Source: Aigarchaeota archaeon
GTDB lineage: Archaea; Thermoproteota; Nitrososphaeria_A; Caldarchaeales; Calditenuaceae
DNA: 32,000 bases
Reading direction: 5' to 3'
Assembly (NCBI GenBank): GCA_025059745.1
Contig: JANXDH010000006.1
Span: 35,343-67,342 of the forward strand
Shown here: positions 1 to 32,000 of the stretch, piece after piece
How positions within the stretch are numbered: the stretch's first letter is position 1
How the letters are laid out: every line of letters starts with the position of its first letter
Made by a program: the position numbers and the translations under genes
Notes under the pieces: generated by a model
What the model was told of the DNA's origin: nothing
Seen by the model: the letters and a program-made list of their open reading frames with translations, nothing else
Database searches by the model: none

Positions 1-812
1 GCATAGCTCACGCTGTAGGTCTTAGTAGAGATTTCGTTGATGGTGATAAATTCGTTGTATATCTTGGTGACAACATGATTCAGAACGGCATCAAACCTTA
101 CCTAGAGAGATTCATCGCGAATGATTACGACGCTATGGTCCTGCTTAAAGAAGTTGCGGACCCCAAACAATTTGGAGTGGCAGAACTCGATGACAAGGGT
201 AAGCTAATCAGATTGGTAGAGAAGCCGGAAGATCCGCCCAGTAATTACGCACTCACGGGTATATACTTCTTCACTCCCGTAATCTTCAAGGCCATAGGAC
301 AACTGAGGCCGAGCTGGAGGGGCGAGCTTGAGATAACTGACGCTATTCAAAAATTAATTGATTGGGGTTTCAATGTAGGTTATGAGTTCGTGAAGGGTTG
401 GTGGGTTGACACAGGGAAGAAGGACGACATACTTCAGGTCAACGCTCTCGTGTTGGATGAGAGGGGTAGGCGAGAGATCAGAGGTGAGACTTTAAACTCC
501 TTAGTCGAGGGTAGGGTCGAAATCGCAGAAGACACTAAAATAATCAATAGCACAATTAGAGGACCAGCTATAATAGGTAGTGGTTGCGTTATAGAGAACT
601 CCTACATAGGACCTTACACGAGCATTTGGGACAACACAACCGTAATTAATAGCAGTGTCGAGTACTGTGTGATTATGAAGAACGTTGTGATAAGGAACGT
701 TGAGAGGTTGGAGGAGAGCTTAATAGGCAACTACACCAGGGTTGAGACGCGGTATAGCAATAGGAGGGCACTAAAGCTCCAGGTGGGGGATTACTCCGAG
801 GTACTACTCTGA
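1..812 (+). CDS. rmlA: Glucose-1-phosphate thymidylyltransferase, long archaeal form (5' end lies outside the window)
   Basis: The frame stays open upstream of the tracked ATG. Codons from nt 3 read IAHAVGLSRDFVDGDKFVVYLGDN, a nucleotidyltransferase core. Downstream motifs are VEKPEDPPSNYALTGIYFF, RGELEITDAIQ and GWWVDTGKKDDIL, followed by an I/V/G-rich hexapeptide-repeat-like tail. Confidence 0.8.
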   Translation, partial: IAHAVGLSRDFVDGDKFVVYLGDNMIQNGIKPYLERFIANDYDAMVLLKEVADPKQFGVAELDDKGKLIRLVEKPEDPPSNYALTGIYFFTPVIFKAIGQLRPSWRGELEITDAIQKLIDWGFNVGYEFVKGWWVDTGKKDDILQVNALVLDERGRREIRGETLNSLVEGRVEIAEDTKIINSTIRGPAIIGSGCVIENSYIGPYTSIWDNTTVINSSVEYCVIMKNVVIRNVERLEESLIGNYTRVETRYSNRRALKLQVGDYSEVLL

Positions 813-815
813 TGA

Positions 816-1358
816 GTGATTAGCATGTCAACCAAGATAGAGGTCAAAAATCACGCACTCGACGGCTTCAGGACTTACGAACTAAAGTTAACACCGGACG
901 AGAGGGGCTTCTTCGGAGAGGCCCTCAGGATGGACTGGAAAGAGCTCGTCGGTGATGAGTGGATAGTCCAGGTCAACTTAAGCCACAGTTACCCAGGGAT
1001 AGTGAGGGCATGGCATAGGCATGAGAGGGGTCAAGTCGATTATTTCCTAGTCATCAGGGGTGCGATGAAGATATGCGCTTATGATGAGAACACCAGAAAG
1101 CTCGTCGAAGTAATAGCTAGCGCGGAAAAGCCCTCCATCATCAGAGTACCAGGACATTACTGGCACGGTACCAAGACCATAAGTAACGAGCCAACCCTTA
1201 CGGTATACTTCGTTACAAAACTTTACGATTACAAAAACCCGGATGAACTGAGGAGGCCATGGAATGATCCGGGCATTGTCCCATTAGAGATAAACGGCAG
1301 AAAGGATGACCCCAGGATAGGCAAACAATGGGACTGGTTTTATCCGCCACATAGATGA
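816..1358 (+). CDS. rmlC: dTDP-4-dehydrorhamnose 3,5-epimerase-like cupin (RmlC family)
   Basis: 180-aa ORF starting 4 nt after rmlA. Cupin-type motifs are RGFFGE and VRAWHRHERGQVDYFLVIRGAMKICAYD. It sits between rmlA and rmlD. The start is GTG 816 or ATG 825. Confidence 0.65.
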   Translation: MISMSTKIEVKNHALDGFRTYELKLTPDERGFFGEALRMDWKELVGDEWIVQVNLSHSYPGIVRAWHRHERGQVDYFLVIRGAMKICAYDENTRKLVEVIASAEKPSIIRVPGHYWHGTKTISNEPTLTVYFVTKLYDYKNPDELRRPWNDPGIVPLEINGRKDDPRIGKQWDWFYPPHR

Positions 1359-1417
1359 GGGTCGTAATTACGGCGGGTAACAGTCTATCACAACAGCGAC
1401 ACCATCTTAAATTTTTG

Positions 1418-1425
1418 TTATAAAT
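1418..1425 (+). promoter_or_regulatory. TATA-like box upstream of the GT2 gene
   Basis: TTATAAAT is centred about 28 nt upstream of ATG 1449 in a 90-nt intergenic gap. The spacing fits an archaeal leaderless or short-leader transcript. Confidence 0.35.
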
Positions 1426-1448
1426 GAGACAAAGAGAATTAGTCAAGG

Positions 1449-2495
1449 ATGGAAAACTCACCCTTTGTTAGCATAATAATACCCAACTATAATGGAAGGA
1501 GGTTTCTACGCGACTGTCTCTCGTCTATCTCCGCGATTGATTATCCTACCGACAGGTATGAGGTTATACTCGTAGATAATGGGTCTACTGACGATAGCGC
1601 CTCATACGTGACTGAGGAGTTTCCTTGGGTGAAGACGATTCGCTTAAGTGCAAATCACGGCTATCCTGGAGCATGTAACGTTGGTGCAGAGAAAGCTGCT
1701 GGGGATTTATTTGTGTTTCTTAATAACGACACGATAGTTGATAAGAGTTGGTTGCGTGAACTCGTGAAAGTTGCTTTAACTTCCGATAAAGTAGTAGTGT
1801 GTGGTAGTAAAGTGTTACTGATGGAGGATGGTATGCCACAGTATGCTGGCGGTTTCATCAGTTTAATCGGTGGAGGAATATTTTACCCCTTGAGGGAAAC
1901 TGGGAAGAACCATTACTTTGTAGGGACTATTTACGGAGCTTCATTTCTCATTAAGAGAGACGTTTTCAAGATGTTAGGTGGGTTTGAGGACTATTATTTT
2001 GTTTACTCTGATGAGATTGATCTCTGTTACAGGACATGGATGTGCGGTTACTCTGTTGCGTACTGTCCCAGCTCTATCGTCTACCATTACGGTGGTGGGA
2101 CGGCGAGACGCTCTTATACAAAGCACAAAAACGTCCTTTTTCAGATGCTGAGATCACCGTTATATGCTTATCATGGAAATAGAAACTCCTTGGTAAACAT
2201 TTTAAAGAACTTTGAACCGAGGTACGTGCTAATTGGATTAACACTTTTTTCGATCTATATTAGTGCGCAGTTATTGTCTAGTTTAATTGATAAAAACAAA
2301 ACTAATATGCTTGCGATTTTAAAGGCCATAAAATGGGTACTTGTGAATTTCAGATTTATAATGCGTAGACGCTCATTAGTCCAAGCAAAACGCGTAGTGA
2401 AGGATAGGGTACTGATCGAAAGCGGCGTGATTACGTCTCCTAAAAGGATGTTGGCGATAAGACGTTTTGGAAAAAAGTTTCATGCTAGGTTGTGA
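1449..2495 (+). CDS. Family 2 glycosyltransferase (GT-A fold) with a C-terminal membrane-associated tail
   Basis: N-terminal VSIIIPNYNGRRFL...VDNGSTDDS plus an acidic SDEIDL motif. The context suggests a rhamnosyltransferase, but that is unproven. Confidence 0.85.
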   Translation: MENSPFVSIIIPNYNGRRFLRDCLSSISAIDYPTDRYEVILVDNGSTDDSASYVTEEFPWVKTIRLSANHGYPGACNVGAEKAAGDLFVFLNNDTIVDKSWLRELVKVALTSDKVVVCGSKVLLMEDGMPQYAGGFISLIGGGIFYPLRETGKNHYFVGTIYGASFLIKRDVFKMLGGFEDYYFVYSDEIDLCYRTWMCGYSVAYCPSSIVYHYGGGTARRSYTKHKNVLFQMLRSPLYAYHGNRNSLVNILKNFEPRYVLIGLTLFSIYISAQLLSSLIDKNKTNMLAILKAIKWVLVNFRFIMRRRSLVQAKRVVKDRVLIESGVITSPKRMLAIRRFGKKFHARL

Positions 2496-2596
2496 GGACG
2501 TGTATGAAGGTGGAGAAGTACGTTACTTCATCTATCGAAGAGCGAGATATGTGATGGATAATGGAAAAGTTCTTGGTCACGTTCTCTCCTTCCTAG

Positions 2597-3511
2597 ATGG
2601 TGGAAGCCGAATATATGAGAGTCTTAGTTACTGGAGGTAGCAGTCTACCAGGCTTCAGAACAATAAGGGCCCTTTTGAGACACGGACATCAAGTGGTAGC
2701 CGTTTGTCACAACAATGACGTTCTCATTAATGATGAAAAGCTGCTCAAAGTTAAGGCGGACATATGTGATTCGATGACTCTCGCAGATCTATTCGATAAA
2801 TATCGACCTGAGGCCGTAATTCACATGGCGGCAATAGGAGATGTAGATCGATGTGAAAAGGAGAGACACGCTGCGTGGTCTGTGAACGTGGAGGGGACTG
2901 TGAACGTTGGAAGGCTCGCTTCTAAGCACGGAAGCTCTTTAGTTTATCTATCAACTGACTACGTATTCGACGGTGCTAAAGGTAGTTATGAGGAGGGAGA
3001 ACCACCGCGGCCTGCTAACTATTACGGCCTAACCAAACTCTGCGGCGAGATAGCTTTATCCACGCTTACCACAGATGTGACCATTGTCAGAGCAAGCACA
3101 ATATACGGATTCGGTCCAGGGAGACAGAACTTCGCTAAAGTACTTCTGGAGAGGCTTTCTAAACGTGAGAATGTTAATGCCGTAGTCGATCAGTATACCA
3201 GTCCCACCGAGGCGACCCTCTTGGCTGAAGCCATCACGGAGGTTTTAGAGAAACATATAACCGGCGTACTTCACGTTGTGGGTGAGAGGTTTAGCCGTTA
3301 TGAGTTTGCCTTAAAAGTGGCGGAGGCGTTAGGTTTAGACCGATCGCTAATAGTTCCTGTTAAAATGCAGGACTTCAACTGGGCCGCTCCTCGTCCTAAG
3401 GACTCGAGCCTCAAATGCGATAAAACGAGGAGCATACTTAATACAGATTTTCACACGACTCTGATAGCGTTGAAAGCCCTTAGACAAGAGCTCTCGGAGG
3501 TGAGAGAATGA
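2597..3511 (+). CDS. rmlD: dTDP-4-dehydrorhamnose reductase
   Basis: MRVLVTGGSS Rossmann start, so ATG 2615 is an equally plausible start. It also has LSTDYVFDGAKGSYEEGEPPRPANYYGLTKLCGE, the typical RmlD STDYVFDG...YG.SK motif. Confidence 0.8.
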   Translation: MVEAEYMRVLVTGGSSLPGFRTIRALLRHGHQVVAVCHNNDVLINDEKLLKVKADICDSMTLADLFDKYRPEAVIHMAAIGDVDRCEKERHAAWSVNVEGTVNVGRLASKHGSSLVYLSTDYVFDGAKGSYEEGEPPRPANYYGLTKLCGEIALSTLTTDVTIVRASTIYGFGPGRQNFAKVLLERLSKRENVNAVVDQYTSPTEATLLAEAITEVLEKHITGVLHVVGERFSRYEFALKVAEALGLDRSLIVPVKMQDFNWAAPRPKDSSLKCDKTRSILNTDFHTTLIALKALRQELSEVRE

Positions 3512-4524
3512 GAGTGTTCGTTACCGGCGGTGCTGGATATATTGGGTCGACTCTAGTGAGGTTACTTCTTAACCGGGGTTACGACGTTGTTGTACTGGAC
3601 AGATTCTTCTTTGGTACCGACTCATTAGAGGGTGTGAAAGAAAACGTCAAGATGATAAGAGGAGATACGAGGTGGTTCGACCCAGACGTACTCCGGGGCT
3701 CAGATGCGGTTATCGATTTGGCGGCTCTCTCCAACGACCCCTCTGGAGAGTTAGACCCGGAGAAGACGCTCGACATAAATTACCGGGGGAGATTGAGGGT
3801 CGCGACCCTCGCCAAGAAACTTAATGTAAAGCGGTATGTGCTAGCGAGTAGTTGCAGCGTATACGGTTTTCAAGACGGAATTTTGAGCGAAGAGAGCCCG
3901 GTGAACCCATTGACGACATATGGGAAGGCTAACTTGCTAGCCGAGAACGAGATACTGCCTTTAGCCGATAGAGCCTTCTGTCCTACGGCCCTCAGGCTCG
4001 CCACTGTATATGGCCTGAGTTATAGAATGCGTTTCGACCTCGCTATCAACGGTATGGTTAGGTCACTTTACATGACAGGTACCATACCCGTTATGAGGGA
4101 TGGGACGCAATGGAGACCGTTTGTTCACGTCAAAGACGCTGCATCTGCTTTCATAAAGGTCTTAGAGTCGTCTGAGGACGAAGTTGTCAGCCAGGTCTTC
4201 AACGTTGGAAGTGATGAGCAGAACGTGCAGATACTTCAATTAGCTAAAATTGTAGCTGAGGCGTGCGGACAAGAAGCGCGGTTCGAATGGTATGGATCAC
4301 CGGATAGAAGAAGTTACAGGGTTAGCTTCAGTAAGATTAGAAATGTATTGAGGTATCGGACTCACTTCGAGATAAGTCGGGAAGCTAAAGAAATACATGA
4401 AGCTCTGAAAAGCGGCATTCTTAACCCTGACGATCGGCGGTGGATAACTGTGGACTGGTATAAACATATCTTAGAGGACGCTGAACTTGCGAGAAGGGTC
4501 TCTCTGAATGGAGTCATTCTTTGA
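3508..4524 (+). CDS. NAD-dependent sugar epimerase/dehydratase (extended SDR)
   Basis: MRVFVTGGAGYIGS glycine-rich loop, SSCSVYG, and a YGKANLLAE YxxxK catalytic motif. Its start overlaps the rmlD stop by 4 nt (ATGA). Confidence 0.8.
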   Translation: MRVFVTGGAGYIGSTLVRLLLNRGYDVVVLDRFFFGTDSLEGVKENVKMIRGDTRWFDPDVLRGSDAVIDLAALSNDPSGELDPEKTLDINYRGRLRVATLAKKLNVKRYVLASSCSVYGFQDGILSEESPVNPLTTYGKANLLAENEILPLADRAFCPTALRLATVYGLSYRMRFDLAINGMVRSLYMTGTIPVMRDGTQWRPFVHVKDAASAFIKVLESSEDEVVSQVFNVGSDEQNVQILQLAKIVAEACGQEARFEWYGSPDRRSYRVSFSKIRNVLRYRTHFEISREAKEIHEALKSGILNPDDRRWITVDWYKHILEDAELARRVSLNGVIL

Positions 4525-4743
4525 TGAAATTATTAAAAATGATGAAATGAGAGCCCCTCGAATACTCTTTCACCGTTTAGGGCAAACTAGTGCTTGCGTT
4601 GTTTAGTACGGACATGAACGCACCCTTTGCGATAGAGGTCCTAGCTATCCTTGTTACAAACATAACTACTTCGTTGAAGGAGAGAGAACAAGTCTATTAA
4701 TAGCAACAAACACATAAAAATAAGCTCTCATTAAAGGTACGTT

Positions 4744-5277
4744 ATGAAGGACGGTGGGGAGCTAGTAAAGTACTTGTCTTTAGCAATCTCTGTACTAGTC
4801 GGGTTAACTCCTATCGTCGTTGCGTTTCACCAACATAGCTGGAACCTCCAAAGCCTCATTACTCCTATTTACTCCCCGCCTAGAGTGGACTACTCGATTG
4901 AGATAAAGGAAGCAGTCATATCTGAGCGAGAGCGAGTGGTTCAATTGACCTTTGAACTCAGTAACTTGGGCGATGTTGGATTTTCGGTGAGGGAGTTGAG
5001 AGGTAAGGCGGTCTTAGCTGGGGAAATAACAACGCCCATCGAATTAACTCAGGCCATTGACTTACCCCCAGCCACCAGAGGCACGATGACTATTAAGCTG
5101 CCTCTCGACGAGTCGGCTGTCCTCAAACTCGTACCCTTTATCATGACTAAAGAGAGAATAACGGTAGAGATAACTAGTTCATTGAACGTCCACGTGTTGA
5201 GTTCAATGGTTACTGTGCCTTTTCGCACGTCATTAACTATCGAATCTTCTAAATTACACACGACTGATAGGCCATGA
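4744..5277 (+). CDS. Hypothetical membrane-anchored protein: one N-terminal TM helix plus a beta-rich ectodomain, possibly LEA_2/WHy-like
   Basis: 177-aa ORF with the hydrophobic segment LSLAISVLVGLTPIVVAF. The rest shows an alternating beta-strand-like pattern (VQLTFELSNLGDVGFSVRELRGKAVLAG). A TATA-like CATAAAAATA lies about 25 nt upstream. Confidence 0.55.
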   Translation: MKDGGELVKYLSLAISVLVGLTPIVVAFHQHSWNLQSLITPIYSPPRVDYSIEIKEAVISERERVVQLTFELSNLGDVGFSVRELRGKAVLAGEITTPIELTQAIDLPPATRGTMTIKLPLDESAVLKLVPFIMTKERITVEITSSLNVHVLSSMVTVPFRTSLTIESSKLHTTDRP

Positions 5278-5843
5278 ACTTACTTCATATACTAACCATC
5301 AACCGTAGGCTAAACATTGTTGCGTTAGCTAGCTCTCTGCTTTTACTCTATGTGGCCCTCTCCGAAGACCCATGGTGGGTGGTAACGGGAGGGAGTGAAG
5401 AGAGTCCCACTTTCGTCGTTAAGATCTCTCCATTTATCTTTGACATGAGCATATTGGAGAAGGAGGTGCTGATCCTCATTATCCCGTACCTTAACCTCGC
5501 GGCCAAACTAACGCTTCTACTCACCTCTTTAATGATGCTGGTGGGGTCTTTCATGGTAAAGAAGAGGTGGTCAAGATACCTTGTGAGCACTAGAGGAGCT
5601 ACTTTTCCGATAGTCTTCCTCGTGGGGCTCTTTTTGGGGTCTTTTGTAGCGTCGTCGTATATCGGTTTCAGTATCCCAATAGTTGGCGAGTTCACAGTAA
5701 ATTTCACTATACCTTATGGAGAAGGACTTATCACTGTTATTACACCATCGAAGGCCTCACTGACGGGGATGTTTTGGATTGCGGTCGCGGTCGGTCTAAG
5801 CTCGTTGCTAGGTAAATTAATTCATAACAGGTCTCTTCGATAG
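5274..5843 (+). CDS. Hypothetical multi-pass (about 4 TM) membrane protein
   Basis: 189-aa ORF with four long hydrophobic stretches. Its ATG overlaps the upstream stop (ATGA), which suggests translational coupling. Confidence 0.5.
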   Translation: MNLLHILTINRRLNIVALASSLLLLYVALSEDPWWVVTGGSEESPTFVVKISPFIFDMSILEKEVLILIIPYLNLAAKLTLLLTSLMMLVGSFMVKKRWSRYLVSTRGATFPIVFLVGLFLGSFVASSYIGFSIPIVGEFTVNFTIPYGEGLITVITPSKASLTGMFWIAVAVGLSSLLGKLIHNRSLR

Positions 5844-5845
5844 AT

Positions 5846-6997
5846 TTGACGATAAAAGTGAGAAAGCAAAATATTTTGATGGTATCAGCTTTCCCTCCCG
5901 ATAAAGGGAGATTGAGCGAATACGCCGCGGCTTTGATAGGTGAGCTGATTAAGAATTATGATAACATACGTGTAGAGATATTGTCTGATTCGGGCTCCCA
6001 CCAATCTGACAGGATTACGGTAAAGACGTCATGGCGCGCGGACGACGTCATTAGCGTACTGAAGTTGTGGACCAGAATAATCTCCTCGAAAGTCAAACTT
6101 GTTCACTTTAACCTACACATGGCGGTATTTGGGAGAGGTAGAGTAGTTAATTTCTTTGGACTACTATCAGTATTTATCGCTCGGATGTCTGGAAAGAAGG
6201 TGATAACAACGCTACATAACATTCCTGCTGGGATAAGGTTGGAATCTGTAGGAATAATTGCTAATACTATTGTGAATAGAATAGGGCTCTGGTTGGCTAC
6301 TGTGCTTGTTGTAAAGAGCTCTCATGTTACTGTGGTAAAGATGAAGAGTTATACAAGTATTGTAGAGCAGTTGTATGGCGCTAAGAGGGTCGTATGGATT
6401 CCTCATGGGGCATGGTTTACAGACAAGCAACCTACCTGGCGCTATAGCGGTAAGGGAAACATACTCTTCTTAGGATATATAACACCTTATAAAGACCTCC
6501 ACGCTTTGATTAAGGCTGTGAAGAGAATAGCAGAGAAGAGCAAGGTTAAGCTTTTAATTAGTGGGGATGTTCATCCGAACTTCCGCGAGGAGGGACAGAA
6601 ACTATTAGAATCGATTAAAGATGACCCTTGTGTACTATTCTTAGGGTATGTTCCAGATAACGCTCTACCTGAACTTATAAAAGAGATAGACGTAGTTGTG
6701 TTACCCTACAGGACCTCAACAGGTACGAGCGGAGTAGTACACGTGTTAAGCGCCCTTGGATGCCCATTTGTCGTCTCCGACACCCCGGAATTTAGAGAAC
6801 TTGAAAGAGAGGGAGCGGGGTTTCTCGTAACCCCACTTGAACCAAATAGGCTCTCAGAAAGCATAGAGAGAATACTCTCCAATCCAGATCTTGCTCATGA
6901 ACTATCATGGAAGTCTGTTAAATTCGCTCATTCTAGATCCTGGCAGAACGTAGCTAAGGCATACATGCAGCTGTACTCTGAGTTGATTAAGAACTGA
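5846..6997 (+). CDS. Family 4 (GT-B fold) glycosyltransferase
   Basis: NILMVSAFPPDKG N-terminus and a C-terminal LPYRTSTGTSGVVHVLSALGCPFVVSD...EREGAGFLV block (GT4 E-x7-E-like region). The start is TTG 5846 or GTG 5858. Confidence 0.85.
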   Translation: MTIKVRKQNILMVSAFPPDKGRLSEYAAALIGELIKNYDNIRVEILSDSGSHQSDRITVKTSWRADDVISVLKLWTRIISSKVKLVHFNLHMAVFGRGRVVNFFGLLSVFIARMSGKKVITTLHNIPAGIRLESVGIIANTIVNRIGLWLATVLVVKSSHVTVVKMKSYTSIVEQLYGAKRVVWIPHGAWFTDKQPTWRYSGKGNILFLGYITPYKDLHALIKAVKRIAEKSKVKLLISGDVHPNFREEGQKLLESIKDDPCVLFLGYVPDNALPELIKEIDVVVLPYRTSTGTSGVVHVLSALGCPFVVSDTPEFRELEREGAGFLVTPLEPNRLSESIERILSNPDLAHELSWKSVKFAHSRSWQNVAKAYMQLYSELIKN

Positions 6998-7001
6998 AAA
7001 C

Positions 7002-8711
7002 ATGTTCGATCGTTTCAAAATAAACCTTGTGGTAGCAGCCGTTCTTACTGCAGTAACTGCTGAGAGTTTAGTGCAATTGACTCAGATTTATCGGTTTAGC
7101 TATGATGCGTATACGCACGTTTTCTTCGCAGATCACTACAGGAGAGATTGGTTTAATCTCTGGGATGATAGATGGTATGGAGGGGTCAGCGTTACCACAT
7201 ATCCGCCTCTCACCCATCAGTTAATGGCCCTCATAAGCTTTCTTCTTAATCTTGAGATGGCTTATCAGGTGATTGCGATTCTCGCATATGGTTTGTTGTC
7301 TTACTCGATATATCTATTTTCAAGAATATTTCTTACAGAGGGGGAGGCTCAATACACGGCATTTGTGGGCTCCCTGCTTCCAGCAGCAGGCCTCGTGTTA
7401 AACGCTTTCGGTCAATTACCGACTGTTTTCTCAACAGCATTAGCATTGATAGCTGCTTACAAATATAGTAAGTACTTGGAAGATGGATCTGTGAAGAACC
7501 TGGTTCAGGCGAGTCTGTGGACCTCATCATCAGGTCTGGCTCACCACTTTACATTCCTCTTCTTTGTTCCGTTAACTCAGTTAACCGTACTAATCCTATT
7601 CTTAAGGAGGGGAAAGTTCATGGTCAAAAGGACACTTCTCCATTTATTGTTGACGGCCGCTGTCCTTGTTCTAATATTATGGCCTCTAATTAATTCTGCA
7701 ACACAGGCACTATCATTGAAAGAGATACCGCATGCTACGCGAGAAAATCTTTTCTTAAATTTCATATCTTTAGCTGTATTCTTCTGGGGCGTCTACAGTT
7801 TCACAATTTTACTTTTACCAAACGCTATTGCCATAGCGCTGAGGAGGAGGGACCTATTACCTTTATTGGCACTCTTTATAGTCCTATTTTTATTCGGACT
7901 CGGCGGGACGACTCCGTTACCGAGACTGGTGCTTGGATCACTATGGCAAGTACTAACATATGATAGATTTGCGTTCTGGGCTATGGTGACTTACTCCCCC
8001 TTCCTTGGAATCATGTTAGCGGATGCAGATATCTTTACCAGAAAATACTTCTGGGGGGATAGATTAAATTCAAAAAAGGGCCCTGTTAAGACTCTTCTCA
8101 TAATGTCTTTTTTTGTGGGACTGATAATTTCTTTTGGTATCGTCTCAGGAAGTGTTGTCATTCTTGGTCTTCAACATGAGGACCTTCTTAGTTCAGATCA
8201 GTTGGAGAGATTAGCGAGTTTTTTGGACACTAATTCCGAATGGAAATATATAACGTTAGGTCTAAATAGTCAAAGGTTTTTGCTCAGCGCAAAGACATCG
8301 GCTACAACACTTGATGGTGGATACAATCATGCAAAGACTAATCCCTTGCTAACGGAGAGTGGGGTCGAGAGTTTAGACGCTGCCAAGCATTTTCCAAATG
8401 GATTGTCGCTCTTGAAGAAAGTGCTGAGGGAGGAGTCTAACAATGGCTTAAAATACGTTATATCAGCAGATAGATATTATGATTATATATTAAGAGAGAA
8501 TGGCCTGCGGCCACTATTTACTCTGTATGGTCCAAAGAACGTGACTGTTTGGGAGATACCATATGCTATGTCTATAAAGGGAGAGCCAAGTCATAAAGAA
8601 TCCTCCAACATCGTAGTGACCGCGTTATGGTCCTTGGGTCCCTTGACAATTTTAGCCGCGAGCATAATTCTCGGAGTTTTTGATAAAGGATTGAGAAGAT
8701 GGAGTCACTAA
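7002..8711 (+). CDS. Polytopic membrane protein, putative GT-C-fold glycosyltransferase
   Basis: 569 aa with about 11-13 hydrophobic helices. The first loop is acidic/aromatic (YDAYTHVFFADHYRRDWFNLWDDRWYGGVSVTTYPPL). A soluble region of about 170 aa is followed by a terminal TM helix. Confidence 0.6.
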   Translation: MFDRFKINLVVAAVLTAVTAESLVQLTQIYRFSYDAYTHVFFADHYRRDWFNLWDDRWYGGVSVTTYPPLTHQLMALISFLLNLEMAYQVIAILAYGLLSYSIYLFSRIFLTEGEAQYTAFVGSLLPAAGLVLNAFGQLPTVFSTALALIAAYKYSKYLEDGSVKNLVQASLWTSSSGLAHHFTFLFFVPLTQLTVLILFLRRGKFMVKRTLLHLLLTAAVLVLILWPLINSATQALSLKEIPHATRENLFLNFISLAVFFWGVYSFTILLLPNAIAIALRRRDLLPLLALFIVLFLFGLGGTTPLPRLVLGSLWQVLTYDRFAFWAMVTYSPFLGIMLADADIFTRKYFWGDRLNSKKGPVKTLLIMSFFVGLIISFGIVSGSVVILGLQHEDLLSSDQLERLASFLDTNSEWKYITLGLNSQRFLLSAKTSATTLDGGYNHAKTNPLLTESGVESLDAAKHFPNGLSLLKKVLREESNNGLKYVISADRYYDYILRENGLRPLFTLYGPKNVTVWEIPYAMSIKGEPSHKESSNIVVTALWSLGPLTILAASIILGVFDKGLRRWSH

Positions 8712-11329
8712 ATCTTCAGAGAATATTCATCCGGGAGAACATCATCAGGTACGCTCTCCCCATAGCGTCGGCAACGTTATTGATGACTGTGATCATATTC
8801 ATCCTCGGAGAGCCTTTTTTCAATACGCCGTACCTGCCTGGTAATCGAGGGTCAATAGAGTACGCATATCTCACAGGGGTAGCTGAAAAGATGGGCTTCG
8901 GCCGCCCCTATACATTCTACTCATTGTTGACGCACTCCTTAGCTTTGTTTATGGATAATTTATTAGATGCAGCAAAGATTTCAGCGTTAACGCTCCTCGC
9001 TATCTATCTAACAAGTACGTACCTCCTCGCATCTCTTTATTCTTCACGCTGGATAGGCCTTCTCGCTCTTCTAAGCGCGTTCCTACCACCCGTCTATGAT
9101 ACGCTCTTCAAGGGCGACTACATGTCTTTAAGCGTAATTACATTCACCGCACCTTTACTCATCGGATTAACTTTACTCTACCGCGAATCTCATATGAGGA
9201 GGGGGATGGTCTTTGCATCGTTAGGGGTATTGGCTCTTCCATTTAGCGACCCGACCTTGCTGCTTATGATTACCATAGCTATTCTTCTCTCATTAACGAC
9301 ACTATATATGTTAAAAAGACGTTTGCTGGTTCATGTTATTACACTGGGTTCACTTTTGGCTGGGACGTCCTCCCTCTCATTCACGCTAAACGCCTCGTTT
9401 ACGGATGAATTATGGAAAACTAATCCGTTGGATCACCTGACATCCAATGTAGTAATTACTTCAGCGCTTATAGTCGCTGCCTCTGTGGGTGCCCTCAGCT
9501 TATATCAAGTTGGGCGTAAGAGAGAGTTGAGTCTAATTCTCGTCTGGATATTGGTAGTAATCGTGTCCTCACCGTTCCAACCAATGATCTTGGTAACTCT
9601 AATCCCGGTCCTGTCAGCTCTCTCATCCTCTCCTTTAATCTATTGGAATGAGGCAATAAAAGTTAGAAAAGTAGCTAAAATTGAGGAGACGCCTTATTAT
9701 GAGCTAGAGATAGACCATACTCAAGTCTTAAGATGTATTACTGCCGTCATGCTGGCCTCGTTACTGGTTTTAACCGTACCGTTGGCTATTGCGTCAGGAA
9801 ATAATGAGACTCAACACGCTCATAAGGTAAAAGAGGTGGAGGAGGCTTCCAAATTTCTTAAGACTATCTCGAGGGGGGAGCTTATTGTTGCTCACCCTTC
9901 CATTGCTAACTGGTTATCTGCTTCGTCAACTCTAAAGGTCCTGCCCACGGTAAACTCAGAGTCGTTCGAGATTGCAGATCTTTTAACCTCGTCAAGCTTT
10001 AGGGTCGTTACCCAGTATCTCAAAATCGATGATAGGGAGCCTTTCTCGGCAGCTAGGGCGCCTCTCATACAAATATATGATGGGAAAAGATACAGACCTT
10101 TCCTGTATATTGATGACTCTTATATTAAAATAACTCTGAGGGGGCCTGAGGGCAAAGATTTCACTGAAAGCCCTTACAAGGCTCGCTTCCTTGGGTACAG
10201 ATGGAACGAGACTGAAACGGAGATATTGCTCGCGTTAAGGTTCCAGTCAGCTGGTCTGTTTATAAATAAAAGCATCGTCGTGAGTAAGTATGATGCAAAA
10301 GTTAAGATTGAATACAGCGCCAGAGTCTTTAAGCAAGGGTATAAAGTAGTTTCCCTCATGCTAAATGTCTATAGTGTTGTCTTGGCTGAACTACCGCAGT
10401 TAACCATAGAAGAGACAAGGGGATATATGAAGATCGATGAGCATCTATTTCTCATTGATTATTCGGGAAATCTGGTAAAACTCTCTCATGATAAGACTAA
10501 GGATCAAAGGTTCACGGTAGGGCTTTTCCAACCTTCTACCGAGTTTACCGTGAAGGGGGCTGTAACTATCAGTTCACCTACAGCGTTGAGCTCTGGACGT
10601 AAGCCGTGGTACGCATCCTTTATGGATTTGGTTGAGAAGCTGGCTGTGAAGTACGTGGTCATTCCGAAAGAAAATAGAGATTTTCTCAAAGACGCACTAC
10701 CCGTTGATGTAGAGAACCTCGTAGTGAAAGACTCGTTTGTAAGATACATAATAAGTAGTGAAGGGAAGTTGTACCACGAGGCTCCAGCCTATGCTCTCGT
10801 TCTAAATGAGACTATAAACCCAGAAATGAGGGAGGTCTGGTATAAGACCGCTGGCCTTAACATCAAAAAGGTCATAAGAGCGTCAGACAGCACGAGTGTT
10901 GACATTACTTATGAGGCCAGACCTCATAAGAGAGACACGTATCTTATCGCATCGACGTTGTCTATATGGATTGATTGGAATAGGTTTGTTCTCCTCTTCA
11001 GAGTTGACGAAAGTAACAAGACCTTGAAGTTATCCCTCGACTCGGCTACATTTACAATTCGTATTAAGGGAAATGTGACGGGCGTCGTGATGGAGTTGCA
11101 TCCTGAATACAAGCAGAGCAGGATCTTGGTTACTTACTCTCTCAATCCAGAAGCGGCTATGTTTGGCCTTTCCATAGAATCTAACAACCCCCTAATCGCC
11201 AAATATGAACCAACGACAAGGCCCGAGATGAGAGAGGAGGACGTTTTGACAATCCTTACTGAGGAGGGGTTCTTTAAACCTTTAAAGGAGTTGAATCTTT
11301 ATATAGTATTCGAGATAACTCCGCCATAA
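8699..11329 (+). CDS. Large polytopic membrane protein (about 370-aa TM domain plus about 500-aa extracytoplasmic domain) with STT3/AglB-like layout but no WWDYG motif
   Basis: 876-aa ORF overlapping the upstream gene by 13 nt. It has many TM helices followed by a long beta-rich soluble domain. I found no WWDYG motif by eye. Confidence 0.6.
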   Translation: MESLNLQRIFIRENIIRYALPIASATLLMTVIIFILGEPFFNTPYLPGNRGSIEYAYLTGVAEKMGFGRPYTFYSLLTHSLALFMDNLLDAAKISALTLLAIYLTSTYLLASLYSSRWIGLLALLSAFLPPVYDTLFKGDYMSLSVITFTAPLLIGLTLLYRESHMRRGMVFASLGVLALPFSDPTLLLMITIAILLSLTTLYMLKRRLLVHVITLGSLLAGTSSLSFTLNASFTDELWKTNPLDHLTSNVVITSALIVAASVGALSLYQVGRKRELSLILVWILVVIVSSPFQPMILVTLIPVLSALSSSPLIYWNEAIKVRKVAKIEETPYYELEIDHTQVLRCITAVMLASLLVLTVPLAIASGNNETQHAHKVKEVEEASKFLKTISRGELIVAHPSIANWLSASSTLKVLPTVNSESFEIADLLTSSSFRVVTQYLKIDDREPFSAARAPLIQIYDGKRYRPFLYIDDSYIKITLRGPEGKDFTESPYKARFLGYRWNETETEILLALRFQSAGLFINKSIVVSKYDAKVKIEYSARVFKQGYKVVSLMLNVYSVVLAELPQLTIEETRGYMKIDEHLFLIDYSGNLVKLSHDKTKDQRFTVGLFQPSTEFTVKGAVTISSPTALSSGRKPWYASFMDLVEKLAVKYVVIPKENRDFLKDALPVDVENLVVKDSFVRYIISSEGKLYHEAPAYALVLNETINPEMREVWYKTAGLNIKKVIRASDSTSVDITYEARPHKRDTYLIASTLSIWIDWNRFVLLFRVDESNKTLKLSLDSATFTIRIKGNVTGVVMELHPEYKQSRILVTYSLNPEAAMFGLSIESNNPLIAKYEPTTRPEMREEDVLTILTEEGFFKPLKELNLYIVFEITPP

Positions 11330-11330
11330 C

Positions 11331-12308
11331 GTGAATAAATTGAAGAGACTTGGTTATTATGAGTTTGCAGTAGTCATGCTCATAATAGTTGCGAGCTTCT
11401 TGCCTCTAATACGCACTGAGGACGTCTGGAGCGGTTTCGGTAGCCACGGATCCCATTTCTATAAGAGTGGTTTCTATGAGTTATATTACTCCGATCATAC
11501 TTCGGGAGTGGGGAAACCTGAGATTTACTTAACAAATGGGCATGATAGAACACCCCTTATTGAGTTCAGTGACCACACCTCTTGGATAGGCTGGCTCAAT
11601 CTTTACTATGACTTTGAGGTAAGAGTAAAAACGCATGATTCAATTCTAGAGGCAGCATATAATGGAGGGGGGGTTGAGTTAATTAAAACCGTAGAGCCTG
11701 GCGAAAAGTACATCAAGGTCAAATACTATTCAAGTAACCCTCAGGCAAATCTTACCGTATCGCTATGGAGATGGTATTTCGAAGATGTTAGTGGAATTAC
11801 CAAGTACAATTGGAGGGTATCAAAAATCCAACCCGTTAACGAATTGAGATTCTCTTTCCGCTCGTCCGAGACTATCTGCGAAGCCAAGCTACTCATCTAC
11901 CCTCTCCCTAAAGAAATATTAGTTAATGGTGACCAGTTAGGAATAGACAAGATAGTTTTGTCTTTTGAGGCTAAAACTGTTGAGTTAGCGCTGGAAGCTG
12001 ACACAGGCTGTCTCAACAACAGCATAACGCTCTCATCAATGTACATCTATCCGATCATAGCAGGTGTTCTCTCAGCAGGGTATCTGGTGCTCAATCGATT
12101 TTGCAATAACGTAAGAACCATAGATCGCTGGAGTAAGGTCTTCGATTCCTCGAGCTCGAGAGTGCTAAGAGAGCCGCTGTTTTTAGCTTTGGCTAGTGGA
12201 ATGATTAGGCTAGCTTTAGCCCCTTTTTCATGCATACATGGGATGTCACGACCGTCCAAGAATCAATGGAGGACTTTCTCTCTGGGAGAAATGTCTATGA
12301 GACTGTGA
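11331..12308 (+). CDS. Membrane protein (TM, about 215-aa ectodomain, two TM helices); probably the N-terminal part of the next gene
   Basis: GTG start 2 nt after the upstream stop. The last predicted TM helix (LFLALASGMIRLALAPF) ends exactly at the heptamer C CCT TTT (12221-12227), where the -1 frame of ORF 12230..13399 is already open. Confidence 0.55.
   Translation: MNKLKRLGYYEFAVVMLIIVASFLPLIRTEDVWSGFGSHGSHFYKSGFYELYYSDHTSGVGKPEIYLTNGHDRTPLIEFSDHTSWIGWLNLYYDFEVRVKTHDSILEAAYNGGGVELIKTVEPGEKYIKVKYYSSNPQANLTVSLWRWYFEDVSGITKYNWRVSKIQPVNELRFSFRSSETICEAKLLIYPLPKEILVNGDQLGIDKIVLSFEAKTVELALEADTGCLNNSITLSSMYIYPIIAGVLSAGYLVLNRFCNNVRTIDRWSKVFDSSSSRVLREPLFLALASGMIRLALAPFSCIHGMSRPSKNQWRTFSLGEMSMRL
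12221..12227 (+). other. Candidate -1 frameshift site (X XXY YYZ heptamer C CCT TTT) joining ORF 11331..12308 to ORF 12230..13399
   Basis: The zero frame reads GCC CCT TTT TCA. A -1 slip gives CCC TTT TTC ATG CAT ACA TGG, that is ...LALAPFFMHTWDV. The -1 frame is open from 12209. A weak stem (12241-12245 pairing with 12253-12257) lies 13 nt downstream. Confidence 0.35.
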
Positions 12309-13399
12309 GCGAGAAGACGGAGATGCTCAGAGAACTCAACGGTGTTGATGCCAGCTACGAGGGATACACCTATCTTCCACATCTTCTATTTATCTACGCC
12401 CCGTTCTACTTCATATACAAGCTTGTAACTGATGGGAGACCTCCGATTTCCGGCGGACACTTTGAAGGACCGTTTATGTTAATCGAACCCAACATTTATG
12501 TCTTCTTAGTTCTGATCAAGGTTCCGATAATCATAGCGGATGCCGCAATAACTTACACGCTAGCTGTGAAATCTCACAGGATAGGGCTGATCTATGCGTT
12601 TCTCCCCTATTCTATAACAATAACTTCGATATGGGGAGCCTTTGATCCATTAGTCGGACTCCTCTTACTTCTGACAGCTATGAATCTAGATAAACGGCCG
12701 TTGGTAGCAGGTCTGCTCTTCGGGATTGCAGTTATGAAACTATATGTGATCGTTACTTTACCAGCTATTCTGCTCTATTTCTCCAAGAATAGGAGGAACC
12801 TCGTCGTATTCCTAATAGGCCTGACGGCCTCTCAGATCCCTACGCTATTGTTCCTCATCCAGAACCCTGAGACCATGTTGAATAGTATATTGTTCCACAC
12901 CTCTAGATCTCCGGGTGGTGTGAATTTTCTTCATTTAGCGCCGAAACTTTATAGTTATGATTTGCAATCGTTTGTCAATAAGCTTGCCCTTTTAACCCTC
13001 GGTATAGCTGTTTCGGTACTCGCCCTCAAGTCCGGTAAGGGGTTCGGTAGGTACCTAGTCCCTTCTCTAGCCGCTTACATGGCTATTGGGCCAGTAACGA
13101 ATGAACAGCACTTATCTAGTATATTGCCTCTCCTCTTTTACAGGGGAAGGTCGTTACTAGCGTTGTGGCTTTCTTATGCTTATCTTTTTTACGCATTACT
13201 ATACTCGGGGCCTGCATACTATACACGCCCAATATCCGCTATTTCAGAAGATTTAAATGACATTCTGTTGATCATAAACCAATCGTGGTACGCTATTTTC
13301 GCCGATATAACTTCACAACTGCTTTATGGTTTAGCCGTAATTTGCTCGTTGACACTCTTCCACGCCATAAAAGGTTTCGTTCAAAAAGTCGCTGCATAG
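12230..13399 (+). CDS. GT-C-fold glycosyltransferase core, PIG-M/DUF2029-like (probably lacks its own first TM helix)
   Basis: It starts directly with an acidic loop (HTWDVTTVQESMEDFLSGRNVYE...YEGYTYLPH) followed by about 10 TM helices. In GT-C enzymes this loop normally follows TM1 and faces outside. Confidence 0.6.
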   Translation: MHTWDVTTVQESMEDFLSGRNVYETVSEKTEMLRELNGVDASYEGYTYLPHLLFIYAPFYFIYKLVTDGRPPISGGHFEGPFMLIEPNIYVFLVLIKVPIIIADAAITYTLAVKSHRIGLIYAFLPYSITITSIWGAFDPLVGLLLLLTAMNLDKRPLVAGLLFGIAVMKLYVIVTLPAILLYFSKNRRNLVVFLIGLTASQIPTLLFLIQNPETMLNSILFHTSRSPGGVNFLHLAPKLYSYDLQSFVNKLALLTLGIAVSVLALKSGKGFGRYLVPSLAAYMAIGPVTNEQHLSSILPLLFYRGRSLLALWLSYAYLFYALLYSGPAYYTRPISAISEDLNDILLIINQSWYAIFADITSQLLYGLAVICSLTLFHAIKGFVQKVAA

Positions 13400-13409
13400 T
13401 TCAAGAGAG

Positions 13410-13415
13410 TTTTTT
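13410..13415 (+). terminator. Oligo-T tract after ORF 12230..13399
   Basis: A T6 run lies 11 nt after the TAG stop (13397-13399), matching the archaeal oligo-T termination signal. Confidence 0.35.
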
Positions 13416-13489
13416 GTGGGAAGCCCAATGATCAGGATTGGGATTCGGATAAGACTGACATTGAGTCCCTAAAGTAGGCTGACTTGTAA

Positions 13490-14566
13490 ATGAGTCTACA
13501 AGTTATATTCCTGTCTCTAACCTCTAGGGTCAGTGTAATAATAATTGCCCTATTAGCTTCTCATTTTTTAATAATTAGGCAAGTTAGTTCGTGGAGCGTT
13601 GATGTTCCATTAGTTGGTTTGTTTGTTCGCTGGGATTCTGCATATTATCTGACGATATCTCAGCATGGGTTTGTAGAGGAAAACCTGTGGGCGTTTAGAC
13701 CGATTTACCCTCTATTTTTAAGAGCTGTCACTTTGACAAATCAACCCACATGGGAGTTTTTATCCATTGTAGGCTTCGTAGTGAGTAACGCATTTTTCGT
13801 CTTAGCAGTCTACTACCTGTATAAACTAACTAGTCTACTTTTTGACAAAAACACATCATGGAACTCTGTGAAGTTCTTTTGTTTAGCGCCCGGCACCGTT
13901 TATTTTTCAGCCATCTACCCAGACTCGATGTATCTATTTTTCTTGTTTTCTTCTTTCTACTTCTTAGAGAAATCAAAGTATCACATTTCAGCGCTTTTTA
14001 TGACGCTCGCAGTCTTGACTAGGCCTGAGGGCGTTTTGGTAAGCCTCGTGTATCTTTTTGTCAATAAAATTGAAATGAGAAAGAAAAAGATCAGAATATT
14101 GTTAGTCCGCAACGTACATTATGCTATAGGATTAATCCTAATATTTATGAGCTATCCGATTTTCGCTTTGGCTAGCTCAGATCTCTTTCGTCCCATTTAC
14201 TCAGCCCTAAAGTGGGATACATGGACTATCGTTCAATTTTTGCAACCGTGGTGGACTACTGAACCAGATTTCTTTCCAGCTATTGCTGCATGGCTAACCT
14301 TATTATTGTCGGCCATCGCCTTCTCTTTTGGAATTAAATCATTCCTTCGTGATAATTTATCTAAATATTACATCTGGAGTTTATGTACATTTTTTGTTCT
14401 CGTATTTGTCGGTGATTTCCGTTCATTACCGAGGCTCTCTGCCCAGTTAATAGTTGTTTGGTGGTTTTTCTCACAGAATAAACTCCGCAAGGGGTGGTTG
14501 TTCTTGTTTGCTCTTTTATCAACCCTGAGCACTATACTGTTTATAACATGGCATCCGTTACTCTAA
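13490..14566 (+). CDS. GT-C-fold mannosyltransferase-like protein, PIG-V/Gpi18 (GT76)-like
   Basis: RWDSAYYLTISQHGFVEENLWAFRPIYPLFL closely follows the PIG-V signature as I recall it (RWD[AS]..[FY]L.IA.HGY..E...AFFP). The protein has about 8-9 TM helices. Confidence 0.7.
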   Translation: MSLQVIFLSLTSRVSVIIIALLASHFLIIRQVSSWSVDVPLVGLFVRWDSAYYLTISQHGFVEENLWAFRPIYPLFLRAVTLTNQPTWEFLSIVGFVVSNAFFVLAVYYLYKLTSLLFDKNTSWNSVKFFCLAPGTVYFSAIYPDSMYLFFLFSSFYFLEKSKYHISALFMTLAVLTRPEGVLVSLVYLFVNKIEMRKKKIRILLVRNVHYAIGLILIFMSYPIFALASSDLFRPIYSALKWDTWTIVQFLQPWWTTEPDFFPAIAAWLTLLLSAIAFSFGIKSFLRDNLSKYYIWSLCTFFVLVFVGDFRSLPRLSAQLIVVWWFFSQNKLRKGWLFLFALLSTLSTILFITWHPLL

Positions 14567-14582
14567 TCTTGGTCTGGGTGTT

Positions 14583-15131
14583 ATGAACGATACAGAAATA
14601 ACATTAAGAGTGTTTGAACCGAGGGACTCCGAAAAAGTGATAGATTTCTTTACTAGACTGTCAGAGAATACGATTAGGAATTATACAAGATTCGGTTTTC
14701 CCTTAGACATTGATAGTGTTAAGAAACACTTAAGCTGGGTAACTGAAAGCGGATCCGAAATGGAGAAAATATTCATTGCAATAGTGGGCGATAAGGTAGT
14801 CGGTTTGGGTCACTTGACCTTTTTTCAAAAAACTTGGAAAAAACACGTTTGTACCCTAGGAATTGTCATCGAGGACGGTTGGCAGGGAAAGGGGATAGGT
14901 AAAAGTATAATGAATTACATGATATCTTTTGCTAAACAAAAAGGTATTAAAAAAGTGTGGCTTTCGGTATATGCTGATAATCTACGAGCGCGACAACTTT
15001 ATGAGAAAATGGGTTTTGTTGTGGAGGGAATTTTTATCAATGAAGAGATATTTGGTGGGGTTGCGCGGCATGTTATATCGATGGCCCTATTTTTGGACGA
15101 AACATATAAGCCTGATAAGACGACAGGCTGA
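14583..15131 (+). CDS. GNAT-family N-acetyltransferase
   Basis: Acetyl-CoA binding motif A, WQGKGIGKSIM, then ...VWLSVYADNLRARQLYEKMGFVVEG. Confidence 0.85.
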   Translation: MNDTEITLRVFEPRDSEKVIDFFTRLSENTIRNYTRFGFPLDIDSVKKHLSWVTESGSEMEKIFIAIVGDKVVGLGHLTFFQKTWKKHVCTLGIVIEDGWQGKGIGKSIMNYMISFAKQKGIKKVWLSVYADNLRARQLYEKMGFVVEGIFINEEIFGGVARHVISMALFLDETYKPDKTTG

Positions 15132-15171
15132 TTTTATAGGATGGCTTAATGAGTAGTGGCTAAGACGAGAG

Positions 15172-17268
15172 ATGAGAATTAAAATAACGTTTCATTTCAT
15201 AAGAGAGGCGTTGCATAGCAGCGTAGCCGCTTTAATAATCCTTGCCGGTAGCGCTCTGCGCATTTACCTGGCCTTATTTAACCAATATATAGAGTATGAT
15301 GAGGCCGTTTTTCTTGACATGGTCAGATTATTTTTGAATGGTAACATTATATATAGTGATTTTTTGTTATTCAAAACACCTTTACATGTTTTGTTCTCAT
15401 CGATCTTTGTCATAGTTTTTGGTGATGCAATTTTATCCCTCCGGTTTTTCAGCATCTTCATGAGCCTCTTTACCATGTTGCTATTGTATGTGATAGTGAG
15501 ATTATGGTTGAATACTCTGTATGCTCATATGGCATTGGTGTTTTATTCTTTCTCCCCTATCAGTATTGAATTTGATACAATTGGTAAGGCTGAATCGATG
15601 TTTGTTGCCTTCTCTATGCTCTTTTTTTATCTTATTTCAAGATTATTAATTTTCGGAGGTAAAAAAAATCTTGTTCTCTTGAGTTCTATCGCGGGTGCAT
15701 TGTTAGTATTATCTCACGTTCGAGTCTTCATCCCTATGTTTTTAGGTGCCTTAATTTTCTTGATAATTCAAAGAAGATTTAAAACTGCGTTATTAATATT
15801 CAGTTTTACGTTAGCTTTTGCTACGATTTTCGTTTCACCATTTGTCATTCTAGCTCCATATGATTTCCTTCTAAATGTCGTTATTGTGGCATTGCTCCGG
15901 TATCACCCGTCCGTAGTCAGGCCTCTCGATATTTGGAGCCAGGCTTACTCTGTTTATCCACTTGAGTTCATGCTCGGTTTTGGTTATCTTATACCAATGT
16001 CTGTAATGTCTTTTATTTGGCGAAAAGAAAGTAAGAAAGAGAAGAAATTTGTTCAATTTGTGAGCGTTTTAGCAATCGCCCACATACTTTCGTTTACTTT
16101 CCTGTTCCCATTTCATTACGTGTACCTCATGTATGGATTTTTCTCCATCTTCGTATTGGGATTCGTTTCTTTGTTGGTACTGATCAACTCGTTATGGCGA
16201 GCATATTCCCGACGTAAAATTTTAAGTATATTTCTTTTGAGTCTAGGATTAATCTCTTTTGCCTCGGTTAGTATTATCGGACATAAGGAGTACGTTGAGT
16301 TCTTCTCTAGATATGAGTTCGCAACAAGCACCCAGGATATACCTGCGGAGAATATAAGAAATTTAACGAGAAATTTGTTTAGTAATAAAATATCATATGC
16401 TACGTTTGTCCCTAAATTCGCTTATTGGGTTGATGGGAAGCTCGAGTATTTGTCCAATGAATATAAGAGCCTTGATTCTATTGGAACTTTTGAGTTCTTC
16501 ACTATCAAACGAGCCTTAAATGAAACCGGAGGAATATTAAACCAGTTATTCCTTATTCTGTTCAATAGGCAAGAGCTTCATAACAATTGGGCTAGATTAC
16601 GTGGTGAGACTGTTAAATACATCATGGATGATTTAGTAAAAAGGGCCGAGGTCATAATATATAGTGAAGAAGTGAAATCATATATTCCGGAAGTTGATCT
16701 ACTTTATATTCTATCAAATCACTATGCATTCCTTTATCAGGAGGGGCCGTATATAGTTTTTGTTAAATTAACCGAGTCTGGAGTTAACAGCATTAATCTG
16801 CTCTCTTTAGAGTGGATTCCTGAATCGTGGTTTGGGTTGAACAGGCCAGGGACCGATTTCGGCTTGAACCATGAGGGAGAAAATAAAGTGATTTGGATTA
16901 ATTTCAAGAACAATACCGAACAATGGGTTCAATATAAAGTTGCTATAGAGGGGATCGAATTAAGGCCAAACATCTTGATGAGCGTAAAATTGAGTTCAAA
17001 TTGTCCCCAGAATTCTGTCGTGTTCAACTGGGAAATTAAAACGGTTAAGGGAACTATTAGAAAAATATATTCAACTCCTCACATATTCGTAACACAGAAA
17101 GATGAAGAAATCAGATTGACATATGATCTAACATCCCTACTCAGTATAACTGCACGGGAAGAGGTTGATGAAGTTGTTAGGATGTATATTGGCTTTATAA
17201 ATGTGTCCAAAAGAGCGTGTGAGGCGAGCTTCACTTTTAATGACTTGACGTTTCATTTAGAGAACTGA
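15172..17268 (+). CDS. GT-C-fold glycosyltransferase, PMT_2/ArnT-like, with an extracytoplasmic C-terminal domain of about 330 aa
   Basis: 698 aa. The first loop reads YIEYDEAVFLDMVRLFLNGNIIYSDF (a DE-containing loop as in ArnT/PMT-type enzymes), with about 11 TM helices and then a soluble domain. The gene is very AT-rich. Confidence 0.6.
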   Translation: MRIKITFHFIREALHSSVAALIILAGSALRIYLALFNQYIEYDEAVFLDMVRLFLNGNIIYSDFLLFKTPLHVLFSSIFVIVFGDAILSLRFFSIFMSLFTMLLLYVIVRLWLNTLYAHMALVFYSFSPISIEFDTIGKAESMFVAFSMLFFYLISRLLIFGGKKNLVLLSSIAGALLVLSHVRVFIPMFLGALIFLIIQRRFKTALLIFSFTLAFATIFVSPFVILAPYDFLLNVVIVALLRYHPSVVRPLDIWSQAYSVYPLEFMLGFGYLIPMSVMSFIWRKESKKEKKFVQFVSVLAIAHILSFTFLFPFHYVYLMYGFFSIFVLGFVSLLVLINSLWRAYSRRKILSIFLLSLGLISFASVSIIGHKEYVEFFSRYEFATSTQDIPAENIRNLTRNLFSNKISYATFVPKFAYWVDGKLEYLSNEYKSLDSIGTFEFFTIKRALNETGGILNQLFLILFNRQELHNNWARLRGETVKYIMDDLVKRAEVIIYSEEVKSYIPEVDLLYILSNHYAFLYQEGPYIVFVKLTESGVNSINLLSLEWIPESWFGLNRPGTDFGLNHEGENKVIWINFKNNTEQWVQYKVAIEGIELRPNILMSVKLSSNCPQNSVVFNWEIKTVKGTIRKIYSTPHIFVTQKDEEIRLTYDLTSLLSITAREEVDEVVRMYIGFINVSKRACEASFTFNDLTFHLEN

Positions 17269-17280
17269 CTTGGAGATCAG

Positions 17281-17290
17281 CTATAAATTG
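17281..17290 (+). promoter_or_regulatory. TATA-like box upstream of the DPM1-like GT2 gene
   Basis: CTATAAATTG is centred about 31 nt upstream of TTG 17316. An in-frame TAA at 17307-17309 excludes any earlier start. Confidence 0.3.
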
Positions 17291-17315
17291 AATCTTAGAA
17301 ATAAGATAATTTGAG

Positions 17316-17996
17316 TTGTACGTCTCAATTGTAATACCGACGATTAACGAGGCTCAGAACATTCCTGTAATATTTGAAAGGATCAAGAATACGTTGAAAG
17401 GCTACAAATATGAAATCGTAGTGGTCGATGATAACAGTTCTGATGATACAGTCGGTATAGCGACTTCGTTGGGAGCAAAAGTCATAAAGCATGACTTTAG
17501 GAGGGGAGTTGGTTATTCTGTTATGGAGGGGGCCGTGAATTCCCGCGGAGATATAGTCGTCATTATGGATGCTGACGGTAGTCATGATCCAGCTATCCTA
17601 CCCAATTTGGTTAGAATGGTCGAAGACAAATATGATGTCGCGAAAGCATCACGGTTTATTCATGGCGGTCATATGGAAGAAAGAGTCATTTCAACAGTTC
17701 TGTTCAATATCATTGCGAAGATGCTTTTAAACATTAAGGTTAACGATATAACTGGAGGTTACCTTGCAGCTAAAAAAGAATGTTTCAATATACACCCTTT
17801 TTTTAACGATGGTAGGTGGATTCTTTGGTTCATGTTTTCGAACAGAACAAGGAAAATAATCGAGGTACCATATATATACAGAAAGCGAGTTACTGGTTAT
17901 TCAAAGTATGGTGGAATTAAACATTTAAAAAGGGGATTTAATTATTTTTCTTGTCTAATCCACCTCTTAATGTTACGATTAATAGCATCAAGGTAA
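17316..17996 (+). CDS. Polyprenyl/dolichyl-phosphate sugar synthase (DPM1/GtrB-like GT2)
   Basis: VSIVIPTINEAQNI, YEIVVVDDNSSDDT and VVIMDADGSHDP motifs, typical of dolichol-phosphate mannose/glucose synthases. TTG start. Confidence 0.8.
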   Translation: MYVSIVIPTINEAQNIPVIFERIKNTLKGYKYEIVVVDDNSSDDTVGIATSLGAKVIKHDFRRGVGYSVMEGAVNSRGDIVVIMDADGSHDPAILPNLVRMVEDKYDVAKASRFIHGGHMEERVISTVLFNIIAKMLLNIKVNDITGGYLAAKKECFNIHPFFNDGRWILWFMFSNRTRKIIEVPYIYRKRVTGYSKYGGIKHLKRGFNYFSCLIHLLMLRLIASR

Positions 17997-18090
17997 GTAT
18001 GCATCCACAGATTTTTCCCTATGTAGATATTGCGCATCTGAATAAAGAGGCCTGTGAACCCTAAAGAGACTATCGAACTATTGATGCATC

Positions 18091-19362
18091 ATGTTTCCGA
18101 CTAATACGCCACATAAGGGTCGAGATGTAGAACGTCGACTCATAGAATTAGATGCTTTTAGAGGTTTTGCCCTACTTTTAATGATACTTATGCATAACAT
18201 GTGGACGTGGGGGCCACCTAGTATTAGAGGTGGACTTTGGTCCTTAGGTGACCTGTACTTCGGAGCCTCGGCATCTATCTTCTTCGCTGCATCTGGTGCG
18301 GCAGCACATATCCACGTAAAAAAGTCCTTGAGATATGGGACACTCAAGGAGACCGTCCTATTTGCTATATCGCGCGCTGCACTACTTTACTCTATCGGTA
18401 TAGCGTTCGAGCAGATCTGGCGCCCTCCTCCTTATTCATTGACCTTTTTCGCTGAATTAAATACAATTGCGGCGATCTCGGTGATCGTTCTTGTTCTAAA
18501 TCTTTTTACTAAGACAACACAAGTACTCATCCTAATTTTGAGTGTGTTCTCTTATTTTCTACTGAGGTATGTTATCGTGCTTACTTCGTTGGGTGGTGGA
18601 GAATATGCATTTGTTCCATGGCTAACTGACAAACCGATTATCCAATTTAACACAGGTCACTTACTTTTTCAAGTCGCGCTAGAGTTTTGCTATTCAACTT
18701 TAATGTGGGGAAGCTATGGTGTTTTAGGAGCACTCCTTATTGCGTTTCACTTAACTAGTCACCAGATAGCCCGTAGAGTAGGAGCTGGTGGGTTAGCGTT
18801 AATGTTATTAGGTTACATTCTCCACGTACATTTTTTATCTCCATTCCAAAAGTGGCCGATGTCGATCAGCTATTTCTTCTTTGCAACGGGGTTCACCATG
18901 TTCGTTTTCTGGTCTTCAACGCTTATAGCTTCAAGCAGGTTCACCAGGTTCTCAGTTATCCTTTCTGCATTAGGGCGGAACACTCTTAGCTTCTATTTTT
19001 CTCATTATTTTATATTATGGTTCACAGAATTAATAGGATTCGTTAACCTAGTTTGGAGTATCCCAACCTCTATCGTAGGCTACTGGGTTTCTGCAATTTT
19101 AGCTGTGACGGTGTTGACGTTTACTGTGCTTGCGTACGTTTTTCGTAATTTCAATTTAATCAAGTCATCTAGGTTAAAACGATTACCTAATTGGACGTGT
19201 TTTCTTATTGCCATATCGGTTTCTATAATGATCGTATTGTACGTAGATTACGGTCAAACCATTACGAATGCCCTAGGGGTGTCTAACGAGTATCAGTATT
19301 TTCTTATAGATGTGGTGATAACGACTATATGGTACATGATCTTTCGCATTTTAAGAGTTTAA
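18091..19362 (+). CDS. Integral-membrane acyltransferase, DUF1624 / heparan-alpha-glucosaminide N-acetyltransferase-like
   Basis: N-terminal signature LDAFRGFALLLMILMH followed by about 10 TM helices. Confidence 0.7.
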   Translation: MFPTNTPHKGRDVERRLIELDAFRGFALLLMILMHNMWTWGPPSIRGGLWSLGDLYFGASASIFFAASGAAAHIHVKKSLRYGTLKETVLFAISRAALLYSIGIAFEQIWRPPPYSLTFFAELNTIAAISVIVLVLNLFTKTTQVLILILSVFSYFLLRYVIVLTSLGGGEYAFVPWLTDKPIIQFNTGHLLFQVALEFCYSTLMWGSYGVLGALLIAFHLTSHQIARRVGAGGLALMLLGYILHVHFLSPFQKWPMSISYFFFATGFTMFVFWSSTLIASSRFTRFSVILSALGRNTLSFYFSHYFILWFTELIGFVNLVWSIPTSIVGYWVSAILAVTVLTFTVLAYVFRNFNLIKSSRLKRLPNWTCFLIAISVSIMIVLYVDYGQTITNALGVSNEYQYFLIDVVITTIWYMIFRILRV

Positions 19363-19381
19363 CAGTAAAAGTGATTCGTGA

Positions 19382-19387
19382 TTTTTT
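19382..19387 (+). terminator. Oligo-T tract after the acyltransferase gene
   Basis: A T6 run 20 nt after the stop at 19360-19362, within TTTTTTGACAAAAAA (a T6/A6 inverted repeat). Confidence 0.4.
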
Positions 19388-19832
19388 GACAAAAAACTCG
19401 AGATTTATCCTTCTTGAGTGATAGAATAAGCGCGTAACATACTGACACCACACATACCGCCGGTCTCTATTCGGGGTGGTAAAGTATTGAGTTTCGGTAA
19501 CGTTCGTTTATGGAACCATCGTCTATTGTCACCCTGACCTCGAGCCTAAGCGCCTTCTCAGGGCATTGTTTGAAACCGCTTGGTGAATACTATGGTGTAA
19601 TACACTTTCTCCTCTGAAGAGCTATGACGAGGAATCAATTCGGGTCCCTGTCTTTGATACTTAACTTGTTTTGGATACCATACTATTGCGATCGAAGAAA
19701 TACGCTAGGTTTATGTTTCTGATACACATTATAAGTACTTTGAGTGAAGTAAGACATTGTTTTAAAATTCAACCCCCCAATTCTTACAAAAATATACTTA
19801 AATTTCAGTATATTAAAATAAGCACATTAGCT

Positions 19833-20951
19833 ATGATCGCATGGTCTTATCCCGATATTGGTGAAGTGGAGCATCAAAAAATTATGGAAGTCATAAAAAG
19901 CGGTTGGTTGAGTCAAGGATCCATAACCAAACAATTTGAAGATGCTTTACGTGAAACCATAGGGGTTAATCACGCTATTGTAGTAAATAGTGGTACATCC
20001 GCTCTGATTGCTGCGTTATTGGCACACGAAATAGGACAGAGAGACGAGGTCATAGTGCCAACTTACACTTTCGCCGCAACGTGTAATGCCGTGTTGAGTG
20101 TTGGCGCTAAACCAGTTTTTGCTGACTGTGACCCGCATACGTTCAACGTATCACAAGAAACAATAAGAAAAGTCATCACAAGCAAAACTAAAGCGTGTCT
20201 TATAGTTGATGTAGGAGGGATGCCATGTGACTTGGATGGCATTAAAAAATTGTTAGAAAAAAATAACATCATCCTCATCGAAGATGCTGCTCAGGCTTTT
20301 GGCGCGATGTACAAAGACAAAAGGATTGGTTCATTCGATCATACCACCATCTTTAGTTTCCATATGGCCAAAATTATTACTACGGTTGAAGGGGGTTGTG
20401 TTGTTACAAATGACGATGAATTAGCCAATAAATTACGTCTAATTCGAAACCACGGAATGACAAGACCGTATGAACACGTCAATTATGGACTCAATTTTAG
20501 AATAACAGACATTCAATCAGCTATTGGTTTAGCTCAACTAGGCAAACTTTCGTCGTTTCTAAAACGTAGAGCCACCATTTCTGAAATCTACAAGAAAAAT
20601 CTTAAAAGTGTCGTCGACTTTCAGTTTGTACCCGATTATGTCACTCTTCACCCTTATTTCTTGTTTTTCATACTAGCACGAACGGAGGCACAGAGAGAGT
20701 TGATAGAGGCCGAGTTCCTCAGAAGTCGAATAGATTTTCGCAGATGCTGGAAGCCCTTGCATTTACAGCCCTACTATCAAAAAAATGTCAATTCTGTTCA
20801 CTACCCGAGTGCTGAGGATTTGTACAAAAGGTCACTGACCTTGCCGATTGGAAACGCTATGTCACTTGAAAACGCAAATCTTGTTATAGATGCTGTACTT
20901 CGAGCTTGCTTAGAGCGTGATAAGGTATGGGAAACAGCACTGGGGGGATAA
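19833..20951 (+). CDS. DegT/DnrJ/EryC1-family PLP-dependent sugar aminotransferase
   Basis: The family-typical N-terminus begins at ATG 19833 (MIAWSYPDIGEVEHQKIMEVIKSGWLSQG). It has NSGTSAL, EDAAQAFGA, and the PLP lysine in FSFHMAKIITTVEGG. The tracked 54-codon upstream extension is AT-rich promoter-like sequence. Confidence 0.85.
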   Translation: MIAWSYPDIGEVEHQKIMEVIKSGWLSQGSITKQFEDALRETIGVNHAIVVNSGTSALIAALLAHEIGQRDEVIVPTYTFAATCNAVLSVGAKPVFADCDPHTFNVSQETIRKVITSKTKACLIVDVGGMPCDLDGIKKLLEKNNIILIEDAAQAFGAMYKDKRIGSFDHTTIFSFHMAKIITTVEGGCVVTNDDELANKLRLIRNHGMTRPYEHVNYGLNFRITDIQSAIGLAQLGKLSSFLKRRATISEIYKKNLKSVVDFQFVPDYVTLHPYFLFFILARTEAQRELIEAEFLRSRIDFRRCWKPLHLQPYYQKNVNSVHYPSAEDLYKRSLTLPIGNAMSLENANLVIDAVLRACLERDKVWETALGG

Positions 20952-21823
20952 TAGTTACAGGTAGCAGAGGTTTCATAGGTACCAAATTAATTACAGAGTT
21001 AAAGAAAAGGTATGAAGTCTTTGAGTTTGATGTTTCATTAGACCCCTCTATGGATATCCTAAATCGAGAGTTTGTTAAAACATACATCGATGAGGTAAAG
21101 CCTGACACCATTATACATCTCGCTGGTAACCCAAGCGTTAAGTATTCTGACATCAACCCGGTAGATGACCTCGTAGTCAATACTATTGGAACGCTCAATT
21201 TGTTAACAGCCCTGAATAAAAATAATTCTCGATGTCACTTTATATTCGCGTCGACGGCTCAGATATATGGAGAGCCCGTCGATTTACCGGTCAGCGAAGA
21301 GCACGTAACAGAACCGATCACCAATTATGGGGTATCCAAACTTGCGTGTGAAAAATACGTGAAGAATTTTGGGTCGCGCGGAGTAATCAAATACACAATT
21401 TTCAGAATATTCAATGTTTACGGACCTGGACAGAGACCGGGTTTCGTTATACCAGACCTCATACATAAAATCAAGCAGTTGAATTATGAAGAACCACTAC
21501 CGTTATATGCCTCTGAGCAAACATCTAGAGATTTTATTTTCGTGAACGATGTCGTAAAAATTTTTACCAAAGCAGTAGAATTGGGAGGCCAAAATAAAGT
21601 ATTCAATGTATGCTACGGAAAAGAGATCAGAATCATTGATCTTGCCCGACAGATACTTAAGATATTAGGCAAGGAAAGCAACAAGATCGTCCTGAAAGAT
21701 ACATCGAATTCTAAAGGAGTCGAAAGATTGGTCGGCGACCCCACCAAGATGCAAAGATTTTTTGATATAAAATTGACAGATTTTCAACATGGAATAGAGG
21801 AAACTGTAAAAAGTTACGATTAA
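20927..21823 (+). CDS. NAD-dependent sugar epimerase/dehydratase (extended SDR)
   Basis: IIVTGSRGFIGTKL glycine-rich loop, ASTAQIYG, and a YGVSKLACEKY YxxxK motif. It overlaps the aminotransferase gene by 25 nt. Confidence 0.8.
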   Translation: MGNSTGGIIVTGSRGFIGTKLITELKKRYEVFEFDVSLDPSMDILNREFVKTYIDEVKPDTIIHLAGNPSVKYSDINPVDDLVVNTIGTLNLLTALNKNNSRCHFIFASTAQIYGEPVDLPVSEEHVTEPITNYGVSKLACEKYVKNFGSRGVIKYTIFRIFNVYGPGQRPGFVIPDLIHKIKQLNYEEPLPLYASEQTSRDFIFVNDVVKIFTKAVELGGQNKVFNVCYGKEIRIIDLARQILKILGKESNKIVLKDTSNSKGVERLVGDPTKMQRFFDIKLTDFQHGIEETVKSYD

Positions 21824-22014
21824 GTTATAAACGTTTGTAGCATCTTGAGTCCTCAACTCTCCTCAAGAGCACTAGCCGTATTCAAAGACAAATCGCCTTC
21901 ACATCTACGTCGATCAAGGCAGCTGATTTGGATTCGTTAGCGGGCAGTCTTAGATCTCACTTACTCTTTTAATTAGAGGAAGTCCTATAGTTAAGATAAG
22001 GTAAAAGTAGGAAA

Positions 22015-23421
22015 ATGCTCGGTTTTCTATTAATGTCCGAGCAAGCCTCAGGGTCCTCCGACTTGGTTAGGGGAGGTTTCATCTTATTTTTAGATAATAT
22101 CATTTTGACCTTGGGAGGGTGGGTCTTCTGGCTGACCGTCTCTATGTTTACCTCCCCAGATGAGGTCGGTTTTGCTACTACGGCGCTCAGTATTGCGAAT
22201 CTCATAGGGGGCCTCCTTGGATTAGGGCTAGAATACCCCTTGATGAGGGAACTCGCCATAGGACGGCGTTCAGCCTTCGGAACCATACTCGCGTTTGAGA
22301 TGTTAATACTCCTCTCGCTCTCGCCCGTCATGTACTTCATCGGAGTCTACATTTACGGTACCGGCTACTCGCCATACATGACCCTCGGAGTAGGTCTTCT
22401 CTTATTCTCGGGCTTAGCGTTCGTAGGAAAGTTTTCAGCGCTCGCAATCTTAGAGACAAGATATGTGGTTCTCTATGACGTTCTTGCAATCATTATGAGG
22501 TTCGTCGTTGGAGTAGTACTGGTAGTGGCTAGCTATGGAGGGCTTGGCATAGTCGCAGCGAGCCTGGTTCAGGCCTCTATAGTGGGGATGGCGCTCACTC
22601 TTTTATGTATCTCCAGGATAGGGTTCGCAAAAGTTTACCCAAAAGAACTCATTCATTTATTGAAGATAGGAATTGGGAACTTCCCGAGCAGGCTCGTAGG
22701 CATCATGACGAACAACCTAAGCATAGTGTTTCTGGCAGTCTTCACATCGAATCCCGTCGAAGTAGGCCTCTTCTTCATAGCCATTGCCATTAGTTTCGTA
22801 GCAGCGGGGTTTGCAAGTAGCTTAGCGACTATGGCGCTCCCGGTCTCAAGTATGATGAGGACCGATGCCTCCACGGCTAGCTTAAGACTCGGATTAGCCG
22901 TGACGAGCCCACTACTTGCGGCCATATTCGCCTCACCCGGGGTTCCACTGTCGCTCATCAGTCCCTCATATATCGAGGCATCGGAGACTCTCAGAATACT
23001 AGCTTTAGCCATGCTACTCATCGTAGTAGTCACAAACGTTATCACACGTCTCAATCACCTCCAGAAGCTGAAACAACTCACCGCATTAGGCCTCGTCCAC
23101 TTATCAACGTTCCTCGTCCTCTTCCCCATCCTAACCGTATATATGGGGGCGATAGGTGCACCCATAGTGATTCTACTCTCCTCAGCGGCAGCAACCATAT
23201 ATTCACTGAAGTGGCTTGGCAGGAGAGACCTAAGATCTCTAGCGGTCGCACTCCTCATAATAGCGTCAACGTGGATCCTAAGCATCGCTGCCTCGTCACT
23301 TCCACCCTCGATAATCTTCGCCCTGTCCCTGACCGTGGGCGGCCTCATAAACCTCATGAGTGGAGAGCTGACACTCAGCGAGGTGATATACGTCCTCAAA
23401 ACCGTCTCCAATAGAACATAG
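22015..23421 (+). CDS. Polysaccharide/oligosaccharide flippase (Wzx-like, MOP superfamily)
   Basis: 468 aa with about 12-14 TM helices. The N-terminus (GGFILFLDNIILTLGGWVFWLTVSMFTSPDEVG) resembles polysaccharide biosynthesis (Wzx) proteins. ATG 22033 is an alternative start. Its GC content matches the core genome, unlike the genes upstream. Confidence 0.65.
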   Translation: MLGFLLMSEQASGSSDLVRGGFILFLDNIILTLGGWVFWLTVSMFTSPDEVGFATTALSIANLIGGLLGLGLEYPLMRELAIGRRSAFGTILAFEMLILLSLSPVMYFIGVYIYGTGYSPYMTLGVGLLLFSGLAFVGKFSALAILETRYVVLYDVLAIIMRFVVGVVLVVASYGGLGIVAASLVQASIVGMALTLLCISRIGFAKVYPKELIHLLKIGIGNFPSRLVGIMTNNLSIVFLAVFTSNPVEVGLFFIAIAISFVAAGFASSLATMALPVSSMMRTDASTASLRLGLAVTSPLLAAIFASPGVPLSLISPSYIEASETLRILALAMLLIVVVTNVITRLNHLQKLKQLTALGLVHLSTFLVLFPILTVYMGAIGAPIVILLSSAAATIYSLKWLGRRDLRSLAVALLIIASTWILSIAASSLPPSIIFALSLTVGGLINLMSGELTLSEVIYVLKTVSNRT

Positions 23422-23603
23422 CTATCTTAAAGTTGACGCGTTCGAGGTCTGAGGTTTTAAAACACGAATTTCAGGAGTTAGGAGTGAGAACAGGGTTGAG
23501 GGATGAGTGAGGCATTGTAAACAACTATGAGACCTCTTAACTCCGTTTAAGTTAATAACTGTAAGAGTGAGTTAGGGCACTGAGACACACACTAAAGATT
23601 GAT

Positions 23604-23696
23604 AGCCCCGGGAGGGGGTCGAACCTTATCGGCCATTCAAATGGCTCTCGACCGTCCGCTTACGAGGCGGACGCTCTACCACTGAGCTACCGGGGC
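23604..23696 (-). tRNA. tRNA-Thr (anticodon CGU) with a 21-nt non-canonical intron in the T-stem (plus-strand 23626-23646)
   Basis: Folded by hand. Acceptor GCCCCGG/CCGGGGC, U8 A9, D-arm GCTC-AGTGGTA-GAGC, anticodon arm TCCGC-CTCGTAA-GCGGA, variable loop CGGTC. The T-stem GAG|GG pairs with CCCTC only after AGCCATTTGAATGGCCGATAA is removed. T-loop TTCGACC, discriminator U, and no encoded CCA. Confidence 0.85.
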
Positions 23697-23716
23697 TACT
23701 CATTATCCTTGCGGGG

Positions 23717-23730
23717 AAAAATATATATTT
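23717..23730 (-). promoter_or_regulatory. TATA box for the tRNA-Thr gene
   Basis: AAATATATATTTTT on the minus strand, centred about 27 nt upstream of the mature tRNA 5' end (23696). Confidence 0.5.
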
Positions 23731-23792
23731 CAACTAAAACCCGAATACTTTGGAAAGACTTAATAGAATCTCTAAAGTTTTCTTGATCGATA

Positions 23793-24191
23793 ATGTCAAT
23801 AACCGATGAGATAGACCTCATATTAGACCACTATCGTAACCCGAGAAATTTCGGAGAGATAAGCGACGCTCATGTGAAGCACAAGGACTCGAACCCGCTC
23901 TGCGGCGACGTTGTGGAGCTTTACCTGAAACTAGATGGCGATCGCGTGGTCGACGTAAAGTTCAAAGGGAAAGGTTGTGCGATCAGTCAGGCATCGGCCT
24001 CCATGCTCACGGAGCGCCTCTTCAATAAGACCTTAGATGAGGTCGTCAAGCTCACTAAGGCCGACATCCTAGACATGCTAAAGATAGAGCTAAGCCCAGT
24101 TAGGCTCAAGTGCGCTCTCCTGAGCCTCAAGGTATTGAAAGGTGGGGTTTACTCTTACCTCGGCAGGAAGTTAGAGGACCTCGAGGAGTGA
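23793..24191 (+). CDS. Fe-S cluster assembly scaffold/sulfur acceptor, NifU N-terminal (IscU/SufU-like)
   Basis: HYRNPRNFG, NPLCGD and GKGCAISQASASM motifs, giving the three conserved Cys positions of the U-type scaffold. Confidence 0.8.
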   Translation: MSITDEIDLILDHYRNPRNFGEISDAHVKHKDSNPLCGDVVELYLKLDGDRVVDVKFKGKGCAISQASASMLTERLFNKTLDEVVKLTKADILDMLKIELSPVRLKCALLSLKVLKGGVYSYLGRKLEDLEE

Positions 24192-24242
24192 CTTCAAGAC
24201 CGTTTTAAGTATTTTTATGAGGAGACGGAACAATTTAATGGA

Positions 24243-25568
24243 TTGAATTTAGCGCAGGGCATAAGGTCCGCGATAGCGAGGCTGATCAGCTCCCCGGTAC
24301 CGGACAGGCAGACCATAGAGGAGGTCATAAGGGGCATCCAGAGGGCGCTGCTCTTGGCCGATGTGAGGGCGGATCTCGTCAAGAGTTTCTCCGATAACAT
24401 AAGGGAGAGGACGTTCAACGTCGAGTTACCTAGGGGCATCTCGAGGCGCGACCACATACTGAAGATAGTCTACGATGAGCTGGTGAGGCTGTTAGGTGGG
24501 GAAAGGAAGGAACTGAGGGTCTCGAGGACCCCGTTCGTGATAATGATGGTCGGTATACAGGGGACGGGGAAGACGACCAGTACCGCGAAGCTGGCCAACT
24601 ACTTCGCGAAGTCCGGTTACAGAGTGGGGGTGGTGGTCGTCGACGTCTACAGGCCTGCAGCGCTCCACCAGGCCAGACAGCTACTGGAGGGCAGAGGGAT
24701 CTTTGTCTACGGTGAGGAGGACGGACAGGACCCGGTCCAGATCGCCAAGAGGGGGCTGAAGTACATGAGTGAACAGAAGGTCGACGTCGTGATAGTCGAT
24801 ACTGCGGGGAGACACAAGGAGCAACAGGGACTGATGCTGGAGATGAACGAGCTATATGAGGCGATAAGGCCTGACTCCGTAGGATTGATAGTTGACGCTA
24901 CAATCGGTCAGCAGGCCGGACAGCAGGCCGAGGCCTTTCACAGGGTGTCACCTGTTGGATGGATAATGCTCACCAAAATGGACACCTCTGCTAGGGGTGG
25001 GGGTGCTCTCGCGGCAGTCAACGTGACAGGGGCTCCCATACTCTTCATCGGTACGGGTGAGAAGATTGAGGACTTGGAGAGGTTCGATCCTAAGTCTTAC
25101 GTCTCCCGGCTCTTAGGGCTCCCTGACTTAGAGAGCATCGTCGAGAGGGTGAGGCTTGCAGAGGTGAGGGTATCAGAGGAAGAGGTCAAGTCGCTCATGA
25201 TGGGTAAATTCACCATTGAGGACCTCATAAAGCAGCTCAGGGAGGTGAGGAAGATGGGAAAGTTAGAGAAGATACTCGAGATGTTGCCGATACCTAAACC
25301 TGCAGCTGTGAAGCAATTTGATCAACGCGCGTTTGAGGATCAACTGAAGAGGTGGGAGGCGATAGTGTTCTCCATGACTAAGGAGGAGAGGGCAGATCCT
25401 AGCCTGATTGACTCGTCAAGGGTGAGGAGGATCGCTCGGGGCGCTGGGGTGAGCGAGAAGGACGTCAAAGTGCTATTGAAGCAATATCAGGACGCTAAGA
25501 AGGCCATGAAGAGCATCAAGCGACTGCAACACAGGTTCGCGGTGGGGAGCGTAGGAGGAAGGTCATGA
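24243..25568 (+). CDS. srp54: Signal recognition particle protein SRP54
   Basis: N domain plus GTPase motifs [20 protein letters not shown] and TKMD, and a C-terminal Met/Lys-rich M domain. TTG start, because the ATG at 24238 runs straight into a TGA. Confidence 0.9.
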
Positions 25569-26752
25569 GTGTTGAGAGCGAGATCCTGAGGAAGTACAGC
25601 CTGTGTGAGAGGTGTCTCAACAGACTCATCACCGGCCGATCCGGAGGTGATCTGGGAGGTGCCGGTCCTCAGGTGAACACGCGCCAAGGGAATATCTGCG
25701 TGCTGTGTCGTGATAGACTAAACGATGAGGTCATGGAAGAGGTGGTTGAGAGGGCTCTAAGGGTGTTGGAGTACTTTGAGTTCGAGACGTTTGTGGTCGG
25801 CGCGCTGGTCCCGAAGTACATCAAAGCGATCGAGGAGCAGCTCATCTCTGAGTTCGAATTGACCCGTGCAGAGAGCGTCAAGAAAGCTATCGTGCGGTCA
25901 ATCGGGCGAAGGATCTCAGAGGTCTTGAACCGTCCCGTCAAGTTCATCAACCCCGATTTGGTGATTCACGTCGACATATACACGGGCAACGTATACGTTC
26001 AGCCTTCCCACGTCTACATCTACGGCCGCTACCTGAAGAAGAGCGGAGGCATCTCTCACACCCCACTCTACTGCTGGAAGTGCTGGGGTAGCGGGTGCGA
26101 GGTCTGCGGTTATAAGGGAAGGTTCCTTGAGCGATCGGTAGCGGAGATGGTGGGATTACCGGCGCAGAGGCTCCTGGGAGCTCTGGGCTACAAGTTCCAC
26201 GCGGCAGGTAGAGAGGACGTTGATGCGAGAGTAGAGGGCGAGGGTAGACCGTTCATAGTCGAGCTGATATCCCCTCGGTACCGGAGATTGGATACGGTGC
26301 TGTACGCTGAGGAAGTGAGGACTTTGAGTGGGGGCGATGTTGAGGTGAAGGACGTGGTCGTCTCAAACCGATCGTCACTGAGGGTGTTGAAAGAGCGTTA
26401 TGAGAGGTCGACTAAGCATTATTCAGTGGTGGTCGAGTTCGATAGAGAGATAGATGATGAGGCCCTCAGCAGACTGATATCTACCCTGAGTGGGAGCGTT
26501 GTGGAACAGAGGACTCCGATGAGGGTGTTGAGGAGGCGCCCCGATAGGATCAGACACAAGAGGGTTCACGGTCTATCGGTCAGGAGGGTCGGTCAGAATC
26601 AGCTAGAGTTCGATGTGGTATGCGATGCGGGCCTCTACGTCAAGGAGCTTATACACGGAGACAACGGCAGAACCGTACCATCGGTGAGCGAGATCTTGGG
26701 CACCAAACCACTGAGGATAGAGCTGACGGTCATAGGTCTGAGGGGAGAATGA
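25565..26752 (+). CDS. pus10: tRNA pseudouridine synthase Pus10 (psi54/psi55)
   Basis: N-terminal Zn-ribbon cysteines (CERC...CVLC), a second Cys cluster (CWKCWGSGCEVCGYKGR), and the catalytic block AGREDVDARVEGEGRPFIVE. Its start overlaps the srp54 stop by 4 nt. Confidence 0.85.
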   Translation: MSVESEILRKYSLCERCLNRLITGRSGGDLGGAGPQVNTRQGNICVLCRDRLNDEVMEEVVERALRVLEYFEFETFVVGALVPKYIKAIEEQLISEFELTRAESVKKAIVRSIGRRISEVLNRPVKFINPDLVIHVDIYTGNVYVQPSHVYIYGRYLKKSGGISHTPLYCWKCWGSGCEVCGYKGRFLERSVAEMVGLPAQRLLGALGYKFHAAGREDVDARVEGEGRPFIVELISPRYRRLDTVLYAEEVRTLSGGDVEVKDVVVSNRSSLRVLKERYERSTKHYSVVVEFDREIDDEALSRLISTLSGSVVEQRTPMRVLRRRPDRIRHKRVHGLSVRRVGQNQLEFDVVCDAGLYVKELIHGDNGRTVPSVSEILGTKPLRIELTVIGLRGE

Positions 26753-26834
26753 GAGTAGCAGTCATAAAGCTCTAAGGCTGAGAGTAACGTATATCACCTA
26801 GACGTTCTTTAAATAGAGGAGAGGGTGGGTAAAC

Positions 26835-27131
26835 CTGGCTAGGCACAAGGGATACAGGTTCAGAAGCAGGGGGGTTCTCAAGAGAGACAGAGGCGTGAGA
26901 GGGGGGCCGGTTCCTGAGAATCACCTGAGGGAGTACAGCCCAGATGAGAGGGCGGTCATCGCGATAAATCCCGCGGTCCAGAGGGGGTCGCCACACAGGA
27001 GGTACCACGGATTGATCTGTAAAATAGTTGAGAGGAGGGGCAGGGGGTACACCGTGGAGGTCAAGCTCGGTCACAAGACTAAGAGGATATCGGTGCTGCC
27101 GGACCACCTCAGGCCCTATCAGAGGGTGTAG
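26835..27131 (+). CDS. rpl21e: Ribosomal protein eL21 (L21e); the start codon is uncertain
   Basis: Conserved eL21 sequence (ARHKGYRFRSRGVLKRDRG) lies in frame upstream of the tracked GTG 26895. The frame is open only from 26817, and CTG 26835 is the only near-cognate codon there. A GGGTGG Shine-Dalgarno-like element lies about 8 nt upstream. Confidence 0.75.
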   Translation: MARHKGYRFRSRGVLKRDRGVRGGPVPENHLREYSPDERAVIAINPAVQRGSPHRRYHGLICKIVERRGRGYTVEVKLGHKTKRISVLPDHLRPYQRV

Positions 27132-27137
27132 TCTGGT

Positions 27138-27497
27138 TTGAGGAAAATAATATCTAAGAGGACGGTGAGTATACCTGAGGTGAGGGCGATACTGGAGTCC
27201 GAGATGGCCACCATGGGACCTTTACAGCAGCATGTGTTGTCCTACGTCAGGAAGTTCAGCAAGCTCCCGCCCGACAGGGCCGTCGCGTTGAAGAACGAGC
27301 TGATCGAGAGGTTCGGTCTCATTGAAGACGAGGCGAGTCAGGTAGTTAACGTGTGTCCCACCCACGTCGAGGAACTGAGGGCCATACTAACCGGTTACGT
27401 CCGCCTGGTCTCCACCATACTCTTCTCAGAGGAGAAGTTGAAGGAGATTATGGAGGCCGTGAAAAGGCATCTAGAGCAGGAGACCGTCAACGAGTAG
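27138..27497 (+). CDS. rpoF: DNA-directed RNA polymerase subunit Rpo4 (RpoF)
   Basis: 119 aa, with the N-terminus KIISKRTVSIPEVRAILESE. It occupies the conserved archaeal position immediately after rpl21e. TTG start. Confidence 0.75.
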   Translation: MRKIISKRTVSIPEVRAILESEMATMGPLQQHVLSYVRKFSKLPPDRAVALKNELIERFGLIEDEASQVVNVCPTHVEELRAILTGYVRLVSTILFSEEKLKEIMEAVKRHLEQETVNE

Positions 27498-27518
27498 CCG
27501 GAATTGAGGGGAGAAGTT

Positions 27519-28109
27519 ATGGAGAGACGCAAGCCCAAGATCTATGAGGACGAGGCGATAGTCCTGGACGTATTCACACCCGAGAGACCCCCGAAGGGCG
27601 TGATAGTCGGTCGTAAATGGAACATGGCGCACCTCCTGGGGACCTCCCACTTCACGCTCCTTGAGGCGGTCTTCAACCCATCCTCCATCACTCTGAAGAC
27701 GGGGTCAAAGGTCTACATCGGAAAGGAGGTATCTCGTGACGTTCTGAGGATCGTGAGGAGGATCTCATACGGTGAACTGTCGGAGAGCGCTAAGATGGAG
27801 CTGGAGCAAGCGGTAGAGACGATCGTGAAAGAGAACGAGGAAAGGTTCGTCAGGTTCTTCAACGACAGCGGTCCACTTACCCCCCGGCTGCACTCCCTAG
27901 AGGTCATTCCCGGGGTCGGAAAGAAGATGTTACTGAAGATCCTGAACGAGAGGGAGGTCGAACTCTTCAAGAGCTTCGAGGACATTCAATCGCGGATCGG
28001 GTTATCCGAGCCCGTAAAGGCCGTGACTAAGAGGGTCGTGGAGGAGCTCCGGAACCCCGATAACAGGCACTGGCTCTTCGTCAGACCACCCTCCGAGCAC
28101 GGTCCATGA
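27519..28109 (+). CDS. DUF655-family protein (predicted OB-fold plus helix-hairpin-helix nucleic-acid-binding protein)
   Basis: YEDEAIVLDVF...VYIGKE, an OB-like N-terminal half, and LEVIPGVGKKMLLKILNERE..FKSFEDIQSRI, an HhH-like half. It follows rpl21e-rpoF, a conserved neighbourhood. ATG 27519 follows a GAGGGGAG SD-like element. The tracked TTG 27504 is the alternative start. Confidence 0.7.
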   Translation: MERRKPKIYEDEAIVLDVFTPERPPKGVIVGRKWNMAHLLGTSHFTLLEAVFNPSSITLKTGSKVYIGKEVSRDVLRIVRRISYGELSESAKMELEQAVETIVKENEERFVRFFNDSGPLTPRLHSLEVIPGVGKKMLLKILNEREVELFKSFEDIQSRIGLSEPVKAVTKRVVEELRNPDNRHWLFVRPPSEHGP

Positions 28110-28167
28110 GTGGCGAGAGGTTAACATATATTTGATCGTACGCAGGTAGTGATAAGAAGGTGAGGGT

Positions 28168-28698
28168 GTGAGAGCGAAGAACTACAGGTCCATAGAGAGA
28201 CCATATACGAAGAAGGACTACATCGCGGGCGCTCCACAGCCGAAACTGATGAAGTTCACCTACGGACAGATGAGTCCCTCCTTCGATCTCATTGTGAGAC
28301 TCGTAGCCGGTTCGGATTTGCAGGTGAGGGACGTGTCCCTTGAGTCCGCTAGGGTGACCGCGGGTAAGTCGTTGTCTAGCAGGATTGGTGAGAAGGAGTT
28401 TTACCTGATAGTGAAGGCTCACCCTCATCACGTCCTGAGAGAGAACAAGATGATCTTCGGTGCGCATGCAGACAGGCTCCAAGAGGGGATGAGTAGGGCT
28501 TTCGGGACTCCGATCGGTAGGGCCGCTCAGATCACCAGAGGCTCGACGGTGATAGAGGTCAGATCTCACTCTAAGAATCTCCAAGTAGTGAAAGAGGCCT
28601 TAGCCACGGCCGCCAAGAAGTTACCAGGTACGTACAGATTAGAGGTCGATTATAACGAGAGGACGGTCACCGAGACTCCAGTCTCAAACGCCGAGTAG
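28168..28698 (+). CDS. rpl10e: Ribosomal protein uL16 (L10e)
   Basis: RAKNYRSIERPYTKKDYIAGAPQPKLMKFTYG is a typical L10e N-terminus. GTG start. Confidence 0.9.
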   Translation: MRAKNYRSIERPYTKKDYIAGAPQPKLMKFTYGQMSPSFDLIVRLVAGSDLQVRDVSLESARVTAGKSLSSRIGEKEFYLIVKAHPHHVLRENKMIFGAHADRLQEGMSRAFGTPIGRAAQITRGSTVIEVRSHSKNLQVVKEALATAAKKLPGTYRLEVDYNERTVTETPVSNAE

Positions 28699-29604
28699 GT
28701 ACCTCAGGAGCGCTCCGAAGGTGTGCATCCTGTTCTCGGCCTGCTCATAGACCAATGAGAGAGGACTGTCCGCTACGTCCGGGGTCACCTCCTCACCCCT
28801 GTACATCGGCATACAGTGCATGAACTTCACGGTCGGCTTAGCGTACGACAACAGTGTTCTGTTGACCTGATATCTCGGTATGAACTCCCTCATCCTCCTC
28901 TCCCTCTCAGCCTCACTCCCCATAGAGACGAATACGTCCGTGTATACGAAGTCCGCTCCCCTGACCGCATCCCCCGGGTCCTCATGGATCTCGATCTTGG
29001 CATTTGAGGTCTTGGCCCATGCCACTACCTCGCTGAGGATATCTTCTCGCACGGAGTAAGCGGGAGGCGAGGCGACGGACATGTGCATACCAAGTTTGCC
29101 TGCGATCTGTAAGAGCGAGTTACAGACATTGTTACCATCGCCTACGTACGCCAACTTCACGGCGTTCAGGTCCCCCGCGTGCTCATGAATCGTCATCACG
29201 TCCGCTAGTGCCTGGGTCGGATGATGAACGTCGGTCAATGCATTGACCACTGGAACCTCGCTGTACTTTGCCAGCTCCTCCATCGTCCTGTGTGAATACA
29301 ATCTGGCGACTATTACGTCAACGTACCTAGAGAGGACCTTCGCGGTATCGAGTATCGGCTCGCCCCTCGATAGCTGCATCTCCGTAGTGCTCAGATTGAT
29401 TGAGGAGCCCCCAAGTTTGGCGATCGCCGAGTTGAACGCGAATCTCGTCCTCGTCGACGGCTTTTCGAAGATCATCGCTATACACCTCCCCCTCAGTAAG
29501 TCACGCGGGTATCCCCGCCTCTTAAACTCCTCTGCCATCTCAATTATCGACAATATCTCCTCTTTCCCGATCGATCTGAAGTCTGTGAAGTGCTTTACCT
29601 GCAT
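28684..29604 (-). CDS. argF: Ornithine carbamoyltransferase
   Basis: STRTR carbamoyl-phosphate motif, HPTQALAD, DVFVSMG and HCMPMYRGEEV (the OTC-type HCLP motif rather than the ATCase HPLPR). The start is placed at ATG 29604 (MQVKHFTDFRSIGKEEIL). The tracked upstream ATG 29643 adds 13 atypical residues. Confidence 0.85.
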   Translation of the reverse strand: MQVKHFTDFRSIGKEEILSIIEMAEEFKRRGYPRDLLRGRCIAMIFEKPSTRTRFAFNSAIAKLGGSSINLSTTEMQLSRGEPILDTAKVLSRYVDVIVARLYSHRTMEELAKYSEVPVVNALTDVHHPTQALADVMTIHEHAGDLNAVKLAYVGDGNNVCNSLLQIAGKLGMHMSVASPPAYSVREDILSEVVAWAKTSNAKIEIHEDPGDAVRGADFVYTDVFVSMGSEAERERRMREFIPRYQVNRTLLSYAKPTVKFMHCMPMYRGEEVTPDVADSPLSLVYEQAENRMHTFGALLRYLLGV

Positions 29605-29679
29605 GACTGATAGGTATATGATGGGTCGGCTCAAATTTAACATTTAATTCAGAGCGGTCTCACTGATCATAACAGTTAA

Positions 29680-31443
29680 ATGAGCGAGGGAGACGTGAAC
29701 GAGGAGTCGTATAGGATATTTGCGGCTTTAGCGTCACCGATTAGACTGAAGTTATTGAGGTCTCTGTCCTCGAGTGACCTCAGTTACACTGAACTCTTCA
29801 AAAACGTTGAACTGAAGAGAGACCGTGAGATGGGGAAGTTCACTTACCACCTGAAGCACCTGTTGAAGACTGGACTGATCGAGGTAGACAGAGACACGAA
29901 ACGATACTCACTAACGGAGAGGGGCCGTCAGGTCCTAGAGTTCGTAACGAGGACGGAGGAAGTAATCTCGGGGAGGCGGCGGCTGACCGTCATCAAGTCT
30001 GATCTAACGTCAGAGCGCTTTGACAAGCTGAGGTTGGTCCGGACGTTGATGGGTGAGGTAGGTCTCCCCCCAAAGACTGCCACAATTATCGCCAACGATG
30101 TCTTGAAGAAGTTGAAGGAATTGAGGTTGATGGAGGTCAGGACCGAGGTTCTCAGGCACCTGATTTGCGAGACCCTGTTAGAGCATGGATTAGAGAGTAA
30201 ATTTCTGAGGATGATGAGGATAGGGGTCGATCCCGGCGAGGTGAACTCGATGATAAAGCAATCGCTCCGATCCCGGGATCCGATACATATGATGAGGGCG
30301 GTCACTGAGGCTGTAACCAAACGTTACCTTCTGACTCACGGCTTCTCGGAGGCTATGCTCAAAAGAATTTACGGTGGGCTGATAGACGTGTACGACGTAG
30401 ACTGCGCGCTCTTCAACGTGCTAGGTATGGGTGTGAAGACCTCCAGTGCTCAGGAGGGTGATGAAGCCCTCATCAGTTACATCTACAGGCGCTTAAGCCT
30501 CGTGAGGGACGTTCTGGTCCTGCGCTCATCCGACATGAGCCGAGGCACACTCAAGCTCCTGAGGAGGTGCGCGCCACTGGACACTAGAACATCCATCTCG
30601 ATAAACGTGGACGGTGTGCCCCACGAGTGGGTGAAAGAGTTCACCGAGCTCAACCTCCCACGGTCACTACTCGAGGAACTCAGTGCCCGTAAGGTTCTCG
30701 TAAACTGCCCTCTGGGAGGAGCTTACCCGATCACCATCAGTAGGGATCTCGATGATGCGGTCTTGTTTGACGGTGGGTGGGTTGCAAAGGTCAACAGCAG
30801 ATCCGGGGTCTCATTAGTTACGTGCATATTCTCGATCAACGTATTCGGATTATTGGCTGTATCTGGGTGGGACTTTGAGGGGGTGAGAGTGACTCTGAGA
30901 GAGATGATCGGTGAGATAGAGAGGATCATCGAGAGGAGAGTTCACGCTATGAGGTTGTTCGACGATGTTGGGTTCCAGCCCACCCAGACCTTTCTCATAG
31001 CGCCAGTGGGTTGCTACGAGAGCGCCCAATATATGGAGGAGAACTTCTCTGAGCGCTCGGAGAACGTGGTGCAGAGGCTTCTGGACTCAATCCTGTGGCT
31101 TAGGTCGAGTCTTACCCCTCGAAGTCGAACCGAGAACCTCGTTATATCCTCATGGACCGAGTCGCTATCTTCCCGACTCTACGATAGGTATTTGGGCTCT
31201 CACCTGAGTGACCGGGGGACGAGGGGGCCGCACATCGATCTCCTAAGGAGAGAGGGGAGATTCTTGAGCTCTATCGTAAAATACAGGAGAGAAATGAATC
31301 TGAGCAGGCTGGAGAGGGTGCTAAAGACGGTCGACGGTGGCGTGACCCTGGAGACGACGCCCGAGAGTCTGGAGAGCGATCTATCGCTCTTAGAGAGGGG
31401 GCATAATGTGGTCCTGCGCGTGAGTCCCACTACTTCTTCTTGA
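29680..31443 (+). CDS. Winged-HTH (ArsR-like) + ATP-cone fusion protein with an unassigned C-terminal region of about 400 aa
   Basis: Residues about 10-90 resemble an ArsR-type wHTH (FAALASPIRLKLLRSL...YTEL...FTYHLKHLLKTGLIE...YSLTERG). Residues about 100-185 resemble an ATP-cone (VIKSDLTSERFDKLRLVRTLM...GLPPKTATIIANDVLKKLKEL...VRTEVLRHLICETLLEHG). The remainder has no motif I can assign. Confidence 0.6.
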   Translation: MSEGDVNEESYRIFAALASPIRLKLLRSLSSSDLSYTELFKNVELKRDREMGKFTYHLKHLLKTGLIEVDRDTKRYSLTERGRQVLEFVTRTEEVISGRRRLTVIKSDLTSERFDKLRLVRTLMGEVGLPPKTATIIANDVLKKLKELRLMEVRTEVLRHLICETLLEHGLESKFLRMMRIGVDPGEVNSMIKQSLRSRDPIHMMRAVTEAVTKRYLLTHGFSEAMLKRIYGGLIDVYDVDCALFNVLGMGVKTSSAQEGDEALISYIYRRLSLVRDVLVLRSSDMSRGTLKLLRRCAPLDTRTSISINVDGVPHEWVKEFTELNLPRSLLEELSARKVLVNCPLGGAYPITISRDLDDAVLFDGGWVAKVNSRSGVSLVTCIFSINVFGLLAVSGWDFEGVRVTLREMIGEIERIIERRVHAMRLFDDVGFQPTQTFLIAPVGCYESAQYMEENFSERSENVVQRLLDSILWLRSSLTPRSRTENLVISSWTESLSSRLYDRYLGSHLSDRGTRGPHIDLLRREGRFLSSIVKYRREMNLSRLERVLKTVDGGVTLETTPESLESDLSLLERGHNVVLRVSPTTSS

Positions 31444-31810
31444 GGGAGAGGATTGCCCTCGCCAGATCTCCGTTAGACTCCGTCAACGCCCTCCTAGCCT
31501 CGTCCTCGGTCACTCCCGCCTGCATGGCAACTATTGCCACGTCCTCATCGCTGGGCGTGTAGGATTGATGTTCCATTTCTTCAACGTGCGTCTCAGCCAC
31601 CTGTTCGCCGCCGGCTATCTGGTACATCTTACCTTGGGGAGTATCCAATTCGACCACGTTCGGGTTCAATATCTTTATGCTCCTGTCCTTGAGACTGATA
31701 ATAACGTAGTGAGCTTGACCGAGCTCGTTCACCGACATCCCCAGCTCGTTCAACATACGTGATTGCAACCTGCGCAGTTCACGAGGTGAGAGCCGCTTCA
31801 CGTCAACCAT
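31430..31810 (-). CDS. nac: Nascent polypeptide-associated complex protein (archaeal NAC alpha)
   Basis: NAC domain (VIISLKDRSIKILNPNVVELDTPQGKMYQIAGG) plus a C-terminal UBA-like tail (EDVAIVAMQAGVTEDEARRALTESNGDLARAILSL). Confidence 0.85.
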   Translation of the reverse strand: MVDVKRLSPRELRRLQSRMLNELGMSVNELGQAHYVIISLKDRSIKILNPNVVELDTPQGKMYQIAGGEQVAETHVEEMEHQSYTPSDEDVAIVAMQAGVTEDEARRALTESNGDLARAILSLKKK

Positions 31811-31885
31811 CTGTGATTAGTCCATAATATGTTTTATCTCTATCTCGAAAAATTATTATATGAAGTAAAGGAATGATTTACGTGA

Positions 31886-32000
31886 ATGAGTAAAGGTCAT
31901 CAGAGAAAGCCCACTCCGCAGACCAAGACCAGAGGTGATATAATCGCGAGGGTTGAGAGGTGGGACATCGTCGACGAGTACGGGTCAAGGATCAGAGAGG
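31886..32000 (+). CDS. Possible 5' end of an unidentified gene running off the window
   Basis: ATG 31886 opens a frame (MSKGHQRKPTPQTKTRGDIIARVERWDIVDEYGSRIRE) that stays open to the window edge. An AT-rich TATA-like stretch (AAAAATTATTATA) lies about 30 nt upstream. There is too little sequence to identify the product. Confidence 0.3.
   Translation, partial: MSKGHQRKPTPQTKTRGDIIARVERWDIVDEYGSRIRE

Follow-up and report, generated by a model that had tools for sequence, protein, structure and literature searches.

The locus described here is probably a cell-surface glycan biosynthesis island, in which a glycan would be extended stepwise by GT-C enzymes on the outer face (probability of about 0.7). 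There is good support for an outside-face assembly line that takes its sugars from polyprenyl-phosphate donors; it is the best reading of the locus because the GT-C enzymes are encoded together with a DPMS-like synthase, related genomes share the gene set, and no characterised agl cluster is orthologous to the locus. The window, which means the whole 32 kb stretch of DNA analysed, is from a Nitrososphaerota ('Aigarchaeota') MAG of a hot-spring archaeon. Its five large polytopic proteins are all probable GT-C enzymes, as an earlier note on this DNA had proposed: two exceed the Pfam cut-offs, two are assigned by predicted fold, and one by transitive homology through its relatives. The analysis shows to which family or fold each protein belongs, that the gene order is conserved, and which acidic residues are conserved in the loop after TM1. 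Families were assigned by Pfam, NCBIfam and PDB sequence searches, folds by AF2 models and Foldseek, and profiles were compared by hhalign; related archaeal contigs were searched by tblastn.

The sugar island and its conserved cassette

The sugar island is a low-GC region (1-23.4 kb of the window), and the GC content climbs from 0.37-0.44 to about 0.53 across 22-25 kb. A tRNA-Thr(CGU) of 95 nt (23603..23697, minus strand; ARAGORN and Rfam) lies near the right-hand end of the island, at the GC rise. All of the genes covered by the earlier note are on the plus strand at the coordinates given below. The segment 5846-19362 includes a GT4 gene, five GT-C-type genes, a GNAT, the DPMS-like synthase, and a membrane acyltransferase of the HGSNAT/AT3 type.

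Sugar supply genes are located on both sides of the cassette, for dTDP-rhamnose and for an N-acetylated amino-dideoxy sugar (Pfam, NCBIfam). Upstream is a long-form RmlA-type glucose-1-phosphate thymidylyltransferase (75..812; NCBIfam TIGR01208, E 2.5e-94; Pfam NTP_transferase and hexapeptide repeats), which as listed covers positions 109-353 of the 353 in TIGR01208, with the N-terminal third outside the listed ORF. It is followed by an RmlC-like cupin resembling sugar 3,5-epimerases (816..1358; Pfam dTDP_sugar_isom 2.8e-11; NCBIfam rmlC 7e-10, below cut-off), a GT2 glycosyltransferase of the cytoplasmic type (1449..2495; Pfam Glycos_transf_2 3.8e-26), the dTDP-4-dehydrorhamnose reductase RmlD (2597..3511; NCBIfam TIGR01214, 249.6 bits against a cut-off of 224), and an SDR sugar epimerase/dehydratase (3508..4524; Pfam Epimerase 8.1e-44). 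Two small membrane proteins (4744..5843; 177 aa with one TM helix and 189 aa with four) abut the GT4 on its 5' side; neither has a match in Pfam or NCBIfam, or in the tblastn searches of the related loci. Downstream are a DegT/PseC-type sugar aminotransferase and an SDR 4,6-dehydratase/epimerase (19671..21823; Pfam DegT 5.3e-111, Epimerase 5.2e-48; NCBIfam PseC 9.6e-96, below cut-off), a pair that may supply the amino-dideoxy sugar. The next gene (22015..23421) encodes a membrane protein with an estimated 13 or so TM helices, which had been taken as a flippase. This label is unverified because the Pfam and NCBIfam searches gave no match, which leaves the window with no verified flippase; the only BLASTP match is an N-terminal one of 44 residues to a Polysacc_synt protein in the related locus L013 (E 4e-4), and the protein is possibly a Wzx-like flippase.

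One GT4 and four different GT-C genes (569 aa, 876 aa, about 700 aa, and 358 aa) make up the conserved core, an operon whose start and stop codons overlap or abut in the window. The opening gene is the GT4 (5846..6997; Pfam Glycos_transf_1, E 1.6e-21), and its orthologues (36-61% identity) hold the same position in L009-L014, L017, L018 and L021. The co-occurrence of the gene set was confirmed by nine related archaeal contig versions, in which the series GT4, 569-aa, 876-aa, GT87-like and PIG-V-like is complete or has one substitution. The whole order is found in L011/12, L017, L018 and L021; the GT87-like gene follows the 876-aa gene in 9/9 of the other contig versions. At the position of the PIG-V-like gene, L013/14 have a DUF2079 gene instead, and L009 has no PIG-V-like gene. 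Besides this core, the genome encodes a fifth GT-C (PMT_2), the DPMS-like synthase, the membrane acyltransferase, and the sugar-supply enzymes. In bacteria, homologues of the GT4 and 569-aa pair are followed by Wzy_C or fused to it.

The closest analogues are mycobacterial PIM/LM/LAM-arabinan synthesis, the bacterial three-component systems, and AglD/AglS of Haloferax. Many GT-C enzymes take part in the synthesis of the mycobacterial cell envelope, and aftA-embC-embA-embB are contiguous. Several GT-Cs have also been reported in bacterial systems (PMC11127046). The claim that so many GT-Cs in one prokaryotic locus are unusual was therefore overstated; for archaea, no description of a comparable multi-GT-C cassette was found in the literature searched.

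The five GT-C-type enzymes

Enzyme 1 (7002..8711, 569 aa) is of the PTPS_related/DUF6541-like family; besides about 12 TM helices it has a small alpha/beta domain on the outside and a last TM helix. The AF2 model (pLDDT 93) retrieved only GT-C enzymes among its top 30 PDB matches (30/30, Foldseek), including STT3 (E 1.1e-6, TMq 0.52), ArnT, PglB, AglB, AftD and ALG12, with TM-scores near 0.5 against STT3, ArnT, PglB and AftD. PF10131 was matched by 11/34 relatives, and the first-loop D35 is nearly invariant in the family. The predicted fold suggests that this protein is a GT-C of the STT3/ArnT-like type.

Enzyme 2 (8699..11329, 876 aa) belongs to an orphan family with only about 10 homologues found, and had no match in the Pfam, NCBIfam and PDB sequence searches. 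About 11 TM helices (residues 1-370) are followed by a large, mostly beta C-terminal domain on the outside, with strands running from about residue 434 to 876. The AF2 model has a pLDDT of 80, which falls below 50 in the first loop (residues 48-69). The membrane part resembles PglB (4e-5), AglB, AftA and DPY19, with TM-scores (0.26-0.33 of query) that are modest because of the large extra domain. This domain is a beta-sandwich similar to those of glycoside phosphorylases, lyases, GH38, and YidC P1 (Foldseek). The predicted fold and one hhalign match to the 569-aa family, with 86% probability at equivalent positions, point to a GT-C enzyme. An STT3-like layout had been reported for two of the proteins; the layout and the fold resemblance hold, but the WWDxG motif of oligosaccharyltransferases is absent from all locus proteins (motif scan).

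Enzyme 3 (11331..13399, about 700 aa) is GT87/PIG-M-like and combines a signal anchor at its N-terminus with an outside domain of about 210 aa and the GT-C module. In this genome it is split into two ORFs (11331-12308 and 12230-13399), which align to one orthologue of 698 aa with 48% and 60% identity; the two halves are contiguous in a single frame in L002, L006, L009, L011, L017, L018 and L021. DNA alignment with the orthologues showed a 1-nt deletion at C_CCT_TTT (12221..12227, run CCCCTTTTT), where a -1 shift gives LAPFFMHTWDV, the junction of the orthologues. The number of GT-C genes is thus five, not six as had also been considered, since both ORFs are one frameshifted gene; the pathway may therefore be defective in this genome. 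The PIG-M/DUF2029-like assignment agrees with the profiles of 68 relatives of the second ORF (389 aa), which matched GT87 (33/68), PIG-M (15/68), PIG-U (10/68) and ALG3 (7/68). By transitive homology, it is a probable GT-C. Its HxWD motif has a nearly invariant aspartate (D5 of the second ORF), and no DxD motif was found by motif scan.

Enzyme 4 (13490..14566, 358 aa) is of the PIG-V type (Mannosyl_trans2, PF04188; 5.7e-18, 65.9 bits against a cut-off of 22.4), and the PIG-V-type signature noticed earlier (RWDSAYYLTISQHGF...AFRPIYP) is indeed present. The match spans profile positions 55-216 of 443, and D49 (WDS) is invariant in 9 homologues. The protein also matched the NCBIfam 'cell surface glycopolymer formation protein' (4.4e-9, below cut-off). 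Enzyme 5 (15172..17268, 698 aa) is of the PMT_2 type (Pfam, 5.1e-10, 40.2 bits against a cut-off of 26.1), which is consistent with the PMT/ArnT-like YDEA loop (residues 42-45 after TM1, with D43-E44) described for it; it ends in a C-terminal domain of about 330 aa. Its gene is outside the conserved cassette in the related loci (tblastn).

Some or all of these proteins might instead be scaffolds, transporters, or polymerases and ligases acting on diphosphate-linked units, in which case the cluster would represent a polysaccharide locus of the Wzx/Wzy type that also encodes accessory membrane proteins. The GT-C fold can be non-catalytic, as in PIG-U (PMC7801869), the model of which was matched by 10 of the GT87-like protein's relatives; no curated family is linked by sequence to that of the 876-aa protein, and the bacterial 569-aa homologues have Wzy_C fusions. 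However, catalytic GT-Cs alone make up the best structural matches, and among the Foldseek matches of the 569-aa model transporters reached only non-significant E-values. The first-loop acidic residues are conserved in the 569-aa, GT87-like and PIG-V-like families, the PIG-V-like and PMT_2 proteins exceed curated GT-C cut-offs, and most loci also encode a dedicated synthase of lipid-phosphate sugars close by. This explanation is improbable.

The donor synthase and the alternative pathways

The DPM1/DPMS-like GT2 (17316..17996, 226 aa) is encoded among the GT-Cs and consists of the catalytic domain only. Its closest solved relative is the dolichol-phosphate mannose synthase of Pyrococcus (PDB 5MLZ, E 1.7e-29), followed by ArnC and GtrB. 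L002, L007, L011, L013, L017 and L021 have such a gene at 0.1-4 kb downstream of the cassette; in L013 it adjoins a GtrA-like protein. The two acyl-transferring enzymes reported from the sequence were also recovered: a PseH-like GNAT N-acetyltransferase (14583..15131; Pfam Acetyltransf_1 3.1e-18; NCBIfam PseH 4.8e-13, below cut-off) and a polytopic membrane acyltransferase, HGSNAT_cat/Acyl_transf_3 (18091..19362; PF07786, 9.4e-8, 32.3 bits against a cut-off of 22).

The earlier note compared this set with the GPI and ER-lumen pathways, and the parallel is not supported. In a pathway homologous to the eukaryotic one, the GT4 would take the part of PIG-A and act on an inositol lipid. The DPM1-like enzyme would make Dol-P-Man, from which the GT87/PIG-M-like and PIG-V-like enzymes would add the first and second mannose, and the acyltransferase would correspond to PIG-W. 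The PIG-V score, the PIG-M and PIG-U matches among the relatives, the DPMS-like enzyme, and the conserved order from the PIG-M-like to the PIG-V-like gene are in its favour, as is the unsettled origin of the GT-Cs of the ER lumen (PMC4973528). However, the GT4 has no PIGA domain match in Pfam, the PIG-M-like protein lacks DxD, the PIG-V match is limited to part of the profile, and L013/14 have DUF2079 in place of the PIG-V-like gene, which is missing in L009. The acyltransferase is of the HGSNAT/AT3 type, not GWT1. The lack of a PIG-L/LmbE deacetylase and a transamidase in the window had already been noticed, and Pfam searches agree; these two (the transamidase of the C13 type), GWT1-type PIG-W, and ethanolamine-phosphate transferase are absent from the window and the related loci. 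The same enzyme families also act in non-GPI bacterial pathways (PMC5964476), and a GPI-like pathway is very improbable.

If the pathway is of the agl type, a dolichyl-phosphate-linked oligosaccharide would be built by the DPMS-like GT2 together with the GT4, the GT-Cs would add outer sugars to the lipid-linked or protein-bound N-glycan, in the manner of AglD, AglR and AglS of Haloferax, and an AglB encoded elsewhere would transfer it to the S-layer protein. The top NCBIfam match of the DPMS-like GT2 is AglJ (5.8e-19), followed by a haloarchaeal Dol-P hexose transferase (8.8e-18), both below the equivalog cut-offs, and the GT4 weakly matched Agl16 (NCBIfam). The DPMS-like GT2 could instead be an AglJ-type initiating enzyme, which would favour the N-glycan route on dolichyl phosphate. 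AglS-type outside mannosylation is an archaeal precedent (PMC4973528), and the island holds sugar-nucleotide genes and a possible flippase. However, every Agl equivalog model is far below its cut-off, so that orthology to a characterised agl cluster was not found. No OST (AglB/WWDxG protein) or initiating phosphoglycosyltransferase (AglH type) is encoded in the window or any listed related locus; the genome view is 32 kb only, and therefore AglB and other partners may be encoded elsewhere. Four to five GT-Cs, the large beta-sandwich domains, and the bacterial Wzy_C link also fit a polymer better than a short N-glycan, which makes N-glycan assembly unlikely.

Proposed assembly on the outer face

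For the outside-face assembly line, we infer the donor type, topology, step order, acceptor, and product as follows. Using nucleotide sugars, the GT4 and the GT2 at 1449 would begin a lipid-linked glycan on the cytoplasmic face, and the DPMS-like GT2 would put a sugar onto dolichyl or polyprenyl phosphate. Both the lipid-linked glycan and the lipid-phosphate sugar would then be flipped to the outer face, where the GT-Cs, with their acidic first loops outward, would lengthen the glycan stepwise from the lipid-phosphate sugar. The growing chain may be held by the beta-sandwich domains and acetylated by the acyltransferase. A polymeric or lipid-anchored glycan, such as a lipoglycan or wall polysaccharide, is favoured as the product over a short N-glycan. 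Pointers to a polymer include the phosphorylase- and lyase-like beta-sandwich of the 876-aa protein and the lack of both an OST and an initiating phosphoglycosyltransferase in the listed loci; CBM-bearing GT-Cs bind polysaccharide acceptors (PMC11127046). The Wzy_C genes that follow, or are fused to, the bacterial GT4-569 homologues are another.

GT-C enzymes encoded by the cassette

The window contains an operon that encodes a GT4 glycosyltransferase (5846-6997, forward strand), a 569-aa protein (7002-8711), an 876-aa protein (8699-11329), a GT87/PIG-M-like protein (11331-13399) and a PIG-V-type protein (13490-14566, forward strand), referred to as the cassette. A PMT_2 protein is encoded downstream (15172-17268, forward strand). 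All of the genes listed in the earlier note are present. Enzymes of the GT-C superfamily have three defining traits, namely 7-13 helices in one domain, a small outside domain that follows helix 1, and lipid-linked donors (PMC11127046); the membership of the matched Pfam families in the GT-C clan CL0111 was taken from PMC7801869. A polytopic membrane domain of about 7-13 helices is present in these proteins: the hydropathy scan gave 6-9 strong transmembrane (TM) segments in each GT-C-type protein, and the AlphaFold2 models gave about eleven membrane helices for the 876-aa protein and about twelve for the 569-aa protein. Positive charges ahead of TM1 could be read directly from the sequences. 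The first loop after TM1 contains an acidic residue: D35 in the 569-aa protein and D5 of the HxWD motif in the GT87-like protein (both nearly invariant), D49 of the WDS motif in the PIG-V-type protein (invariant in nine homologues), and the D43-E44 pair of a YDE motif in the PMT_2 protein (read in this sequence only). In the 876-aa protein, E54 and E63 are nearly invariant but lie in a poorly modelled loop, and are only candidates for such a residue.

Five proteins could be matched to established GT-C families by sequence or fold, of which the 876-aa protein is the weakest. Pfam scans of individual orthologues of the 569-aa, 876-aa and ~700-aa (GT87-like) proteins gave no significant match; therefore, structure prediction and wider homologue sets were needed for the GT-C assignments. 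PDB sequence searches also returned nothing useful for the PIG-V-like, PMT_2, 569-aa, 876-aa and N-terminal 325-aa (GT87-like) sequences or profiles. The PIG-V-type signature proposed in the earlier note was recovered by the Mannosyl_trans2 profile (65.9 bits against a cut-off of 22.4), although only positions 55-216 of the 443 in the profile were covered. The proposed PMT/ArnT-like loop was also borne out, since the YDE motif follows TM1 in a protein with a PMT_2 score of 40.2 bits (cut-off 26.1); no NCBIfam model matched this protein.

The GT87-like protein could be placed at the superfamily level, which supports the earlier description of a PIG-M/DUF2029-like protein to that extent. Its C-terminal 389-aa ORF (12230-13399) has a weak GT87 match (E 0.035, 14.3 bits against a cut-off of 25), three orthologues gave no match, and the orthologue in the related contig L011 has a weak precomputed GT87 match. 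An exhaustive HMMER search of the 389-aa ORF found 85 relatives; among the 68 scanned, the matches were GT87 (33, best 1.5e-14), PIG-M (15), PIG-U (10), ALG3 (7), ALG6/8 (3) and PMT_2 (3). The hallmark of PIG-M is a DxD motif in the first lumenal loop; there is no DxD anywhere in the 389-aa ORF, where the conserved motif is HxWD.

The 569-aa protein itself has only a sub-threshold PTPS_related match in Pfam. Its family comprises more than 555 matches in archaea and bacteria (the bacteria labelled Anaerolineae or Anaerolineales in the sources), and Pfam matches among 34 sampled members include PF10131 (11/34), PMT_2 (3) and DUF6541 (2). In a Foldseek comparison of its AlphaFold2 model (built on 34 homologues; pLDDT 93) with the PDB, the best 30 matches were all GT-C enzymes, including STT3 (E 1.1e-6, TMq 0.52), AglB, ArnT, PglB, AftD and ALG12; the fold matches to ALG12 and ALG3 are weaker ones.

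The 876-aa protein matched nothing by sequence in Pfam, NCBIfam or the PDB, even when all ten known homologues were scanned. In its model (pLDDT 80), the membrane helices are followed by a large, mainly beta domain. The membrane part matches PglB, AglB, AftA and DPY19 (Foldseek, E 4e-5 to 9e-4; PglB 4e-5, TMq 0.31-0.33), and profile-profile comparison (hhalign) aligned helices 2-5 with the equivalent positions of the 569-aa family at 86% probability. For the C-terminal part, the matches are to beta-sandwich domains found in glycoside phosphorylases, polysaccharide lyases and GH38 mannosidases, and to the P1 domain of YidC. Some GT-C enzymes bear carbohydrate-binding modules that hold the polysaccharide acceptor (PMC11127046). 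Judging from the model, the 876-aa protein may be accepted as a GT-C enzyme, with less certainty than the other four, and would represent a GT-C family that has no curated profile and carries a large beta-sandwich domain. The family appears to be rare in the collections scanned, where its profile found one locus in species-representative genomes and five in metagenomes.

The earlier note had also described two proteins with an STT3-like layout. This resemblance holds for the 569-aa and 876-aa proteins, whose best structural matches are STT3, AglB and PglB and which share the arrangement of a membrane domain followed by an outside domain. However, their outside domains have other folds, and neither the WWDxG motif (or W[WYF]DxG) nor an STT3 Pfam match was found in any membrane protein examined; therefore, none of them is an oligosaccharyltransferase.

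The interrupted GT87-like gene

The earlier count of five or six GT-C enzymes is best read as five, because two of the ORFs belong to one frameshifted gene. A single 698-aa orthologue is matched end to end by the products of the two ORFs, 11331-12308 (325 aa, 48% identity) and 12230-13399 (389 aa, 60% identity), and the two halves are contiguous in a single frame in seven other loci. Compared with the gene of the 698-aa orthologue, the window is one base short in the run GCCCCTTTTTC. The break falls just past the TM helix ahead of the catalytic HxWD loop, and is therefore not at a natural domain boundary.

Programmed -1 frameshifting would also restore the protein. Positions 12221-12227 (C_CCT_TTT) form a canonical X_XXY_YYZ slippery heptamer in the upstream frame, and a -1 slip there would give LAPFFMHTWDV, in agreement with the junction LAPFFMHAWDV of the orthologue. 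However, the RNA downstream of the heptamer has no unusual structure and folds no better than its shuffles (z = 0.40), and the orthologues are without such a site. A deletion or an assembly error is thus the likelier explanation of the break. A natural gene split is found in the related contigs L013/14; in L013 (12448-14513), the GT87-like protein is encoded by two overlapping genes of 261 aa and 427 aa with a 4-nt overlap. These genes break ahead of TM1 of the GT-C module but the window gene breaks past it, and the two are therefore different events.

Conservation of the cassette in related loci

Nine other contig versions of the locus, from metagenome-assembled genomes and metagenomes, were reached through homologues of the 876-aa, 569-aa and PIG-V-type proteins, and were compared by tblastn with all window proteins. 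Their sources, where named, are Nitrososphaeria, Nitrososphaerota, Caldarchaeum and, in two cases, 'Korarchaeota'. The co-occurrence check suggested in the earlier note was positive, since the cassette recurs in these contigs either complete or with a substitution. The GT87-like gene comes after the 876-aa gene in 9/9 contig versions, and the full order (GT4, 569-aa, 876-aa, GT87-like and PIG-V-like) is kept in L011/12, L017, L018 and L021. The position of the PIG-V-like gene is taken by a PMT_2 gene in L009 and by a DUF2079 gene in L013/14, the lineage with the split GT87-like gene. In L006-8, a 724-aa distant relative of the 569-aa protein is encoded 5' of the GT4. Moreover, a DPMS-like GT2 is encoded 0.1-4 kb downstream of the cassette in six loci, adjoining a GtrA-like protein in L013; with the window copy, it provides a context for a putative use of polyprenyl-phosphate donors.

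The pair of GT4 and 569-aa-type GT-C is also conserved in two bacterial contigs, L015 (8771-12953) and L016 (8813-12949), which carry homologues of the 569-aa protein (those homologues whose sources are named come from Anaerolineae/Anaerolineales). In these contigs a Wzy_C (O-antigen ligase/polymerase) domain follows the pair or is fused to it, in products of about 980 aa; its place in the archaeal cassette is taken by the 876-aa protein. The operon contains a widespread pair of GT4 and PTPS_related-type GT-C that is coupled to Wzy_C in bacteria.

Two of the related contigs show further irregularities. In L018 (7979-8925), the match to the PIG-V-like gene is broken into three pieces, and the reading frame differs between at least two of these, which suggests frameshifts or low assembly quality. 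In the JGI contig L006, a block of TnpB (OrfB_IS605/Cas12f1-like_TNB), Polbeta and a YdjM-GT2 fusion occurs at 1652-6239 and again at 16328-20780. The two copies flank the cassette exactly 14,541 bp apart, and L007 and L008 have the left copy only; the repeat could be a tandem duplication, a mobile unit or an assembly artefact.

Partner genes, proposed pathway and the genomic island

The DPM1-like synthase of the earlier note was recovered as a GT2 at 17316-17996 (forward strand) by curated profile and PDB match. Its nearest solved relative is the dolichol-phosphate mannose synthase of Pyrococcus furiosus (5MLZ, E 1.7e-29, residues 1-200), followed by ArnC (6.9e-14) and GtrB (1.1e-8). The NCBIfam models AglJ (the best), PgfS, Dol-P hexose transferase and ArnC matched at about 1e-17 to 1e-19, all far under their cut-offs (AglJ 68.6 against 325 bits), so that no equivalog-level orthology to a characterized enzyme was found. 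The protein has 226 aa and is without the four TM helices present in Pyrococcus DPMS. These matches indicate a genuine DPM1/DPMS-type enzyme, with a catalytic domain nearest to the polyprenyl-phosphate-charging enzymes.

Curated profiles also confirmed the GT4, a GNAT (14583-15131, forward strand) and a membrane acyltransferase of the AT3 type (HGSNAT_cat/Acyl_transf_3; 18091-19362, forward strand). The sugar genes of the window (RmlA/C/D, DegT, a 4,6-dehydratase and the PseH-like GNAT) point to a putative supply of dTDP-rhamnose and an acetamido-dideoxy sugar. A downstream flippase had been proposed as well. The protein encoded at 22015-23421 has about 13 TM helices by hydropathy, a layout compatible with a Wzx/MOP flippase; however, it gave no Pfam match at E<=1 (Polysacc_synt, MurJ, MATE) and no NCBIfam match, and its sole link to such proteins is a BLASTP match of 44 residues (E 4e-4) with one Polysacc_synt protein. 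Its identity as a flippase was thus not confirmed.

The earlier note proposed an ER-lumen or GPI-style glycan assembly line. The underlying observation, a set of GT-C enzymes with a DPM1-like synthase, was confirmed, and the interpretation is partly supported. The eukaryotic GPI and ALG enzymes have families in common with the cassette, but not the partners specific to their pathways. The likeness to eukaryotic PIG-M/PIG-V with DPM1 and to ALG3/9/12 consists of family-level homology for the PIG-V-type protein, the PIG-M and ALG3 matches among relatives of the 389-aa ORF, and the DPM1-like synthase. Against it, the DxD motif is absent, the PIG-V match is confined to the N-terminal half of the profile, and related cassettes can do without the PIG-V-like gene or have it replaced. 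Among the window ORFs and the called genes of the related loci, no PIG-A domain (the GT4 included), PIG-L/LmbE deacetylase, PIG-W/GWT1, ethanolamine-phosphate transferase or C13 transamidase was found; the absence of a deacetylase and a transamidase from the window had already been reported in the earlier note. Orthology to a known agl cluster is another matter raised there: the Agl models (AglJ, AglG, AglF, Agl16 and Dol-P hexose transferase; NCBIfam) all scored far under their cut-offs and the five GT-C enzymes gave no Agl matches, and therefore the locus is not orthologous to a characterized agl cluster.

The cassette, with the DPM1-like synthase nearby, might be related, as a prokaryotic counterpart, to the eukaryotic set of ER-lumen mannosyltransferases, and might build a mannoglycan that is lipid-anchored in a GPI-like way on a membrane lipid of the archaeon. 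The lumenal GPI/ALG GT-C enzymes, at present regarded as specific to eukaryotes, would then have originated in TACK archaea; we consider this very improbable, at little better than one chance in twenty, and the cassette is not evidence for archaeal GPI anchors. The ER-lumen GT-C enzymes appear to have no prokaryotic counterpart other than distant relatives of the PMT/DUF2029 kind, and their origin was left as an open question (Lombard, PMC4973528). The pairing of PIG-M-like and PIG-V-like enzymes is therefore worth a phylogeny, and their adjacency in a TACK archaeon makes this origin testable by phylogeny and biochemistry.

Among working systems, the closest analogues are mycobacterial PIM/LM/LAM and arabinan synthesis, the bacterial three-component systems, and AglJ/AglD/AglS of Haloferax. 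AftA and AftD of mycobacteria are among the structural matches of the window proteins. We know of no mycobacterial counterpart of the 876-aa family or the PIG-V-type member. The mycobacterial and corynebacterial set comprises PimA/PimB (GT4), PimE (GT87), the GT-C enzymes MptA/B/C, EmbA-C and AftA-D, and the polyprenyl-phosphate mannose synthase Ppm1; PIM/LM/LAM synthesis uses GT4 enzymes, Ppm1 and many GT-C enzymes including PimE (PMC5964476). Features that the proposed archaeal pathway would have in common with it are a cytoplasmic start by GT4, a DPM1-like synthase for the lipid-phosphate sugar, several different GT-C enzymes (one of the GT87 type) that extend the glycan outside the membrane, carbohydrate-binding domains on some of them, and the involvement of an acyltransferase (PMC5964476, PMC11127046). 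In contrast to mycobacteria, the archaeal host has isoprenoid ether lipids, four GT-C enzymes and the GT4 form one tight operon, the sequence relation is at the superfamily level only, and nothing in the window indicates an inositol-lipid acceptor, mannose or arabinose.

The three-component systems usually attach one side-branch sugar through a single GT-C, whereas the archaeal locus encodes four or five distinct GT-C enzymes together with a GT4. This suggests a role in building a chain, not in decorating one. These systems (GtrA/GtrB/Gtr*, ArnC/ArnT, CsbB/YfhO and GT136) likewise combine a GtrB/DPMS-like synthase with an outside-acting GT-C (PMC11127046), and the likeness extends to the GtrA-like protein beside the GT2 in L013, although no GtrA-like flippase was found in the window. 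In Haloferax volcanii, the Dol-P sugar synthases AglJ and AglD, with AglR and the outside-acting Dol-P-mannose mannosyltransferase AglS, are an archaeal precedent for a DPM1-like GT2 with a PMT-related membrane transferase on the outer face (PMC4973528); however, the window has low Agl scores, no AglB in the locus and many more GT-C enzymes.

In the best-supported model, synthesis would start in the cytoplasm by the GT4 and a GT2 with nucleotide sugars as donors, the intermediates would be flipped onto the outer face, the GT-C enzymes would extend the glycan stepwise outside the membrane, and the AT3-type enzyme would O-acetylate it. A polymeric or lipid-anchored product seems to us likelier than a short N-glycan, because of the large beta-sandwich domain, the link of the bacterial GT4-569 pair to Wzy_C, and the lack of an oligosaccharyltransferase and an initiating phosphoglycosyltransferase among the window ORFs and the called genes of every related locus. 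Among archaea, Thermoplasmatales are known to have lipoglycans and glycocalyces (PMC4243693). The conserved operon of a GT4 and four distinct GT-C families suggests that an uncultured archaeal lineage ('Aigarchaeota') makes a complex surface glycan or lipoglycan on the outer side of its membrane. Literature searches on the cassette, on PF10131, DUF2079 and PF04188 in archaea, on the Aigarchaeota envelope and on archaeal lipoglycan biosynthesis gave no earlier account of the cassette, nor of an archaeal gene set for a pathway of this kind.

The cassette lies in a one-strand sugar island (positions 1-23.4 kb) with a GC content of 0.37-0.47. The GC content climbs across 22-25 kb and reaches about 0.53 in the region of archaeal housekeeping genes (23.8-32 kb), which include NifU, SRP54, Pus10, RpoF/Rpb4, L10e, ornithine/aspartate carbamoyltransferase and a NAC-like UBA protein. 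A tRNA-Thr(CGU) gene of 95 nt, an intron-capable length, lies in the stretch of rising GC (23603-23697, reverse strand); its position would fit an exchangeable or horizontally acquired island. Conservation of the cassette does not extend to the GNAT, PMT_2, acyltransferase and sugar-nucleotide genes of the window, which occur in the stretch of lowest GC. Immediately 5' of the GT4, two small membrane proteins of 177 aa (one TM helix) and 189 aa (four) are encoded by overlapping ORFs at 4744-5843, the second of which stops 3 nt short of the GT4 start; they have no profile match and no counterpart in any related locus. The acyltransferase ORF is intact in the window and was called in the Logan assembly (L005); it is missing among the genes recorded for the NCBI record (L004), despite a 100% identical tblastn match there.

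Follow-up and report, generated by a model that had tools for sequence, protein, structure and literature searches.

A gene in the window, the 32,000-nt stretch of Aigarchaeota DNA analysed here, probably encodes a DNA-binding transcription regulator derived from an anaerobic ribonucleotide reductase (RNR) that is no longer active, as suggested by comparison of its sequence with those of its relatives. The gene, which we named REG, occupies 29680..31443 (+), and these coordinates are the exact limits of an ATG-start ORF of 587 intact codons. Its 587-aa product joins an N-terminal winged helix-turn-helix (wHTH) to an ATP-cone and a truncated pseudo-NrdD. To our knowledge, the transcriptional control of archaeal dNTP synthesis is largely unknown, and the REG family is a widespread candidate regulator. 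A literature search turned up no paper describing a wHTH + ATP-cone + dead-NrdD family, in agreement with the initial annotation of this DNA, which had known of no functional characterisation of such a protein.

The N-terminal winged helix

Residues ~13-95 of REG (29716..29964, +) form an ArsR-type winged helix-turn-helix according to both profile and Foldseek matches. Residues 13-89 match the Pfam family DUF7347 (PF24038) with an e-value of 6.6e-10 and 39.5 bits (cut-off 27.6), HTH_45 is also matched over its cut-off (25.6 bits, cut-off 25.5), and PF24038 is found in 23 of the 23 aligned REG relatives. When the REG family profile was compared with the PDB, the ArsR/SmtB structures NmtR, NolR, ArsR and SmtB were recovered at e-values of 5e-6 to 2e-4. 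Foldseek likewise matched the domain to SmtB, BigR, HlyU, NolR and SqrR (TMt 0.66-0.77), so the ArsR-type wHTH that had been claimed from the sequence is well founded.

Like the ArsR/SmtB repressors (PF01022, PF12840; NmtR 2lkp, SmtB 1r22, NolR 4omy), REG has the wHTH fold and shares the recognition-helix signature (S/T)xHLxxLxxxGL(I/V), its own recognition helix being FTYHLKHLLKTGLIEV. Residues G52, F54, Y56, H57 and L58 of the wHTH are invariant in a 6-sequence alignment (A2). Unlike these repressors, REG devotes only its first 95 of 587 residues to the wHTH, and the best Pfam match of this domain is the archaeal DUF7347. Among the NCBIfam models, one for Sso10a-type chromatin proteins was weakly matched (e-value = 7e-4), far under its cut-off.

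A dead NrdD barrel

Judged from family profiles and from the predicted model, the C-terminal ~400 aa of REG are a diverged homologue of the ten-stranded alpha/beta barrel of class III RNR (NrdD). The initial annotation could place no motif in this region, but it proved assignable once a profile of the REG family (alignment A1) was compared with solved NrdD structures (S. thermophilus NrdD 9d3x, e-value = 9.3e-17; 4coi, e-value = 8.8e-9), and a profile of the C-terminal part only still matched NrdD at 5.4e-13. The family profile was required for this assignment: a direct sequence search of REG against the PDB gave nothing significant, and REG itself gave no match to PF13597 (NRDD) even at E ≤ 10, while 13 of the 23 REG relatives match PF13597. 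Foldseek searches with the REG model pointed the same way, as the best 27 and the best 29 matches in two runs were all class III RNRs (prob 1.0, TMq 0.39-0.56), although for the barrel the TM-scores reach only 0.44-0.56. The likeness to NrdD that had been noticed just after the cone was borne out by BLASTP, in which REG residues 13-240 matched the wHTH + ATP-cone + NRDD protein P0002 with an e-value of 1e-25. From the family profile alignment to 9d3x, the helices with which the NrdD core begins and the first strand of the barrel are placed at 30235..30414 (+), followed by the diverged, truncated alpha/beta barrel at 30415..31440 (+), which was located by profile comparison with 9d3x and 4coi and by Foldseek.

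This barrel is without any radical-chemistry or substrate-binding signature and, by its motifs, is catalytically dead. The HxHD motif binds the substrate triphosphate in NrdD (PMC11226230). At the aligned position in 9d3x, REG has a degraded form of it, D236-V-Y-D239 (30385-30396, +), and the family consensus 'sGeIDlyp' (IDxY/H) aligns with 'GDIHFHDL' of the S. thermophilus enzyme. Motif comparison identified N387 (30838-30840, +) as the sole survivor of the NLPR strand motif. The thiyl-radical cysteine at the finger-loop tip, C290 of T4 NrdD ('GCR'), aligns to an Asp in P0002 ('GDR'); this column holds a Cys in 2 of 122 family representatives and is gapped or diverged in REG, and no Cys is conserved in either family alignment, A1 or A2. 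REG also lacks the glycyl-radical RxxGY, and RxxG[YFW] is found in 2-5 of the 122 family members. Since the protein ends directly after its last barrel strand (...NVVLRVSPTTSS), it has neither a Zn ribbon nor a glycyl-radical domain, both of which had already been reported missing. The CxxC...CxxC Zn ribbon is absent from REG and from 44 other short or atypical members and is present in 77 of 122.

The genome itself offers no partner for such an enzyme. A profile search of it found no NRDD protein, and its only RNR is the class II NrdJ, which is encoded away from REG. The search for the activase NrdG reached at best 40.8 bits with TIGR02495 against a cut-off of 131; as the genome is 88.8% complete, the absence of NrdG is probable rather than certain. 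The losses of the finger-loop Cys, HxHD motif, Zn ribbon and glycyl-radical domain, together with a genome in which neither NrdD nor NrdG was found, uphold the earlier suggestion of a dead RNR-derived domain, as do the Foldseek matches. In summary of its relation to NrdD (PF13597; T4 1h78, T. maritima 4coi/4u3e, P. copri 8p23, S. thermophilus 9d3x), the homology of REG extends from the ATP-cone through the helices that come next into the barrel, and its cone shares a 'VRTS..F.FD..KI' variant with archaeal NrdD enzymes that are encoded beside long-form relatives of REG. Unlike NrdD, REG lacks the catalytic features listed above, its genome is without an activase, and it carries an extra N-terminal wHTH.

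The ATP-cone

Between the wHTH and the barrel lies an ATP-cone-like domain (residues ~100-185; 29977..30234, +) that is partly degenerate. The ATP-cone proposed in the initial annotation stands on the evidence of the relatives and of the fold, but not on the score of REG itself: residues 103-172 match PF03477 with an e-value of 3.1e-4 and 21.6 bits, or 25.0 bits in the genome scan, both below the cut-off of 25.8, whereas 19 of the 23 aligned relatives match PF03477 at E ≤ 0.01, the best at 2.4e-9. The ATP-cone fold, a beta-hairpin lid plus a four-helix bundle, is present in the predicted model (E103-105, E111-113, H116-127, H131-148, H155-168 and H172-178; pLDDT 78-93). Foldseek recovered the NrdR cone 9a6n_B (e-value = 1e-3) and the NrdB cone 5olk_C, and the NrdD matches span their cones as well.

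Across the family the cone motif reads V104 R105 T/R106 S107 .. E112 F114 D115 K118 I119 .. Y174 R175 H176 K177 .. R180 .. G182. REG keeps K106, E112, F114, D115, R118, R177, R180 and G182 of these positions. At four of the positions most conserved in the family, where R, Y, R and H occur in 83-112 of the 122 members, it has I105, K174, F175 and L176. In P. copri NrdD, basic and aromatic cone residues contact the nucleotide, among them a K/R pair in the hairpin and Tyr and Arg residues of the last helix (K7, R8, Y83, R87 and R91; PMC11226230). Nucleotide sensing may be weakened in this copy of REG, going by these residues. A genome scan revealed that REG and NrdJ are the only ATP-cone proteins in this genome.

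Long-form relatives and the gene neighbourhood

The long-form relatives of REG (for instance, WP_211687395.1 from Nitrosopumilus sp. K4 and TET57147.1) have the same three-part architecture, and REG aligns to them from residue 13 to ~250 at 28-37% identity. Those of the Bathyarchaeia and Nitrosopumilaceae are 630-780 aa long and are likewise dead, having lost the catalytic Cys and Gly. Unlike REG, the long forms have retained both NLPR strand and Zn ribbon (77/122) and still match Pfam NRDD, whereas the REG of the window is cut off after the barrel and is more diverged.

The long forms are found directly upstream of, and co-directional with, a real nrdD in the Bathyarchaeia and a real nrdJ in Nitrosopumilus and Nitrosotalea, often with pyrB-pyrI alongside, and this position upstream of a real nrdD or nrdJ recurs in at least 7 families. 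Among 60 loci chosen blindly, an RNR gene lies directly downstream of REG in 13. In Nitrosopumilus sp. K4, for example, the REG protein QUC64735.1 is encoded just before QUC64736.1, an adenosylcobalamin RNR. The downstream genes of the REG>nrdD> tandems carry GAIHIHD, a CCRL finger loop, a Zn ribbon and WSRITGYY, and one of them is NRDD by Pfam with 518 bits; the finger loop of these neighbouring real NrdDs is CCRL, in contrast to SGLRL or SGTRL in the fused copies. Because its relatives lie directly upstream of working reductase genes, REG probably regulates DNA-precursor supply.

The co-occurrence with nrd genes that the initial annotation had proposed to look for applies to the long forms, which adjoin nrdD or nrdJ, but not to the Caldarchaeales, where REG is not adjacent to any nrd gene and neither nrd nor pyr genes were found within 6 kb of it. 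Gene adjacency in other classes is no proof of the same role in the Caldarchaeales.

While the long forms usually stand beside nrdD, nrdJ or pyrBI, the REG of the window lies between argF and a NAC gene. The divergent neighbour argF (ornithine carbamoyltransferase; 28684..29604, -) matches TIGR00658 with 383 bits (cut-off 280.85). It is divergent from REG in 20 of 57 related loci, and we dropped it as a conserved partner on this count. The convergent gene (31430..31810, -), which encodes a nascent polypeptide-associated complex (NAC) protein by its UBA_HYPK Pfam match, overlaps the 3' end of REG by 14 nt and is convergent with REG in 51 of 57 Caldarchaeales loci and in 12 of 60 loci phylum-wide. 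One locus (L113) contains the full cluster REG> nrdD> <pyrB pyrI> <NAC. By its gene order, the REG> <NAC layout of the window looks like the remnant of a REG-nrdD-pyrBI-NAC cluster, and an ancestral REG-nrdD-pyrBI cluster would account for the adjacency of pyrB in the Bathyarchaeia, which is on the flank of REG opposite to argF.

Proposed role

We tentatively raise the possibility that archaea have their missing equivalent of NrdR in the wHTH + ATP-cone + dead-NrdD family. Such a family would descend from an nrdD tandem duplicate, would read dNTP/ATP pools through its ATP-cone (possibly together with vestigial effector or substrate sites) and would control RNR genes of any class as well as pyrimidine/carbamoyl-phosphate genes (pyrBI, argF); the Caldarchaeales short form would then be a stripped-down version that kept its job after nrdD was lost and acts at a distance on nrdJ. 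In the less far-reaching reading of REG as an RNR-derived regulator, which we consider the most likely, tandem duplication of nrdD and gain of a wHTH would have given rise to the family, and the barrel would now be a dimer scaffold. The cone, perhaps with a vestigial effector site, would read ATP/dATP and reposition the two wHTH heads, and this repositioning would switch the transcription of RNR and nucleotide-synthesis genes, which is the job proposed for REG and that of NrdR in bacteria. In this genome, the loss of the nrdD and pyrBI neighbours would have left REG> <NAC, and REG would likely act on class II nrdJ, which is unlinked, on the REG promoter itself and/or on the divergently oriented argF.

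NrdR, the bacterial RNR repressor, has been reported to be rare in archaea (PMC9110341, PMC12176259). A comparison of the two shows that REG relatives adjoin RNR genes of different classes. The DNA-binding domain of NrdR is a Cys4 Zn ribbon, whereas the N-terminus of REG is a wHTH without CxxC pairs. Unlike NrdR, REG has a 400-aa pseudoenzyme body and shows no homology to NrdR outside the cone. NrdR binds paired boxes upstream of nrd operons, and no NrdR-box-like operator was found for REG.

Distribution, selection and alternative readings

REG is inherited vertically and is under purifying selection. It is single-copy in 68 of 76 Caldarchaeales genomes of the order sample, in which members of one lineage are not independent, and is absent from the sister genus g2 (0 of 7 genomes). 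A search of 50%-identity cluster representatives returned 344 REG relatives at E ≤ 1e-3, the nearest of which, P0003, has 34% protein identity. One long-form query matched more than 1,800 proteins at E ≤ 1e-10. Of 401 Thermoproteota genomes sampled, 307 contain a match to the long form, a search that picks up genuine NrdD enzymes as well.

It is also conceivable, though in our view unlikely, that the short-form REG is a DNA-binding protein past nucleotide sensing, in which the cone and barrel are only a folded dimerisation or spacer body, and that it works as a transcription factor that is constitutive or under some other control, or as a chromatin-type protein. The sub-threshold Pfam score of the cone, the replacement of R105, Y174, R175 and H176, the lost HxHD motif, the missing nrd link in the Caldarchaeales and the weak Sso10a-type similarity would all fit this explanation, as would the relaxed constraint in the window's own family, where REG evolves faster (omega 0.2-0.5; linker 0.6-1.0). 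However, in most Caldarchaeales REG pairs the cone has the lowest dN/dS of the domains (0.00-0.07, compared to 0.04-0.15 for the wHTH and 0.08-0.25 for the barrel), which would be hard to explain for a mere spacer, and K106, E112, F114, D115, R118, R177, R180 and G182 are kept.

REG could instead be a protein-level partner and not a transcription factor, with its pseudo-NrdD body binding NrdJ (or elsewhere NrdD, as a pseudoenzyme-enzyme heterodimer) and its wHTH serving protein contacts. Pseudoenzyme paralogues beside their active parent gene often regulate the parent directly, and tandem REG-nrdD pairs do exist. We nevertheless consider this improbable, as the ArsR-type recognition-helix signature is kept in a strongly conserved wHTH, this genome has no NrdD with which to pair, and the family is kept where the neighbouring RNR is a class II enzyme with a different dimer interface.

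We find it very improbable that REG is a decaying relic, that is, a former regulator or enzyme without current function in this genome. It is the shortest and most diverged form, with its 34% identity to the nearest relative, its omega is higher in the window's family, and the gene was lost from g2; but the 587-codon frame is intact, the locus of that same 34%-identical relative retains identical synteny and a 17/17 promoter block, and omega is below 1 for every REG domain in pairs from the window's family, with the exception of one pair's linker. An active ribonucleotide reductase or other radical enzyme with regulatory add-ons, as the database name 'anaerobic ribonucleoside-triphosphate reductase' of long-form relatives would imply, is effectively refuted by the missing finger-loop Cys, HxHD motif, Zn ribbon and glycyl-radical domain, by the lack of NrdG in the genome and of any conserved Cys in the family alignment, and by the same name being given to copies in obligately aerobic Nitrosopumilus that sit beside a real class II enzyme.

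Reading REG as a regulator built from a dead reductase has consequences for annotation as well. Long forms appear in databases under the above name or as 'ArsR family transcriptional regulator' or 'ATP-cone domain-containing protein', and the reductase label, which genome pipelines assign even in obligate aerobes, can mislead metabolic reconstructions into including anaerobic DNA synthesis. The series from active NrdD through the full-length dead fusion to the truncated form of the window would be a clean example of enzyme-to-regulator evolution. Since a long-form gene lies directly upstream of nrdJ in cultured ammonia oxidisers (Nitrosopumilus, Nitrosotalea), the regulator idea is testable there.

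The promoter region of REG

The 75-nt intergenic region between argF and REG contains AATTTAACATTTAATTC (29634..29650), a probable BRE/TATA core promoter shared by the two genes. At the P0003 locus, where synteny is identical, 17 of its 17 positions are identical and the remainder of the spacer has diverged. No second copy of the element occurs in the genome when up to 2 mismatches are allowed. An AT-rich dyad resembling it was observed at about -47..-32 of an L7Ae-like gene (named by eye, without a profile search), and because this similar dyad sits at promoter distance, AATTTAACATTTAATTC looks like a promoter element; we rejected it as an operator, BRE/TATA being the more likely identity.

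Other candidate operators fared no better. The sequences ACTGATCA (29662-29669) and ACTGATAG (29606-29613) resemble the TGATC repeats upstream of REG in the Nitrosopumilaceae, but they were discarded as operator half-sites because conservation was missing both at the P0003 locus and in the sister genus. A search for an operator common to the REG and nrdJ promoters in 9 genomes gave longest shared words no better than those of shuffles (P = 0.34-1.0), and a tRNA was the sole Rfam match in a scan that covered the window plus two nrdJ loci. Upstream of the Wolframiiraptor REG, CCACCATATATGTTTAGC was set aside as an operator since its spacing to an apparent start codon in the divergent direction is probably that of a TATA box. 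This start codon, ~85 nt upstream of the Wolframiiraptor REG, likely belongs to a small gene of the spt5-L11 operon that resembles secE.

REG carries an altered class III ribonucleotide reductase barrel

The REG gene lies exactly where the initial annotation had placed it (29680..31443, + strand, 587 aa, ATG start), among archaeal housekeeping genes for NifU, SRP54, Pus10, L21e, Rpo4, DUF655 and L10e, a divergent carbamoyltransferase and a convergent NAC. The winged helix proposed for its N-terminus was borne out by a significant Pfam match to DUF7347 at residues 13-89 (E=6.6e-10, 39.5 bits, cut-off 27.6); REG also passes the HTH_45 cut-off marginally, and NCBIfam returned only weak ArsR-type matches. 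The proposed ATP-cone (residues 103-172, E=3.1e-4) scored 21.6 bits, under the Pfam cut-off of 25.8, and residues 190-587 had no Pfam match.

A word-indexed search found the long-form relative P0002 (729 aa), which combines DUF7347 and an ATP-cone with a strong NRDD match (PF13597, E=2.6e-73) and shares 28% identity with REG over residues 13-240 of the latter (E=1e-25). Exhaustive HMMER searching found 344 related cluster representatives at E<=1e-3 (152 at <=1e-10) in two size groups, one REG-like of about 570-600 aa and one of about 630-780 aa. In an alignment of short-class relatives (A1), DUF7347 was detected in 23/23, the ATP-cone in 19/23 (best 2.4e-9) and NRDD in 13/23 (best 2.8e-15). 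The A1 profile matched solved NrdD structures from S. thermophilus (9d3x, E=9.3e-17) and T. maritima (4coi, 8.8e-9), and a C-terminal-only profile (A3, 33 sequences from loci) still matched NrdD at 5.4e-13. With an AlphaFold model of whole REG (pLDDT 79.8, pTM 0.76), the top 27 Foldseek matches were all class III RNRs (best E=3.8e-10), and below them came class I/II RNRs, NrdR and NrdB cones and ArsR/SmtB repressors; modelled by itself (pLDDT 78.0, pTM 0.81), the C-terminal domain matched 29 class III RNR chains ahead of class I RNR and pyruvate formate-lyase. These searches assign to class III RNR a region said earlier to hold no placeable motif and establish the homology of REG to NrdD. As modelled, the C-terminal domain is clearly a related class III RNR barrel, though a heavily altered one since its TMq is only 0.44-0.56.

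REG has lost the catalytic parts of NrdD. In a HMMER alignment to phage T4 NrdD, C290 (SPMGCRSFL) falls opposite an Asp in P0002 (S..GDRLAADF), and the C79 region opposite SEVAHDV. Among 122 family representatives of 520 aa or more, 2 have Cys in the C290 column, 2-5 have the glycyl-radical motif RxxG[YFW] and 77 keep the Zn ribbon; a motif check in this alignment found none of the three in REG, and the family alignments revealed no conserved Cys in it. The protein terminates directly past the final barrel strand, N387 is the sole remaining residue of the NLPR strand motif, and D236-V-Y-D239 occupies the position of HxHD, the motif through which NrdD binds the triphosphate of its substrate (PMC11226230). 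That REG is an active enzyme can effectively be ruled out.

The REG-bearing genome (1.17 Mb, 6 contigs, 88.8% complete) yielded no NRDD match and no NrdG above cut-off (best 40.8 bits vs 131). It encodes one class II NrdJ, on another contig than REG, with its own canonical ATP-cone (VKRDG, TNPCGE), and these two proteins are its only ATP-cone matches. A short fragment at G000:C6:43572-43880 (-), similar to the N-terminal portion of the RNR large-subunit domain (PF02867, 26.7 bits), is broken by four stop codons and probably represents what is left of a decayed RNR gene.

Some relatives of REG adjoin ribonucleotide reductase genes

The long-form query matched 307/401 sampled Thermoproteota genomes at E<=1e-12, a count that includes genuine NrdDs. 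In seven Bathyarchaeia genomes, a second NrdD-like gene without a wHTH lies directly 3' of the fused gene on the same strand. Most of these downstream genes encode GAIHIHD, a CCRL finger loop, a Zn ribbon and WSRITGYY, and one is Pfam-confirmed (NRDD, 518 bits); the upstream fused copies have SGLRL or SGTRL and no RITGY. Of 60 further loci from diverse families, picked by match list alone and drawn, like our other context counts, from related genomes rather than independent events, 13 have an RNR gene immediately downstream in the same orientation: a second NrdD-like gene in three, nrdJ in two, and nrdJ in eight of nine Nitrosopumilaceae loci. One such pair in Nitrosopumilus sp. K4 is QUC64735.1 (fused) and QUC64736.1 (adenosylcobalamin-dependent RNR). 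The link between relatives of REG and RNR genes is seen repeatedly, in seven or more families, and involves two RNR classes.

Other neighbours of the long-form gene are pyrB and/or pyrI (about 25/60 loci) and a convergent NAC (12/60). Because the Bathyarchaeia locus L113 reads REG> nrdD> <pyrB pyrI> <NAC, and other lineages show REG> <pyrB pyrI> or REG> <NAC, the REG> <NAC arrangement of the window, found in 51/57 Caldarchaeales loci, looks like the remnant of an ancestral cluster after loss of nrdD and pyrBI.

The best-supported reading, and a reasonably probable one, is that REG arose from a tandem duplicate of nrdD and regulates transcription. Its wHTH would bind DNA, the dead barrel would serve as a dimeric body, and, in the wider family at least, the cone would read ATP/dATP; its regulatory targets are likewise putative. 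The family cone motif is V104-R105-T/R106-S107 ... E112-x-F114-D115-x-x-K118-I119 ... Y174-R175-H176-K177-L-T-R180-L-G182, and genuine NrdD enzymes encoded beside long-form relatives share its VRTS..F.FD..KI opening. REG retains K106, E112, F114, D115, R118, R177, R180 and G182; I105, K174, F175 and L176 replace the R, Y, R and H of 83-112/122 members, and its cone is, judged by these residues, partly degenerate. For this copy, a regulator that no longer senses nucleotides is possible but rather unlikely. That REG instead acts as a protein-level partner seems improbable. Particular to the window are the truncated Caldarchaeales form, the genome without NrdD, the partly degenerate cone and the apparent cluster-remnant context.

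REG is conserved in Caldarchaeales

REG is a real, conserved gene, with related loci in Ca. Wolframiiraptor, Terraquivivens, Geocrenenecus, Pelearchaeum and Caldarchaeum, and it is single-copy in 68/76 sampled genomes of the group (41/43 among high-quality ones). The locus of P0003, the relative closest to it at 34% identity, shows the same synteny (Pus10-L21e-Rpo4-DUF655-L10e-<argF REG> <NAC), and the argF/REG spacer is 75 nt in both. Pairwise dN/dS (our own NG86 script; two listed pairs are apparently the same genome pair) was for most pairs 0.00-0.07 in the ATP-cone, 0.04-0.15 in the wHTH and 0.08-0.25 in the barrel; the family of the window itself gave higher ratios (cone 0.16-0.24, barrel 0.33-0.51, linker 0.6-1.0). 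A decaying relic, to which these higher ratios might point, is very improbable.

In one sister genus REG was not found (0/7 genomes). There, at L104 (G001:C3, 5148-6273), the slot beside NAC holds an apparent NMN adenylyltransferase gene and a 143-aa ORF, both identified by eye; the ORF translation appears to end in a C-terminal zinc-finger motif (CPHCG...HLKIH).

Candidate DNA targets

The upstream regions of REG and nrdJ had no common words above shuffled controls. In the argF/REG spacer, the 17-nt block AATTTAACATTTAATTC (29634-29650) is unique in its genome and kept 17/17 in the P0003 locus; because a similar AT-rich dyad lies at promoter distance from an L7Ae-like gene, the block is best read, from sequence, as a putative shared BRE/TATA of the argF/REG pair. 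ACTGATCA, near the REG start codon, was not conserved. The divergent neighbour is argF (TIGR00658, 383 bits), not pyrB, and it adjoins REG in only 20/57 loci.

Nitrosopumilaceae loci (L160 ~6990-7200 and L163-L166) carry up to 7-8 TGATC-core repeats (about AAACTGATC[CT]A) within 180 nt upstream of long-form REG, one overlapping the upstream gene's stop codon, with further copies between REG and nrdJ. Their pooled density is 5.3x that of the rest of the loci, and in 5/8 genomes no other window of the 16.5-kb locus is as dense; this is a candidate operator array. The REG-nrdD intergenic region of the Bathyarchaeia loci L110-L113 has conserved direct repeats, TGTCAAACA-N7-TGTCAATTT then ACTACAGNNTTTTATACAG, upstream of the genuine nrdD, and two of these genomes carry the reverse complement, TTGACA, upstream of REG; as the genomes are closely related, this conservation may have little significance. 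The nrdJ loci of genus g3 (L080-L082, L085) have a conserved perfect hairpin GGCCCACGTAGTGGGCC within ...CGAGTTATATGAGGCCCACGTAGTGGGCCTTGCTCGGTGGCTTGGGA in the last ~50 nt before the start, and the leader in genus g6 differs, with conserved AAGGTCTAACAAAGTGTAGTTGGAGGTCAA; neither matched Rfam, and both are candidate regulatory leaders for class II RNR.

Naming and other features of the window

Neither full-text literature searches nor papers on NrdR and NrdD yielded a description of the wHTH + ATP-cone + NrdD architecture, and public names of REG relatives are generic or wrong. QUC64735.1 is called 'helix-turn-helix domain-containing protein' or 'anaerobic ribonucleoside-triphosphate reductase'. 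RefSeq/JGI give the latter name, once with '(formate)', to the dead fusion (e.g. WP_211687395.1, WP_109877644.1, WP_101476989.1), even where the host is an aerobic ammonia oxidiser, for example Nitrosopumilus or Nitrosotalea. The label is a systematic misannotation, because the Cys and Gly are missing.

Four ORFs (876, 325, 389 and 468 aa) at 8699-13399 (+) and 22015-23421 (+) had no Pfam match at E<=1e-5. The stretch 13490-21823 has a low GC of 0.37-0.40, vs 0.53-0.55 from 24 kb on, and encodes glycosylation and cell-surface functions (PIG-V-type and PMT_2 mannosyltransferases, GT2, GNAT, an HGSNAT-like acyltransferase and a DegT aminotransferase); this could be a surface-glycan island gained by horizontal transfer. 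About 1.8 kb past its end lies a tRNA match of 93 nt, an intron-capable length, at 23604-23696 (-).
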